The translations under genes were made by a program, and so were the position numbers. The notes beneath the pieces were generated by a model. It did no database searches and was not told where the DNA came from. It saw only the letters and a list, made by a program, of their open reading frames with translations. Source: an uncultured Acidobacteriota bacterium (GTDB lineage: Bacteria; Acidobacteriota; Blastocatellia; RBC074). From it: a stretch of DNA of 64,000 nt. This document shows, piece by piece, positions 1 to 64,000 of the stretch. Every line of letters starts with the position of its first letter. Within the stretch, counting starts at the first letter, position 1. The stretch covers positions 64,001 through 128,000 of the forward strand of contig CAWCKY010000007.1 of NCBI GenBank assembly GCA_963796275.1, read 5' to 3'.

Positions 1-2
1 GA

Positions 3-380
3 GCTGCTTACAATTGGGTTCTTGAAGATGTAGGGAGCGGGCAGAAAGAAATTAAAAACGTCGGCACAGGTGAGTATATGCACATTGAAAACCTGGCCGG
101 TTTTGTTCAATGCGCCGCCCGCACCGTAGGTTGGATGAGCTCCCGCTGGACGACTGAGGATGCCGGAAGCGGATTCATCAGATTAAGAAACGTGTGGCAG
201 TCAAGTAACTATATTCACGTTGAGAACCTTGCGGGTCATGCACAGTACGGAACAATTTTTCCTGTGTGGGAGAGCGCACAATGGGTTCTTGAACCAGTTT
301 CCGGTGGAAGTGTGGCTATGGGAAATTCTTCTCAACCAGATTCTATCCAATTTCGGCCCACGAAACAGGCGCGGGAATAA
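3..380 (+). CDS. C-terminal end of a protein with ricin/beta-trefoil-like carbohydrate-binding repeats (5' partial)
   Basis: The frame is open from position 3 (AAYNWVLEDVGSGQKEIKNVGTGEYMHIEN...). Repeated Y-x-H-x-ENLAG and W-x-S-x-x-W-x-x-E units are typical of beta-trefoil lectin repeats. Confidence 0.6.
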   Translation, partial: AAYNWVLEDVGSGQKEIKNVGTGEYMHIENLAGFVQCAARTVGWMSSRWTTEDAGSGFIRLRNVWQSSNYIHVENLAGHAQYGTIFPVWESAQWVLEPVSGGSVAMGNSSQPDSIQFRPTKQARE

Positions 381-419
381 AGCCCTTTGTCGATGCCCAG
401 ATCTTTTCGAGATGCATTT

Positions 420-1000
420 TATTGTCGCGTGGCGTAACTATGAATTTAGCGATGCATTTTGCGATGTATTAGCGCACGGAAAGCCGGTAAAGCGCTTCTC
501 GTGGTTGAGAGCGCGGGAACTCAAGCGTCGATACGCGACGCGGGCAATCTCGCATGTCTACCGAGGGTTGAAACCTGGTCATTACCCAAACTTTTGCGCT
601 AATGGATCTCCGCCCCAACGGGGCGCAAGATTTACGCCCCGTTGGGGCGGAGATCGTATATCCAAAAAGAGTAAAAGTTTGGGTAATGACAAGAGGTTGA
701 AACCGGTTTCAACCCCAAGGAAGGCTTGAAGATATTCGCGCGTCGCGTAAACGACGCCTGAATCACCCGTCGCTGAAAAGATCTGCCACGGTGATTGAAA
801 CCTGTATAACCCACGGCTACATCCACACCTTCGCTACGCGACGATGAAAATGTGTCTTCCGTGAAATATCCGGGTTAACGACAAGGGGGATGAAACTGTT
901 TAAACTGCAGCTAAATTCACGTTGTCGTTAGGTGACGGCGTGAATGTTCATTTCGTGCAGAAAATCGTGCAGAAAATTAGGTAATGACAAGCGTATCGAA
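420..1000. repeat. REP-like palindrome cluster with a nested MITE-like element
   Basis: Palindromes include cgtcgatacgcgacg, cgccccaacggggcg/cgccccgttggggcg, cgtcgcgtaaacgacg and ttcgctacgcgacg. Segment ~704-805 is clearly homologous to ~60736-60812. Confidence 0.8.
575..693. mobile_element. MITE-like element with terminal inverted repeats and a possible 10-bp target duplication
   Basis: The ends ctggtcattacccaaactttt (575-595) and aaaagtttgggtaatgacaag (673-693) are inverted repeats. Flanks are gggttgaaac (565-574) and aggttgaaac (694-703). Confidence 0.6.
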
Positions 1001-1136
1001 CCGGGCTACGGCCTTGCATGCATTGCAAGATTCACCCGTAGTCGAAACGGTGGACAGAGAGAAGTTACTGTGGCACTTTAAGCCCCTGTAATTTTTATCC
1101 GATGGTCAAGAAGAAGCAGCGGCGACTCCATCAACT

Positions 1137-2825
1137 ATGTCCACTGAAAACTATCACCAGACTGCAGCCGAACCTGCGCCTCCGGCCGAACCGGAGATCA
1201 GAGCAGCTCTTTCGGCCATCATCGGCGGCCGCCAGTTTCAGAGCGCGAGCCGGTTATCCTCATTTCTCAATTACATCGTGCAAGAGACTCTTAAGGGCAA
1301 TGATCACTACCTGAAAGAGTACGTGCTCGGCACGGAGGTCTTTGGTCGGGCAGCGAATTACGATCCCCGCATTGATCCAATCGTCCGAAACTATGCCGTC
1401 AGATTACGTAAAAAGCTGGAAGAGTACTATGCGGAAAATCCCGATGCCTGCGATGTAATCATCTCGCTCCCAAAAGGTCACTATGTTCCGGTCTTCTCCA
1501 GGCGGACGGAGACTCTTCAGCGATCATCCGCTGAGAGCACGACGAGGCGCGTGATGGAGCAGGCTATCGAGCCTCAAAGCGTGAGCCTGCCGAACCGCGA
1601 TTTGAATGGCGAGATTCCGGCGACGGTTGAAAATCTCCGGCGAGACCGAGCAGTTGGCTGGTGGGCGGTCGCAATCGTGATGGCTCTCATCGCGATCGGG
1701 ACGGCCTTCGTCTGGGCGTTTTTGAATGGGGTTGAGCGGCGCAACAAGGCGGCGCCCGTCGAGACCGCGTTGAGCGGTTCTGCTCAAGCTGCTCAGGTCG
1801 CCGTTCCGCCCGAGATTGACGGATTGCCGGACACGGTGTGGGCTGGCCGTATCAATCAGCGGGTTGGGAAGCGGCTGAAGGGCAACGTATATCACAGCGC
1901 AAGCTTTGGCGTGCTATGGGACGTAGCTAATCTCTATTTGATGGTAGAGGTGCGCGATGGCGAACAGAGCGGTTCGGCGGCGCGAAAAAGAGACGAGGTT
2001 GAGATCTATCTGGACACCGGCAACCAGAGGGAACATAGCTACCGGGCGCACAATTATCAATTCATTCTGCCGGTTCAAGGCGGCGTCCCGACCGAGCAGA
2101 ACAGACGCACCGCCGGATTGAAGATGGCGACCGTGCGGGAGAACTGGGGGTATCGCATGGAAGCCGCAATTCCCTGGACAACCTTAGCAGTCACCGGCGA
2201 GGCCGGGCGTAAATTCGGTTTCGATCTCGGCGTCAGCCGCAGGGAGAAAGACGCCTCATTACTTATGTGGCATGGCACGGTTGACAATTGGTTCGATCCA
2301 TCCGGATTTGGCAACTTGATGCTGGCTTCCGACCTGGTCAACGCGGCAATGACGACCGTCCTTCCATCAGCGGAGCCGCAGTCTACGGCCGGTCAGGACA
2401 ATCGGTCGGTATTGCGAATCGTCAGCCAGGCGAATAATGAAGCAGGGGCAATCGTAAGGTTCGAGCTTCCATCTCTGCCGGCGCGAGTGTTGAGCGCCAA
2501 ATTGCGCTTGTACTGCGCCGGATTGAAGGCGTCGGGCCGCGGACAGGTCGTCCGTGTCTACGGCAAATTTGCAATGAGTCGTCAATTCGGCGCGCCGGGG
2601 GAGCAAGGGCCGTCGTCGTTCCAATCCGCCATTCTGATCAGTGCCCCGGCGATGTGGTACGAATGGGATGTCACACCAGTCGTCCGTCAGGCGGTAGAAG
2701 GTCGCAGCCGATATATTGAGATGATCCTTCGTGCCAGAGATGCCGAGGATACTGGAAACGGATGGGCGGATATCTCCAGCGGAAGCGCTTCAGGACAAGA
2801 ACCGCGGCTGGCACTGGAATATTGA
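1137..2825 (+). CDS. Membrane-anchored putative regulator: N-terminal wHTH-like domain, one TM helix, CBM9/DOMON-like sugar-binding domain and DNRLRE-like C-terminal domain
   Basis: N-terminal RLSSFLNYIV...LKEYVLGTEVFGR...YDPRIDPIVR...RLRKKLEEYY...LPKGHYVPVF. TM segment WWAVAIVMALIAIGTAFVWAFL. CBM9-like LWDVANLYLMVEVRD...DEVEIYLD...YRMEAAIPW...GFDLGV. C-terminal SAKLRLY...WYEWDVT...EPRLALEY. Confidence 0.75.
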   Translation: MSTENYHQTAAEPAPPAEPEIRAALSAIIGGRQFQSASRLSSFLNYIVQETLKGNDHYLKEYVLGTEVFGRAANYDPRIDPIVRNYAVRLRKKLEEYYAENPDACDVIISLPKGHYVPVFSRRTETLQRSSAESTTRRVMEQAIEPQSVSLPNRDLNGEIPATVENLRRDRAVGWWAVAIVMALIAIGTAFVWAFLNGVERRNKAAPVETALSGSAQAAQVAVPPEIDGLPDTVWAGRINQRVGKRLKGNVYHSASFGVLWDVANLYLMVEVRDGEQSGSAARKRDEVEIYLDTGNQREHSYRAHNYQFILPVQGGVPTEQNRRTAGLKMATVRENWGYRMEAAIPWTTLAVTGEAGRKFGFDLGVSRREKDASLLMWHGTVDNWFDPSGFGNLMLASDLVNAAMTTVLPSAEPQSTAGQDNRSVLRIVSQANNEAGAIVRFELPSLPARVLSAKLRLYCAGLKASGRGQVVRVYGKFAMSRQFGAPGEQGPSSFQSAILISAPAMWYEWDVTPVVRQAVEGRSRYIEMILRARDAEDTGNGWADISSGSASGQEPRLALEY

Positions 2826-2909
2826 TAACTCGTTTTTTCTCAATTGAGTTACCGTAAAACAAATCTTGTTACTTAGAGGGAACGACCGATTCCATATAGA
2901 AGTGTAAAC

Positions 2910-4289
2910 ATGAATGTTGATAATCTGAGAGTGACACTAAAATCCGTACCTGTCGTGATCGCGCTAATGCTCATCGGTCTTATCGGGATAGCAATGGCTT
3001 TCACTCTTCAATTTCGTGAGCGGTTCACGCCTGCTGGTACCGGGGCACCCGTCACTTTGACCATGTGGTACCTGGGCGCAGGAAGTCACCACGAAAAACG
3101 TTTCACCGACGAGTTGGTACGCCGTTACGAACAGGAACATCCGGGCGTCGAGGTCCTGGTCACCTACTACAACAGCCTCGATGAATACATTCGCATTATC
3201 AAAAGCGCGCTGTCGGGAGAGACGGCCTTTCCGGATCTGGCGTGCGGCGATCAGGGATCGCATTCGGTCGATGCGCTCATTCGTCAAGGTCGTCTGGTCG
3301 ATCTGAGCGATGAAGCGACCCGGCGCGATTGGAGATATCGTTTACAGCCGGAAATGCTCGAATACCTCGGTCGTCGTTACACCGGCGGAACATTTCTGAT
3401 TCCTTCGCGGATTCATTTCGCTGGGATTTTTTACAATCGGCAGGTCTTTGAAAAGCTCGGTCTGCAGATTCCCAGAACCGAGGCGGAATTTGAATCACTG
3501 CTGGGGCGGCTCAAAAGGGAAGGTCAGACCCCGCTGATGATCGGTGAAAAAGCGGGTGATCAACTGCTCTTCCACTGGTACGCGCTGATCAACAACCGTG
3601 TCAATCTGATCAATCGGCCGGCGCGCGAGATCCTCGGCGACCTCTTCGCCGGTAAAAATTCAGTAGCTTTCGACTCGGAGCCATTCAGACAAGGGGCCGA
3701 GAAGATGAAGGAGTGGATGAAGCGCGGTTATTTCAACCGTGATTTCGCCAGCCTCACCAGCGATGGGGCTTATGACCGTTTCCTCGCAGGGAAATCCCCG
3801 TTGTACCTCGGTCTGGGAGGAAGTTGGGCGCAAGAGAGAGAACGCGCGCATCCGCCACAGTTCGTCATCGGGTTTTTCCCTTTTCCGCCGGCCGAGTTGG
3901 GGAAGCGTGCCATCGCCACCGGTTCACCTACTGCCGTCTGGCAGGTATTTAAAGGCAATGATCAGGCGGCGGCCATTGAGCTGACCGATTGGATGCTAAG
4001 TCGTGAAGTCGGCCGGTTCCTGATCGAAAATCAAAATCTACCGGCGCTGCGAGTCGATGACCTGCGCGGCATTTCACTTGCACCTCACCTGCTCGATGAA
4101 CTTTCGGCTTTCAAGGAATGCGACCTCGGCATCTTTTATGACAATGCCAGCCCAGCGCTGCGCGCGGTCATGAAAGAGGGGCTGACACAATTGATGACCG
4201 GAGAGAAGTCCGTCAATGGGCTGGTAACCGAGACCCAGGCGACATTTCAAAAGGATATCAATTCTTCTCCGCTCAGCATCGCCCGATAA
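2910..4289 (+). CDS. Extracellular sugar-binding protein (ABC SBP family 1-like) with no adjacent permease
   Basis: Hydrophobic N-terminus, then RYEQEHPGVEV and GIFYNRQVFEKLGLQIPRT motifs of carbohydrate SBPs. Confidence 0.8.
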   Translation: MNVDNLRVTLKSVPVVIALMLIGLIGIAMAFTLQFRERFTPAGTGAPVTLTMWYLGAGSHHEKRFTDELVRRYEQEHPGVEVLVTYYNSLDEYIRIIKSALSGETAFPDLACGDQGSHSVDALIRQGRLVDLSDEATRRDWRYRLQPEMLEYLGRRYTGGTFLIPSRIHFAGIFYNRQVFEKLGLQIPRTEAEFESLLGRLKREGQTPLMIGEKAGDQLLFHWYALINNRVNLINRPAREILGDLFAGKNSVAFDSEPFRQGAEKMKEWMKRGYFNRDFASLTSDGAYDRFLAGKSPLYLGLGGSWAQERERAHPPQFVIGFFPFPPAELGKRAIATGSPTAVWQVFKGNDQAAAIELTDWMLSREVGRFLIENQNLPALRVDDLRGISLAPHLLDELSAFKECDLGIFYDNASPALRAVMKEGLTQLMTGEKSVNGLVTETQATFQKDINSSPLSIAR

Positions 4290-4380
4290 CTCGGCCACCT
4301 TTAGTATCGCTAATGTTGACGATCCGGCGAGCAAACACGCGCACCAAGAACAGCGATCGGGGAAGGTTATGAAACAGATA

Positions 4381-5556
4381 TTATTTCACTTTTGTTTCAG
4401 CCTTGTTCTTTGACATTCCGTCCACTCTTTCAAAATTGGTTTTGTAGATCGGCAAATTCGGATCGTTGTTCTTTGTGCCGATTTGTATGGCTTTCTCATA
4501 ATTCGGACGTGCCAGTTCGAGCTTACCGCTCTTTTCATAGGCTTCGGCCAAACTATCATAGACATTGGCTGACCCGGGAAATCTCTCGACGTTAATCTTA
4601 AATGCCTTTATGGCTTCATCCATCTTGCCGTCACCCATCAACGCGTATCCGATGCTATTCATCAACTGTTCCGGCATCAAGATCGTGTAGCCGAATTTCG
4701 CCGTCAACTTTTGGTAATGCTCCTCGGCGGCATTCACGCCCTGCCTGGCAATCGCGGGCGAGACTTGCCATCCATCGAAAATTTTCTTGAAGCCGAAATA
4801 ATGGCTGCGCAATACGACCGATCCGTGATCTTCGTCTTCCATGAGCATCGAATCCCACTCGAACTCCGGTATCCTGTTTTTGGCGAGGATGTTTTTGAAC
4901 CGGTCAAATCCTTCGCGCATCGCCCCGCCTTCGTTGGCCATCGTAAAATAGAGGGTCTTGTTCAATTCTTTGCGGTCTTTGAAGAACTCTTCGGCCCTGC
5001 GGCACATCAACTGGTTGTCCCAGTGCAGAGACGGGCTGACTGCGATGAAACTATTGAAGACCTCCGGGCGTGTCAGAAAGGAGTTGATCGCAAATAACCC
5101 GCCGAACGAATGCCCGGCAAAGACGCGATAGGGCTGTGTGCGATAACTGCCTTCTATCTTTGGGATCAATTCGGTCTCGATAAATTTCAGGAATTTGTCC
5201 GCCCCTCCGCTGGTTGGAAATTGTATCGGCTCGTTCCTTTCACGCGTCGGTGTCAGATCACGCGTACGATCAGTATTGGTGATCGCAACGACGATCATCT
5301 CCGGCATACGGCCATTCCGCGAAAGGAATTCTATCGTGCTGACGGTATGACCAAGCTGAGCCAGGCCATCGGTCATATAGAGAACCGGGTATCGGTGGCC
5401 ATCGCGCTCGTATCCTGGTGGTGTGCGAACGAGCACAATCCGCTCCTCGCCCAGCACTTCGGATTTAATGGTGACGCGCTCACTCGACCCGTAATTCTGC
5501 GCGAAAGCAGTTGCAGTCAATGAGCAAAGAAACAGGAACAGACAACAATGTTTCAT
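4381..5556 (-). CDS. Secreted alpha/beta-hydrolase (IroE-like esterase) with C-terminal TPR
   Basis: Signal peptide, YPVLYMTDG, DRTRDLTP, nucleophile motif GHSFGG, and TPR-like NVYDSLAEAY. Confidence 0.85.
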   Translation of the reverse strand: MKHCCLFLFLCSLTATAFAQNYGSSERVTIKSEVLGEERIVLVRTPPGYERDGHRYPVLYMTDGLAQLGHTVSTIEFLSRNGRMPEMIVVAITNTDRTRDLTPTRERNEPIQFPTSGGADKFLKFIETELIPKIEGSYRTQPYRVFAGHSFGGLFAINSFLTRPEVFNSFIAVSPSLHWDNQLMCRRAEEFFKDRKELNKTLYFTMANEGGAMREGFDRFKNILAKNRIPEFEWDSMLMEDEDHGSVVLRSHYFGFKKIFDGWQVSPAIARQGVNAAEEHYQKLTAKFGYTILMPEQLMNSIGYALMGDGKMDEAIKAFKINVERFPGSANVYDSLAEAYEKSGKLELARPNYEKAIQIGTKNNDPNLPIYKTNFERVDGMSKNKAETKVK

Positions 5557-5775
5557 ATTTGCCTCCTTCTGAGGTAAGGGCTATTGAACTTCCGGTTGAA
5601 ATGCGATTGCGGAAGGACATAGTTTAAACCGGGAAGCAGCTACCGGCTGATTCTGGTTTGCTGATTGAAAACAATTTTTACGACATTTTACATCGCACCT
5701 GGGCGCATTTTTTAATAGCCTTCCATCTCTAGAGTCTTATTAGATCCGCCAGAAATGGCCCTTGGGTGACATCAG

Positions 5776-7815
5776 TTATGGTTTCCAGCCCGGTAGCGAG
5801 ACGGTTGCGCGATAGTTAGAGTCGTTGTACATGGGGTTGCGTACCGGTTTATATATCTGCTTGCCAGTGAATGGCCTGTCTTGCGTATATATCCACACGG
5901 AATCCGAATCCCACACTATGATTTCGTCACGCTCATCGCCCGTGACGTTCAAAACCTGATACGCGAGATCAGGATGCCCGTCGTTCGGGAACATGACCAC
6001 GCGCCGCAATTGCCCGTCGATCATCCCACCTTCCTTCAAATTCGCACTGAGCATCGCGAATTCGTGCCCATCGCCGCGCCAATTCACCGGCTGTAGATGG
6101 CTTGAGCCGGGAATGAGCTCTTCTTGTGCGAGAATATTAGCCTCAGCGTCGAACAGCGTCACAATCCCCGTATTGCGCCAAAAATTGGCAGTCATAATCT
6201 GCAGACCGTTCGCCTCGGGCCGATACTTGCCGACGCTTTGCGTCTGCGCGTGCCCGATGCGCACCTGTTTCACGATCTTTCCATCAGCGGAGATCACGAC
6301 GAAACCCTCATCACTTCCGCAGGAGTAGATTCGAGGCCGCGCCTGCGGATCGTCCGTGTAATTTCCGGCAGAGATAGCATCAGTATGGTCATTCATCTCC
6401 GCATCGCGCGACCAGAGCTGTTTGCCCGTCCCGTTCCATAAGGAAAACCCGATCACGAACTCGTCCTTACCGTCACCGTCGAAATCATAGGGATATGGAT
6501 AGTGTCCGGTCTGCCCCTTACCCGTCCACAACAGCTTTAGTTGATTGTCGAACACCCAGAAAGTACGGTAACGATCCTTTAACAGCAGCTCCTGGCGACC
6601 CTTTCTCCCCGACAGATTCAGGAAGATTATCGAGTCGCCGCTGTTCAGCTCGTACGGCCGCTCCCTGTTGTCTGACGGTGCGTTAGGCATCCAGGCGCGC
6701 TGGCGCACCTTGCCGGTCGCTCCCTCCAGCACCTGAATCTGAAAGTCCTTCACCATGACGACTTCATTCTTTCCATCACCGTCAATGTCGTGAATCTGGA
6801 ACGGAGTGTCGTTGGTCAGTAAGGTATTGCGCGGATCGGGGCGGCCGATCTGCCAAAGTACCTTGCCATCGAAATTGACGGCGGTTAGACAGCTGATATG
6901 GTCAAACGCATCTCCGCGCACCTTCGGAATATTCTGCGCGATCAATAGATCGGTGCGTCCGTCGCCATCCAGATCCCCGAAACGCACGTTACGCCCCGCA
7001 CCGTATATCGGAGTGCGAAACTTCTTCCAGAGCTTCGGCTGCGGATTGGATGCTCGGAGCGATGTCAGCTCCTTCTCGCGTGCGACGATAGCGCTGCGGA
7101 TACGCTTCTCGACGGCATCGGGCGCAGATACTACGAATTCGGTGAATCTTGCGGGAACGTTTGCCGTAATGCCTGCACGCCCGCTCAGTATCTCCCCATC
7201 ATCCGCCTCGATGACCAGTTTGCCATCGAAATATGCGCGAATCTTCGCTCCTTCGTTTTCTATCCTCAATTCGTGGTATTGCCTGATATCGTAAGATACG
7301 TCGGCGGCTCCGAGTTCCTTCCAGTCTATCACGCGCAACTTCTGTTCGATCGGCAGCCGCAGCGCCAGACGCGCTTTCTTACCGCCCGAGATAGAGAATA
7401 TGTAGTAATGGCGGTTCGTGTGATACCGGAACACGATGCCGGCTGATTCCGCGAGCGACAGTGGCCGGACTCTCGCCGAAACTGTGTAACTGGTCCACGA
7501 TGGATCGCCAGTTACGAATAGCGGTTGCCAGCGCTCCGGCTGGTCATGCAGGAGATGTTGTTCGAGATATGTTTTGCCGTCCTCGTCGCCTGCCACCCAC
7601 GAGTCATTATGCGTGATCGGGTTATACCACGGGAAAGCCGGCACACCACGATGAGGCAGATAGTGATATTCCTGAATGGCTCCATTCAGCAAGCCGACCG
7701 GCTTCGAGAGCCAACCGGGTGGGAATCTCGAGAAATCGTCCCGAAATAGCTCGACCGAAGGCGGTGCGCCGAGAGAGAGTAGGGCTGTGATTGTGAGCAA
7801 CAGGATCAGGCGCAT
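5776..7815 (-). CDS. Secreted protein: lectin-like (DUF1080/LamG-like) N-terminal domain plus FG-GAP beta-propeller resembling rhamnogalacturonan lyase PL11
   Basis: Signal peptide. Ca-binding repeats GDLDGDGRTD, DIDGDGKNE and DFDGDGKDE, with GQTGHYP and GHAQ motifs. Confidence 0.65.
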   Translation of the reverse strand: MRLILLLTITALLSLGAPPSVELFRDDFSRFPPGWLSKPVGLLNGAIQEYHYLPHRGVPAFPWYNPITHNDSWVAGDEDGKTYLEQHLLHDQPERWQPLFVTGDPSWTSYTVSARVRPLSLAESAGIVFRYHTNRHYYIFSISGGKKARLALRLPIEQKLRVIDWKELGAADVSYDIRQYHELRIENEGAKIRAYFDGKLVIEADDGEILSGRAGITANVPARFTEFVVSAPDAVEKRIRSAIVAREKELTSLRASNPQPKLWKKFRTPIYGAGRNVRFGDLDGDGRTDLLIAQNIPKVRGDAFDHISCLTAVNFDGKVLWQIGRPDPRNTLLTNDTPFQIHDIDGDGKNEVVMVKDFQIQVLEGATGKVRQRAWMPNAPSDNRERPYELNSGDSIIFLNLSGRKGRQELLLKDRYRTFWVFDNQLKLLWTGKGQTGHYPYPYDFDGDGKDEFVIGFSLWNGTGKQLWSRDAEMNDHTDAISAGNYTDDPQARPRIYSCGSDEGFVVISADGKIVKQVRIGHAQTQSVGKYRPEANGLQIMTANFWRNTGIVTLFDAEANILAQEELIPGSSHLQPVNWRGDGHEFAMLSANLKEGGMIDGQLRRVVMFPNDGHPDLAYQVLNVTGDERDEIIVWDSDSVWIYTQDRPFTGKQIYKPVRNPMYNDSNYRATVSLPGWKP

Positions 7816-8181
7816 ATGTCAAAGTCCAAACGGGAAGTGAAGTGGTATTCCGTGCGTGTACCGCCAGCAAGGTGCAGGTACTCAAAGTCAACGACCCGAC
7901 AAGAATACGCAAAGTATGTATTTTCTCTATCACTGTTTCGGTGGTAGTTGCGGTATTGTCTCTGCTGACCGAAATACTCCCCATAATCAGACCGGGTGGT
8001 CAGAGAGGCTAACACGCTTCTGGTTTGAGGTTCAATTGATCGCCAGAATAGACTGATTTTCTTTTTCATTTGCGGGTTGAGCCGGGCAGCGGCGTTGTTA
8101 CCGCCGACCATCCCGGCCCACAGCCGGATCGAAAAGATGGCTCCTGCTTCAGTTGGATGGAAACGCGATGACCAGCATGCT

Positions 8182-8221
8182 GGGGAACACGGCGAATGTA
8201 ACAAATTTACCCGTGTTCCCC
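8182..8221. terminator. Hairpin with an 11-bp perfect stem downstream of the 8325-9377 gene
   Basis: ggggaacacgg ... ccgtgttcccc. No clear U-tract. Confidence 0.4.
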
Positions 8222-8324
8222 GTCTTCAGCGGTTAGTAACGGGCAGGAGCCTGTGTATCCACTTTCTGCTATCTACTGATCGCTGTTTTCACAGGGACGC
8301 GCCACACCTTCGTCACGCGCTGAC

Positions 8325-9377
8325 CTAACGGCAGCTGAGGAGCGCCGTCTTAACCGCATTCAATATTGCGTTGGGATTTACGACGTGCAGATTATGTACG
8401 GTATCGGCGCCATTGACCGTAAAGAACAGCCTCCCGTTTTGATCCTGAGTGATAAAGGAATAGAGGTCTCTATGTTCAGTAGGGAAGACGTAGAGTCCAT
8501 CCTGCTCAAATGTCACAACTGAGGCTACTGTGCCTCGATTTAGCGAGAAGATGCCCTGGCTGATTGTAGGACGAGAGCCGGTGGCTCCAATGAGATCAGC
8601 TCCCACAGTAGCTGAATCAAGCGAGATGTACCCTTTGGCAACGGCTTCTTCCGGAGTAGTTGCATTGAGGGGGATGTTGCCGGCCCGGTCGCCGTAGAAC
8701 AGCGAAACCCAGACCGGAGGGGGAATATCCAGTACGCTTCCCAGGACCGGATCCTGCCTGACGAATTGTGCGACCAGCGGGCCGGCCGCGCCGCTATCGA
8801 CGAAGGCCCAGGGCAGCGGCCCGGGAATATCGGGAACAAGAAAGATGGCACCTCTGATACCGAATTTGCTGCTCAACGTGACGCCCTGATCGATCAATCT
8901 TTGTTGCGCTAACATTATGATCTCTGCTCCCAGGCTATGGCCCAGCAGGACGTTCGGCCGTATTCCAAGTTGCGGAAGTTTATCGAGAGAGGCCAGCAGA
9001 GAAGTGACATAATCATTTATCGTGAGGCTCCCAAACTGAATGCCATTGGGATAGCCGCTGTTTCCGTGACCGGGGTAATTTAACAACACCGCCTTCGAAA
9101 CCAAAAAACCAAAATTGTCCGAGAAGATCGCCTGAGTCAGAGGCTTGAAGGTATTCGCCGTTTGCCCAGTGCCATTTAGAAAAAGCACTTGTAATCCGAA
9201 GTTGGGATTGCGGGGGTTTACCACTACCGTTGCGCCCATCTGCACCGAGACATTGTCTCTCAGCTGGATCTGAAAATTAATGTCATGCGCGGGCGGTTCA
9301 GATGCAGATATACGCGACACATTGCCGCCAATAACTAGAAACATCCCGGCCAGAAAAACTTGAAACATCGTTTTCAT
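8325..9377 (-). CDS. Secreted alpha/beta-hydrolase fold protein
   Basis: Signal peptide, NYPGHGNS, nucleophile GHSLG, and a late His (DTVHN). Confidence 0.75.
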   Translation of the reverse strand: MKTMFQVFLAGMFLVIGGNVSRISASEPPAHDINFQIQLRDNVSVQMGATVVVNPRNPNFGLQVLFLNGTGQTANTFKPLTQAIFSDNFGFLVSKAVLLNYPGHGNSGYPNGIQFGSLTINDYVTSLLASLDKLPQLGIRPNVLLGHSLGAEIIMLAQQRLIDQGVTLSSKFGIRGAIFLVPDIPGPLPWAFVDSGAAGPLVAQFVRQDPVLGSVLDIPPPVWVSLFYGDRAGNIPLNATTPEEAVAKGYISLDSATVGADLIGATGSRPTISQGIFSLNRGTVASVVTFEQDGLYVFPTEHRDLYSFITQDQNGRLFFTVNGADTVHNLHVVNPNAILNAVKTALLSCR

Positions 9378-9563
9378 AAAGTTGATGTACCTCGCTAATT
9401 TTATTGGGGCATTCTTTCGCGTTGTGGGTAGGAAAATGGCCTTTCAAACAAACCAGGGCCAACTTTCTTAAGTAATAAGTTATACGAACTGATTTTACAC
9501 GACTCAATCTCGATTGTACGGTTCGTCTCCACGAATTTGCGAAAAAATTGTTTCGTCGCAACG

Positions 9564-9668
9564 GTTGTTGCACACACGTCTTAGGGATTCGACGCGGCGG
9601 TTGCCGCACGCCCGCCTCAGGGAGCGACACGGCGATTGTTGCACACACTCTCAGGGGATTACGCGGCA
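9564..9668. repeat. Three imperfect ~35-bp tandem repeats
   Basis: gttgttgcacacacgtcttagggattcgacgcggcg / gttgccgcacgcccgcctcagggagcgacacggcg / attgttgcacacactctcaggggattacgcggca. Confidence 0.65.
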
Positions 9669-9696
9669 ATTTTTTATGCAACCTGTTTATGATCAC

Positions 9697-10664
9697 TCAC
9701 GGATTCTCGAGCGTGGCATTGCCGTTCACCATCAAACGATCTGCTTTCACGGTGCCCCGAAGCGTGGCGGTACCGTTCAAGTTCACTGTTCCGTTCGGCG
9801 CGACGATCGTGGCGAGATGCGGACGCGGATCAGGCTGAGGCCGAACTGGCCGGGGCCCGTACCATAGAGCGTGTCCATCTGATCGTCTGTGAGCGGATCA
9901 AGGCCGGCATCCAGGAATACCACGCCGGCGCCAAACCCGTCGATCTGCTGGCGTGAGATGCCCGGGTTGACTGTGCATTCGCTCGGAGCCGGCGTTTCGC
10001 TGGTGACCACGCCATAGATCGCCAGGGCGAAGTCTCGGGCATTATTGCCGTTGATCCAACTGCGATTGCGATAAGCCGCGCCTCCCGCATACGTATCACT
10101 GATCGAGCGAAACCAGTTGATCGGTGAGGTCCCGCTGATACCGGAAATTTCGAACGCGTACATGCGGCCGCCGCGCAAAACCACTCGATCGCTGCCGGTG
10201 AAATCCAACCGGAGCAGCCCATTGGCCTGCGAGGTGTAAGTGATAGGCAGACCGGAGCCGGAACCAAACAGGTCAATGCCTGAACTGTAACTATTCGGAT
10301 TTGGCGCGATCCTGCCACCGAGATAGTAGAGATTGAGAGTGAGGGGGGCGGTGCCGGTCGTCCCGGTCCCGTCGCCCACATATAGGTAGATCGATTGCAG
10401 CTGGTAGTCGTTCCCCTGCGGGATAGTGACCGTCTGGCTGTAGCTCGTCGATCCTCCGCCTCCGCTGAAGCTTTCGCCCACCGTCGCTTGCGCGCTCGGA
10501 TTGCTCACCGTTGTTACGATCGGAGAGGCCGGCCAACTGGTTGCTCCCGGTCCGACATTTTGTGTGACGGTGATGTCAGCGAAGGCGAGCGTGCCAGCTA
10601 TTATTAGAACGGCTGTCGTGAGAAGAATGCGTAGCGTAGTGCCGTGATGGATGAGCGAAAGCAT
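9697..10664 (-). pseudogene. GH30-like glycoside hydrolase with a large internal deletion
   Basis: Signal peptide and beta-rich domain, then the GH30 start QQIDGFGAG...GQFGLSLIRVRISP. This is joined out of frame at ~9810 to a C-terminal tail TIVAPNGTVNLNGTATLRGTVKADRLMVNGNATLENP* (stop 9697-9699). The catalytic barrel is missing. Confidence 0.7.
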
Positions 10665-10899
10665 GACCTTTCTCCTTGGGAAACGAGCGCCAGGTTATGG
10701 TACCGCTCAAGGCCGGGCGCCTTCTTGGTATCGAGGTGTGCGAGCAGACGGCAAAGCTTTGGCTGGGACAGATTGACTGCAGCGCAATCATTCTTTCATC
10801 GAGGCTATAATTCGCGGCGCGCGCCTATAGGTAGGACTGCTGCGGGTTGTCAAGCAGAAAGTGGCTCTATTTCGACGATCCTGGATTGATCTGGTCAAC

Positions 10900-11039
10900 C
10901 ATATCTTTGACGATGTGCTCTTAGACTTGTCGCTCAATGTGATAGCGGAGTTCTTCATCGAGATACTACTCGACTTGCCGGCAGCGGAATAGCGAGCGCA
11001 ATCTTGGCGGTATGTGTAGAACCAGCGTGTGAACCGCAT
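10900..11039 (-). pseudogene. Decayed N-terminal fragment of an ADOP permease
   Basis: Reads MRFTRWFYT..PRLRSLFRCRQVE*YLDEELRYHIERQV*EHIVKDM across a frameshift and stops. It matches the start of the intact 11123-13843 gene. Confidence 0.75.
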
Positions 11040-11061
11040 CTCTCAAGTCTCCAGGGAAATC

Positions 11062-11120
11062 GTTTGGAGTTCCGCCTTCAGGCGGTCTGGGTTAACCGCA
11101 TTAAATGCGGAGCTTCAAAC
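11062..11120. repeat. Degenerate REP-like inverted repeat
   Basis: tttggagttccgccttcaggcgg ... ccgcattaaatgcggagcttcaaa. Confidence 0.55.
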
Positions 11121-11122
11121 GC

Positions 11123-13843
11123 TCAGTCGTGGCGCAGAGCGACCATCGGGTCGACTCGCGCGGCGCGTAAGGCAGGCATAAAACTCGCCAATCCCGCAAC
11201 CGCAGCCAACAAGCAGGCGGACGCAACAAGTGTCCAGGGATCGTGTGGTGAAAGGCCGAAGAGAAGAGCTCCGGCGCTCTTCGCCGCCGCGAGCGAAACG
11301 ACGGTTCCGATCCCCAGTCCGATCAAAAGCAACAATGCCATTTCCCGCAAGATCAACAACACGATGTCGGCGCGGCTGGCGCCGAGAGCCAGGCGAATCC
11401 CGATCTCGTTCCTCCGCCTGAGTACCATGTAGGATATGACGCCGTACAATCCGATCGTCGCCAGTACGGCTGCGAGAATTCCAAAGAAACCGGCGAGCCA
11501 GGCCATCAGGCGCTCCCGGATGAGCCCCTCGCGAACCTGCGTCTCGAAGACCTTGAACTGAACTGTTAAGTCTGGGCTGATAGCACCGACTCTGCGCCTG
11601 ACTTCGTTGATCACCCCGGTAAGCGGCGCTGAAGAGCGAATCACAATGAATGCCCACGGTCCGAGATCGGGGTACCGCGCTGTGGAGACATAGGTGATCG
11701 GAGGGATCGCCTCACGCAGATCGACATATTTCGTATCCTTGACAACTCCGATCACTTCATAAAGAGTCTCCGGATAGCCCGGTCCTGCCGCAATGCTACG
11801 CACGAGAGCTCCGACAGGATTACCGTTCGTGATGAATCGTCGCACGAATGTCTCGTTCACAAGTGCGACCTGGCGGGATGCCGCTATGTCGAAGTCATTG
11901 AAGTCTCGGCCGGCAAGCAGCGGTATATCCATCATCTTGAAATATCCTGGGCCGACATAGGCGAATTTCGAACTGTCTTCTTGTTTTCCCTCTAGGCCCT
12001 GTACCCTGACTCCCAGCGACATGTCAAAAAAGTCACTGGCTAAAGGTCTGTAAATGGTGGCAGCGGCGGATTCCACCTGTGGAACCGCCCGGATATGTTC
12101 CAGCAAATTCGTTCGGAATGCGACTACCTTTTCGCGGGGGAGCTGAAGTCGGTGTAAATTGACGTCAATGAAGAGAATTCCGTTCCGGCGAAAGCCAGCA
12201 TCCAATGTGATCAGGTTTCGAAAACTCCTCACAAAAAGCAATGCCCCGAACAGCAGCGCCAGCGAAAGCGCAATCTGCCCGATCACAAAGAAGCGCTGGA
12301 ATGAAAATCGTTCCCGGTTCGTCAGCCCGCGCCCACCTGATCTCATCGCCGCGACAGGCGCGACCTGCGAGGCCTGGAGCGCCGGTACGAGCCCGAATAC
12401 AATACAGGTAAGAACTGCGACTGAGGCCATAAAAACCAGGACCCGCCAGTCCGAACTCAGGTCGAGTTTCAGGTTATTGTCTTCCGTGTTGAGAAACGAG
12501 ATGAGGCCACGGCTCATCAATTGTGCCAGACCGGCGCCGAGCGCAGCGCCGGAACCTGCGAGCAGCAGGCTTTCTGAGAGCATCTGTCGGATCAGCCGCC
12601 CGCGCGATGCGCCCAGCGCCACGCGCACCGCGATCTCTCGTTCCCTTGCGCTCGCCCGCGCGAGCAAAAGGTTGGCGATATTCGCACATGCAATCAAAAG
12701 CACCATACCGGTGATCACCAGCAGCGACCAGAGCGATGTCTCGTAGCTATCTCGCAAAGGGCTGACACCCTTTCCTGCCGCCGCCGCTGTCAGCCGGCAT
12801 TTCCGATACCTATCATTAGTGGAACCACCATAGCCGATCGGCACCGTTGCCTCGAAGATGCCGGGGCTGATGGTATTCAAGTGTTCAGACGCACTGGCCA
12901 AAGTCCAATCTCGTTTCAAGCGGCCCATGACGACTAACCACCAGATGTTTCTTTTTGCCAGCTCGTCTTCTCGCTCGCAGATCGGCAACGCAACGTCAAA
13001 GCTCTTTCCGACTACGAGGCCGAAAAATCCCGGCGGCGTCACGCCGATCACCGTGTGCGGCTGGTCCCCAATAATCAAGGTCCTGCCGATCACCGAGTCC
13101 TCACCACCAAAATAGTTTTGCCAGAACGCATAACTTATTACCGCCCCTGCCTCACCGCATCCGGGACGGTCATCACTTGCCGTGAAGAGACGTCCCTTCA
13201 CCGGCACGACGCCAAGGACGGAGAAGAGATCGCCGCTTACCCAGAAACCGTTGAATCGGCGCATCTCTGTTCCCTGACCGACGGCGAAGGAATCGTCTCC
13301 CCAGGCGAAAATGCCGGAGAATGCTTTTTGGTGCTCGCGAATTTGTTCCCACAAAGGGTTTGTAATCTGAACGTACGGGTTGGCATAGAACCCCATCCCA
13401 GGCTGGCCTCCGGCGATTCGCACTTCAGCCAACTCCTGTGGATTGGCCACCGGCAGGCTGCGCAATCGGACGGCATTGAGTAACTGGAAGATCGCGGCAT
13501 TAGCGCCAATCCCGAGCGCCAGTGAAAGAATCGCGACCGCCGTGAAGCCTGGGCTGCGGCGAAGCACCCGGACGGCATAGCGAAGGTCGTGTAGCATGTT
13601 TTCGATCAACCCTACGCGTCGCATATCGCGGCACTCCTCCTTGCGCCGCTCGAGGCCGCCCAAAGCGCGCATCGCGGCATAACGAGACTCCTCCGGCGTC
13701 ATACCTCTGGTGACGTTCTCTTCGATTTGCCGCTCGAAGTGATAGCGGAGTTCCTCGTTCAGTTCCTTCTCAACTTGTCGGCGGCGGAAGAGCGAGCGTA
13801 ACCGCAATGGGATAGTATAAAACCAGTGTTTGATCCGCATCAC
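11123..13843 (-). CDS. ADOP-family duplicated ABC permease (MacB/FtsX-like)
   Basis: Permease prefix (ELNEELRYHFERQ), DLRYAVRVLRRSPGFT, LLIACANIANLLLARASAREREIAVRVALGA, a second FtsX unit, and terminal RAARVDPMVALRHD. Confidence 0.95.
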   Translation of the reverse strand: MMRIKHWFYTIPLRLRSLFRRRQVEKELNEELRYHFERQIEENVTRGMTPEESRYAAMRALGGLERRKEECRDMRRVGLIENMLHDLRYAVRVLRRSPGFTAVAILSLALGIGANAAIFQLLNAVRLRSLPVANPQELAEVRIAGGQPGMGFYANPYVQITNPLWEQIREHQKAFSGIFAWGDDSFAVGQGTEMRRFNGFWVSGDLFSVLGVVPVKGRLFTASDDRPGCGEAGAVISYAFWQNYFGGEDSVIGRTLIIGDQPHTVIGVTPPGFFGLVVGKSFDVALPICEREDELAKRNIWWLVVMGRLKRDWTLASASEHLNTISPGIFEATVPIGYGGSTNDRYRKCRLTAAAAGKGVSPLRDSYETSLWSLLVITGMVLLIACANIANLLLARASAREREIAVRVALGASRGRLIRQMLSESLLLAGSGAALGAGLAQLMSRGLISFLNTEDNNLKLDLSSDWRVLVFMASVAVLTCIVFGLVPALQASQVAPVAAMRSGGRGLTNRERFSFQRFFVIGQIALSLALLFGALLFVRSFRNLITLDAGFRRNGILFIDVNLHRLQLPREKVVAFRTNLLEHIRAVPQVESAAATIYRPLASDFFDMSLGVRVQGLEGKQEDSSKFAYVGPGYFKMMDIPLLAGRDFNDFDIAASRQVALVNETFVRRFITNGNPVGALVRSIAAGPGYPETLYEVIGVVKDTKYVDLREAIPPITYVSTARYPDLGPWAFIVIRSSAPLTGVINEVRRRVGAISPDLTVQFKVFETQVREGLIRERLMAWLAGFFGILAAVLATIGLYGVISYMVLRRRNEIGIRLALGASRADIVLLILREMALLLLIGLGIGTVVSLAAAKSAGALLFGLSPHDPWTLVASACLLAAVAGLASFMPALRAARVDPMVALRHD

Positions 13844-14237
13844 TCAAACCTCCTTGAGTTTTTCCACGCGAGATGGCGCTAGAGAAGCAATTCCAGTTGG
13901 CGGCCTTATTCACAACTCATGTCGACCGAACCGTGTTAATTTGCCGCGACGGTTTTTCTATATCTCGGTTTCCAATCTGCAGTAATCCAACTTATTGCTT
14001 AAGGTTTATACAGGGGAAGGTATTGAGAAGCCGTCGCTAACTTGCAGGACGTAGGTCCAAGTCTACTCATATCAGCCTCCATTGGTTACCGAGATGAGTG
14101 TAGTCCAACCCCTCTCGGTAAGCAAGAGGACAGTGGTAGGCGAAGCCTTGAAGTTCATTTATCGCCGCATATTGGCGCCGAGCTTAGTTATGATGATCGC
14201 GCGTTCCAATGACCCGAGAAAGATGGCTCCCCTCTCT

Positions 14238-15864
14238 TTATTGCGATCCAGCCTTTATAATACGCATCAGATTGCGCTGAGTGGTCTGCATCTCCTCGCT
14301 CTTGGCCTGACTGAATTTGTTGAAGAGTTGTTGGGCGCGAGCAGTTTGCCCCATTCGCTGAAGCGCTTGCGCCAGTTGATAGGTGGCCGCCGGATCCTCT
14401 GGATCCAGATCGAGTGCCTTCTCCAATTGCTCAGCCGCTCTGGCCACCTGGCCGCGACGGAGCAGCATTTTCCCCAGCAGAGCGCGCGATTGCGGCAGCC
14501 CCGGATCCAACTGAATGGACTTCTCCAGGGCAGTGATTGCTTCTCTCTCCGCTTCTGTTCCTGACCGGGTACGACTCAACGCTTCTCCAAGAAGCCAAAA
14601 CACGCGGGGATCGTTGGGAGTGCGCTCGGTTTGCCGCCGCAAGAGGGCAATGGCCTCGGGACCTTTATCCATCTGGATGAGGGCTAGTGCCTGGGCAACC
14701 CGAGGTAACGCTTCATCGGGCGAAAGTTGTCCAGCGGTCTCAAACTCCCTGACTGCTTGCTCAAGCCTGCCCTTCATTACCAGGACCACGCCCCTGTGCA
14801 AACGCAGGCGCGGAGATTCAGGGATCAATCGAGCGCCGATGTCGGCGATTTCCAAGCTGAGGTCGAAATTCTCGTGTCTCAAGCAGAGAGCGATCAGGTC
14901 GAGGTAATTTGCTTCGTCTTTCGGCTCGAGCTCCACGGCCGCGCGGAGGGCATCGTAAGCCCGTTTCCTTTGCCCGTTCCGCTCGTAAGCCTGCGCCAGC
15001 AGGTTGTAAATTTCGGCTTTACGATGGCCGGAGGCCAGCATCTCTTCACCGGACCGGATTGCTGATGCAAGGTTTCCATTCTTGACCAGCACCAGTGTCA
15101 GGTTGTATCCCACCTGATAGGGATCCGGGTATCCCTGTCGAGCCAACTCGAATCGGTGGGCGGCAGCATCGTACCTTTCCATTCGGGCGAGCAAGACCCC
15201 GGCATGGAACCTGAGTATTCGCCTCTGCCTCAGATAAGTTTGATGGAATATTTTCCAGGAGCGCTGTAGCTTTGGCGGGCTGCTTGGCTTCGAGATAGCT
15301 GGTGGCGAACTTGATCGTCACGCGAGGGTCTTTCCGACCCATGTCGCCGCTTTGCTCGTAGTGATCCACCGCGCGCTCGAAGTCGCGTGCTACAAATGCG
15401 ATCTCTGCCAGTCCCCAGTGACAGGCCGGGTCCCGGGGCATCAACTTTAATGCAGCCTCAAAATGAAGCTTGGCATCTCGCTGTCTGCCAAGAGCCAGTT
15501 CATTGACCGCCATGTTCTTGAGCGCCGGGACAAACTTCGGGTCCAGCGCCAGGACTTTCTCGAATTGCTCGTTCGCTTCTTCTCGCTTGCCCGCACCGGA
15601 GAGAGCGATTCCCAGCAGGTTACGAGCTTTGAGATCGACAGGTGAGCGATCAAGAATCTGCTGCAAGAGAAGGATGGCTTGATCGAACTCTCTCTTTTGC
15701 ACAAGATTCATCGCAGCCTGGTAGTTCGAACCTTGTGCCCAGACAGAGCCTGCCCACGCTCCTAACGTGCAGAGCAACCACAATGCCGGCAAAAATTTAT
15801 GTCGTCTGAGCACCTGTATTCTCCGGATTGAGAGGATAGGAGTGCGCCACCTAATCATATTCAA
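14238..15864 (-). CDS. Secreted TPR-repeat protein with one +1 frameshift at ~15210
   Basis: ORFs 15046-15864 and 14238-15194 join if one G is removed (act cag [g] ttc cat gcc ggg gtc ttg ctc gcc). TPR repeats run continuously. Confidence 0.85.
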
Positions 15865-16061
15865 TCCACCTTAACATCATACTATACGACCAATTAGACT
15901 AACTCTATGATCGTTTCCCACAAAAATGCGTACGATCTTTGCTTGGATATAGCAGCTTCGAATAAATTTGGAAACCCCGTACGAATTTTTTGAGTGGCCA
16001 TTATGCCGTTGCTGTCGGTCCTCGAGACCGTTCCATTCCAATGCCAAGGGAGGGCCGGCCC

Positions 16062-19000
16062 ATGATCTTTAGGGAATATAAAATATTTAGAATATTTAGA
16101 AGTATCGCGAAAACTGCCGCTTATTTGTTGTTCGTTTTGGCTTTTACCAGCCTTGAGGGGGTGGCTCAGTTTCGGAGCGCCATTGAAGGCACGGTGATAG
16201 ACCCGAATGGAGGGATCGTGGCGGAAGCTGATGTAATTCTCGCTAATATAGATACCGGCATCAGCCAGACGGCGAGGACCAATACCGCAGGATATTACAG
16301 TTTTCCTTCTCTGCCGCCGGGGAAGTACAAGATCACCGTTTCCGCCAAGGGCTTCGCGTCCGTGAGGCAGGAGAACATCATACTTGGCGGTGCCGAGACG
16401 CGAACGATATCGCTCGCGCTGAAAGTGGGTGATGTCACTGAGATGGTTACCGTCACATCCGATCCTTCGCCGGTGCAAAGTTCAGAAGCCAAGGTCGCTT
16501 CGAATATTTCTGAAGCGCAAATCCGGAACCTCCCAATTGCCGGACGGAACATTTTGGATCTCGTATCGCTGGCTCCCGGCGTGACTGGAGTCGGTAACCT
16601 CAGCAGCCAGGCCGGCAGCCTGGATATCTTCAGTCTTGTCGGTGAGCCGAAAGTGAATGCGAACGGTCTACGTGGAGACGGGAACGGTTTTTATGTGGAT
16701 GGTATATCGGCCAATAGCAATCCCGATCCAGGCACCGTCTATGTAACTCTCAACCCCGATTCGATCGCGGAGTTCAGCGTGGCCTTGAACGACTACTCCG
16801 CGGAGTACGGACGAAGCGGATCGATCGTAGTTAACGCCGTTTCCAAGTCGGGCAGCAACAGCGTACATGGTTCTCTCTTCGAGTATCACCGGAATAACAA
16901 ACTCATGGCACGCAACGTCTATCAGAACACGCCGAACCCGAATACCGGCCGCACTCTGCCGGTCTCACGGCGAAACGAGTTCGGATTCTCGCTGGGCGGC
17001 CCTATTCAAAGAGACAAGATGTTCTTCTTCGGCAGCATGGACATACTCCGCTCGTCCGACACGGTGACAGACCAGGTTACTGTCGAAACCCCGGAATTCG
17101 TCAATTTCTTGAGAGCGAATTACCCCGATAACATCTCGACCTCCCTCCTGACCAGTTTCCCCGCCGGTGATATCGGACCGTTCCAGGCAGGGGCCATTCA
17201 GACGGTCGCGGATGTCATGGCAGTCTCGGGGTTTACAGAATGCTCGGGCACAGGCCCACTGGGTATGCCCTGCGGCATGCCGATGCGCGGGTCGGTCGTT
17301 CGGAGCTTCGCCCCAACCCGCAACGGAATGCAATGGAATGTGCGAGTGGACCGATACTTCAACGATTCCAAAGACCGGGTGCACGTCAATTATCAAAGAA
17401 GAACCGCAGATGTCGAAGGCCAGCAGCTCCGGACAGAGTTCCGAAACGCGTTCGCCGCCAAACCAATTACCTACTACGCCAATGTCAACTGGACGCATAC
17501 ATTCAGTCCTTCGATGATCAACGAAGCCGCTATTGGCTTCACCAGGTTCCAGGGCGGCCAGGAATGTTCTCATTGTGAAATACCGCCCATAGGCACCGGG
17601 AATGGGCTGGGTTCCCTGCAGGTGCCGGGAGGATTCGGCAACGGTTTTGCGCCGGCGCTCTTCATCCAGAATGATTGGAACTGGCGGGACGTTTTATCGG
17701 TCAACCGTGGCAAGCATGCCTTGAAGGTCGGCGTCGAGATATTCCGCGACCAGGAGAATGATCTCTTCAGCGGACCACAACAGCGACCCGGGTACGAATT
17801 CTTGAATATCTTCGATTTCGCCGCTGACACTGTGCAGAATCAAACCGGCGTCAATTACGACCTGCGAGACGGCGCTCCGGCATTTCAGGATGTCCAATAC
17901 CGGACGACCACGTTTGGTCTTTTCGTCCAGGATAATTGGAAGGTAAAAAAGAATTTCTCGCTCAACCTGGGATTGCGCTGGGATTTCTCTTCGAATCCCT
18001 ATGAGAAGAATGGCCGGATGAGCACTATCGCACCGGGCGCCGGATCGACTTTTCAAGAACGCATGACCAATGCCTCGGTAGGTATTGTTCCGAACCTCTT
18101 TGAAAAACACCGCATCGGCTACTTCGCGCCGCGCTTGAGTTTTGCCTGGACGCCGGCTGGCTTAGAGAATCGTATGAGCATCCGAGGCGGCATGGGAGTT
18201 TTTATGAGCCGGTGGCCGAACATCGCCTGGAGCGATCGGATCCGCGCCAATCCGCCATTCCAGGCCGGGATCACCGCCAGTACCCAGACTCCGGATGGTC
18301 CGCAACCAGCATACGGGCTTTGCCGGCTCGATATGTCACCATTCAACTGCCCTTTCCCCACAGGACTCCAAATCGGCGTCAATGAGCGCGGCGGACCCAT
18401 CGGAGCAAGAGCGGCCATCGGAGGGACCGCGCCTGACCTCAGGTATGCCTATACGATCAACCGCTTCTTCGGCATTCAGTACGCTTTCACATCAAACTGG
18501 ATCCTCGAGGCAAACTATTTGGGTTCGCAGGCCGTCCATCTATACACGAATACCGACCGAAACCGGTTTGCTGGAGACCTGAGTTTTGACGGGGTTCTCG
18601 ACCGGTTGAACCCATACTTTGCCGGCATGAGTTACACGGATAACAGCGGTTGGTCTCATTACGACGGCGGCACAATTTCGCTCAACAAGCGGTTCAATCG
18701 AGGGTACACCTTCATGACCTCTTTCACCTTTGGCAAGGCGATCAGCGTTCAGGACGCTACCGGCGTCGGGCGCGACAGCCTCCAATCACCGGTCGTCGAT
18801 GCCAACAACATCAATGCCCAGCGCGGCCTGGCCTCTTTCGATATTCCCAAGAGGCTTTCCTCGAGCTTAGTGTACGAGGTTCCCAAAACCCTTTTCGGAA
18901 GGCGATTGGCGAGTGCCATTCTGGGCAACTGGCAATTGGGCGCCACCGGCAGCTTCCAGGACGGGTATCCGTTCTGGGTCGTCGCCGGGCAGGACCTCAA

Positions 19001-19427
19001 CGGTGATGGCAATAATTTCGACGTGCCAAACATCCCATCATTCGGAAGCTCCAGACGCGCCGACCGATCCGATTTTATCGCCGGATTTATGAGCGCGGCG
19101 GATTTCCCTCTGCCGGAGTGCACGAGGCGCAACGAAACAGGCGCTTGCGTGGGTTGGGCTCGAGGTGGTGATCTCGGGCGCAACACCTTCCGGGGGCCCG
19201 GATTAGCCCTGGTAGACTTCAGCCTCGGTAGAAGCTTCAGCATACCCTGGTTTTACAGTAAGGAGGGCGCTCGTTTCCAGTTCCGTGCTGAGTTCTACAA
19301 TCTGTTTAATCGAGTCAATTTGGATCCACGCACTGTCGTTGCCAATCTAACGGATGTGAATTTCAGCCGTGCCACAGGTGTTTTCTACCCGCGCACGGTC
19401 CAGTTGAGCGCGCGAATCGAATTCTAA
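16062..19427 (+). CDS. TonB-dependent receptor, Oar-like, with a carboxypeptidase-regulatory N-terminal domain (start uncertain)
   Basis: GTVIDPNG...YSFPSLPPGKYKITV, YSAEYGRSG, KSGSNSVHGSLFEY, QDNWKV, and a C-terminal beta-strand ending PRTVQLSARIEF. Confidence 0.93.
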   Translation: MIFREYKIFRIFRSIAKTAAYLLFVLAFTSLEGVAQFRSAIEGTVIDPNGGIVAEADVILANIDTGISQTARTNTAGYYSFPSLPPGKYKITVSAKGFASVRQENIILGGAETRTISLALKVGDVTEMVTVTSDPSPVQSSEAKVASNISEAQIRNLPIAGRNILDLVSLAPGVTGVGNLSSQAGSLDIFSLVGEPKVNANGLRGDGNGFYVDGISANSNPDPGTVYVTLNPDSIAEFSVALNDYSAEYGRSGSIVVNAVSKSGSNSVHGSLFEYHRNNKLMARNVYQNTPNPNTGRTLPVSRRNEFGFSLGGPIQRDKMFFFGSMDILRSSDTVTDQVTVETPEFVNFLRANYPDNISTSLLTSFPAGDIGPFQAGAIQTVADVMAVSGFTECSGTGPLGMPCGMPMRGSVVRSFAPTRNGMQWNVRVDRYFNDSKDRVHVNYQRRTADVEGQQLRTEFRNAFAAKPITYYANVNWTHTFSPSMINEAAIGFTRFQGGQECSHCEIPPIGTGNGLGSLQVPGGFGNGFAPALFIQNDWNWRDVLSVNRGKHALKVGVEIFRDQENDLFSGPQQRPGYEFLNIFDFAADTVQNQTGVNYDLRDGAPAFQDVQYRTTTFGLFVQDNWKVKKNFSLNLGLRWDFSSNPYEKNGRMSTIAPGAGSTFQERMTNASVGIVPNLFEKHRIGYFAPRLSFAWTPAGLENRMSIRGGMGVFMSRWPNIAWSDRIRANPPFQAGITASTQTPDGPQPAYGLCRLDMSPFNCPFPTGLQIGVNERGGPIGARAAIGGTAPDLRYAYTINRFFGIQYAFTSNWILEANYLGSQAVHLYTNTDRNRFAGDLSFDGVLDRLNPYFAGMSYTDNSGWSHYDGGTISLNKRFNRGYTFMTSFTFGKAISVQDATGVGRDSLQSPVVDANNINAQRGLASFDIPKRLSSSLVYEVPKTLFGRRLASAILGNWQLGATGSFQDGYPFWVVAGQDLNGDGNNFDVPNIPSFGSSRRADRSDFIAGFMSAADFPLPECTRRNETGACVGWARGGDLGRNTFRGPGLALVDFSLGRSFSIPWFYSKEGARFQFRAEFYNLFNRVNLDPRTVVANLTDVNFSRATGVFYPRTVQLSARIEF

Positions 19428-19489
19428 ACAACCAGGCGCTTTGCCGGCTTACGCGGTCAAGTGCACTTAGATTCAGCAGTCGAATTTAT

Positions 19490-21884
19490 ATGTCACGAAT
19501 CACCATATTCATCATCGCTGTCCTGTCTATCGCCAACCTGGCCCACGCCCAGCCAATCAAAAACGCCGTCCCTGATGCCGCGCGCCCACTGCCGCTTACA
19601 GCCGTTCGCCTCACCGGCGGCCCGCTCAAACATGCGCAGGACCTGGACGCGGACTATTTGCTCAAGTTGGAGCCGGATCGGATGCTGGCATTCTACCGCA
19701 AGCGCGCAGGGTTGGAACCGAAAGCGGAGCCTTACGGCGGGTGGGATGGCGATGGCAGAAACCTGACCGGCCACATCGCCGGGCACTACTTGTCCGGCGT
19801 GAGCATGATGTACGCCGCGACGGGCGACGCGCGCTTCAAAGAGCGCGCCGAATACATCGTCCGCGAATTGAAGGAAGTGCAGGACAAGTACGGCGACGGT
19901 TATCTGGGGGCATTGGCCAATGGCAAGGAGCAGTTCATCGAAGTCTCGAAGGGCAACATCCGCTCGGCGAGCTTCGACCTGAACGGGCTGTGGGCACCGT
20001 GGTACGTGCTGCACAAAACTTTTGCCGGTTTGCGCGATGCTTATCGTTACACCGGCAATCGAGCGGCGCTCGAAATCGAAATCAAATTCGCCGCCTGGGC
20101 CGAAGGCATCCTCGCCAAACTCGACGACGCGCAGATTGCAGAAGATGCTCAATACCGAGTTTGGCGGCATGCCCGAAGTGCTGGCTGACCTTTATGCCGA
20201 CACGGGCGACAAGCGCTGGCTGACGCTGTCACACCGCTTCGACCACCGCGCCGTGCTCGATCCGCTGGCGCGCCGCGAAAACATCCTGAACGGACTGCAC
20301 GGCAACACGCAGGTGCCGAAGATTGCACGGCTCGCTGGTGCGCTACGCCTACACGGGCGATAAGGCTGATGGCGAGGCGGCCCATTTTTTCTGGGACATC
20401 GTCGTTAAACATCACAGCTTTGCGACGGGAGGCCACGGCAAGGACGAATATTTCGGCCCGCCCGACGTGTTGAGCGACCGCATTGACGGGCGCACCGCCG
20501 AGACCTGCAACGTTTACAACATGATCAAGATGACGCGGAAACTCTTCGCGCTTCATCCCGAGATCAAATATGCCGAGTTTCACGAACGCGCGCTGTTCAA
20601 TCACATCCTCGGTTCGATTGATCGCGGAAGACGGCCGCACGTGTTATATGGTTCCGGTCGGGCGCGGCGTGCAGCGCGAGTATCAGGATATGTTCCGCGA
20701 GCTTCACCTGCTGCGTAGGCTCCGGCATGGAAAGCCACGCGCTGCACGGCGATGGGCTATATTACGAATCGGGCGACAAGTTGTGGGTCAATATTTACGC
20801 GCCTTCCACGGCCAAATGGGAAGCGGCGGGCGTTGACCTGGCGATGGACACAAACTTTCCCGAAGGCGAATCGGCTAGCTTGAAGCTGACGCTCAAAGCG
20901 CCCAAAGAATTCATGCTGGCGTTGCGCCGCCCTTCGTGGGCAGGCGAAGGTTTTGCCGTCAAGGTCAATGGGCAGCCCGTCAAACAGCTTTCCGCTCCCG
21001 GCTCCTACGTCGAACTCAAGCGCAGATGGAAGACGGGGGACGCCGTCGCATTGACGCTGCCGAAGACGCTGTGGTTGGAACCATTGCCCGATAACAAGCG
21101 TGTGACCGCGATAATGTGGGGGCCGATTGTGTTGGCTGGCGATTTGGGTCCGGAAAGAGAACGCCGCCGTGGCAGACAGGCTGAGGCCCAAGCCGGGGCA
21201 CGACCGCCTGCTCAACCGATTCGCATTCCATCGCTCGTGGCCGCCGACCGCCCGCTGTCCGAATGGCTCAAAGCCGTGACGGACAAACCGGGCAATTTTC
21301 GCACCGGCGGCATCGGGCACGAAGAAGATGTAAACCTCGTGCCGTTTTACCGCCTGCACCGTCGCACATACTCGATCTACTTTGACCTGTTCACGCCGGC
21401 CGAATGGGAGAAGAAGGCCGGCGAGTTGCTCGCCGCAGAAGAACGCCGGCGCAAGCTCGAAGCCGCGACGGTTGCATTTGTGGATCAGCCGGGCGAAGTG
21501 TACTCCGAGCGCGATTTCAACCAGCGAGGCGAAGACACAACGCCCGTGCGCATCGGAGGCCGCCCGGGTCGCAGCGCCCGCAAATGGTTTTCCTTCGATC
21601 TGCCCGTCGATGCGGCTCATCCGCAGAAGCTGATTGTGACCTATCACGGCGAAGAGCGCGCGACGCGGACGTTTGAAATCCTGGTGGACGACACGCGCAT
21701 CGGTGAACAGCGCATCGAACGGCATCGCCCCGGCAGCCCGACCAAGAGCTTTTTCGATGTCGAGTACTCGGTTCCGGGTGATTCGGTGAAGGGGAAGCAA
21801 AAGGTGACGGTGCGATTTCAGGCTACGGGCGGCAATGAAACCGCCGGTGTATTTGGCGTCCGCCTGGTTCGCGCGGAGCAGTAG
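19490..21884 (+). CDS. GH127-like beta-L-arabinofuranosidase with four +1 frameshifts (~20138, 20322, 20623, 20699)
   Basis: YGGWD...GHIAGHYLS, WAPWYVLHK, EFGGM, HGNTQVPK, AETCNVYNM and FTCCVGSGMESH reconstruct across five successive ORFs. Confidence 0.88.
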
Positions 21885-22194
21885 GGAACAACCAGGCGCA
21901 CGTTCTGCGAGACAGCAATAAGGTAACGAAAGGCTTACCTGAGCGAACTGCAGCCGTGTGTTGCAGACTGCGCCGTCCGTCACGCAGTTTGATCAGGCGG
22001 CTGAAACTATGTATGCTTTCGGCGCGGCGAGCGGCGAAGATGGATCCGAGGGTCTTTTTGAGATTGGGCTGAGGAGGATATTATCTTACGTAATCTTTCG
22101 CCCGACTTCGTGGACAATTATTTACCAAAATCTCACGTCGGACGTCCAAAAGTGAGATCGGCGATCAATCCGTTTGGGGCTGAATGGGATATTT

Positions 22195-23184
22195 ATGACA
22201 ACGGCTAATCACCGAGTCATCGAAACAAACGGCATTAAGATGCATATTGCAGACCAGGGCACGGGGCCGCTGGTCGTTTTGTGTCACGGGTTTCCGGAAC
22301 TGTGGTACTCCTGGCATCACCAATTACCGGCGCTGGCTGGTGCGGGCTACCGCGTTGTGGCGCCGGACCAGCGTGGTTACGGCCAGACCGAGGCGCCTGA
22401 AGCAATCGAAGCCTATGACCTCACACAGTTGACTGCTGATATCGTTGGCTTAGTCCAAGGATTGGGCGAGGAGCAGGCCGTTATCGTCGGGCACGACTGG
22501 GGGGCGCTGGTGGCCTGGCATTGCGCCCTGCTGCGGCCAGATATCTTCCGCGCCGTCGCTCTGCTGAGCGTTCCTTATCGTCAATGGTCCTGGACCGCCA
22601 TTCGCCCGACCGATGCAATGAGGAAGATGGCGGGCGAGAATCATTTTTATCAATTGTATTTTCAGGAACCTGGCAAGGCTGAGGCAGAGCTTGAAGCCGA
22701 CGTTCGCAAGAGCCTGATCATGCTTCTCTATTCGGCGTCGGGTGATCCTCCGCTAGAGAAGCGCTGGCGCTTTCTGTTCGGCAAGCACGAGACGCTGCTC
22801 GACAGCGGCACCTTGCCGGAGACACTGCCGTCGTGGTTGACGGCAGAGTATCTCGACTTATCCACACGCGAGTTCGAGAGGACCGGTTTTCGGGGTGGGC
22901 TCAACTGGTACCGGAACATTGACCGGGCGTGGGAACTAATGCGCTTCCTGAGCGGCGCGAAGATTCGGCAGCCATCGCTCTTCGCGGGCGGAGAGCTTGA
23001 TCCCTTGACTGCGATGAATAGGCAATACTTTGACGCCCTGGAACAGACCATGCCCGGCCTCAAGGAGAAAGTGTTGCTGCCGGGTGCGGGGCATTGGATA
23101 CAGCAGGAACGCCCCACCGAGATCAACCGGCTGCTGATTGATTTTCTGAACGGCTTGGATCAGCAAGGTTCGGGTAATTCGTAG
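22195..23184 (+). CDS. Epoxide hydrolase (EphA-like alpha/beta hydrolase)
   Basis: HGFPELWYSW, APDQRGYG, GHDWGA, GGLNWYRN and GHWIQQE motifs. Confidence 0.9.
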   Translation: MTTANHRVIETNGIKMHIADQGTGPLVVLCHGFPELWYSWHHQLPALAGAGYRVVAPDQRGYGQTEAPEAIEAYDLTQLTADIVGLVQGLGEEQAVIVGHDWGALVAWHCALLRPDIFRAVALLSVPYRQWSWTAIRPTDAMRKMAGENHFYQLYFQEPGKAEAELEADVRKSLIMLLYSASGDPPLEKRWRFLFGKHETLLDSGTLPETLPSWLTAEYLDLSTREFERTGFRGGLNWYRNIDRAWELMRFLSGAKIRQPSLFAGGELDPLTAMNRQYFDALEQTMPGLKEKVLLPGAGHWIQQERPTEINRLLIDFLNGLDQQGSGNS

Positions 23185-23290
23185 CAACTCCGTATGCGCG
23201 CGCGAGCCGGAGCAGCCAATTACTGCGTAGGCTCGCCGCGCACCGTAGCGGGCTTCAAGAAAACTATTGCCCTCAGAATCGCGCAACATA

Positions 23291-23812
23291 CTATTGTCTT
23301 TTGTAAACCATCTTCCACCTGTTACCCATAAATTCTTTGGCGATAGTAAGGGTCTTCCGGTCGTCGTCCATATCCCAGGTCTCTTTTAGCCCGCCGCCCG
23401 TAAGCTGAGTCGTAATGATCAGCTGCTTTCCGCTCCAACCAGCCTTTGATTTGAACGTGGAGCCATCTGGCTCGGTGTTGGTACTCTCCTTTCCATCGGT
23501 GGTCCAACGCAGTTCAATCACTCTAGGCAGTTCCTCGAAGCTTCTTATTAATTTCAGCTCCGGGTCCTTGTGATCGACCTCGTTCATTTCCTTCTCGGCT
23601 CCAGGCGGGATAGGTGGATCTCCAGCCTCTTTCGTCAATGACACAGCTTTCCATTTCCCGGTGAAGTCGGGTTTCCCATCTTTGTCCTGACCCGAACTCA
23701 GCGAGGAAGCAGAAGCAAGCGCAACTGATATCAGCAGAGCTAACGAGGCGGCTATCAGTGATAACGCGCCATGCTTCGCACTGAAACCGCTCTTTTTTTC
23801 AATCAGTCTCAT
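23291..23812 (-). CDS. Secreted hypothetical protein, lipocalin-like beta-barrel
   Basis: Signal peptide followed by KPDFTGKWK and alternating beta-strand patterns. Confidence 0.65.
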   Translation of the reverse strand: MRLIEKKSGFSAKHGALSLIAASLALLISVALASASSLSSGQDKDGKPDFTGKWKAVSLTKEAGDPPIPPGAEKEMNEVDHKDPELKLIRSFEELPRVIELRWTTDGKESTNTEPDGSTFKSKAGWSGKQLIITTQLTGGGLKETWDMDDDRKTLTIAKEFMGNRWKMVYKRQ

Positions 23813-23839
23813 AATAGGACGACGAGAACGATTCGCCTA

Positions 23840-23859
23840 TTATGCAATATATTGCATAA
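23840..23859. promoter_or_regulatory. Perfect 20-bp palindrome, candidate operator
   Basis: ttatgcaatatattgcataa equals its own reverse complement and lies 28 bp upstream of the 23812 start codon. Confidence 0.5.
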
Positions 23860-24466
23860 GTGCAAATCGTTCTCAGCGTCCATGACGATCCGGATGCGGC
23901 CGACGATCAGGCCCGTCTTTGGCTGCGATTGGATGAATCCCTCAACAATCCACAGAATGCAGCTCGATTGCGGGGCACAATTAGAGCGGGCATTAGAGAG
24001 GCGCAAGCGGATTCTGCATATAAACACATGCCACTGAGGCAATACATCGCGCATATCAAGAACGGATGCAGCCGAGAGATAAGGGATGCTCCGAGCGGCA
24101 TGAGCAGAAGGAGAGGGTAATATGGCTTGCAAGACCACGAGATATTCCCCTCACCCCCAACAAATCGGAGACACATTAAGACAGGATCAGATGGTGGACC
24201 TACTAAATGAAGCTTCTCGGCGAGGGCTAATCTCTACTATAACAATCGAGGGAAGGGAGTTGAAAAAGAGGGAAGACCCTACGAAACGGAAACCGATGCG
24301 CAAGGGGGTGGATCAATGGAAGCCGGGCATCCTGTAATGCCGTTTTATGTTCGCGCCGACCAATCGCTTTCACCAAGCCATTTGGCCCGCGAACATAAAC
24401 CATTATCAGATGACCTCGTGCTACTTGAAATATGAAAGAAATTACTACTTCTGAAAAGATTACTTC

Positions 24467-24552
24467 AAGTTGTGAATAACTCATCATCCAAAGAAATGCC
24501 GAGCTGCTTGAAAGAGAGCTTCAGAGCAGTAAGCAAATCTTTTTCACAGGGG
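24467..24552 (-). pseudogene. C-terminal fragment of a second immunity-like gene homolog
   Basis: Encodes PCEKDLLTALKLSFKQLGISLDDELFTT*, homologous to the end of the adjacent ORF (CEKGLLTALKFSFSRLGISLDGL*). Confidence 0.7.
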
Positions 24553-24559
24553 CCGTATG

Positions 24560-24938
24560 TCATAGGCCATCCAAAGAAATCCCAAGCCTGCTGAATGAAA
24601 ATTTCAGCGCAGTGAGTAATCCTTTTTCACAATGACTGTTTTGTGCCTTTTCAAGAAGAATGGCCAAGAAAACATCATCTGGATATCTATTCTCGCTGCC
24701 ATCTACCATACCTGCTAACTCTCCTGTGACAGTTTCCTGCATTTCATTGAAGCCAATCAACTCAGCAAGGCTATTCTTTACAGTATCAGTGTCACTCTCA
24801 GTCTCCTGACTTGGGTAAGAACCACGCGCACTTACCGTAATATTTAGAGCTAGAGAAGACACAAAGCGGATATTTCTGATCAGACGGCAAATCAGAATAG
24901 ATTTTTTTCAGCTCTGCTATTTTTTCAGCATCTAACAT
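24560..24938 (-). pseudogene. Putative toxin-immunity protein, frameshifted near its 5' end
   Basis: RBS aggag and ATG give MLDAEK..AELKKIYSDLPSDQK..IRFVSSLALNITVSARGSY...FNEMQETVTGEL...RYPDDVFLAIL. It lies directly after a toxin-tip relic. Confidence 0.55.
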
Positions 24939-24962
24939 CTGTCTCTCCTATTGAGTCTCATA

Positions 24963-25075
24963 TTAGTACGACGTTCTTGGAAGCGAATTAACGTCAACCC
25001 TCTCTCAGTCAGCACCTTGATCCTGGTGTTTCCTTGCATAATCGCGCCATCAGGCTTAACAATTAAAGGAGGGCC
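24963..25075 (-). pseudogene. Orphan toxin C-terminal fragment, ParB-like
   Basis: The reverse strand reads PPLIVKPDGAIMQGNTRIKVLTERG-(frameshift)-VDVNSLPRTSY*, resembling the G-x-x-R ParB-like tips of Rhs proteins. No start codon. Confidence 0.6.
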
Positions 25076-25192
25076 GAAGGTTTTCAACTTTGGCGTCATC
25101 GAGCTAGGGGTCGCTAAACAGCCGTGGGAGGCTGGTTTGGGCCGCCTCAGCGCTTACTTGGCCACAATGGGATTAGTAGATTTCCATCAGGA

Positions 25193-27361
25193 TTAGTTCT
25201 GCTTAAGCCGAAAGATTTTGAGTCCGAACCTAGAATCATTGCCATAAATCCGCTCCAAATAACGATGACTATAAACCTCGAAAGTCACCCAGTTCTGCAG
25301 TTGAATCTGGTAATCTGGCTCCTCGCTTTCGGCGGCTCTGACTCCTGGTACCGTATCTCCTGATGGACCACTGCCTTTATTGCCGATATAGGCCACAAAC
25401 CCGAAAAGGTTAGGATAATACATCACATAACGTACGCCCTGCTGCTTGAGCGCCAGATGAACTTCCTCCAGCGAAGTACAACGGCTCAAGAGTCTTCGCC
25501 ACACGACCGAATTCCAACCAGCGTCTGAGATGTGAGGATGTTCGATCCCATAATTCATCTGAGCTCCGATCATCAGCACCTTTGCATCAGGAGGAGAAAG
25601 GCGATTGATAAAATCCAGGGCACGATAATCTCCTCTGGAGGACATCAGAAATTCTCGGCGTGAGGTTCCTCCTGTAAGAAATGCAGGACCATTTTTGATG
25701 ATGTATTCATGACTACTTTTGTAAAGGACAACTCCTAGAGCAATACCAACAATGGTCAGAGGCAGCCATTTTCCGAGCTGGAAGCGATCCCCGATCCTTT
25801 CGCTGGCGGAATTCAACGCATATGCCGAAATGATCGTCAATGGGGGGTAAAGCGGAAGCAAGTAACGGTCTATCCAGGATGCCTGGACGGTCAAAAGGAA
25901 AAATCCGGCGCTGATTCCAAGCAACCAGACAATCCATCTCTGTTTTTTAGCCAGGATCAAGAATGGCAGAAACGCGAACAGATAGTTCGGGGTCAGACCC
26001 GGATCGGCAATGTTATATCTGGCTGATGCTGTCAAATATTCCCATATCCTTAGTGGATGACGTTCCGGCCTGCGCGAAGCGTACTTCGCCAGAATTTGTT
26101 CGATCTGAGCGACGATTTGCGGATCGGTTTCCCGCGCTCGATTAAAATGAACATCTATTCTCTCTTGATCTTCAGCAGTGAAGTATAGAGGGCGGCCGTT
26201 CTCAAAACGCGCGACCTCTCCCGTAAAAAAAGGATAGATCGGGTTGTGAAACCAGACGGCATTTTTGATGAGCCAGGGAGAAGTAACGGCGAGGGCAATA
26301 AGGATGAAGGCGAAACCATTCTTAATTATGTGAGAGAAAGAATCTCCTCTGCGCCAACACTCAACGCAAAACAATACTCCCAACATCAGCAGCCACAGGC
26401 CGGCAGTATACTTAATTCCCATGCTGAAACCTGCGAGCAGAGCCGAAGCAATCAACCAGCCGCGATTGGCAGTCGCTAGATAAGTTATCATTGCGCTGGT
26501 TGTGAGAAACAACATACCGGCGAGCGTGACGTCAACGCGAGATGTGACGGCTATCTCAATCACCATCCCGGCTGCGAAGAATCCAAGAAGCGCAATCATC
26601 CCTATCCGGCGAGAAAGAAATCGCGCACAAAAACCATACAATCCCAGGGCGCTGATGAGACCCAGTAAAACACTAAACAGTTTTGCCGCAATATCAGCCT
26701 TCGCCATCAGGCAAACGGCATAGATCATATGGACCAGAAAAGGCAGATTGCCTGAGAAGTTGTCCAGCACCGGGAACAATTGCCCGTGTTCGACAAATAC
26801 CTGTGTGACCGGCAAATGATAAATAGCCTCATCAGGAGAGTAGGGCGGAATTGCGGCTCGAAGGATAAGGAGCAAAGAGGCCAGACCGATTAGAGAGACT
26901 GCTATGAGCCGGGTCCAATTGGCAATGAGTTCTCGGAACAGTTCATTCAACAGCCCGGAAAGGCTGGAAATCTCACGGTAAGTAATTCCAAGCAGCAGTA
27001 TAATGAGCATCGCAACAGGCAACGGCCTGAGCCAACCAACTATCCCCAAACCGAAAACACATAGAGCGAGGCTGCCCGTCCCAAGCATGACCGAGTATGC
27101 CACTTCTTCCGCATGACCGACGAATTTCAATTTGAGAGCCCGGCTGATGCTGCTCCCAATGCAATAGGCGAGGGTGATAATAGATACCGCCAGCAGAAGG
27201 TCAAAAGCGCGGTCTAACAAGGCAAGAGAGCCGCGGTAATCAATCGTCGCCCGTGTGATTTGCAGATGCGCGTAAACCGCCGGTGCTGCAAACACGGCGA
27301 GAAGAAGGGAGAACCCCACTTTTCGTAAGGCTGGTTGTTTAAGGGTGATCGGGTAGCTCAT
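25193..27361 (-). CDS. Multi-TM GT-C-fold glycosyltransferase (ArnT/PMT-like)
   Basis: Many TM helices, loop motif PPYSPDEAIYHLP, GIKYT, PWLIKNAVWFHNPIYPF and RYLLP. Overlaps the upstream gene by 23 bp. Confidence 0.75.
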   Translation of the reverse strand: MSYPITLKQPALRKVGFSLLLAVFAAPAVYAHLQITRATIDYRGSLALLDRAFDLLLAVSIITLAYCIGSSISRALKLKFVGHAEEVAYSVMLGTGSLALCVFGLGIVGWLRPLPVAMLIILLLGITYREISSLSGLLNELFRELIANWTRLIAVSLIGLASLLLILRAAIPPYSPDEAIYHLPVTQVFVEHGQLFPVLDNFSGNLPFLVHMIYAVCLMAKADIAAKLFSVLLGLISALGLYGFCARFLSRRIGMIALLGFFAAGMVIEIAVTSRVDVTLAGMLFLTTSAMITYLATANRGWLIASALLAGFSMGIKYTAGLWLLMLGVLFCVECWRRGDSFSHIIKNGFAFILIALAVTSPWLIKNAVWFHNPIYPFFTGEVARFENGRPLYFTAEDQERIDVHFNRARETDPQIVAQIEQILAKYASRRPERHPLRIWEYLTASARYNIADPGLTPNYLFAFLPFLILAKKQRWIVWLLGISAGFFLLTVQASWIDRYLLPLYPPLTIISAYALNSASERIGDRFQLGKWLPLTIVGIALGVVLYKSSHEYIIKNGPAFLTGGTSRREFLMSSRGDYRALDFINRLSPPDAKVLMIGAQMNYGIEHPHISDAGWNSVVWRRLLSRCTSLEEVHLALKQQGVRYVMYYPNLFGFVAYIGNKGSGPSGDTVPGVRAAESEEPDYQIQLQNWVTFEVYSHRYLERIYGNDSRFGLKIFRLKQN

Positions 27362-29882
27362 TTTTCACAGTTGAAATAGAAGTTGAGTTCCGCAGCGCCG
27401 ACCACACGATGAAACATGCCACTAACACGAAAGCGATGGCCGAAATCAATAAGGCCGCGCGGTCGTACCATTGGCGGCTGAAAGTTAGCGTCACTGGCCC
27501 ATCCGCGAATGTCAGCATATAAAATGGCGTGGCTGCATAGATCGTTCCGCTGTCGGCCCTGTACCACTTCGGATGAAAAGTAGTCGCCACCAGGATTGGC
27601 GCCAGCACAGATGAATCAACGGCCTTATTTAATGGCGCGTAGTCCAGCTTGATCAAATTTTTTCCGGTTTCAATGGATACTGCGCCGGCCACAACAGGCG
27701 AACCATCTGGCTCGGCAAAGGTCGGGACTTTGTCTCGTTCAAGGACGCGACGGATGGCTATCCACTCATGGCGTATCTGGCTGGAGCTGTAATGATAGGT
27801 CGGGAATAACGAATTTACCCGCTCGCCAGGCACTTCTTTTTTGCGCTCGATGACTTCCAGTCTGGTGAACTCCGAACGGGCTGCATTGATCCTCTGGAAC
27901 AAGGGAGCATCGCTCGCTAAGGCGACCAGAAGCCTTTTCCCCGCGAACTCGCGCAACAATTTAAAGGCCCGGTTACAGTCGCCGCACTCATAGCTGTCGA
28001 GGACAACCGCTCCAAAAAGTTCAAGGTCCTGCAGTCGGTCAATCTTCCTCTCCGGCGTGCGCACCAACAGCACGTCGAACCACCCATCGGCGAATTGTTC
28101 CTCAGCCCATCTGATGAAGCTGGAATCGTTGCGCCGCCTCTCCTTGACCGTGAAGTCGCTCACCACCAGCGCCGGGCGATATGGCAATACGCGCGCTCTG
28201 GGTGGCGGACTCTCCTTCAGCTCAAACACGGTCCACGCGCCGAAATCCTGCCAACTGCCGATTGCGGGTTCCTGAGCCAGGCGGGCTTTGATCTGCGGCG
28301 TGTGGATGACGATGTAGCGCGTCCCAACCATCCTGGCTCGTTCCAAATGTTTCGATATGGGTTGCCTGATGAAGTCTAGGTCGTCGCCAAGAACCGAGCT
28401 GATCCCGAAGTGGTAAGGCGCACTCGAGAGCGTGTTAACTACAGGCAGGAAGAAGAGAGAGTTGACCGAAGCTTCGTGGTAGGCGATGCTCAGGGCCTCG
28501 TTCCCTTGAGCTGCCAAATAAGCGTTGATCGCCCTGCCGTCAAACCGCGCTCGCGTCTCGCGCACGGGAGGCACCTCAACCAGATAGCGTCCGCTGCGTC
28601 GCACCTTCGCAAAGTCTAAAATACTGGCTATCTCTGTGAACTTTTGGGGGGTGTAAAACGAGAACTGAATTTTCGTCCCCGGCGAAGTGAGGACTGTCAC
28701 GGCCAGTCCCCCTAAAGCTATGCCTGCTGTGTAGCGTACACGCTTCAATGAGAAGGCCTGATCCTTTCCGGGAAATTCACCAAGCAGTCTGGCCAATCCG
28801 CGGAAAGCCGCAGCCAGCGCGATACCGGCTAGAACAGCCAGCAGAAAGATCAGAATGGCCAGGAGTCGTTGAGCCTGTAAAGGAAACCAAGCAGGTGCTG
28901 CTGAAGAGAAGAACAGAGCCCCGGACAATAATCCGCAGCCGCCCAGATAGGACCACATAGCGGGAGACGGGTTCTTGCGCCAGATTGCAGCCCCGATCAC
29001 TGCCACAATGCAGTAGCCCCAAAGAACATTGGAGAAATAACGGCCGAGGTTGACCGGATTGGGGCGGGTGACGAAGTACTCGTACTCGCTGAACATTGGT
29101 GCCAGCCAGAAAAGCACCAGCAGAACACTAAACAGAACGGATGCCAGGCGGGCAAACAGCGTGTAGGCGGTTGGACGGAATTCACTGCTACCAATCGTAC
29201 GCAAACATTTGTACCCGTCGCAAAGAAGAGCCGCGGCCACAAAAAAGACCGCAGCAATGGCAGCGAAGAAGTTCGAAAGTATCGTAAGTGCCAACGCTAA
29301 CGCTGACAATCCAGGCTTCCACCAAGCCTGCGAGTCCGTTAGATAGATTGACAACCATAAGACCAGTAAGATGAAGCCTAATAATTGTGCGTAGAGTCCG
29401 AGCTGAAGAGTACTGAATAGATCGACACCCGAGTTCAGCCGCAGGTAGAAGCGCGAGTCGGTGAGGAGAAAAAGGGTGACGACTAGCGAACCGGAAGCAA
29501 TCAGTATGCTATGTCCTGCAATCTCCTTTGCCGCAATCCAAATTATAAATGGCAGCAAGAAGACAGAACTCAGAACGGCTAACTTAAATGCTGCACCGAA
29601 AGATAACAACTGGGAATGATAAAGCAAAGCGGCCAGCCAGTTCTGCACCGGCGGATAAAAGTTGGGGAACGGCATGCCACCAAGAACAGCATCCGTCCAG
29701 CCAAACGTGTCAGGAAAGATATGTGTTGAGTATAGCTCGGCTAGCGCTTGATGCGAAGATCCATCCCAGGCATCAGAGGGCAATGGGTTGAGGAGCTTTT
29801 GAGAAAGGCAGAGTAAAAGAAGGGTAATGCTACCTAATAGAGGGAGTAATAAGGTTGATCTTTTTGTTATTAGGCTCCACAA
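27339..29882 (-). CDS. Multi-TM GT-C-like membrane protein ('6-pyruvoyl-tetrahydropterin synthase-related' family; start uncertain)
   Basis: WDGSSH...FGWTDAVLGGMPFPNFYPP first-loop motif, many TM helices, a large soluble domain and a C-terminal TM. Confidence 0.72.
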   Translation of the reverse strand: MWSLITKRSTLLLPLLGSITLLLLCLSQKLLNPLPSDAWDGSSHQALAELYSTHIFPDTFGWTDAVLGGMPFPNFYPPVQNWLAALLYHSQLLSFGAAFKLAVLSSVFLLPFIIWIAAKEIAGHSILIASGSLVVTLFLLTDSRFYLRLNSGVDLFSTLQLGLYAQLLGFILLVLWLSIYLTDSQAWWKPGLSALALALTILSNFFAAIAAVFFVAAALLCDGYKCLRTIGSSEFRPTAYTLFARLASVLFSVLLVLFWLAPMFSEYEYFVTRPNPVNLGRYFSNVLWGYCIVAVIGAAIWRKNPSPAMWSYLGGCGLLSGALFFSSAAPAWFPLQAQRLLAILIFLLAVLAGIALAAAFRGLARLLGEFPGKDQAFSLKRVRYTAGIALGGLAVTVLTSPGTKIQFSFYTPQKFTEIASILDFAKVRRSGRYLVEVPPVRETRARFDGRAINAYLAAQGNEALSIAYHEASVNSLFFLPVVNTLSSAPYHFGISSVLGDDLDFIRQPISKHLERARMVGTRYIVIHTPQIKARLAQEPAIGSWQDFGAWTVFELKESPPPRARVLPYRPALVVSDFTVKERRRNDSSFIRWAEEQFADGWFDVLLVRTPERKIDRLQDLELFGAVVLDSYECGDCNRAFKLLREFAGKRLLVALASDAPLFQRINAARSEFTRLEVIERKKEVPGERVNSLFPTYHYSSSQIRHEWIAIRRVLERDKVPTFAEPDGSPVVAGAVSIETGKNLIKLDYAPLNKAVDSSVLAPILVATTFHPKWYRADSGTIYAATPFYMLTFADGPVTLTFSRQWYDRAALLISAIAFVLVACFIVWSALRNSTSISTVKNELPDHP

Positions 29883-29976
29883 GACAAGCAGTTCATCAGT
29901 AAGTAAATATAATATTGGTTCTACACAAGTTTACTCTTGCAAGAATATGTATACTAGGAAGCTACTTTACAGCAGC

Positions 29977-31024
29977 TTAGGCTGAAAGTTGCAACACCTT
30001 GTACCAGGTTTTTCCGCCGTCAACCGTCCGATAAACATTTCTTCGAGAAAGTACCCATCCATTCTGAGGATCCTGAAAAGTAAATTAATTCATAAAAGAC
30101 CTCATTATGTTTAATATTCATTTCCTTCCAACTTTTACCGCCATCGATAGTTTGCAACACAATGCCACCTTTGTTTTCAGACACATCAACCTCTGAACCC
30201 CATCCAACAGCCCATCCCAGCTTTGCGTCCACAAAATAGATAGTTTTTATTTTCCAACCTTCTCCTGGAATCGAAAAAGACAAAGGACGCCACCTTCTCC
30301 CACCATCTAGAGTCCTGTATAACTCTCCTCTTAGCCCCTTAACCCACCCCACGATTTTAGAAACAAAGAAAACATTCGTATACTCCGTTTCTTCTGACCC
30401 TACTTCGATTTCTTCCCAGCTTTCGCCACCGTTCTTAGTATGATACATAATTCCATATTCTCCACCTATCCATCCTTCGTTGGAATCGAGAAAGAAGAGG
30501 GAGTAAAAATGATAGTGTTCTTGTGTTGGAGGAGCATGCTCACGCCAAGTTTTTCCTCCATCAACAGTTCGCCAAATCGTGAAAGGCCCCAATACCCACC
30601 CGTGCAATTTGTCCGCGAATTTTAAGCCTACAGATGAAACGAAAGATGGGGTGTTTGCTCTAAGCCTATTCCAGGTCAGCCCACCATCTTCAGTTATCCA
30701 CAAATTTCCAAATTTATTTATTACCCAGCCATTATTTTCATCAACAAAGCTAAGTAGATCGAATCCATCAACAGTACCAGCAGCTATTTTATTCCACTTC
30801 CCACCTCCATCCTGAGTAACCAATAGATCACCCTCCTTCGACACGATCCACGCGTGATCCTTTCCTCTAAATTCAGCGCAAAGTGGTTGTGCGTAAGAGA
30901 CTTCCTGGTCAGCAGTATTTGCATCATTAGTCTTCACCGATTTTGGTTGCGATGATTCACAACACGATGAGATAGCGACGAAAACTAATAACACATACAA
31001 TAGGTGCTTCACTTTCTCTCTCAT
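29977..31024 (-). CDS. YCF48/BNR (Asp-box) beta-propeller lipoprotein, putative immunity protein; +1 frameshift at ~30070
   Basis: Lipoprotein-like signal (VFVAISSC) and repeated T-x-DGG-x-x-W boxes. Removing one G restores a final blade FSDPQNGWVLSRRNVYRTVDGGKTWYKVLQLSA* (stop 29977-29979). Confidence 0.8.
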
Positions 31025-31147
31025 TCAGGTGCTCCAAATAAACTTTGGCAGAATCTACGAATAACCCACATGGTAAAAGCTAAGGCTAGACTTCTCTACC
31101 TCTCGGGAGCATATCCAATTGTAGGTGATATGTATAACGGGTTCATA

Positions 31148-34100
31148 TCAATATCGGTATCTTGGTTTCGGTAATTTAGCACCCTCAATGCAGTTTAGAT
31201 AAACAATTGCGTCAACTTCGGAGTCTGATTTGACGTATTCATGTGGATTGGAGGCATGATGGGTATATTTTCCCGTCGCATGCGACAACTCATGAAGCCA
31301 AACTGCTGTTTGCATCTGAACACGATCTAGGTCCACAAGTTGCCTACCAACTCGTATGGTCGTTCCATCTCTTTGAGAGAAGTAACGAGCATATAACATG
31401 ATTTTTGCGTCCCCTCCTATTCCCGTTGTTTGCGCTGCGGCATTTGGATTACCACTGGGGATAAGCTGGTCAGGGGCATAGCCCGTATTCCCACTGTTCC
31501 TAATAGTATCCAGTAATTCAGCTGGATCTGGAAACTTATTCGACCCGATCGCCTCTCTACATCTCCTAGCTAGATCATTGTTACCAGATAATATGGATTT
31601 TGCATTGAGGTATCCCATATAATACTCATGATGAGTTGGTATCTTATTTCGTTGTGTCCATGGTGCACGTTGTTGCAAACTACCCAAGGACCCTGAGAAA
31701 AAGTTTGAAATGGTTACTTTATACTGTATACTCCCATAGATATCGATCCCCCAATCATTCTCCTTCCAGTAGTCTTTCGCATTGTCAGTATAATCAGGTG
31801 TAATTGACAATCCAGGAACCGAGGTACTCGCAATCCCAGTTGGGGTCGCAATTTGATCGATACTGGCTGACCCATGTGATATCAATCCGATAGTCTGCTC
31901 ACATGGCGTTTGTATACCATCCAAATAACAGTCCAATCCCATACTGCCAGCAGGATTGCTATAACCGTAAGGAGAGGCAGACCCTCCTGAATTGTCATTG
32001 TAATAACTCTCAGGAGGGGGAGATCCACTTGACCCACCTCCGCTATTCCAAGCATCGATCTCACCTTGCGAAGCCGCTTTTACTAATCCGCCTAGAGGAT
32101 CGACAGAGTAAACATTGTAGCTAGAGGCGTTTCCGCTCTTCGCAATCCAGTTATAAGGGTCACGGTGGCTAAATGTCACTCCAGGAATTGAGAATATCGA
32201 TGTTTGGTCATACAATCTGGTTGCGATTAACTCACCGCCCGCATAAACATAGAGCTGTCTATAAGTTGAATATATCAGATGCTGGGTATCAATACAATAA
32301 CAACGTGTAATAAGATACTGCCCATTTTCCAAACTCCAAGGGATACTCCCAACAAACAACGCTTCTGAAAGAACCGTTGACCTGACATAGTACGCAGCGT
32401 GACCCGTCTGAATGCTACCATCTGGACTCCTATGCCTTGAAGTTTTAGAAACCAGGTTCCCGTCGCCGTCGAACTGATAATCATCTGTGCTAGAGTAGAA
32501 CTGACTGTCGTGGGGGAGTTTGGTAATTCTTACCATTCTTCCATCCGCATTCCAATCAAGAGTCTCGTCAAAGAAAATTGGACCACCAGGGGCAGTATAC
32601 CTCTTGATATCACCTGCGACATCGTACTGCCAGTTGTGCTTTATATCTTGCACGTTCGTGGCTCGATCATTTATATAGGCAGCAGAAAACGTAGCTTGGT
32701 TGATATACCAATATCTTCCCGACCGGCTAGTCAGATGATTGAATGGATCATAAGCATAGTCTTGTATCAACTGTTGAGGCGCGGGACTCCCTAACCCGGC
32801 GGCTATGGCTGAACGAGCCTGAGTCACACGCCCGACATGGTCATAACTACGAGACTGGTCCAAAGTACGATTGTAGAGCCCCTGAACAGTTTTGAGCTGC
32901 CCGTCGAGGTCGTAACCATAATTTGCGCCAACAACGCTTTGATCGTTTATGCTGGATATCAACATCCGATTGTTATACTGCGAGGTAATAGTGTAGCCAC
33001 CATAACCGTATAAGATTTGTTTTGGTGCTCCCCATGCCCTATACTTGATGTCCGCAATGTAATCGGTAACCCCGTCGCGCGGCGTGCCTGATACTTTGGT
33101 CACCATTCCAGATATATCGTGAGAATAGTCAATCGTATCGCCTGTTGGGGTCAAGATACGTTTCAGCCCTCCTCCGAGGTTGTAGTCGTAACCGACCGAA
33201 TATGTGTTCAGGTATGACTGTCCCGATCCTCCATAGATGTAACGTGAGAGGTCATCAATTACTCGGGTCTCACTTGTCATTCGGCTTAGCGTGTCATAGG
33301 TATATGTCACTATGCCAGGCCCATCATCCATTACAGTGCGATTCCCTGCTTCGTCATATGCAAAGGTGACATTTGGCGTCTGGGCAACACCAGATGGGGC
33401 ACCATAGATAATACTCGTCACCAAGTGACGATTGTTGTAACCGTATGTCGCACTCCCTCCACGCGGATCTGTTGACCTCATTAAAGTATCATTGGGGTAA
33501 TATTCATAGATATCGTATGGAGTCTCGCTCTGCGGATTCCCAACATATTTCGGCAACTGCCGCGTCTTCAGCCTCCCATGCCCGTCATAAACCATCACCG
33601 TATTTTGCGACACTCCTGAAGCATTATCTATCACGTTAATATTGGTAACCTGACTACGTGTATTGTAAGTATACGTCGTCGTCGAGTAAACGTCATTCCC
33701 ATTCGACCCGCCGTAGTGGTAGGTTCGCTCTTTCCGCACCCTCCCCAGAATATCGTATTCCTGCTCCCGCCGTCTCCCCATTTCATCCGTGTAGGTAACC
33801 AACTGACCTCCAGCACATCCGCATCCAGCGTAGCTAATTGATTTGGTGGTTAAGTCCTGGTTCGTCAAGACCGTCGGCCTCCCCTGCCAATCGTAAACCT
33901 GATAAGTCTGCCCCGTTCCCCCCGCATCATCCCCCGCCGCCTGCCAGTCTGCATCTATCTCTGCCCAATTATTCGGCCGCGCCAATCGTCCCATCTCATC
34001 ATAGTGATTTAGTTTCGCCCGATACTGCCCGACGCTTGCCGGATGGTCTGCCAACTCTGCTCGCACACGACCATGACCATCGAAGCGTGTAGCTGAATAG

Positions 34101-37100
34101 AACTCTGTCGCCAGATCTTTGATCGTGGTATAGGACTCGACGAACCACTGGTCCGGAGTGTATTCGTAGCGCGTGTAAGCTTCGTTGACCTGATTGGTGA
34201 CTCGCTCAAGACGCCCAATCGCGTCATAGGTTCGCGTTAATACCGCTCCCTTTGGATCCTCCGTCTGTGTAACAGCGCCGAAGTCAAAGTTGTATTTGAC
34301 CGTCGAGAAGAAATTATCTGGATCGGTCACTTTCGTCTGATAGGCAAATGTGTTGTGATTCACTCCATCCGAGAAGGAATCGGTGTAACTGATGCTTGTC
34401 TGATGATTGAGCGGATCGCGGCTGAAGATGACTGAACCTGAGGTGTTATAACCCGTCTTGTATTCCGAGACCTTGGCCCCATTGTTGGGATCGGTTACAT
34501 CCCAGCGGCGCATGCTGTTCAGGTTCCCGCGCCCCTGCACGAATAACGGACCGTAATTGGTCGTATCATGCCTTACTGGCGGGCCTTGATGCTCCTGATA
34601 TGTCCCGCCCAGATCATAGCGATAGTCCACCTTCGAGAAGAGATTGTTATTGCCATCGTAGAGGAACTGCGCGCTGGGCAGGCCGATGATTCGCCGATTG
34701 GTGTAGACTGTGTTCAGGTTGTAATCCCTGTGATTGTGCTGCAGCACCGTTGTCCCGTTGACATCATACTGATAGACATCGATCGGCAAACCGAAGCTGG
34801 TGTAACTGATCGTGCTCCGACTGCGATTGCCTGCATCGTCGTAAACATTGGTCTCAACCACACGCGGATTGAGCTGGTATGAGATTGCAGTGTTATCTTG
34901 CGTCCACTGGAGAGAGGTCCATTTCTTCCTCGCATTGCCTGACCATATCTCGGTTTGTGTCGTCAGTCCTCGTTGCCAACTAGTGGTTGCGAAGAATTCT
35001 CTTTGGAGCGTCCCATCCGGCGAGGTCACATACCCTTCAGTCCCATTCTGGATGGCAGGACCATAGGTAGTGTCCGTTGCCGACCACGATCCTCCGGCCC
35101 AATGCTCGATCGCCCAATCCGTCCGCATCGTGAAGCGCGGGCAATCAGATTGCGGCGCGCTGCTGTTAGCAGGCAGGTTGTAGATAGTGTATGCCCGCTC
35201 GACGTAGTCTGCGGGGAACGACTGCGGGTTCGAGTCCTCAGGTGCATATTTCCTGATCGCCTTGACCTGGGCATAGGTGTTGTATTCGAACTTGTAGATC
35301 GACCCATCGGCCAATCCGACCTGAGTCAGCACCGAGACACTGGAGCCATTGGCCACTCCCTGCAGACTGAGTCCGGGGAAATTGGTCTGGATCACCTGAG
35401 TGCCGTAGCTGAAGGTTGCCCAGGTGTGCGTCTGCCCGTTCCAGCTCTGGGTGATCGAGTTGAGGTGGAAGAAGGAGTCGTAATTGAAAGTGATCACCCT
35501 GTTCAGAGTATCGACAATCGTGCTGATCTCGGCGCCGCCAGACCCGGCGCCATAGTTGATCGTGATGTAATTGCCGTTGCGATCCTTGATCTGAGTTGGT
35601 TTGTACTCGCCGCCTTTGAATTCGAACCTCAACTGTGTGCCATTGGTCGGACGCAAGTTCATTGAGTTGTCGGCTGGATTGTAGGTCAAGTGCAGATATG
35701 ACGAATCGACCGATTCGAAGACATTCTGACTGACCTCTCGCAATTCCACAGCCTGGCCAGAGGGCATAATCAAAAGGTAAGCATTCTTCCCGGCTTGCGG
35801 GTTGAAGAAGTAGCGCTGAACAATCGGGAAACCCAGCCGGAAGCCAGGAGCCGGATTGCCTGAATCGAGGTCGAAGTGAATGGCGCTCCCAGTATTCAAT
35901 AAAACCTTCGTCTTCCCGGCCTTATCCCAACTGGCGCTCCCTCCATAGAGTGTGAAGGCCATTCCATTGATTGTGCTTCCCTCCAGCCCGACCAGATTCG
36001 CAGGTACTTCCAATCGCACCCACCGTCCCTCCGGAGGCAATGGCCCCATATATCTCAGACTCGCCGTTCCCTCCACTGCCCCAGGAAAATTATTAGCCCC
36101 CCAATAAGCGCGGTGATCCCAGCTACCATCATTCCATTGCAACATGATCGAGCTTGGCTTGTTGATCGGATCAAGATGGACATAAGCATATAGTCTATCA
36201 CCAGCATTGACCTGCAAGGTCTGGGTTGCCCCATAGAAGTAGTGTTGATGGACGCCTGATGCAACAGCGGATTGGTGATAAGCCGTCCCCGAATATGGAC
36301 TTGGGGTAGCGCCGACCCAGGTCCAACTATCTCCTCCAACGGTTGCTCCTGCCGGCAACGAATCATCGAACCACACTATATCTCCAGCATTGGTAGCCTT
36401 GCCTGCCTTATCCCAATGCGCCATCCCACCATCGAGCGTGAAAGCCATCCCATTGATCGTTTTCCCTGCCAACCCCACCTCGCTTGACAGCACTTCCAGC
36501 TTCACCCATCCTTCTGTCGCTGGTAACGGCCCCATATACTTCCGGCTTGCTGTTCCATTTGTTCCAAATACGATGTTGTTGGCTCCCCAATAGGCTCGAT
36601 GCTCCCAACTACCGTTTTCATGCCACTGAAGCATAATCTCATTGGGAAGATTCGCTGGGTCGAGATAGACATAAGTATAAAGTTTCTCCGCCGGAGCAGT
36701 GTTACTAATCTGCAGGGTCCGGGTTGCCTCATAGAAGAAGTATTGATGGAAACCCGCTGCAGCAGCGGATTGATGGTAAGCCGTCCCTGAATACGGACCG
36801 AAGCTAGCGCCAACCCACTTCCAACTGTCTCCTCCGTTGGCCTGTAGAATAGCACCTGCCGGCAGTGAATCATCGAACCAGATGATATCTCCGCTGCTGT
36901 TGGCCTTGCCTGAGTTATCCCAATAGGCTCTGTTGACGCCCGATGCCCAGAGCGTGAAGGCCATCCCACTGACTGTCTTGCCCTCCAATCCAACTTGGCT
37001 TGCAGACACTTCCAAACGCACCCATTGTCCTGCTGCAGGCAATGGCCCCATATTGCGCCGGCTGTTTATCCCATCAGTTCCGAAACTGAGTGCGTTGGTT

Positions 37101-37717
37101 CCCCAATAAGCCCGATGCTCCCAGCTTCCGTTCTCAAACCACTGTAGCATGACCTCGCCGGGAGGATTGGCAGGATCGAGATAGACGTAACTATAGAGTT
37201 TATCCCCGGCATTGATCTGCAGGGTCTGGGTGGCTCCATAGAAATTGTGCACATGATAACCTGCTACGAGATTGGATGGATGATAAAACGACCCCGAATA
37301 TGGATTCAGGCCAATAGAAGGACTTATCCACGTCCAACTATCTCCTCCTTCACCCATTGGCACCGCTCCTGCCGGCAATGAATCTTCGACCCACGCCGCA
37401 TCGTCAACGACTACTTCAGGACCTACTCTTGTATAGAGCAGAGAGTTAAGTGAAAGCCCGAGGTTTACATCCAATCCGGCACGTCCGGGAAGATTGAGTA
37501 GAGAAAGCCCCCAGTTGAAATTGCGCGAAAGCAGGTCTTCTCCCGATGCGCCCTTGCGATTTCGAGGATCGAGCTGTGCCATGGCGAGATCGGCTTCCGT
37601 TTGAAACATCAGGCTTGCAGCAGCCTTTGTCGCGCTCGGAGACAACATAACAGGCGAATCAGAGACCGCTCGCTCGGCGCCGTTGATCGAAATATCCAGT
37701 GATGGGTTGTTCAGCAT
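31148..37717 (-). CDS. Rhs/YD-repeat protein with three tandem N-terminal modules and a C-terminal HExxH metallopeptidase-like domain
   Basis: YD repeats (YDAIGRL, YDEMGRL, YDWQGRP, YDILGRV, YDGHGRL, YDEAGNR), core end YSVDPLG (~32095), and WLHELSHATG (HELSH at 31280-31294). Confidence 0.9.
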   Translation of the reverse strand: MLNNPSLDISINGAERAVSDSPVMLSPSATKAAASLMFQTEADLAMAQLDPRNRKGASGEDLLSRNFNWGLSLLNLPGRAGLDVNLGLSLNSLLYTRVGPEVVVDDAAWVEDSLPAGAVPMGEGGDSWTWISPSIGLNPYSGSFYHPSNLVAGYHVHNFYGATQTLQINAGDKLYSYVYLDPANPPGEVMLQWFENGSWEHRAYWGTNALSFGTDGINSRRNMGPLPAAGQWVRLEVSASQVGLEGKTVSGMAFTLWASGVNRAYWDNSGKANSSGDIIWFDDSLPAGAILQANGGDSWKWVGASFGPYSGTAYHQSAAAAGFHQYFFYEATRTLQISNTAPAEKLYTYVYLDPANLPNEIMLQWHENGSWEHRAYWGANNIVFGTNGTASRKYMGPLPATEGWVKLEVLSSEVGLAGKTINGMAFTLDGGMAHWDKAGKATNAGDIVWFDDSLPAGATVGGDSWTWVGATPSPYSGTAYHQSAVASGVHQHYFYGATQTLQVNAGDRLYAYVHLDPINKPSSIMLQWNDGSWDHRAYWGANNFPGAVEGTASLRYMGPLPPEGRWVRLEVPANLVGLEGSTINGMAFTLYGGSASWDKAGKTKVLLNTGSAIHFDLDSGNPAPGFRLGFPIVQRYFFNPQAGKNAYLLIMPSGQAVELREVSQNVFESVDSSYLHLTYNPADNSMNLRPTNGTQLRFEFKGGEYKPTQIKDRNGNYITINYGAGSGGAEISTIVDTLNRVITFNYDSFFHLNSITQSWNGQTHTWATFSYGTQVIQTNFPGLSLQGVANGSSVSVLTQVGLADGSIYKFEYNTYAQVKAIRKYAPEDSNPQSFPADYVERAYTIYNLPANSSAPQSDCPRFTMRTDWAIEHWAGGSWSATDTTYGPAIQNGTEGYVTSPDGTLQREFFATTSWQRGLTTQTEIWSGNARKKWTSLQWTQDNTAISYQLNPRVVETNVYDDAGNRSRSTISYTSFGLPIDVYQYDVNGTTVLQHNHRDYNLNTVYTNRRIIGLPSAQFLYDGNNNLFSKVDYRYDLGGTYQEHQGPPVRHDTTNYGPLFVQGRGNLNSMRRWDVTDPNNGAKVSEYKTGYNTSGSVIFSRDPLNHQTSISYTDSFSDGVNHNTFAYQTKVTDPDNFFSTVKYNFDFGAVTQTEDPKGAVLTRTYDAIGRLERVTNQVNEAYTRYEYTPDQWFVESYTTIKDLATEFYSATRFDGHGRVRAELADHPASVGQYRAKLNHYDEMGRLARPNNWAEIDADWQAAGDDAGGTGQTYQVYDWQGRPTVLTNQDLTTKSISYAGCGCAGGQLVTYTDEMGRRREQEYDILGRVRKERTYHYGGSNGNDVYSTTTYTYNTRSQVTNINVIDNASGVSQNTVMVYDGHGRLKTRQLPKYVGNPQSETPYDIYEYYPNDTLMRSTDPRGGSATYGYNNRHLVTSIIYGAPSGVAQTPNVTFAYDEAGNRTVMDDGPGIVTYTYDTLSRMTSETRVIDDLSRYIYGGSGQSYLNTYSVGYDYNLGGGLKRILTPTGDTIDYSHDISGMVTKVSGTPRDGVTDYIADIKYRAWGAPKQILYGYGGYTITSQYNNRMLISSINDQSVVGANYGYDLDGQLKTVQGLYNRTLDQSRSYDHVGRVTQARSAIAAGLGSPAPQQLIQDYAYDPFNHLTSRSGRYWYINQATFSAAYINDRATNVQDIKHNWQYDVAGDIKRYTAPGGPIFFDETLDWNADGRMVRITKLPHDSQFYSSTDDYQFDGDGNLVSKTSRHRSPDGSIQTGHAAYYVRSTVLSEALFVGSIPWSLENGQYLITRCYCIDTQHLIYSTYRQLYVYAGGELIATRLYDQTSIFSIPGVTFSHRDPYNWIAKSGNASSYNVYSVDPLGGLVKAASQGEIDAWNSGGGSSGSPPPESYYNDNSGGSASPYGYSNPAGSMGLDCYLDGIQTPCEQTIGLISHGSASIDQIATPTGIASTSVPGLSITPDYTDNAKDYWKENDWGIDIYGSIQYKVTISNFFSGSLGSLQQRAPWTQRNKIPTHHEYYMGYLNAKSILSGNNDLARRCREAIGSNKFPDPAELLDTIRNSGNTGYAPDQLIPSGNPNAAAQTTGIGGDAKIMLYARYFSQRDGTTIRVGRQLVDLDRVQMQTAVWLHELSHATGKYTHHASNPHEYVKSDSEVDAIVYLNCIEGAKLPKPRYRY
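35912..37405 (-). repeat. Three tandem ~160-170-aa domain repeats within the Rhs gene
   Basis: Units at ~37405-36890, 36889-36383 and 36382-35912. Each has W-x-[DE]DSLPAGA...GGDSW...YV[YH]LDP...MLQW...W[ED]HRAYWG...MGPLP...WV[RK]LEV...GMAFTL...WD-x-x-GK. Confidence 0.92.
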
Positions 37718-38383
37718 CCGCCAGAGATCGCTTCCCGAGCCGTCAATAGGGTATCCGCCGCCTTGACTTGAGAGGATAGCGTGTTAATAAAGTGCTTTGT
37801 TTGCGTCCGATAATGCATCTAATGTAACCGATATATGTATAATAGACAGTTACATGGATGTTGGGTTGCTGCTGACGGCCGTCACTCCAGGATTGCCGCG
37901 GCTGGCCATGCCACAAAGGTCAACCGGAGATCGACGCCGATTGCCACAACGCTAGGTCTTTAAGCTGGGTTCCGTTAGAAACTGATTTTGTTGCAAAAGT
38001 GGCGTCACTCCACGAAAAAATAGAATTAAATTTTGAAAGATTCCCATTAAATCAATCACGCCATTTCCTCGGCTCCCGACACAAACAATCTATCTTATTT
38101 TCGCTGCCTTTTGGTCAAGGCAATGGATCCAACGTTAGCCTAGACTAGAGAGGAGAGAACTATCTATAAACGCCGCGCAATTTTTTTTATGCTTTCACTG
38201 TTCGTCGTTGGAAGTACCGATTCTTCAGGAAAACCAGTACCGAAACACAAGCCGCGACAGACGGTGGTGGCACACTACCGGCTCACCTAAAGGATACCGA
38301 CTTTCGCCGCTCGTCGCGCCGGCAGCGGATCAAATTCTATACAGCAGGAAGTTCTGTATATCCGTGCTTCCGCCGCCAGGTTC

Positions 38384-41119
38384 TCAATGCCACGTGAAGG
38401 GACCGGATATGGTTACTTCAGGACTCGGTGCGGTTCGGTTAGCGCCGTATGCCGGATCCGCCGCAATCGCGGCATCGACGAACCCATAGAAGACTCCACG
38501 AGAGAGCGATGTCCAGAGCTCGATATCGCCGATCAATTGCGCAGTCCCCGAAATATCGTAGGCGCCGATGGCGTTCATAATCGACGCCACTCGGGCTGAT
38601 CCGTGAATCCTCGCCGATGCGTTGTTGACGATCGTCAACGCAGAGACCCGCGCATTCTCATAGACCTGCCCGTTGAGCACCTGCGCGAAGTCCTCGACTA
38701 CAGCTTCGTCGCGCACCTGAGCGTTGCCGCCAACTATCGCCCAGCCTGCGATTCGGGCGTTGCCGCTGACGACAGCGTTCCCCAGAACTTGCGCGCGGGG
38801 ACCTACAAATGCCGTCGGGTCGACTCGCGCAGTGCTCGCCACCCATCCGCCGCCGTTTGGATGTGGCGCTCCTGAACCACCTGGAGTTGCGGCATCGGGG
38901 TAACCTTCAGGCCACGCGCCCTCGAGTTCGACCATCCACGGATAGCGGTAGATCGTGTAGTACATTTGATCCCACAGAATCTTGTGCATCATCGAAGGAG
39001 TCGCGACCACAACCAGCCACAACTCCGTATCCCCGGAGTCGACCTGGAATGAGATTCGTCCATTCGCGCCTCGCTGCATAGGAGAGTATCGCGTCGCACC
39101 CGATGAACTACGCGCAACCAGCCCCCACCTCCAGTCGGAACCTGGTGGCGGTATAGTCGCAGGCTGCCGAGCAAACGTGCCGTACTTGGTCGATGCCGGG
39201 GTAGTCTGTACGACCCCCTTGAATGTCACCGTCACAGTACTGTTCTGCCCCGGTTGCCCCGGTTGCCCCGGTTGTCCCGAGTTATCCGGCACCAGGCGCA
39301 CCAGGTTGTAGCCCCAGCGCTGAGGAGCCCAAAACTCGGGAACGGCGAATCGCCGACGCTCGAGATCGAGGTCCTGCAGTACAGTGACGCGCGTGCGCCG
39401 CATTCCCGCGCGATCCGCATATGAGCCGAACCGCAAGCGATAGACATTACCGTTCGGGTAGTCCCAGGTGGCATTGTGCAGTGCCCAGCTGCCCAACACA
39501 TCGTTGAGCTGATTCTGGGACCAATCCATGTTACGAGCCAGAACCGTGAACGGGTCCTCATCGCGATATCCAGCTTCACCGGGTTCCTTCGAGAGTGCCC
39601 AGATGTCATTCACTGCTCGATAACAATACCTGTCCTTGATGTATTCCCAGAACTGCCAATTGCAGTATCGATTCCTTGTGGAACCGTAGTAGAGATGCGG
39701 ATAGTTGACCAATAACTCAGCGCAATTGACCTGGTCGCGAAAGAACTGATGTCTCATCCATTCCGCGTGGCTTTCCCAGGACCAGCCCGTGTACTCCGAA
39801 TCGCGCATGCCGCGCGTGGCGAACTGAATGGAATGCGTCAGCTCGTGCGCCAGAGCTCCCGGGTCTTGAAACGCGTTATAGTGAAGCCACATCGCGGGAT
39901 GGCGCTGCCCGGTCCCGCCGCCCGATGCCCAACCCTGGTTGCTGACATTGACGTCGACCTTGTATTTGACGGCATCATTAGCATAGGGTTTCGGATAACC
40001 GATTTCAGTAATATACCTGGTCCAAATGTACTCGAGTAATTTGAGGCCGGTTTCGACCTGTGCTTGCGTCAATGGCACGCCGCTCGAATCATTCCATCTG
40101 GCGGCGAAGTGCTCCGAGGTGTAGATGGTGCTCGAGGAACCGGGGTTGAGAACCTGGTATACCCCATTGTCCGCGTCGTTGGCGGGGCCAGGACAGTAGC
40201 CCGGCTGTATTGAAGCCGACGTGATCGTCGTCTCGGACCCGCTGCTTGCCGCCCAGTCACGAAGTGAAGTCCCATAAGCTAGTGCGCGTCTATCTGCGCT
40301 GACGTTACTTGAGATGGGCCAGTACCACCACTCGACGATTTCGAGATTCTGCGACGCAGCAGCAGGCGAAGCGAAGCCCAGCCGAGCGCGCCCATCGTCC
40401 GGATCAAGACTGAGAGCCAGATCGATCCTGGCGTTCAGCAGCGGTTTATTCAAATCGTCGAGATAGATGTTGAGCTGCCCCGGATGCTCCGGTTGCTCCG
40501 TTAAAGTTACATACTCGACCAGTATCAAATGCGTCTGGCCGTCATCCAATGCCGGTATCTCTTCGGGTTCCACTCGTCCCAACAAGAAAGGTGCATTTTG
40601 TAAGGCAGCTATTCCTGTTTGATGATGTTTGAGTTGAATGCCTCTATCTTGTCGGCAGGATGACAGATCGCCGTACAGGTTTAGATCGACTACTATGCTG
40701 TTGGGCAAGACAGCATGACAGTCGCCCTCGGCGGTGGCAGTCTCTCCAGCGTTCTGTATGGCGAAGGCAAGGGCGATAGGATGTTGAAGTGAGGCTCGAA
40801 TAGCATTGCCGTTAATCCGGAAACGGAAGGCGCTTGCGAATCCATTCGTCACGTTGAGCGGCTCACGGTTCCACACGGCGCCCGCGCGCAGTTGCAGTGC
40901 AGGCCGTTCTCCTTGCACCACACCGGCGCTACCGGCAAAGCGCAGATGGTTGATATTTCCAGCAGGGAAGAGAAGTCTCATCCCGGACGAGAGCGCAGGA
41001 TCGGATGCTAATGAACTGTGCTGCCCCAGAGTGAACAGAGGTAAAAGCGTCAGGGCATAAAAGATCAGCAGGACAAATATGGAAAGAACTTTTTTCAAAG
41101 CGGGCACTCCTTTCTTCAA
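38384..41119 (-). CDS. Svx/AvrXca-like secreted zinc metalloprotein with an N-terminal legume-lectin-like domain and C-terminal hexapeptide repeats
   Basis: Signal peptide, lectin-like GAVWNREPLNVTNGFASAFRF, LAHELTH (~39833-39853) and WSWESHAEW, then a left-handed beta-helix tail HPNGGGWVASTARVDPTAFVGPRAQV. Confidence 0.75.
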   Translation of the reverse strand: MKKGVPALKKVLSIFVLLIFYALTLLPLFTLGQHSSLASDPALSSGMRLLFPAGNINHLRFAGSAGVVQGERPALQLRAGAVWNREPLNVTNGFASAFRFRINGNAIRASLQHPIALAFAIQNAGETATAEGDCHAVLPNSIVVDLNLYGDLSSCRQDRGIQLKHHQTGIAALQNAPFLLGRVEPEEIPALDDGQTHLILVEYVTLTEQPEHPGQLNIYLDDLNKPLLNARIDLALSLDPDDGRARLGFASPAAASQNLEIVEWWYWPISSNVSADRRALAYGTSLRDWAASSGSETTITSASIQPGYCPGPANDADNGVYQVLNPGSSSTIYTSEHFAARWNDSSGVPLTQAQVETGLKLLEYIWTRYITEIGYPKPYANDAVKYKVDVNVSNQGWASGGGTGQRHPAMWLHYNAFQDPGALAHELTHSIQFATRGMRDSEYTGWSWESHAEWMRHQFFRDQVNCAELLVNYPHLYYGSTRNRYCNWQFWEYIKDRYCYRAVNDIWALSKEPGEAGYRDEDPFTVLARNMDWSQNQLNDVLGSWALHNATWDYPNGNVYRLRFGSYADRAGMRRTRVTVLQDLDLERRRFAVPEFWAPQRWGYNLVRLVPDNSGQPGQPGQPGQNSTVTVTFKGVVQTTPASTKYGTFARQPATIPPPGSDWRWGLVARSSSGATRYSPMQRGANGRISFQVDSGDTELWLVVVATPSMMHKILWDQMYYTIYRYPWMVELEGAWPEGYPDAATPGGSGAPHPNGGGWVASTARVDPTAFVGPRAQVLGNAVVSGNARIAGWAIVGGNAQVRDEAVVEDFAQVLNGQVYENARVSALTIVNNASARIHGSARVASIMNAIGAYDISGTAQLIGDIELWTSLSRGVFYGFVDAAIAADPAYGANRTAPSPEVTISGPFTWH

Positions 41120-41326
41120 CGAGACTTGAAAAAACTGTGGCCTCGCAATTTGTGTTGTTCTTAGATGTGTTGCAGGTTGCCGGATAAATACTGAGAATCA
41201 ATCATATGTTCCGGCATATGTTCCGGCATTGGCTCAACAATAATTGAGTCGGTGGATGGCCGTCTTGTACAGGATTAGGGTTTCAGGCTATGGAGACGCA
41301 GGTAGATTGGAGGCAGAGTCCCCCTT

Positions 41327-41350
41327 CGTGGGGGCCCATTTGCCCCCACG
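41327..41350. terminator. Hairpin downstream of the 41447-43951 gene
   Basis: cgtgggggc-ccattt-gcccccacg, a 9-bp stem. Confidence 0.4.
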
Positions 41351-41446
41351 TTCTTATGTTTTGTTGGGTGTTATCTGAATGATAAGGAAGATCAGCGCGT
41401 TCCCGCGGCGGATCAAAGCTACGAGCTAAGTTACCACGGGCAGCTA

Positions 41447-43951
41447 TTAGCGCCGGCCACGGAAGCCACCGCCTCCATGGAACCCGCCGAAGCCGCCAGA
41501 TCCGCCGCCAAAACGACCGCCGCCCCAGCTGTGATCACCGCCCAAATCACCCATGCTTCTTCCTGCAGAATCATCGCCCTTCCATCCGCTCCAGTTTCCA
41601 CCCCAGGAAGAGCCGGCGGCCCGCGATGCGCCAAAATCTCTCGCCTGTTGAGAAGACTGGAGCGATTGTAGCTGGTTGCGGTCTGTGTCATCCCATCCCT
41701 TAGCGCCGTATTTCTGATATGTGCCCGTCGCCGCATTGGCGTGATAGATGTTCCCGTCGTGGTCGGCATAATAATTGTTGTTCACCTGTCCGACTCGCGT
41801 CGTCCCTCCGGCCGGACCGGTCGCCACACCCCGTCCCAGGGTAGTGCTCTGCCCGGTCGCTGCATTGTTGACGGTCGCACGGCTACCCGCCGCGCCGACT
41901 CCTGTCGTGGGGTTGTATGTCGCGCCGCGGGCCCCATATGCCGAGTTACCAGTGTAGACGTTCTGAACTGCGCCTCGCTGTCCGGCTGACATCCTCCCGG
42001 TGACGGAGTTGTATGAATGGCCGACCTGGTTGCTCCAGGCATTGCCGGTCCACGCGTTGTAACCTCCGGACGTGCGGCTCACCACGCTCGTCGCGCCATA
42101 CTGGCGATATATATTGCCCGTTGTTCCGGCCCATCCGCCTGGTCCCCAAACTGCCCCTCCGCCGTGATAGCCATAGGCGGCACCATAAGCGCCGTAGCCG
42201 TAATAACCGCGATAGGCGCCCCAGTAAGGTGCCGCGCCCCATCCCCAGGCGCCGGCCCAACCTACATCCGTAGCGCCCCAGGCCCAACCCATGCCGAAGC
42301 CGAAAGCCCAGCCGACCCAGGGCGTCCAGGTCATATTTGTCGCATAACCATAAGTGCCCGGCGTCGGGTAATAGACGGTCGATGAAATGTAGGCCGGATA
42401 GGTGTAACCGGTACCATAAACCACCGCGCCGTCCGCGGAGACAATAGTACCCAGGTAGCCGGGCGTATAGCCGACCACGACAGTCTCGGGCGTACTTTCG
42501 TAGATATTGACGTACGTAACATAGTAGACCGGCGAACTCGGCGGGATCGAATAGACGACTGCCGGAACCGAACTCGCCACCACCCAGGGGCTCTGTCCCG
42601 ACGTGGAGCTGAACCACACTCCGTTGTCGACTGCGTACCACTCCGCCGGCGATACTTGGATGATCGGATCCGACGAGTTGAAAACGTAGCTCAGCGACGT
42701 GCCGGGAATAGGCTTCAGCATCGGGGCGCCGCTAATGACTGGAGTGAAATGGGTGTTTGCCCGGTTGACCGTTGCCATTTGCGGAATATCAGCGGCGATG
42801 ACGGCCTCCTGAGCCTGCGGAGTTCCCGGGATCGAAGCTTTCACGTTCTCCTTTGGGCTGTCGTCCGGGATCTTGGCGAAGTCCGGCGGCAGGCTCGTGC
42901 CCGGTACGTATTGCCATGGACTGGTAAAGTTGGGCGCGCGGAACCAGCGGCCTGTGACCAGGATGTAAATTTTCTGATCTTTCAAATCCTTGACTATATC
43001 CGCTGTCGTGTTTTTCACGTAGAGCAGGTTCGTGCCCGCGATAGGTACCCAATCCGGTTGGCCATCCGTTACGATCAACTCGGTGGGTATGGTCTCCACA
43101 TAAAGAGTGGGCGCGCCAGCCTTAAGTGAAGGCTTCTTGTTCTCGTTCTTTTCATTGGGAGGGCCCGCCATCAGATCAACCACTTTTTCTTTCGCAAGTT
43201 GCTGCGCTACCCGGTCAGCGTCGTGCGGCGTCTTCGTTGCCACCGTCCACCGTCCTGAAAGAGCCTCGGCTTCCATGAATCCGTCGAAAAGGTGGATATA
43301 GAACTTCCCCGAGTTATCACGCAGTAATAGCGCTCGCGTATTAACGGCGCGCTCCAGCGAAGTATGCGGCACGGCGCCCCAGACCGGCTGACCGTCAATG
43401 GAGATCAGTACCGCGGCGCTCTCGGAGAAGATGAAGTTCGGCGGCTCGTTTATGACGGGAACGGCCCGACCTTTCTTCTCTGCGCGCAAAACGGCGAGAT
43501 CCGCCTGAAGTTTGTCGAGCGGAATGGTTGCAGGCCCTTTCTCGAGAATCGCCTGGATATTCTTCTGATACATAGCTGCCTTGGCCGCCGCTGACGGGAA
43601 GTTGGCCTTCTCGACCGTAATATTCTGGAACCTCACGGTTCGCGCCTCCCGATCGACGATGGTAGCGGCACTGATATTGATTGCCCCGAAGGTGGGATAC
43701 TTTGCGCCTGAGGGCTTGACCGAGACTGCGGCGTGGCCCGTAAGATTGTAGCCATCCCAACTCTCCAACTGTGGTTCGTATAAGGTGTATTTCGCCCCGT
43801 TCACCTGGGCCGACTTGGGCCACGGGTCCGGGCTCACTTGTTCAAGTGAAGGCTGGTTGATCTGCGTTTGCGCGCAAACAACCGACTGTTGCCCGGACCA
43901 CGTTAGAGTCACAACGATCAGGCAAATCGTCAATGAATGGGATGACTTCAT
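41447..43951 (-). CDS. Large secreted conserved hypothetical protein with a Gly/Tyr/Trp-rich low-complexity C-terminus
   Basis: Signal peptide, YEPQLESW, GRWFRA...PDFAKIP and VYGTGY motifs, and an RGG-like tail. Confidence 0.75.
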   Translation of the reverse strand: MKSSHSLTICLIVVTLTWSGQQSVVCAQTQINQPSLEQVSPDPWPKSAQVNGAKYTLYEPQLESWDGYNLTGHAAVSVKPSGAKYPTFGAINISAATIVDREARTVRFQNITVEKANFPSAAAKAAMYQKNIQAILEKGPATIPLDKLQADLAVLRAEKKGRAVPVINEPPNFIFSESAAVLISIDGQPVWGAVPHTSLERAVNTRALLLRDNSGKFYIHLFDGFMEAEALSGRWTVATKTPHDADRVAQQLAKEKVVDLMAGPPNEKNENKKPSLKAGAPTLYVETIPTELIVTDGQPDWVPIAGTNLLYVKNTTADIVKDLKDQKIYILVTGRWFRAPNFTSPWQYVPGTSLPPDFAKIPDDSPKENVKASIPGTPQAQEAVIAADIPQMATVNRANTHFTPVISGAPMLKPIPGTSLSYVFNSSDPIIQVSPAEWYAVDNGVWFSSTSGQSPWVVASSVPAVVYSIPPSSPVYYVTYVNIYESTPETVVVGYTPGYLGTIVSADGAVVYGTGYTYPAYISSTVYYPTPGTYGYATNMTWTPWVGWAFGFGMGWAWGATDVGWAGAWGWGAAPYWGAYRGYYGYGAYGAAYGYHGGGAVWGPGGWAGTTGNIYRQYGATSVVSRTSGGYNAWTGNAWSNQVGHSYNSVTGRMSAGQRGAVQNVYTGNSAYGARGATYNPTTGVGAAGSRATVNNAATGQSTTLGRGVATGPAGGTTRVGQVNNNYYADHDGNIYHANAATGTYQKYGAKGWDDTDRNQLQSLQSSQQARDFGASRAAGSSWGGNWSGWKGDDSAGRSMGDLGGDHSWGGGRFGGGSGGFGGFHGGGGFRGRR

Positions 43952-43962
43952 AATCGATCTCC

Positions 43963-44904
43963 CTAATTGCCGGCTATGCCTTTATTGACGAGAACCTTGA
44001 CCTCAACGCGGCGGTTCTGAGCGCGACCCTCTGCCGTTTCGTTCGTTGCCGCGGGATTGGTGGCTCCCATAGCCATGGGCGCAAGAATGTGCCGCAGCGG
44101 AATTTTTCCCGTCTGAGCCAGGAAATCCACGACGGCTGTTGAGCGGCCCGCACTCAATTTCTCATTCACCGCTGCAGTTCCTGTCGAGGATGCGTAGCCC
44201 GCCACCTGAATCAAGAATCCGCTCTGCCCCGCGGCATTGGTGGCCAACTTCAACAAATCCTGCTTGGCCGTGTCGGATAGAACGGCGCTATTGGTCTCGA
44301 AATAGACCGTTGTCGTGTCCTTAATGTCATAGTCGGATAGTTCGCTGAAACGCTTGTTCAGCTCGGCCTCATCGCCCGACACTTTAGCTATCCGCTGTTG
44401 GTTGGCCTGAATTTGTTGCTGGTTAGCCTGAATCGCTTGCTTGTTTGCCTCGACCCCTTGTTTATTGACGTCGACCTGTTGCCCGGTGGCTTTGAGTGCC
44501 TGTTGAGTTGGAACCAGGCCCGCCTGGATTTGTTGAGCGGTTTGCAGGTCGTCCCCGTTGAAGCTGACGCTCTTAGCATCCACCTGGCCATTAGCAGTGC
44601 CCACCCCGCTTACCTCGACTTTGAGACCGGGAATGAGGGCTGTCACCAGGAGCTTCTTCTTCCGGATACCCAATGCCCCTTTTTTCATCGCAACACTGGT
44701 GTCCTCGCCAAGGACCACGGTAACGGTCTCATTGTTGGCGGTCCGTATCGTCATGTTTTCTCCCGCCCGGGAAGTGATGAGACCATTTAACTTGACTTTC
44801 TGGCCGCTCGTAATTGATTGGCTTAAAGCGCTATTGCTTGTGGCAAAGACTGCAAACGCCACTGTTATAGCGCCCAAGAAAAATTTTATTCCATTCTTTC
44901 TCAT
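43963..44904 (-). CDS. OmpA-family peptidoglycan-binding protein with an OB-like N-domain and coiled-coil linker
   Basis: VYFETNSAVL, VAGYASSTG, NEKLSAGRS and GRAQNRRVEV, preceded by Q/N-rich heptads. Confidence 0.9.
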   Translation of the reverse strand: MRKNGIKFFLGAITVAFAVFATSNSALSQSITSGQKVKLNGLITSRAGENMTIRTANNETVTVVLGEDTSVAMKKGALGIRKKKLLVTALIPGLKVEVSGVGTANGQVDAKSVSFNGDDLQTAQQIQAGLVPTQQALKATGQQVDVNKQGVEANKQAIQANQQQIQANQQRIAKVSGDEAELNKRFSELSDYDIKDTTTVYFETNSAVLSDTAKQDLLKLATNAAGQSGFLIQVAGYASSTGTAAVNEKLSAGRSTAVVDFLAQTGKIPLRHILAPMAMGATNPAATNETAEGRAQNRRVEVKVLVNKGIAGN

Positions 44905-44920
44905 TGGTTCTTCTCCTATA

Positions 44921-44997
44921 GAAATTGGGGATGGAGCCCAGGGCTGGGGATATACTAAATCCTTGCTTCAGCCTCCCCGCCTCCATCCTCCAATTTC
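44921..44997. repeat. Intergenic inverted repeat related to 58651-58800
   Basis: gaaattggggatggag...ctccatcctccaatttc. Confidence 0.55.
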
Positions 44998-45025
44998 AAT
45001 TTCATTGTTTCAGTCCATCATCCGT

Positions 45026-45712
45026 TCAGAAGCGAACGATAAGTCCGCCAACAAATTCGCCCTGGTTCGACCACTTCGAGCTGCCTACGACGCCGCAATA
45101 GAAAGCGTTGCACCAGATGCCGTCCGCTTGCGAGCCGATGTAGGTCGGTGTCCAGCGGCCCTGCATCTTTATGCCAAACATGGGTGTCAGAAAATACTTT
45201 ACGCCGCCGCCATACGTCATTCCGAATTTGGCTTTGTTCTCCAAATTGATGCTGAAGGGAGTGATTGATCCCCCAGGTATGGCGGTGAGAGTTCCCGGCG
45301 CGTACTCCGTAACGCCCATGCCGGCAATGGCGTATGGGCGAAACTTTGAATCTCCGTCCTTGAAGTTATAGGTGATGACGCCCATATAGTTGTAAATCGG
45401 GTTGGCGACGATATCGGCTTTGTCGCCGACCACATCGCTAACTGTCAGCCTGCTTTTCTGTCGGCTGAAGAGAAAGCCTACTCCGACGTTGTCGTTCACG
45501 TTGTAGTCGGCCTGTAGTCCCCACGAGAATCCGCTGTCCGCCCCGACCCTGTCGACAGCACGGCCATTGATAACTACCGGGTTGATGTCAAAGCCTGAGG
45601 CGAAGGTATAACCTAGAGACCCTGAGACTTCGACCTTCTTATCCTGAGCCAGAGCAGCGAAATTTAGCGCCACCAGGATCACAGACAACAAAAATGCTTT
45701 GCGGCGAATCAT
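45026..45712 (-). CDS. Outer-membrane beta-barrel protein (8-stranded, OmpW/porin-like)
   Basis: RBS gaaggag before ATG 45712, signal peptide, RPYAIAGMG, YGGGVKY, and terminal GLIVRF. Confidence 0.85.
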   Translation of the reverse strand: MIRRKAFLLSVILVALNFAALAQDKKVEVSGSLGYTFASGFDINPVVINGRAVDRVGADSGFSWGLQADYNVNDNVGVGFLFSRQKSRLTVSDVVGDKADIVANPIYNYMGVITYNFKDGDSKFRPYAIAGMGVTEYAPGTLTAIPGGSITPFSINLENKAKFGMTYGGGVKYFLTPMFGIKMQGRWTPTYIGSQADGIWCNAFYCGVVGSSKWSNQGEFVGGLIVRF

Positions 45713-45757
45713 GATAAAAACTCCTTCTTGGTATTTGTTCACCCAACCTCGGAAGCA

Positions 45758-45772
45758 GCAAACAGCCGGCCC
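45758..45772 (-). promoter_or_regulatory. Candidate sigma-54 promoter for the OMP-ompA operon
   Basis: The minus strand reads gGG-CCGGCTGTTT-GC, with exact -24/-12 spacing and TTGC, 46 bp upstream of the ATG. Confidence 0.5.
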
Positions 45773-46080
45773 TTCCGGGCGCGGATGAATGCGCTTCCTG
45801 CTGATGGTGGCTGAGGTATATGAATCTCCCTCAGCCTTATAATCCCAAAGAGGATGCTCTCCCCTCCGGTTGTACCGCCTGCTCCTTGGCGTACGCCAAA
45901 AGCATCGCGTGCTCACCCCAGCAGTAATTACAAATCTTCCGTAATGATTGTAATGACAGCAGAGCGGGCTGAGTACTGTCAGTTTTGACTGTATTTTGAA
46001 AAAAAAATTACAGAGAGTCGGGACGGCTGGCATCGCAGAAATCGCTATAACATTCTATATCGAAGTTACAACGAAGAAGG

Positions 46081-46227
46081 AGATTCTCGCTCGTTGACTG
46101 CGCTCGCACGCCCAGAGAGACAAAGAGACTCGAAGAGGAAGAGATGGAAAGTGAACTCATTCTTCGGCGGCTGGAGCAGAGCCATTGGAAACTCGATGGA
46201 ATAGGCGGTACGGCGAATAGCCTGTAA
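46081..46227 (+). pseudogene. Relic of a sigma-54 activator C-terminal HTH region
   Basis: Reads ...KRLEEEEMESELILRRLEQSHWKLDGIGGTANSL*, compared with RLEEVERKHILDVMEQTYWRVEGEYGAAAIL in 49619-51355. Confidence 0.6.
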
Positions 46228-46263
46228 ACTAAGCTATTGATGTTTTAGATGGCGATTCAAGTT

Positions 46264-46351
46264 CGAATCAGTACCGCGAGCGGTAGCGAGCGTTGTACCC
46301 GAACCTGTTGATCGATTGAGACCCGCGCTACCACTCGCGGTACTGATTCGT
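46264..46351. repeat. REP-like inverted repeat
   Basis: cgaatcagtaccgcgagcggtagcg ... cgctaccactcgcggtactgattcg. Confidence 0.8.
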
Positions 46352-46500
46352 CGATCATCAAGAAACTCTTTGAATTAATTCCAGCGATCTCCGTAATCGG
46401 CTCAAAACTCGGAATTCAAACACCCAAATCCCACTCAACCATCTGCGATATTTAAGAGCTTCAGGGAAATCACTCAGGTTCCCCAAACTGTCGCGGAAAA

Positions 46501-46609
46501 TTGATAGTCGATAATAGATAGTTGATAGTTGATTAGGTTGATACAGATCGTTGCCCAAGTGTTTGCGAATTACCGACTATCAACTATCAACTATCAACTA
46601 TCAACTATC
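46501..46609. repeat. Inverted arrays of a 7-bp unit (TTGATAG / CTATCAA)
   Basis: The left arm is a degenerate (ttgatag)n at 46501-46543. The right arm is (ctatcaa)x4+ctatc at 46577-46609. Confidence 0.85.
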
Positions 46610-46651
46610 TAGTTCACTGGTTACCCTATCGAGTTCCCTGGTTACCCGCTC

Positions 46652-46666
46652 GGGCACGAGGCTTGC
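46652..46666 (+). promoter_or_regulatory. Candidate sigma-54 promoter
   Basis: gGGCACGAGGCTTGC closely matches TGGCACG-N4-TTGC and lies 70 bp upstream of ATG 46736. Confidence 0.65.
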
Positions 46667-46735
46667 CATCCTTACCATCGCCCATTTACTACTAGAAGTA
46701 GATCAAAGACTCATCTGTGCTCTCCGCTTAAGAGA

Positions 46736-47503
46736 ATGGCTTTGTTGGTTTTGGTTAAACAAATAGCGGGGATAATCGCATTATTAACATGCTCAGGTCT
46801 CGCGTCTGCTGTTGCGAGGGCGCAGTCTGGCGGAGGTTCGATGCGTCCTGACCGCGCGCTCGAGTCGGGCATCATTACGGATCGAATCTCACCAAAGGAT
46901 TTAAGACGATGGGATGCGATCAAACGTATCGTCTTTGCCGAGGACGTCATGGGCTTGCCATTACACCCCACGCTTCGATCGTTGTGGGAGCAGCTTGATA
47001 AGAGCCGCCACGCCGTCTACATCGAGTTGTATTGCAAGGGCCGCACAATCACGAGTACGGCCGGCTCTTTTCACATTGAGCAATTCGACCCGCTGGGTGA
47101 AAGGCAAGTGGCTATCATTCGCCTCTACCTCTCGAATATAGATCGGGCAAGCGTCGAGCCCCTTCCCCTGCGCCCCAACGGGTACATCCCCTTTCTAGGG
47201 CTCACCCGGGTGGAACGTTATGCCGAGGTGCTCGGGCATGAACTGGCGCACGCAGTTCATATTTTGAACGACGTGAAACGCGCCCGGATGGTTGAAGAAA
47301 TGATCGAGCAGACCAACGAGGAGTTCCTCTGGCAGGGTAGGCGATACGGATACACGAAACTCAAACCGGAGTTGCTGCAGCGCATAGCAACACGTGACCT
47401 TTTCCTGAAAGAGCTGGAAGAGCCGGCGGAGATGATTGAGATGATGGTCTGGAGCGAGATAGTGCTTGGCAGATGTCGCGTTCGGCGGCACCTCTCTCGA
47501 TAG
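46736..47503 (+). CDS. Secreted hypothetical protein with an HExxH zinc-metallopeptidase-like motif
   Basis: Signal peptide, EVLGHELAHA, and a downstream Glu (LEEPAE). Confidence 0.7.
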   Translation: MALLVLVKQIAGIIALLTCSGLASAVARAQSGGGSMRPDRALESGIITDRISPKDLRRWDAIKRIVFAEDVMGLPLHPTLRSLWEQLDKSRHAVYIELYCKGRTITSTAGSFHIEQFDPLGERQVAIIRLYLSNIDRASVEPLPLRPNGYIPFLGLTRVERYAEVLGHELAHAVHILNDVKRARMVEEMIEQTNEEFLWQGRRYGYTKLKPELLQRIATRDLFLKELEEPAEMIEMMVWSEIVLGRCRVRRHLSR

Positions 47504-47897
47504 GGGAAATTTACTTAGCGATGCTCAGGAATAGATCTGGCTGCCGCATGTTGAAACCCTGCGCTGTCAGGTATTTTCCCTAAATGAATCAGTCGGTAAA
47601 CGCGTCATTTCAAAATTTCTGCGACATTACTCGGCTCCCATTACCTTTCGTGGCCAGTTAGTGTTCGCATTTGTCGTCTCTTTCTTCCGGTCGTTTGGAA
47701 AAGAGATTAGCATCAATAAGTTATTTAAAAGTTATTTAAAGCGGAAAACCTCAACCGGCGGTGGAGTGAGGTTTGCGATGAAATTGCATAGCAGGTTATA
47801 ACCTGCTCTACCTCCGGAAGCGGGGGAAACGCAAGTTAGAAAGCCTGACCTATATTGTCGGAGGAGTCGTTCATACCGGATTATTGGCAGGCCGGTT

Positions 47898-49028
47898 ATG
47901 GCAAGTAAAACAACAAGTTTCGGGATGGATGAGCGGCGGCGGGATACTGAAATGAGGTTGCGGGAGAGGGAAGAGGGTTTGAACTCGGCCTCTGATAACG
48001 CGCCCATCAGAGAAGAGGTCCCGCACTCCCACGGTTTTGACCAGATCATTGGGAAGAGTAAGGTTCTCAAAGAGGTATTGCAGGGGGCACAGCAGGCGGC
48101 GCCCACCGACACTACCATACTCATCCTCGGCGAAACCGGGACAGGAAAAGAGCTCTTAGCCCAAGCTATCCATTCGATCAGCTTGCTCCGCGATCGCCAG
48201 CTGGTCAAAGTCGGCTGCGCCACACTGCTCCCGACCTTGATTGAGAGCGAGTTATTCGGGCATGAAAAGGGAGCCTTCACTGGTGCTAACGCCAGCCGCA
48301 TTGGCCGCTTTGAACTGGCAAACGAGGGGGCGATCTTTCTGGACGAGATTGGGGAACTGCCGCCGGAGTTGCAGGCTAAACTATTGCGAGTACTCCAGGA
48401 GGGAGAGTTCGAGCGCCTGGGCTCGAGCCGGACAATCAAAGTTGATGTGCGGGTCATCGCAGCAACCAACCACGACCTGAAAGAGGCTGTGCGGCGGGAG
48501 AAATTCCGTACCGACCTTTTCTACCGTTTGAGCGTGTTCCCGATTCGGATGCCCGCTTTGCGGGAGCGACGGGAAGACATACCACTCCTCACACACTTTT
48601 TCATAGAGCAAGCCAGTGAGCGCATGGGAAAGCCCATCGAAGAGGTCTCGCAAGAGGCGCTGGAGGCTATGGAGAAGTACCACTGGCCTGGGAATGTTCG
48701 AGAACTGAAGAATGTCATCGAACGAGCGGTGATCATCACACCTGATGGTAGGCTGCGATTGCTGGATAGTCTACGAGTGAATCAGGAGATGGAATTGGGT
48801 CTAGACCTCGTGGATAAAGATGCGGCCAGAGGACTGGACGAACGGTACACGAGGTTGGAGGCAGTCGAACGGCAGCACATCTTGCAGATGCTAGAGCATA
48901 CCTTTTGGCGGATCGAGGGGGAACAAGGCGCAGCAGCGATTCTGGGGTTGAACCCGGGAACTTTACGGTCACGAATGAAGAAATTGGGGATTCAGCGGCC
49001 CAAAATTTATGGGAGTGAATTGAGGTAA
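47898..49028 (+). CDS. Sigma-54-dependent activator (AAA+ and HTH) lacking an N-terminal sensory domain
   Basis: GETGTGKE, ESELFGHEKGAFTGA, FLDEIGE, WPGNVREL, and HTH LGLNPGTLRSRMKKLGI. Confidence 0.93.
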   Translation: MASKTTSFGMDERRRDTEMRLREREEGLNSASDNAPIREEVPHSHGFDQIIGKSKVLKEVLQGAQQAAPTDTTILILGETGTGKELLAQAIHSISLLRDRQLVKVGCATLLPTLIESELFGHEKGAFTGANASRIGRFELANEGAIFLDEIGELPPELQAKLLRVLQEGEFERLGSSRTIKVDVRVIAATNHDLKEAVRREKFRTDLFYRLSVFPIRMPALRERREDIPLLTHFFIEQASERMGKPIEEVSQEALEAMEKYHWPGNVRELKNVIERAVIITPDGRLRLLDSLRVNQEMELGLDLVDKDAARGLDERYTRLEAVERQHILQMLEHTFWRIEGEQGAAAILGLNPGTLRSRMKKLGIQRPKIYGSELR

Positions 49029-49061
49029 TTATCCAAATTTTTAGATAATCCACTCTTCCGC

Positions 49062-49092
49062 CGCCATATTTGGAGGATCACCAAATATGGCG
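49062..49092. promoter_or_regulatory. Perfect 12-bp inverted repeat (terminator or activator binding site)
   Basis: cgccatatttgg-aggatca-ccaaatatggcg, just after the first activator gene. Confidence 0.45.
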
Positions 49093-49618
49093 ATCGCTTC
49101 AAGTACTCTATTCACCTTTATCAACTGTATGCTTTTTTAAAAAGCTGTATGGATATTGGTTAGCAGACCTATATCAAGGATGGGATCTGTTCGACACATA
49201 AGCGGCACATGAGTTGAGTTACTTAAGATGATGACAAAATCAAAAAGATTGCCACTTTCGAGGAGAAAATTATACGGCAAAAGCGCAAGAGAAATAAGAA
49301 CCTAAATAAGCTCTATCTTAGTACATACAAGTGATTCGGGCGATTCACATCGATGCAACCAAAACTGATGTGAAAGCGGTCATACTCCCCAGTGTTACCG
49401 CGCTGACCAGAAGGATGGATGGGTTTCCTACACTCATTCCTCGACTGAGTTCGCTTTCGCATGATCTTCCTCCCTAATGGCCAGGACACCCGTGCCTGGC
49501 GATCACTTACATCATAACAAGATAGAACCACCAGCTAACCGGCCGAATCGTTCGGCACGGTTACGGTAGAGCTCTCGTCAGGAACCATTGCTGAAGAGGT
49601 GTAGGAGAGGAGGAGATC

Positions 49619-51355
49619 ATGTATATTTCAGGAATTACTGAAATCAGTGAAAATCCACAATTCGAACAAACCCAACAAAAGAACGTAAAGCTATCCGGTG
49701 AGGGCGTGAAGCTAGCCACCGCCGGAAGGGAATTCATCGGCCCGCATTTTCTGATGCGGCAGCTCAACCCGGCTCTCAATTATCAGCGCGACGATAACCA
49801 GCCGGATGTTGAAGCGCTGCGCGAGCCTATCAATCATAATCATTACAATGTAGACATCAGTTACCGGGAACTCATCGAGCGCGAGCTGACCGAGGACGCT
49901 CTGTCCGATGGCGAACAACGCTATCGCCACTTGATCGACGCCGCCCCGGTGATGGTCTGGATGTCGAGTACCGACGGCCTTTGCACGGACTTCAACCAAC
50001 CCTGGCTGGAATTCACAGGGCGCACCCTGGAGCAGGAGTTGGGTGAGGGTTGGTTGGAGGGCGTGCACGCGGAGGATAGGCAGCAATGCATCGACGATTA
50101 TCTGGCTGCCTTCCGCGAGCGCGAGAGCTTCACCCTGCAGTACCGGTTGCGGCGCGCCGACGGGGCGTACTGCTGGGTGCTCGACAACGGTGTCCCGCAT
50201 TACACGCGCGAAGGCGACTTTCTCGGTTACATCGGCTCGTGCATCGACATCACCGAGAGCAAGCACATGCAAGAGGAATTGGCCCGTGCTCTGCTCGAAG
50301 TTCGCCAGCTCAAGGAGCAACTCCACAACGAAAGCATCTACCTTCGAGATGAGGCCAATATCGCCACCCACTTCGGCCAGATCATCGGTCACGCCGAATC
50401 ACTCAAGTCGGCCCTTCTTCAGGTTGAGCAGGTCGCGGCCACCGATTCTACTGTCATCATCACCGGAGAGACCGGCACTGGCAAGGAACTCTTCGCCCAG
50501 GCCATCCACTCACTAAGCCCGCGACGCGAGCGCCCGCTGGTCAAGGTCAATTGTTCCGCGCTCCCGACCACACTGATCGAGAGCGAGCTATTCGGCCACG
50601 AGAAAGGCGCTTTCACCGGCGCGAATGCGAGGCGTATTGGCCGCTTCGAGCTGGCCCACGGCGGGACGATCTTCCTGGACGAAATCGGTGACCTTCCGCT
50701 GGAATCGCAGGCGAAGCTGCTGCGGGTGCTGCAGGAGTGGGAATTCGAACGGCTGGGATCGAACAAGACCATCAAAGTTGACGTGCGGGTGGTGGCGGCA
50801 ACCAATCAAGGTCTGGAAGAGTTGGTCCGTGAAGGGAAATTCCGGGCTGACCTCTACTTTCGGCTGAGCGTCTTCCCCATCCATCTCCCACCGTTGCGTG
50901 AGCGGCGGGAGGATATCCATGCGTTGGTTAGCTTCTTCGTGAACCAGTTCAGTCAAAAACTGGGCAAACATATCGAAATCATCACGGCTGAGGCGCTGGA
51001 GGCGCTGGAGCGCTACGCGTGGCCTGGGAACGTGCGGGAATTGAAGAACGTCCTTGAGAAGGCAGTGATCTTAAGCAATGGCGGCAAGCTGAGGCTGGCC
51101 GATGGCGTGCAGCCCATTTGGGCGGCGGAGCCCAGTGCGGAGGCGGTCATTGAGCCGAAAGCAATTGAGACGGATGCACCCCATCGTGTCGGACGGCTGG
51201 AAGAAGTGGAGCGGAAACATATCCTGGACGTGATGGAGCAGACCTACTGGCGAGTGGAAGGCGAGTACGGCGCCGCGGCGATCCTTGGTTTACGTCCCGG
51301 GACGCTGCGATCACGCATGAAGAAGCTCGGTATTCGCCGGCCATCGCGACGATAG
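49619..51355 (+). CDS. PAS-domain sigma-54-dependent activator, FhlA/HyfR-like (true start may be later)
   Basis: PAS/PAC (FNQPWLEFTG...GWLEGVHAED...YRLRRADG...GSCIDIT), GETGTGKE, GAFTGA and an HTH. Confidence 0.92.
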   Translation: MYISGITEISENPQFEQTQQKNVKLSGEGVKLATAGREFIGPHFLMRQLNPALNYQRDDNQPDVEALREPINHNHYNVDISYRELIERELTEDALSDGEQRYRHLIDAAPVMVWMSSTDGLCTDFNQPWLEFTGRTLEQELGEGWLEGVHAEDRQQCIDDYLAAFRERESFTLQYRLRRADGAYCWVLDNGVPHYTREGDFLGYIGSCIDITESKHMQEELARALLEVRQLKEQLHNESIYLRDEANIATHFGQIIGHAESLKSALLQVEQVAATDSTVIITGETGTGKELFAQAIHSLSPRRERPLVKVNCSALPTTLIESELFGHEKGAFTGANARRIGRFELAHGGTIFLDEIGDLPLESQAKLLRVLQEWEFERLGSNKTIKVDVRVVAATNQGLEELVREGKFRADLYFRLSVFPIHLPPLRERREDIHALVSFFVNQFSQKLGKHIEIITAEALEALERYAWPGNVRELKNVLEKAVILSNGGKLRLADGVQPIWAAEPSAEAVIEPKAIETDAPHRVGRLEEVERKHILDVMEQTYWRVEGEYGAAAILGLRPGTLRSRMKKLGIRRPSRR

Positions 51356-51458
51356 CAGTAGGCAGCGGCGCAAAAGGCGTATTTCGTGCTTCCCGCGTTA
51401 TGCCGCAACTTCTGTGCAATTTCAGATTACTCATTGCGCATGATCAATGATAGCCCGA

Positions 51459-51584
51459 GCAAATAGGTCATCAGTGACAAACAACAAATGGCAAATTGCA
51501 TTTGAAGACGGAGATGGCCGTGCAAATAGGTCATCAATGGCAAACGACAAATGGCAAATTGCATTTGAAGACGGAGATGGCCTG
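51459..51584. repeat. 63-bp tandem duplication containing 7-bp-period caaatgg/caaacga-type units
   Basis: gcaaataggtcatca...gcatttgaagacggagatggcc starts at 51459 and again at 51522. Confidence 0.85.
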
Positions 51585-51605
51585 AGCCTTGCAATATATC
51601 TGGTA

Positions 51606-51621
51606 TGTGGGAAACCCCACA
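51606..51621. promoter_or_regulatory. 6-4-6 inverted repeat upstream of the response regulator
   Basis: tgtggg-aaac-cccaca. Confidence 0.35.
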
Positions 51622-51869
51622 GTGTACTAATGGGAGATGCTGGTTTCCGCCGCGGCGCTGACATTCTCGTCTTTCGAGACAGGAGCCAGAGCGGTTGTGG
51701 TAGTAGTAAATGGGTACTGCCACGTCGCTTTGGGAACAGTGAGGGGCGGCCCAGGGAGCATCTCTCGTTGATCTCCATACTTTCGTTTCGGGAGAGCACA
51801 ATTTGACTTGGCGGCAGCCACGTGGGCTGCTGCCAAGACTTTTATCTGCATGTCTCAATGGAAGGAACT

Positions 51870-52510
51870 ATGAAACCAGCGCGGATCATATTGGCCGATG
51901 AGCACACCATATTGCTGGATGCCCTCAAAAATTTGCTCCAACCCGAATTCGAAGTGGTCGGAACCTTTATCGACGGGCATACATTGCTCGAGGCTGCTCC
52001 GGGGCTTAGTCCTGATGTGATTGTACTTGATATCGGAATGCCAACGATGAATGGGCTGGTTGCGGGCAAAAGGCTGAAGCAGGTGATGCCGAGGGTCAAA
52101 CTGATCTACTTGACGATGAATCAGGATCCAGATGTAACTGCCGAAGCTCTGCGCTTGGGGGCCATGGGATACATTCTCAAGAACTCCGCCGCTTCAGAAC
52201 TTATTTATGCAATACGAGAGGCGCTCCTCGGTAGAAACTATGTGACGCAACTGATGACTAAAGATATTGTCGATTCATTCATCCTGAATCATGCGCGGGG
52301 AAGGAGTCGCAACAAACTAACCATACGTCAGAAAGAGGTGCTCCAGTTATTGGCCGAAGGCCGCACGATGAAGGAGGTGGCTTACATACTCGACATCACG
52401 CCGCGGACAGTCGCTTTCCATAAGTACACCATGATGGAACAGCTTCAGATCAAGTCCAGTGCGGAATTGATCCAGTTTGCGATGAAGAGTTCGATGGTGA
52501 CCGCTCCTTA
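51870..52510 (+). CDS. NarL/LuxR-family DNA-binding response regulator
   Basis: RBS aagga before ATG 51870. REC domain (ILADEH, LDIGMP, GYILK) and LuxR HTH (LTIRQKEVLQLLAEG...TVAFHK). Confidence 0.92.
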
Positions 52511-52820
52511 AACCCCTGGTTTACCCAGAGTCTATGGCAGCCACGCTCCCACTGCATCTGTTCAGTATAAGCAGGCAGGAACCATGAACATGAAAATAAA
52601 TCACGAACAATGAACATGAAAAAGTAGAAGCATGCGCCGACCAGAAAGTCGGCCATGAGCGTGGGCGGTGAGCTCTGTGCGCCCGCCACCGCTTTTCAAG
52701 ATGACGGGAACAGCCTCCCCTACCCGCCCACGCTGCACGCTCCCCCTCCACACAATCTTGGTCATGTCATAGAGCAGTCAAGAAAGCGGAATCACAAGTC
52801 AGATTGAAGGAGATCTTCAA

Positions 52821-53849
52821 ATGAAATCTGTCATACGAAGTCTTACGATTTTCCGTATAGCGATGTTGGCGCCTATGCTATTGATCAGTCTGCACGCTCA
52901 CGCGCAGACCGACCCTCTGCCTTCATGGAACGACGGCCCGGCCAAGCAAGCGATTCTCGCGTTCGTGCGAGCGACCACCGACCAGTCGAATTCGAAGTTC
53001 GCGCCGCCTGAGGCCCGGATCGCCACCTTCGATCAAGATGGCACTCTCTGGGTCGAGCATCCGATGTATACACAGGTGATCTACTGCCTCGAGCGGGTCC
53101 AAGTGCTCGCGGAGAAGAAGCCGGAGTTGAAGAACGTCGAGCCGTTCAAGACAGTGCTCTCCGGCAATCGCGAGGCGATCGCCAGGCTCTCGATGCCGGA
53201 CCTCGAGAAGATTCTCGGCGCCACGCTCAGCGGCATGACGGTGGAGCAGTTCAGCGCCGAGGTGAAGAGCTGGCTGGCGACCGCCAGGGATCCGCGTTGG
53301 AGGCGACCCTACACCGAACTTGTTTATCAACCGATGCTGGAGCTGCTGCGTTACCTGCGCGCCAACGACTATAAGACCTACATCGTCACCGGCGGCGGCC
53401 AGGATTTCGTGCGCGTATACTCCGAGCAGGTGTACGGCGTCCCATCAGAGCATGTAATTGGTAGCGCGGGAGGAACCGCGTACGGATACGATGAAAGCGG
53501 CAAACCGACGCTCACCAAAGAGCCCAAGCTTCTGCTCAATGACGACAATGCGGGCAAGCCCGAAGGTATCCACCTCATGATCGGGCGCCGGCCGTCCGCA
53601 GCGTTCGGCAACTCGACGGGCGACCGGCAGATGCTGGAGTACACCGGGGCAGGCGACGGCGCGCGCCTGATGATGTTGGTGCTGCACGACGATGCGAAAC
53701 GCGAGTATGCCTATGGCCCAGCCCAGGGGCTGACCGACACCAAGGTCGGTGCCTTCACCCAGACCCTCTACGATGAGGCGAAGAACAAGGGCTGGACTGT
53801 GATCAGCATGAAGGACGACTGGAAGCGCATTTTCGCGTTCGAGAAATGA
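52821..53849 (+). CDS. Secreted HAD-family hydrolase (acid phosphatase-like)
   Basis: Signal peptide, FDQDGTLW, IVTGGG, GKP and FGNSTGD motifs. Confidence 0.9.
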   Translation: MKSVIRSLTIFRIAMLAPMLLISLHAHAQTDPLPSWNDGPAKQAILAFVRATTDQSNSKFAPPEARIATFDQDGTLWVEHPMYTQVIYCLERVQVLAEKKPELKNVEPFKTVLSGNREAIARLSMPDLEKILGATLSGMTVEQFSAEVKSWLATARDPRWRRPYTELVYQPMLELLRYLRANDYKTYIVTGGGQDFVRVYSEQVYGVPSEHVIGSAGGTAYGYDESGKPTLTKEPKLLLNDDNAGKPEGIHLMIGRRPSAAFGNSTGDRQMLEYTGAGDGARLMMLVLHDDAKREYAYGPAQGLTDTKVGAFTQTLYDEAKNKGWTVISMKDDWKRIFAFEK

Positions 53850-53874
53850 ACAGCGCTTTTTAGGAGGAATAAGA

Positions 53875-55443
53875 ATGTACAAAGCCGCCACCTCGATTCA
53901 TGGATCCGTGGCGCGGGTACTACTTTTGTTTGGTCTTCTGCTCCCGATAACATGCTGCAAAAAAGAACCGCCCACGGCTCCGGCTGGGGTTGTAAAAGAA
54001 TCGCCAACGGTTCCGGCTGAAGTTGTAAAAGAAACGCCAACGGCTCCGACTGGAACTGCAAGTATCCCGAAATTATCGCCAGACGACCCCCCGCCTCCAT
54101 CTGATGGCGTGCGGCTACCGCTAAACGTCGAGCGCCATACCGGAGATTTGGACGAGATGGTGAAGCGGGGTGCCATTCGTGCTCTTGTCATACTCAACCC
54201 CGTCGGCTTCTTCTACGACAGCGGTGTGCCAAGAGGCGTGATGTACGAGGCTTTGAGGGATTTCCAGAGTTTCACTAACGAGAAGTTGAAGACAGGCGCA
54301 AATAAAGTGGAGGTTACATTCCTTCCCGTCAGAATCGATCAGCTTGAGGCGGCTCTCACGGAAGGCATGGGAGACATCATCGCCTACGCGGTAACCATCA
54401 CTCCCGAGCGTGAGCGGCGTGCAGCGTTCTCGACGCCGATTGAGAAAGATGTAAGTCAGATTATCGTCACCGGGGCCAAAAACGGTGCTATCTCCACGCT
54501 CGAGGGGCTTGGCGGAAAAGAGGTCTACGTCAATCCGCTCACTGTTTATTACGAAAACTTGCAGAAGGTGAACGATTCGCTCCTAAAGTCCGGCAACGCG
54601 CCAATCGTGATCAAAGCCGCGAACGAGAACCTGTCTAACGATGATCTGATCCAGATGGTGAATGCCGGGTTGATTCCGGCAACCGTGACGACGGGAATGC
54701 GGGCTGATCTGTGGTCGAAAGTTTTGAATAACATCAAGCCACATCCTGAACTCGTGATCGCCAGCGGAGTGGAGCTTGCCTGGGTCATGCGAAAGAACAA
54801 TCCTCGACTAAAGCAAATTGTAGATGAGTATGTCGAGTCGCACGCGGCGGGGACGTCATTTGGTAATACCCTGCTTCGACGCTACCTGAAGAACACCGAC
54901 TGGGTAAAGAACTCGACCTCAAAGAAGCAGATGGAAAAGTTCCGCGCCCTGGACGCGATCTTCCAGAAGTATGCAGTGCAGTACGATTTCGACTATCTAT
55001 TGCTTGCGGCTCAGGGTTACCAGGAGTCCGGGTTGAATCAGGACATGAAGAGTCCGGGCGGTGCGGTGGGCATCATGCAGGTCATGCCGAAAGACGCCGC
55101 GGCCAGTCCAATCGATATTCCGAATGTGAGTAATGCGGCCGGCAATATCCATGCCGCCGCGAAAATGCTGCGCAACATCGCTGATACGTATTTCAATGAT
55201 CCCGATATTGATCCTCTTAACCGCGCATTGTTCGTGCTCGCCAGCTATAACGCAGGGCCGAACCGAATCGCAGGTCTTCGCAAACAGGCGAAAGAACAGG
55301 GTCTTGACCCTAATGTCTGGTTCGATAATGTCGAACTGGTAGTTGCCAAAAACATCGGACAAGTGACGGTCATGTACGTCCGCAACATCTACAAATACTA
55401 CGTCGCTTATAAGCTGGCGCTTGAGCAGGCGAAACTGAGGTAG
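53875..55443 (+). CDS. mltF: MltF-like lytic transglycosylase (SBP-like domain plus SLT domain)
   Basis: TGDLDEMVKRGAIRALV, catalytic YQESGL, GIMQVMP and SYNAGP. N-terminal 11-aa repeat x3. Confidence 0.8.
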   Translation: MYKAATSIHGSVARVLLLFGLLLPITCCKKEPPTAPAGVVKESPTVPAEVVKETPTAPTGTASIPKLSPDDPPPPSDGVRLPLNVERHTGDLDEMVKRGAIRALVILNPVGFFYDSGVPRGVMYEALRDFQSFTNEKLKTGANKVEVTFLPVRIDQLEAALTEGMGDIIAYAVTITPERERRAAFSTPIEKDVSQIIVTGAKNGAISTLEGLGGKEVYVNPLTVYYENLQKVNDSLLKSGNAPIVIKAANENLSNDDLIQMVNAGLIPATVTTGMRADLWSKVLNNIKPHPELVIASGVELAWVMRKNNPRLKQIVDEYVESHAAGTSFGNTLLRRYLKNTDWVKNSTSKKQMEKFRALDAIFQKYAVQYDFDYLLLAAQGYQESGLNQDMKSPGGAVGIMQVMPKDAAASPIDIPNVSNAAGNIHAAAKMLRNIADTYFNDPDIDPLNRALFVLASYNAGPNRIAGLRKQAKEQGLDPNVWFDNVELVVAKNIGQVTVMYVRNIYKYYVAYKLALEQAKLR

Positions 55444-55449
55444 AAATCT

Positions 55450-56718
55450 ATGGAAGCTTTAGAATTCATACGCTCGCATGCTCTGGCTCTGTCACCGCTT
55501 ACGAAGTTCGCCCTGGGAATGGCGATTATTTTCGGCGTCCCATTTCTATCGCGCCGCGTGCGGATCCCCGCGGTTGTGGGATTGTTGTTATGCGGAGTCG
55601 TGCTTGGTCCCTATGTTCTTGACTTTATGGGCACGCAGAGACCGGTCGCGGACTTTTTTGCGGGTTTGGGAATATTGCTGCTGATGTTTTTCGCCGGTCT
55701 TGAGATCGACCTCGCTCTCTTTCGCCGCTCACAGCGCAAGTCAATCCTGTTCGGCCTCATCACTACCAGTCTCCCTTTACTCCTCGGCACCGGGGTTGCC
55801 CTGTTTTTTGGCTACGGGGTCATCGCGGCGATCGTAGTGGGGTCACTACTCGCGTCACATACATTGCTCGGGCTGCCGATCCTGACACAGCTTGGCGCGC
55901 ATCGCACAGAGCCTGTGACGATCACAGTCGGCGCGACGGTTTTATCCGACACGCTGTCTCTCGTCGTTTTCGCCATGTGCGTTTCAACATATGAACGCGG
56001 CTTTTCGATGGCAAATCTCGCAGTGCAACTCATCGAGATCATAGCCATCATCCTGCTCCTACTGTTCGGTCTGGGATACGCCGGCCGCTACATCTTAAAT
56101 AAGGTGGGAGACGATGAGCAGGCGTATTTCATCTTGATGTTTGGGATTATGGCGACAGCCGCCGTCCTGGTTCAACTTATCCATCTCCCGGCTATAGTCG
56201 GAGCATTCCTTGCCGGGCTGGCGGTCAATGCGGCGGTTCAACATAAGCCGGCCAAAGAGAAGCTGGAGTTCTTTGGAAATTCCTTTTTCATCCCGATCTT
56301 CTTTGTAGTGACGGGGTTCCTGATCAATCCGATCGTATTCGTCCGAAGTATCATCGATAATTTCGCACTGGTGGCAGCCATTATCGTCGCGCTAATCGCA
56401 GGCAAATGGATAGCAGCTCAAGTTGTTGGTCGCGCATTCAACTACACTTCCGCCGAGCGTATGACGGTATGGTCGCTCACCCTGCCTCAGGTGGCTGCGA
56501 CACTTGCGGCTGCGCTTGTCGGCTTTAATACCTTTAACCCTGCGGGCGAGCGCCTGATCGATGACAGGATTCTCGATGCGGTCTTTGTCCTGATGCTGAC
56601 GACTGCCACTCTTGGACCTATTTTGACTCAGCATTATGCGCCATTGATGCTTGAATCCCGGGCCTCTAGAAGCCCTGAACGAGAGCCGCTGAAGGGCACG
56701 CCGGGAGTCGTCGGCTGA
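55450..56718 (+). CDS. Cation:proton antiporter (CPA2/KefB-like)
   Basis: About 12 TM helices, LLMFFAGLEID, LSDTLSL, IVGAFLAGL and FFIPIFFV. Confidence 0.9.
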   Translation: MEALEFIRSHALALSPLTKFALGMAIIFGVPFLSRRVRIPAVVGLLLCGVVLGPYVLDFMGTQRPVADFFAGLGILLLMFFAGLEIDLALFRRSQRKSILFGLITTSLPLLLGTGVALFFGYGVIAAIVVGSLLASHTLLGLPILTQLGAHRTEPVTITVGATVLSDTLSLVVFAMCVSTYERGFSMANLAVQLIEIIAIILLLLFGLGYAGRYILNKVGDDEQAYFILMFGIMATAAVLVQLIHLPAIVGAFLAGLAVNAAVQHKPAKEKLEFFGNSFFIPIFFVVTGFLINPIVFVRSIIDNFALVAAIIVALIAGKWIAAQVVGRAFNYTSAERMTVWSLTLPQVAATLAAALVGFNTFNPAGERLIDDRILDAVFVLMLTTATLGPILTQHYAPLMLESRASRSPEREPLKGTPGVVG

Positions 56719-57252
56719 TAGTGATAGTTTGCCTATTGGAGGGGATTGGGAGATGCGCCATGCCAATCGATGTTACCGAAGTCTCGAAGAGTCGGTGGAT
56801 GCTCTTCCTTCACACAGGGCGCAGGTGGATCCGAGCAGTAACCCGCCGTGAAGATCGCAGAACTCGAAGATATCAAGTCGAGCGTCGAGTCCTGGTACAT
56901 TTTTCTCTCTATGTCTGTAATAAGTGACAGTTCCCAATCGCTTTCTCTACCGATACACTCAGCCTGACTTCTGACGATTGTTGTGATCGCCAGCACCGAT
57001 CACATGAATGGGCGCAATCACTTTCTTGAAAAAATACGGTTGAAATCACGTTTCGCCAATAGATTCTTTTAGCTCTGCTCTCATTACGAGATCGTCCCTC
57101 TCCGGAGAATCTGGTCGAGCTCAACAAGTGAGGGCAGCGGCAAGGGCGGCAGTGGTTGGAACGTCAGATTCCCGACGCGCAGGTCGGCAGGAGAGTCATC
57201 TTCCGCATAATCTGCAACATTATTCGATCTCCAAATAAGGAGGAATGAGCAT

Positions 57253-57738
57253 ATGGCAGGCCTGGTGGTACTGAGATTTGAAACGCCCGACGGCGCCGTG
57301 AAGGGGCTCGAGATGGCGCAGAGCCTGCAGAGACAACCAGAGCTCCACATCCTCGATGCAGCGATCGTCAGCTGGCCGGAAGGAAAGAAGAGGCCGAAGA
57401 CCCGTCATCTTGGACATCCTGAAGCTCCCGGCGCTATCGACGGCGCCTTCTGGGGATTGCTGTTCGGTTTAATCTTCTTCGCGCCTTTGTACAGGATGAC
57501 GGTCGGTGCGGCGGAAGGAGCGTTGGGCGGACGCTTCAGCGACTATGGGATCGACGACGAATTCATCGACGAGGTGCGCACCAAGGTGACCGAGGGGGCC
57601 TCTGGTCTCTTCCTGCTTCTCGGAGCGGTGACGACCGACAAGGTCGTTGAGGCCTTCAAGTCGGCGCCGCATTTCGAGCCGATCGCCAGCAATCTCATCT
57701 ATGAACAGGAAGGGATGTTGAGGGAGGTGATCGCATAA
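57253..57738 (+). CDS. DUF1269-like membrane protein
   Basis: RBS aggagg, DAAIVSW, GAFWGLLFGLIFF and DYGIDDEFI. Confidence 0.85.
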   Translation: MAGLVVLRFETPDGAVKGLEMAQSLQRQPELHILDAAIVSWPEGKKRPKTRHLGHPEAPGAIDGAFWGLLFGLIFFAPLYRMTVGAAEGALGGRFSDYGIDDEFIDEVRTKVTEGASGLFLLLGAVTTDKVVEAFKSAPHFEPIASNLIYEQEGMLREVIA

Positions 57739-57785
57739 GTAGACCTCGTAACCGCTTTCAAATCGCATTCGTTCTGTGCGCGATT

Positions 57786-58277
57786 TTGTTCTATCGCGGC
57801 GGTCTCGCGCAGGCGCAAGATGTGCATTACAACTATGTTCAGGGGACTGATTTCAATCAGTACAAGACTTACAAATTGGTTGAGGTAGGTGGCGAACACC
57901 CCAATCAGATACTGGATGGGCAAATCAAACAAGCTATTGAATTGCAGTTGGCTACGAAAAGGTTGACCAAAACCGACAACGACAATTCTGATATGTATGT
58001 CACATACCAAATTGCGGTAAATCAGGAGAGAGAATGGAACGCCTATGGTACGGGAGGCGGTTGGGGCTGGGGTGGTGGTATGGCGACGTTGACCAGCTCA
58101 ACCATCGATATCGGCACCCTCGTTCTCGATATCTATGACGTGAAAGCGCAAAAACTGATCTGGCGCGGTAATGCAACCAAAACTCTGAACCCGAGCAAAA
58201 ATCCGCAGAAAAACCTGGAACGGTTGAATAAGGGCGTTGCGAAGTTGTTAAAGCTTTTCCCGCCGCCGGTTAAATGA
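57786..58277 (+). CDS. DUF4136-like secreted protein (start codon of the signal peptide not evident)
   Basis: DFNQYKTY, GTLVLDIYD...LIWRG and terminal FPP. The upstream in-frame IAFVLCAIL has no ATG. Confidence 0.8.
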   Translation: MFYRGGLAQAQDVHYNYVQGTDFNQYKTYKLVEVGGEHPNQILDGQIKQAIELQLATKRLTKTDNDNSDMYVTYQIAVNQEREWNAYGTGGGWGWGGGMATLTSSTIDIGTLVLDIYDVKAQKLIWRGNATKTLNPSKNPQKNLERLNKGVAKLLKLFPPPVK

Positions 58278-58650
58278 GGCGTGCGGGCAATTCAGAATGG
58301 GAAATTTCATTACACAAGGCACAAATGAAGTCCATCAAATGGATCAAGGACGGTGAGGATAATTTTTCTTGATCTCGGGGATTCCTCCATATGTCATAGT
58401 TTCCATAAAGTAACGCAGACCGATTGGCCTCTCCTCCCATCCATACCTTGTTGCTTACGTTGAATAAAGATTAAGCCGGCAGCATATTACACAAACCCAT
58501 CGGTGTTCGACGGGAGTGGTGTGAGTGTTGCCATAGTAAGGGGGAGGCATCCATGGAAGGGTGGCTCTCGATCGCGAATGAGTCGCCTAGGAGTAGTGGG
58601 AGAGAGAACTAACCTTTCGTTCTTTGCGCGAGCGACGCATTGAAACGATG

Positions 58651-58800
58651 AAAATTGTGGGGATGGAGGCTGGGGCTGGACTAAGGATTTATTAAATACC
58701 TAGATTCATGCTTGTTGCCCAATACAAAACCTTCTCCTGGGTGATGAACTAAGGAGTTAGTAAATATCCAGCCTCCAACCTCCAACCCCCGCCATTTTCA
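58651..58800. repeat. Inverted repeat with 7-bp-period arms (ggctgga / cctccaa-like)
   Basis: aaaattgtggggatggaggctggggctgga ... tccagcctccaacctccaacccccgccatttt. Confidence 0.55.
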
Positions 58801-58811
58801 TGGGAGGGCTG

Positions 58812-60236
58812 ATGAAGACCGGGTTGGAGACCAATAAAATTGCAAGAGCGCACTTATCCTGTTGGTCCGTTTTTCTGCTGGCTCTACTCGCCCCTGCATT
58901 GCTGGCGCAAACGCTCAATTCGGCGAAGGACTACTGTCAGCGCGGCCGCGACAGTCTTGAGCGCGGACAGGCGAGTCAGGCTATCGCCCACTACGATCGT
59001 GCCATTGAATTGGACTCGAGCTTGGCTGCCGCCTTCCTCGGACGCGGCACTGCGCGGATAGAGATGGGAGATCTCGATGGTGCGCTAGCCGACTTCGACC
59101 GTGCAGTTGAACTCGACCCGCGTGACTTCCAGACCTATTACGATCGGGGCAACCTGCGTCGGATGATGAATGATTTGGTAGGAGCACTGGCTGACTTCGA
59201 CCAAACTCTCCGGCTCAAACCGCGCCTGTTTGATGTCTACAACAGTCGCGGGGCAATCTATTTTGAGCGTGGGGATTGGGAAAAGGCCATCGCTGACTTC
59301 AACCGGGCGCTGGCGCTCAATTCACGCTACTCCTCGGCTTACTACAACCGTGCCCTCGCCTATTATGCTCAGGGCAATAGGGCGGCCGCCGTGCCTGACC
59401 TGATCCGCGCCATAGAACTTTTCGATTACGTCGACAGAGCAAAGGGGATGATCGAGTCCAACCCTTTCCTCTCAGAAGCGCACATGTTATACGGCAATAT
59501 CAAAATGGACGGCGGGGATGTGAACGGCGCTATCGCCGAGTTCAGCAGGGCGATAGAAGCAGACCCGGACTCTATCGGCGCTTACAATAACCGCGGCGTC
59601 GCATGGCATGTGCAGGGGAACCTGGATCGGGCAGCGGAGGACTACGAGCAAACAATCAGGCTCGACCCGACATTCGCTCCGGCCTACCTTAATCTCGGCA
59701 CGATTCGGGGTACGAAAGGCGAGCTGGATATGGCCATCGCCGACTACAACCGCGCCATCGAGATCAACCCGAATCTGAGTTTGGCCTTCGACCTGCGCGG
59801 CACCGCGCGAGAGGAGAAGGGCGAGATGAACGCGGCAATCGCGGATTACAACCATGCGATCAAACTCAATCCGCAGCTGATTACCACCTATATCCACCGT
59901 GGCATGGCGCGCTATAGCCTGAGAGACTGGGATAGGGCCATTGCAGACCTCACTAAAGCCCTCGAACTATATTCCCGACCGGATTCGGCTACCGATCCCA
60001 ATATAGTGCCGCTGGATCAAATTACCGCCATCGGCAAAGGCGAGAGCCGCCAGCAGGGCATCATCGGCTACCTGGCGCGGGCCTATGCTCAGCGCGGCCT
60101 GGACCGGCTGCGGCAGCGAAAAGTGGCTGAGGCCGAGCAAGATTTCACCCGGGCTCTTGAGCTGGATCCCGGCTTGAAGGCCCGGATTGAGCAGGAAATC
60201 AACCAGGTGAAGCGACAGCTTGCCGCTTCACGTTGA
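58812..60236 (+). CDS. Secreted TPR-repeat protein
   Basis: RBS ggagg, signal peptide, and about 11 TPR units (AYNNRG...AIADYNRAIEINP). Confidence 0.92.
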   Translation: MKTGLETNKIARAHLSCWSVFLLALLAPALLAQTLNSAKDYCQRGRDSLERGQASQAIAHYDRAIELDSSLAAAFLGRGTARIEMGDLDGALADFDRAVELDPRDFQTYYDRGNLRRMMNDLVGALADFDQTLRLKPRLFDVYNSRGAIYFERGDWEKAIADFNRALALNSRYSSAYYNRALAYYAQGNRAAAVPDLIRAIELFDYVDRAKGMIESNPFLSEAHMLYGNIKMDGGDVNGAIAEFSRAIEADPDSIGAYNNRGVAWHVQGNLDRAAEDYEQTIRLDPTFAPAYLNLGTIRGTKGELDMAIADYNRAIEINPNLSLAFDLRGTAREEKGEMNAAIADYNHAIKLNPQLITTYIHRGMARYSLRDWDRAIADLTKALELYSRPDSATDPNIVPLDQITAIGKGESRQQGIIGYLARAYAQRGLDRLRQRKVAEAEQDFTRALELDPGLKARIEQEINQVKRQLAASR

Positions 60237-60291
60237 CTGAATTTCTACCCTTAGAGGGCATTGGCATATAAACCCTGAAGAGGTTTAAGAA

Positions 60292-60428
60292 AGGTAGCCA
60301 GAGTTGGAGCGCAGCGGAACACTGGGACCCCCCCAAAGTTTCGCAACCTTAAGGGATGCGAGAAATGCTGGATGTGACAACATACATATCCACCAGCGGT
60401 TTCCGCTGCGCTCCAACTCTGGCTACCT
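60292..60428. repeat. Perfect 28-bp inverted repeat (REP doublet-like)
   Basis: aggtagccagagttggagcgcagcggaa ... ttccgctgcgctccaactctggctacct. Confidence 0.85.
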
Positions 60429-60559
60429 AAATCTGCCCCTGCCCCTCCGCGCATCAGTATCCTTAATTCAATGTCTTTGAATATCCGGGAGTGAAACCTG
60501 ACTACCTTCCTTACATCCTTCACTCTTCCGTATAGATCATCCTTGGCGCCGAATTGTAT

Positions 60560-61050
60560 GCGATTAGCGTTGCCGCGGCGTGAATTAGCCGTGGGTTTCA
60601 ACCGGGTTGATACCCTGTCGGGCTCTGTCGGTGTACGATGTGAGGTCCCCATCGTGGTGGGAGACCTTGTCATTACCCGTCAGATTTTTGCACAAACACT
60701 TCTTCGTCGCGTAGCGACGGCATGATTGTAGCCGTGGGTTTCAACCCACGGAGGGCTTGAAGATATGGGCGCGTCGCGTTAGCGACGCCTGAATTCTGCC
60801 ACGGTGGTTGAACTCTGGTATGCTGGATGGGGTTCTGAGGTGCGGCATCTTCTCTTCATCCCATGTCTGATCCAGCGCCCCAGCCGAGGCGCAAAGGCCA
60901 TGCGCCTCCTGCGCAGAACCGAAAAGTTTTTGGTAAGGACAGGAGGTTTGAATCTTGAACCTGGTTTCAACCCACCGTATACATGCGAGATTATCCCGAG
61001 TCGCGTAGCGATGCCTGAGTTTCACAACTGCCGCTGACGCGACGGGGAGT
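60560..61050. repeat. REP/MITE mosaic homologous to 420-1000
   Basis: cgtcgcgtagcgacg and ccgtgggtttcaacccacgg palindromes. TIR-like cttgtcattaccc (60666) and aaagtttttggtaaggacagg (~60923-60943). Confidence 0.8.
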
Positions 61051-61266
61051 TTTTACAGTCTTTCCGTGCATTAAAACAGATTCAACACACGGTGGACTTA
61101 AACGTCGCTGACCCAACGAGGAGCATTTTACTGGCTTTCTGTGCGTTAAAACACACGGCGGGGACGAGAAAATGGCTACCTTCTTTCTGCCCATCTGAAT
61201 CCTTAATTCAATGCTTTTTCCCCGATGGGGGATAGAGATGGCGAGGTTCTATTACCGAAGTACGAC

Positions 61267-61446
61267 GATGGAGGCAAACCTTCGACCTTGATCACCCTTT
61301 CGGCCACTACTGCCACACACCCACCATTTATTCGTGCATAGAAAAATATGCAAGCATAAATCAGATAGGCGGTCTATTTACCACTCATCCGACCAAACCG
61401 GTAGTGGCCGAAACGATGATCAAGGCTCGAACTTTCCCTAACCATC
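61267..61446. repeat. ~180-bp element with ~45-bp imperfect inverted arms
   Basis: gatggaggcaaaccttcgaccttgatcaccctttcggccactac ... gtagtggccgaaacgatgatcaaggctcgaactttccctaaccatc. Confidence 0.7.
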
Positions 61447-61455
61447 AGTCAATCT

Positions 61456-62493
61456 TTACTTCTGACTCAGGGCGCTATTCACCAATATCTTCACCTCGAC
61501 GCGGCGGTTAAGCGCGCGACCCTCGGTCGTGCTGTTGTCGGCGACGGGTTGCGAGATGCCCATGGCGGCGGGCGTCAGCATCCGGCGCAGCGGCATACCT
61601 TTGATCTGCTGCAAGTACGCGACAACCGCGTCAGCGCGTCGCTGGCTCAACTGCTGGTTGAACGCCTCGACCCCGGTGGAATCGGCATAGCCGGCCACTT
61701 GGATCATATATCCTTCAGTGTTCATCACCTTCTCGGCAATGTCATCCAGTACGAGCGTGGCCTCCGGCGTGAGCTTCGCGCTGCCAGTAGCGAAGCCAAT
61801 CGCAACAGTATGCCTGATCTCATACTCATCCAGCTCCGAAAATCGCTTTTCGAGCACATCCGTCTCCTGTTGAGTCCGTCCGAGATCTGCCTTCAATTGC
61901 TGCTGCTGGTTCTGCATCTCCACCTGCCTGGCTCTCATCTCCTGCTGCTGGCTCTGCATCGTCACCTGTCTGGCTCTCATCTCCTGTTGCGCGGTCAGCA
62001 TCTCTGCCTGCTGGCCTTCCATCTTTTCTTGCCGGGTCTTCATCTGCGCCTGTTCGGTCTCCAGCGGCGCAACACCACCACTGATGGTCTGCGCCAGTTG
62101 CATGGAGTCGTTGTCGAATGTGACCTTGTCCGCCATCAGCTGCCCCTGTGAATTGCCTTTTCCCTTGACCGTGACCCGCAGGCCGGGGATCAGTTCGGTA
62201 GCACTCCAGTGATGCTTCCAACACAGTGCTTTCGGCGACTCGACCTTGGTGCTGCTGTTGAGAACGGCGATCGTGATAGTCTTTTTCTTATCACGCACTG
62301 TCATGGTGTCTCCGTTGCGGCCGGCGATCACCCCCTCCACCTTGGCCTTTTTGCCGTCGGTGTAAGTGCGTGGTACAAAATTTTGGGAACTCTGACTGGC
62401 GGCGCTCACGAAACCAACACTGATCAACCCCAGCGTTAATATGATGGCTATGAGTCTCGAGCCCATATTTTTCTTACCCATAACGTTCCTCAT
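61456..62493 (-). CDS. OmpA-family protein, paralog of 43963-44904, with a longer coiled coil
   Basis: LIPGLRVTVKG, KRFSELDEY, IQVAGYADSTG and GRALNRRVEVK. QQEMRARQV heptads include a 42-bp tandem duplication at ~61900-61983. Confidence 0.92.
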   Translation of the reverse strand: MRNVMGKKNMGSRLIAIILTLGLISVGFVSAASQSSQNFVPRTYTDGKKAKVEGVIAGRNGDTMTVRDKKKTITIAVLNSSTKVESPKALCWKHHWSATELIPGLRVTVKGKGNSQGQLMADKVTFDNDSMQLAQTISGGVAPLETEQAQMKTRQEKMEGQQAEMLTAQQEMRARQVTMQSQQQEMRARQVEMQNQQQQLKADLGRTQQETDVLEKRFSELDEYEIRHTVAIGFATGSAKLTPEATLVLDDIAEKVMNTEGYMIQVAGYADSTGVEAFNQQLSQRRADAVVAYLQQIKGMPLRRMLTPAAMGISQPVADNSTTEGRALNRRVEVKILVNSALSQK

Positions 62494-62505
62494 GACTTTC
62501 TCCTC

Positions 62506-62978
62506 TTACATTTGTTGCGAAACCAAAAATTCGCAGTCCGAGATAATTGGCCGTGCCCGAACCGTGGGTTGCGCCGGGCTTGGCCATGGCGAATGGCGCT
62601 TGAGCCGGATTCGCTTGGCTGCCGGCATCACCAACGTGATCGGGAGCACACACGATCCTGGTGCCAGCGCGTCCCTACTCAACTGCGACGTCCGGCGTAC
62701 AAGGCGCCACCGCCGATCTGATCCCTTCTTCGATCGGGGCCCGAATGATGATGTTTGCCCTCGCAGCTTACGCTGGCCCACCACTTGAAAGTTGCATCCG
62801 CCGTCTGTTGTGAGTTCGCACCGACAGTCGTCAAGGTCATTGGCTGGCCTTGTGGAATAACAAAGCCGGCGCCGACGTTGAAGCCGAACTTCGGCGCTCC
62901 CCTTTGCGTCTGTTGGCCAGACCCACCCACCCCTGTCAGGAATAGAAGTCCAACCAGTACTTTCAATGCGCGGTTCAT
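62506..62978 (-). pseudogene. Degraded outer-membrane beta-barrel gene
   Basis: RBS gagga, signal peptide and PKFGFNVGAGFVIPQG, then barrel-like pieces scattered over different frames (IGGGAL, RRTSQLSRDALAPGSC, NYLGLRIFGF). Confidence 0.55.
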
Positions 62979-63035
62979 TTCTATTCCTCAGCAAACTAGC
63001 GAGAGCACAGGAGCTCCCGATAATTGCCGATCGAT

Positions 63036-63374
63036 TTAATCGCATGGTTTCCGTGGGCATTTACACATATCCTTGTGGCAAAATGAGCGGCAGCGGTAGT
63101 CCTCTCTCTGGGTGCCGTCCGTGTTACAGTCAGTTTTGCAGTGGCAGTTTACCTGCTCTTTGGTCGGCTTATGGTTGCAACTCTGTTCTGGACGCTTGTG
63201 CCCGGGGTTGCCCTCTTCCTGACCGGGCTCCTGACCTGGCTCTTGCGCCACAGCCATGTGGCAGCCGACATGGCTCCCCGTAGTGACGGGCCGCTTCACC
63301 AACGCGCCCCCGATGAGCATGGTGATGAGAGCGGCCAGCAGAAATCCTGCCTTCGTTCTCTTCCTCGAGATCAT
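63036..63374 (-). CDS. Small secreted Cys/His-rich protein (112 aa)
   Basis: RBS ggaggt before ATG 63374, hydrophobic signal, QEPG repeat linker, and 9 Cys in the last 47 aa. Confidence 0.7.
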   Translation of the reverse strand: MISRKRTKAGFLLAALITMLIGGALVKRPVTTGSHVGCHMAVAQEPGQEPGQEEGNPGHKRPEQSCNHKPTKEQVNCHCKTDCNTDGTQREDYRCRSFCHKDMCKCPRKPCD

Positions 63375-63453
63375 TGGATGTACCTCCGCCGCGAACGACG
63401 CCTCCTGCGCTTCCGCCAAATTTTTTATATTGTTTTATCTCCCGGGCGGTTCG

Positions 63454-64000
63454 CTAATTGGACTTCTGCGCGACAACTTCGATGTCGTCCTGTGCCTGGG
63501 CCACCACTAAGCCGCATACGGTCGCATTGCCGTTTTCGTCGAACTTGCAGCCCCAGAGCGCGGCGGCTTGCGCATTGCATTCGCCCTTATCGAGCTCAGC
63601 CACATACCATCCTGAGCCGGCAGGCCTGCGAAGCTTGTTGCCTTCATTGTAGACCGCAATGAGTATCCCTCCACTGCCTCGGCTCGTGCCGCCCGCGCAG
63701 GTGAAGTCTTTCTCGACGTAGAGAAAGGTCATCTTGTCCGTGGGGTCATACAGAAAGTCGGTTTTCTCCGTTGTCCCGTCGGTGTCATAGTCCACCTCCT
63801 GGCTCCAGACGTAGCTCGGGTTCGACCTGTTTATGGTGAGCCGGCCTGTGCCGATAGTCGTCGCTTGCTTGGCGTTGGCCGGCGGCTTGACGTTCTTCGC
63901 TGCAGTGACGGTAGCAGCGCTCGGCTTTTGCTTGCTATCCAATCCCACCTGGCCGGTGCTCTGACCGGCGTTGACTGGCGCTATCGCATCGTGCATCGCC
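63454..64000 (-). CDS. Hypothetical, probably secreted, Cys-containing protein (5' partial)
   Basis: Open frame to the window edge. Ala/Pro/Lys linker, then a globular domain (DYDTDGTTE, GSGWYVAELDKGEC, LWGCKFD). Confidence 0.65.
   Translation of the reverse strand, partial: AMHDAIAPVNAGQSTGQVGLDSKQKPSAATVTAAKNVKPPANAKQATTIGTGRLTINRSNPSYVWSQEVDYDTDGTTEKTDFLYDPTDKMTFLYVEKDFTCAGGTSRGSGGILIAVYNEGNKLRRPAGSGWYVAELDKGECNAQAAALWGCKFDENGNATVCGLVVAQAQDDIEVVAQKSN

Follow-up and report, generated by a model that had tools for sequence, protein, structure and literature searches.

The stretch of DNA analysed here (the window, 64,000 nucleotides) derives from an uncultured Acidobacteriota bacterium (Blastocatellia; RBC074), a soil acidobacterium, and corresponds to positions 64,001-128,000 of the forward strand of contig CAWCKY010000007.1 (assembly GCA_963796275.1); all coordinates given below are window positions. 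Four co-directional ORFs on the minus strand encode, in this order, an Rhs protein, a beta-propeller lipoprotein and two membrane glycosyltransferase-like proteins, denoted GT-C #1 and GT-C #2. This gene run, with its 23-bp overlap between the two GT-C genes, as well as the three extra N-terminal repeats and the HELSH (HExxH) tip of the Rhs protein, were noted in a preliminary description of the locus and are all borne out by our analysis. The features are as follows.

31148..37717, minus strand: Rhs/YD-repeat polymorphic toxin, 2189 aa (ORF, Pfam and NCBIfam matches, profile matches to solved Rhs structures)
37403..37594, minus strand: first shell motif, conserved in the Rhs subfamily, aa 42-105, ...LLSRNFNWGLSLLNLPGRAGLD... 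(tblastn matches)
35888..37411, minus strand: three tandem repeats of ~170 aa, probable beta-sandwich modules, aa 103-610 (alignment and AF2)
32084..32101, minus strand: DPLGGL at aa 1873-1878, variant of DPxGL (C-terminal cleavage motif of Rhs)
31901-31942, minus strand: conserved Cys-x-LDG-x-P-x-x-C stretch, 3' of DPLGGL and a Gly/Ser/Tyr-rich linker
31148..31870, minus strand: polymorphic tip, last ~240 aa, putative zincin-type metallopeptidase toxin
31280-31294, minus strand: HELSH, aa 2142-2146 of Rhs
30020..31024, minus strand: BNR/YCF48-like beta-propeller lipoprotein, candidate cognate immunity protein, 334 aa, lipobox ...AISSC
27339..29882, minus strand: GT-C #1, glycosyltransferase-like membrane protein, 847 aa, TTG start, with two C-terminal features, a large periplasmic domain and a helix
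25193..27361, minus strand: GT-C #2, PMT_2-family membrane glycosyltransferase, 722 aa
27339-27361, minus strand: GT-C #1/GT-C #2 overlap, 23 bp
23881..25192, no strand: low-GC decayed stretch (GC 0.47) at the position of the GT2 gene of close relatives

A promoter and terminator scan of the locus gave counts no higher than those in shuffled sequences, with no site in either the gap between Rhs and the propeller or the gap between the propeller and GT-C #1. The intergenic gaps (median ~120 bp) carry no signal beyond chance and no evidence of co-transcription, which counts against functional coupling. When the segment 26800-31600 was sought among sequencing runs, one soil-metagenome DNA run contained a fifth of its words, and no RNA run was listed.

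The window Rhs matches Pfam RHS_repeat (1e-8, 35.8 bits; cut-off 22) and NCBIfam YD_repeat (YD_repeat_2x; 28.9 bits, cut-off 15.8). A sequence search of the PDB with a single Rhs core found nothing; a profile of 17 Rhs core sequences matched 13 distinct sequences of solved structures, the best being 7q97 at 1.3e-24, of which 11 are named as Rhs or T6SS Rhs effectors and two are teneurin-like. The first shell motif shows 44-63% identity to 29 of the 30 long relatives (34% in L179) and is located 25-953 residues into the relatives' proteins. The three N-terminal repeats sit in a loop immediately after this motif. The middle repeat shares 61% and 66% identity with the other two and is the reference row of a repeat alignment with 53-66% identity; further copies of the ~170-aa repeat are present in L064 and on contigs C6 and C4 of the same genome. 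The AF2 model of the repeats (pLDDT 65) yielded weak matches to CBM, laminin-LN and discoidin-like folds (TM 0.34-0.45), and a Pfam search at E up to 5 with one N-terminal module and the first 105 Rhs residues gave no match. The characterization of these modules as lectin-like, proposed previously, finds weak backing in their own model, but at this end of the protein relatives bear domains of the PA14, F5/8-C and LamG types, within N-terminal extensions that also include S8 protease, GLEYA, FG-GAP, PKD, Big_5 and fn3 domains.

The orthologous Rhs proteins begin with hydrophobic, signal-peptide-like segments. The window Rhs lacks such a segment, and no coding relic of a signal peptide was found 5' of it, so that the putative partner of the GT-C enzymes may never reach the periplasm in this organism, a point that counts against coupling. 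Delivery of the protein as a T6SS effector was considered and rejected: there is no PAAR or VgrG Pfam match in Rhs or in the two ORFs upstream of it, TssC is encoded on another contig, and the orthologues carry signal peptides.

The pre-tip motif of the window Rhs reads ...SVDPLGGL...; in the close relatives, DPLG is not followed by Leu at the canonical position. Canonical DPxGL, from the PxxxxDPxGL autoproteolysis motif that precedes the toxin in Rhs proteins, is found in L006, L022 and L034. Homology to the relatives stops near aa 1950-2016, except in L061, where it is kept to aa 2182. An HExxH motif is present in 14 of the 32 tips, 38-148 residues from the C-terminus (in 13 of these, at 38-69). 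The window tip has no Pfam match at E up to 5, and an Atlas search returned sub-threshold metalloprotease leads (0.83-0.85) and nothing else. In six of the eight tip groups with several members, the downstream ORFs of the whole group fall into a single cluster. The window tip recurs in just one other locus, L061, which carries the same propeller (60% identity), and the propeller lipoprotein is a candidate for the immunity protein of the window Rhs. Its assignment is to the broader group of BNR/PSII_BNR propellers (PSII_BNR, 3.8e-27), and its gene has a low GC content (0.42); its identity with Ycf48 itself was rejected (118 bits against the NCBIfam equivalog cut-off of 326). At least 13 of the 29 immunity-like ORFs have a hydrophobic N-terminus of the signal or lipoprotein type. 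GT-C enzymes work on the periplasmic face, and the earlier suggestion that the system acts outside the cytoplasm gains support from the signal peptides of the orthologous Rhs proteins and from the signal or lipoprotein N-termini of many immunity-like ORFs. Together with the lectin-type N-terminal domains of the relatives, these features point to an extracytoplasmic system.

GT-C #1 lacks any Pfam or NCBIfam match; among 23 relatives, only five give a faint match to PF10131 (best E 1e-4). Nor is there sequence similarity to any solved structure, a PDB search with the GT-C #1 profile having given nothing beyond a chance FliQ row. Its AlphaFold (AF2) model (pLDDT 79.7, pTM 0.80) was matched by Foldseek to AftA, AglB, STT3 and PglB with a probability of 1.0 and E ~1e-6. 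In the VIA comparison, the highest scores were Z 26.0 to STT3 (6s7o_A, 467 residues aligned), 24.1 to AglB and 21.6 to PglB; the top 18 rows are all STT3, AglB or PglB (Z 21.5-26), followed by AftA (21.3), DPY19 (18.9), PMT (18.6) and ArnT (18.0). The alignments span residues 1-558 and cover the membrane domain together with the beginning of the periplasmic domain. Structure prediction of both GT-Cs had been suggested as a check, and the model of GT-C #1 clearly adopts a GT-C fold, with Z 18-26 to known GT-Cs and STT3, AglB and PglB as the closest folds. Unlike these enzymes, GT-C #1 has no DxD in its first loop or first 120 residues, the WWDxG motif is present in none of the 105 family members that reach 700 aa or more, and the genomic context suggests single-sugar donors. 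The residues D40, H44, R339, E436, E470 and D603 are kept in all 36 Rhs-linked relatives. D40, located in AWDGSGH of the first extracytoplasmic loop, is also kept in 6/6 outgroup sequences and 54/63 others, and D58 is less constant; D40 is a candidate catalytic residue. GT-C #1 defines a large family with an oligosaccharyltransferase-like predicted fold that has no Pfam model and is patchily distributed in Blastocatellia. GT-C #2 matches Pfam PMT_2 (PF13231) over residues 217-365 (4.7e-9, 37.1 bits; gathering cut-off 26.1), and a sequence search of the PDB with this protein found nothing.

Downstream of the GT-C genes, the preliminary description placed an orphan toxin tip and immunity relics. 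No orphan tip was found at 23-25 kb, where the DNA matches neither Rhs nor, by blastx, any protein of the related loci; the term relics is fair for the decayed fragments and repeats that are present there. The last 21 residues of a 100-aa ORF (24560-24862) are duplicated just downstream (24486-24548), a 124-bp piece (24293-24416) has a 90% identical counterpart next to a truncated Rhs on contig C4, and a 380-bp piece (23881-24258) has at least six other copies in the genome at about 80-84% identity. The stretch 23881..25192 includes a truncated copy of a repeated two-gene element. Neither of the two small ORFs downstream of GT-C #2 has a Pfam match at E up to 5, and no trace of a GT2 gene or relic was detected in 22000-26000. 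Given the loss of GT2 and the lack of a signal peptide in Rhs, the window copy of the locus may be partly decayed or disabled.

Across the GT-C #1 family, 36 of 133 loci have a same-strand Rhs gene upstream (27/84 when only loci with 3 kb or more of upstream DNA are counted), usually separated from GT-C #1 by 0-2 small ORFs. Metagenome contigs account for most of the related loci, which include some near-duplicates (L055/56, L104/105, L086/87, L063/66, L109/110 and L129/130). In a tree of 105 GT-C #1 rows, Rhs linkage changes state only six times. The clade that includes the window (28 rows, SH-aLRT 99) consists of 21 Rhs-linked loci, six with less than 2 kb of upstream DNA and a single exception (L003). 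The preliminary description held that the association would be a chance insertion if GT-C orthologs usually occurred without Rhs; the window clade shows the opposite, with Rhs directly upstream of GT-C #1 in 21 of the 22 informative loci.

Wherever upstream DNA is available, the close relatives (67-74% identity) without exception retain the order Rhs, variable ORF, GT-C #1, and GT-C #2 comes next in every contig that extends past GT-C #1. In L055-L062, GT-C #2 (57-61% identity) is immediately downstream of GT-C #1; in other clades, the two are adjacent in the reverse order. A GT2 gene follows GT-C #2 in L055, L056, L057, L060, L061 and L062, and its products cluster by BLASTP with carriers of Pfam Glycos_transf_2. 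Genes outside the Rhs-to-GT-C stretch vary among the loci. The pairwise identities of the Rhs core and GT-C #1 are correlated (r 0.73, 14 loci), a value reached by none of 2000 permutations, and remain so without the window subclade (r 0.60, reached by 4 of 2000). In other clades, GT-C #1 adjoins GT-C #2, GT2, a GFO/IDH/MocA oxidoreductase, a DegT aminotransferase and a hexapeptide acetyltransferase, a neighbourhood that makes up a lipid-linked amino-sugar route.

The linkage is one-sided. In searches of 401 genomes across the class, with the two best candidates per genome scored, the Rhs subfamily was found in 137 and GT-C #1 in 19; in the window's own order (87 genomes), the respective numbers are 47 and 2, and none of the 13 own-family Rhs loci with downstream DNA holds GT-C #1. 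Thus, of the association noted earlier, one direction holds, with this GT-C #1 clade nearly always accompanied by Rhs, but most Rhs orthologues lack the GT-C. No feature of Rhs distinguishes linked from unlinked proteins: DPLG, the Cys-rich layout (DPLG...C.LDG.P..C) and HExxH tips occur in both. This distribution suggests that the GT-C is an optional accessory rather than an export or maturation partner.

Several known systems resemble parts of this locus. In phage Gtr-type O-antigen glucosylation (GtrA/GtrB/Gtr) and in ArnC/ArnT modification of lipid A, a GT2 enzyme loads polyprenyl phosphate and a GT-C enzyme transfers the sugar to an envelope acceptor on the periplasmic face; the effect of phage Gtr is self-exclusion. 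The relatives of the window locus likewise carry GT2, GT-C #2 and GT-C #1, and ArnT is among the structural matches of GT-C #1 (Z 18). Unlike these systems, the window has no adjacent GT2, and the link is to a toxin cassette rather than to a prophage.

Genes of the pilin-modifying tfp type are located directly downstream of the pilin gene. TfpO and TfpW of P. aeruginosa are accessory glycosyltransferases of pilin (10.1101/2020.04.19.049825, 10.1101/150227). There, a polymorphic surface protein that is exported is joined by a membrane glycosyltransferase in only some of its alleles, with a modification that is protective and not essential. Here, however, the partner would be an Rhs toxin instead of a pilin, GT-C #1 belongs to a different family that no Pfam model covers, and the glycan is putative. 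As for the toxin itself, Zhang et al. 2012 (PMC3482391) catalogue Sec/T2SS-type, T6SS-independent Rhs/YD-repeat toxin-immunity cassettes. These share with the present locus the YD-repeat shell, the conserved pre-toxin region, the swappable tip with a co-varying downstream immunity ORF, and variable N-terminal adhesin- or lectin-type domains, along with the signal peptides seen in the orthologues of the window Rhs. Among the matches listed (12 of 36), glycosyltransferases are named there only as toxin domains (nucleotide-sugar fold). Here, a GT-C gene is a conserved third component; no linked GT-C membrane enzyme appears among the matches listed in that source. The claim that no Rhs system of such organization has been described agrees with a full-text literature search (subscription journals being outside its scope), which found no link between Rhs and a GT-C or other membrane glycosyltransferase.

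The persistent neighbourhood might reflect hitch-hiking, whereby ordinary envelope-glycan genes reside in the recombination-prone 3' flank of Rhs and are exchanged with the cassette, with homology arms provided by the Rhs core and GT-C #1. We consider this a serious contender, albeit one with less than an even chance. It fits the commonness of the Rhs subfamily, nearly always free of GT-C, and the fact that other GT-C #1 clades reside in ordinary gene clusters for glycan synthesis, where additional polytopic membrane proteins are encoded close by. Recombination is frequent at Rhs loci, which are hot spots for it, and could hold neighbours together in the absence of any common function. The window block itself looks horizontally acquired, because its Rhs nests within the GT-C-free Rhs of its own family, whereas its GT-C #1 groups with copies that lack GT-C #2 and are accompanied by Rhs genes placed outside that family group. 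In L060 and L061, the interval between Rhs and the intact GT-C #1 contains GT-C #1 fragments. These indicate recombination across the whole block but also, in favor of linkage, that swaps moved Rhs, the immunity gene and the 5' part of GT-C together. In L002 and L086/L087, an intact GT-C #1 abuts a mere Rhs stub. Against mere hitch-hiking, adjacency and orientation are kept in 21 of the 22 informative members of a clade that has diverged to ~40-50% identity and whose outer flanks have changed; a chance neighbour would be expected to drift off over such a distance rather than to co-diverge with Rhs. Moreover, no mobility gene recurs at the borders, integrases being found only in L003 and L008.

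Two more specific roles can be envisaged for GT-C #1. As a dedicated protein glycosyltransferase for the Sec-exported Rhs or its lipoprotein immunity partner, by analogy with TfpO/TfpW, it would conform to its nearest solved folds, the protein glycosyltransferases STT3, AglB and PglB, and to the one-sided pattern, which resembles that of the pilin accessory enzymes. The neighbouring gene encodes a candidate substrate that is exported in the orthologues, and DPLG is followed by a Gly/Ser/Tyr/Asn-rich linker. Nevertheless, we regard this role as rather doubtful: the oligosaccharyltransferase WWDxG motif is absent throughout the family, no acceptor feature is specific to the linked Rhs proteins, the GT2 of the relatives points to single-sugar polyprenyl-phosphate donors, the other clades look like glycan or glycolipid pathways, and the window Rhs has no signal peptide. 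A partner required for export, translocation or maturation of the Rhs family would be reminiscent of CdiB, which in Burkholderia-type loci is encoded downstream of cdiA-cdiI, much as GT-C #1 is a conserved gene downstream of a variable tip and immunity module. However, GT-C #1 keeps conserved residues of the enzyme type, and signal-peptide-bearing Rhs orthologues (44-49% identity) are present in 46 of the 86 other genomes of the family, whereas GT-C #1 was found in only one of these 86. This distribution comes close to refuting such a role, which appears extremely improbable.

The reading that we favor, with moderate confidence, is that GT-C #1 is an optional accessory that is selected to stay by a Sec-type Rhs cassette and alters the extracytoplasmic sugar coat; GT-C #1 and Rhs probably work together. 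The cassette, of the Sec type and independent of T6SS, would combine an Rhs shell with an exchangeable tip that acts on the envelope, and the exported propeller lipoprotein would serve as its immunity protein. In one lineage of Blastocatellia, it would have become stably coupled to a periplasmic-face glycosylation module, in which GT-C #1, with its STT3/AglB-like fold that lacks the sequon-binding motif of those enzymes, would move a sugar from a polyprenyl-phosphate donor to an extracytoplasmic acceptor. The sub-lineage of the window would have gained GT-C #2, and its relatives would have additionally gained a GT2 donor synthase. By modifying the sugar coat outside the cytoplasm, the GT-C could affect the outcome of competition. 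As to the target, our tentative first choice is a surface glycan or glycoprotein of the producer that is met by the lectin-type N-terminal domains of Rhs or by incoming toxins, with self-protection or recognition as the result. Modification of the exported Rhs or the immunity protein itself seems a somewhat weaker candidate.

We know of no mechanism by which a Sec-exported Rhs protein that does not depend on a type VI system recognizes and enters neighbouring diderm cells. The retention of a GT-C beside the toxins through long divergence, together with the lectin-type heads and the exported immunity proteins, leads to the idea that surface sugars decide which cells are hit and which are spared, or that the toxin itself is sugar-coated. 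Conceivably, then, the STT3-like GT-C is a dedicated sugar-writing partner of the Sec-exported Rhs that either glycosylates Rhs or the immunity protein or recodes the surface glycan such that the lectin-type heads spare kin, a proposal that we advance as speculative. Should the link prove to be hitch-hiking only, the locus would still be a clear case of an Rhs flank ferrying cargo genes between lineages. If the proposal is correct, no polymorphic toxin system coupled to a glycan would precede this one, and it would provide a handle on how diderm bacteria direct their T6SS-independent Rhs toxins to target cells and into them.

Four consecutive ORFs on the minus strand make up the locus, as the preliminary description had it, including the overlap between the two genes for glycosyltransferase-like membrane proteins:

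31148-37717, minus strand, Rhs, 2189-aa ORF
30020-31024, minus strand, propeller lipoprotein (candidate immunity protein), 334-aa ORF
27339-29882, minus strand, GT-C #1, membrane protein, 847-aa ORF
25193-27361, minus strand, GT-C #2, membrane protein, 722-aa ORF, overlapping GT-C #1 by 23 bp

The Rhs assignment follows from matches to Pfam RHS_repeat (35.8 bits; cut-off, 22) and the NCBIfam YD repeat (28.9 bits; cut-off, 15.8), and from a 17-sequence profile of the Rhs core that matched 13 solved sequences at E <=0.01 (best, 7q97, 1.3e-24), of which 11 are named Rhs or T6SS Rhs effectors and 2 are teneurin-like; as a single sequence, the window core matched no solved structure. The three extra N-terminal modules and the HExxH-bearing tip (the swappable C-terminal toxin part) noticed earlier are both present: residues 103-610 form three repeats of ~170 aa, the outer two sharing 61% and 66% identity with the central copy, and HELSH occupies residues 2142-2146, with DPLGGL at residues 1873-1878. 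The propeller is a BNR/PSII_BNR protein (Pfam, 3.8e-27); it was rejected as a Ycf48, scoring 118 bits, far under the NCBIfam cut-off of 326. GT-C #2 exceeds the Pfam PMT_2 threshold. The GC content is 0.45 in the tip, 0.42 in the propeller, 0.54 in GT-C #1, 0.50 in GT-C #2 and 0.54 in the whole window. The upstream neighbor of Rhs (38384-41119, minus strand) encodes a 911-aa DUF6055 protein, with 639 bits against the NCBIfam Svx/AvrXca cut-off of 625 and a metalloprotease-type sub-hit.

A word-indexed search yielded 154 GT-C #1 relatives, and all those with a named source come from Pyrinomonadaceae, Blastocatellia or Acidobacteriota. The surrounding loci, 54 from species-representative genomes and 79 from metagenomes, were subjected to ORF calling and BLAST clustering (133 loci including the window; L133, without a GT-C #1 ORF, was excluded); they include the near-duplicate pairs L055/56, L104/105, L086/87, L063/66, L109/110 and L129/130. 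A same-strand Rhs ORF lies upstream of GT-C #1 in 36 of the 133 loci (27/84 with at least 3 kb and 23/66 with at least 5 kb of upstream DNA), usually separated from it by 0-2 small ORFs; L046 is one extra linked case, by tblastn only. A quick maximum-likelihood tree was built from 105 GT-C #1 proteins. Of the 28 rows in the window's clade (SH-aLRT 99), 21 have an upstream Rhs, 6 have under 2 kb of DNA upstream and a single exception, L003, has small ORFs only in its 3.5 kb upstream; within this clade, the neighborhoods support the proposed tie between GT-C #1 and Rhs. Eight linked rows fall outside this clade (L043, L046, L047, L102, L086, L087, L006 and L027), and the linkage trait changes only 6 times on the tree. 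The neighbors of GT-C #1 in other clades are GT-C #2 with a GFO/IDH/MocA oxidoreductase, hexapeptide acetyltransferase, GT2 and DegT aminotransferase, a GT2-methyltransferase fusion, a sigma-54 activator with an M50 peptidase, or PKS/NRPS-type genes; additional polytopic membrane proteins are also present. The linked loci have no common genes outside the Rhs-to-GT-C stretch. Pairwise identities of the Rhs core and GT-C #1 are correlated (r 0.73 over 14 linked loci, reached in 0 of 2000 permutations; r 0.60 without the window's subclade, reached in 4 of 2000). Because adjacency and orientation are kept over deep divergence, the flanks change, and Rhs and GT-C #1 co-diverge, this comparison speaks for selection holding GT-C #1 next to Rhs cassettes.

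The closest relatives with upstream DNA (L055, L056, L057, L060, L061, L063, L064 and L066; GT-C #1 67-74% identical) all carry an upstream Rhs (43-55% identity). GT-C #2 (57-61%) directly follows GT-C #1 in L055-L062, and in L055, L056, L057, L060, L061 and L062 it is followed by a ~250-aa protein that clusters with Pfam Glycos_transf_2 proteins; no trace of this GT2-type protein was detected downstream of the window's GT-C #2. Only L061 has the window's tip, its Rhs matching up to aa 2182, and it also has the propeller at 60% identity (L061:4324-5343); compared with this relative, ~25 residues of the last blade are absent from the C-terminus of the window propeller (30020-30100). Between its intact genes, L061:5400-8600 contains fragments of GT-C #1 (aa 211-431), the Rhs core (aa 1365-1622) and the propeller (aa 286-319). 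In L060, a 5' GT-C #1 fragment (aa 7-80; L060:5507-5737) lies between intact Rhs/immunity genes and intact GT-C #1. These fragments are scars of block-wise duplication or replacement, and exchange therefore took in the whole block.

The orphan toxin tip previously placed downstream of GT-C #2 was not found in sequence searches. In the 23881-25192 region, a 100-aa ORF has its 3' end duplicated. A 124-bp segment there matches, at 90% identity, the DNA beside a truncated Rhs on contig C4 of the same genome, and a 380-bp segment (23881-24258, read on the plus strand) is ~80-84% identical to at least six other genome copies (C4:106843, C1:39496, C1:72189, C1:86000, C3:1140419 and C3:1157314). Full copies of this element are a gene pair (247 and 198 aa) with no Pfam match, and for several of them another Rhs gene is no more than tens of kb away. 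A second Rhs locus of this genome (G000:C4:82000-100000; L182) contains, in this order, a truncated 672-aa Rhs with one module, an IS21-type pair (transposase and IstB) and a 2042-aa Rhs.

The link is one-sided. The Rhs core (aa 600-1950) was found in 47 of the 87 genomes of the window's order, which is one family, at 1e-30, and GT-C #1 in 2 of the 87 at 1e-20; among 401 sampled genomes of the class, with only the two best candidates scored per genome, Rhs was found in 137 at 1e-60 and GT-C #1 in 19. These whole-genome tallies are the sole claims drawing on unpublished genomes (G296 entered both counts; G231, G357 and G185 entered that of Rhs). Of 19 Rhs loci fetched from the window's family, 13 have downstream ORFs, and none of these 13 has GT-C #1 downstream. 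This shows that Rhs does not need GT-C #1, and because most Rhs loci and genomes are without it, an obligatory export or maturation role for GT-C #1 is ruled out. In a 37-row Rhs tree, the window Rhs forms a fully supported group with those of L061, L055/56, L064, L057 and L060, nested among GT-C-free Rhs genes of its own family, whereas the window's GT-C #1 groups with copies from loci without GT-C #2, the Rhs genes of which branch outside that own-family group. Given this conflict, the window's GT-C block was probably acquired sideways.

Many orthologous Rhs proteins have a hydrophobic, signal-like start, and 25 to 953 residues precede the conserved first shell motif (window aa 42-105). Among the 9 linked relatives in which the N-terminal extension was read, it contains the following domains:

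S8 subtilase with prodomain: L008, L043, L034
F5/8 type C: L008
PA14 and GLEYA: L070
LamG-like and PKD: L104
FG-GAP: L024, L047
fn3 and Big_5: L064
DUF4214: L070, L129

The subtilase is complete, with prodomain and catalytic domain fused before the Rhs shell (L008:1629-3971, L043:510-3365, L034:12804-14528). Tips co-vary with the next, immunity-like ORF, one downstream cluster being common to all members in 6 of 8 multi-member tip groups; a propeller-type ORF follows three different tip groups. HExxH is present in 14 of 32 tips, 38-69 residues before the end in 13 of these, and hydrophobic N-termini occur in 13 or more of the 29 immunity-like ORFs. Judged by its sequences, the Rhs system appears to work outside the cytoplasm. 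By eye, some tips of GT-C-free own-family Rhs (L170, L176, L174) are peptidoglycan-hydrolase-like, with M23-like H..H motifs and a lytic-transglycosylase-like stretch.

The window Rhs starts 41 residues ahead of the shell motif, without a signal-like segment or its orthologues' N-terminal extension, and no coding relic was found in the 666 bp upstream (37718-38383). The 2189-aa frame is intact despite the absent signal peptide (37403-37717). The three modules (35888-37411) follow the first shell motif in the window and precede it in L064 (L064:2131-3228), and the same ~170-aa family occurs in other Rhs-like genes of the genome (C6:1748296, C6:1759234, C4:83585); the module is mobile between positions. 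Its model, of modest confidence (pLDDT 65), is a beta-sandwich weakly similar to CBM28, CBM61, laminin LN and discoidin-type domains (TM 0.34-0.45). For the lectin-like character suggested for the modules, this similarity is a lead that falls short of proving sugar binding. The T6SS sheath gene of this genome is on another contig, with no tie to the window Rhs.

GT-C #1 matched no Pfam or NCBIfam family, and 5 of 23 relatives weakly touched PF10131. The AlphaFold model built on a 23-sequence alignment (pLDDT 79.7, pTM 0.80) retrieved AftA, AglB, STT3, PglB, AftD, ArnT and DPY19 in Foldseek at probability 1.0, and VIA-align of residues 1-558 gave Z-scores of 26.0 for STT3 (467 residues aligned), 24.1 for AglB, 21.6 for PglB, 21.3 for AftA, 18.9 for DPY19, 18.6 for PMT and 18.0 for ArnT; residues 560-810 were barely reached. 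The assignment to GT-C is accordingly upheld at the level of the predicted fold (Z 18.0-26.0), and GT-C #1 is a putative GT-C enzyme-like protein with a fold closest to oligosaccharyltransferases. Unlike STT3, AglB and PglB, the family lacks the WWDxG motif (0/105 members of at least 700 aa), and for this reason GT-C #1 is not classed as an oligosaccharyltransferase. D40, H44, R339, E436, E470 and D603 are invariant in all 36 Rhs-linked copies, which therefore look like working enzymes.

Hitch-hiking of the GT-C genes in a recombination-prone Rhs flank is a serious rival explanation, which we consider quite possible but the less likely one: the L060 and L061 scars and the probable sideways acquisition speak for it, and the kept adjacency and orientation and the co-divergence of Rhs and GT-C #1 speak against it. 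From the conserved linkage and the independence of Rhs, we lean, by a narrow preference, towards reading GT-C #1 as an optional accessory that would alter the sugar coat outside the cytoplasm. Its acceptor might, tentatively, be a glycan or glycoprotein on the producer's surface that the lectin-type heads, or toxins coming in, encounter or, with slightly lower probability, the Rhs or the immunity protein after export. No published description of an Rhs-linked GT-C emerged from the portion of the literature covered by our search, within which the nearest parallel in logic to Rhs with an accessory GT-C is a pilin with TfpO or TfpW. In the window's sub-lineage, GT-C #2 and the GT2 would join GT-C #1 in this accessory change of the sugar coat.
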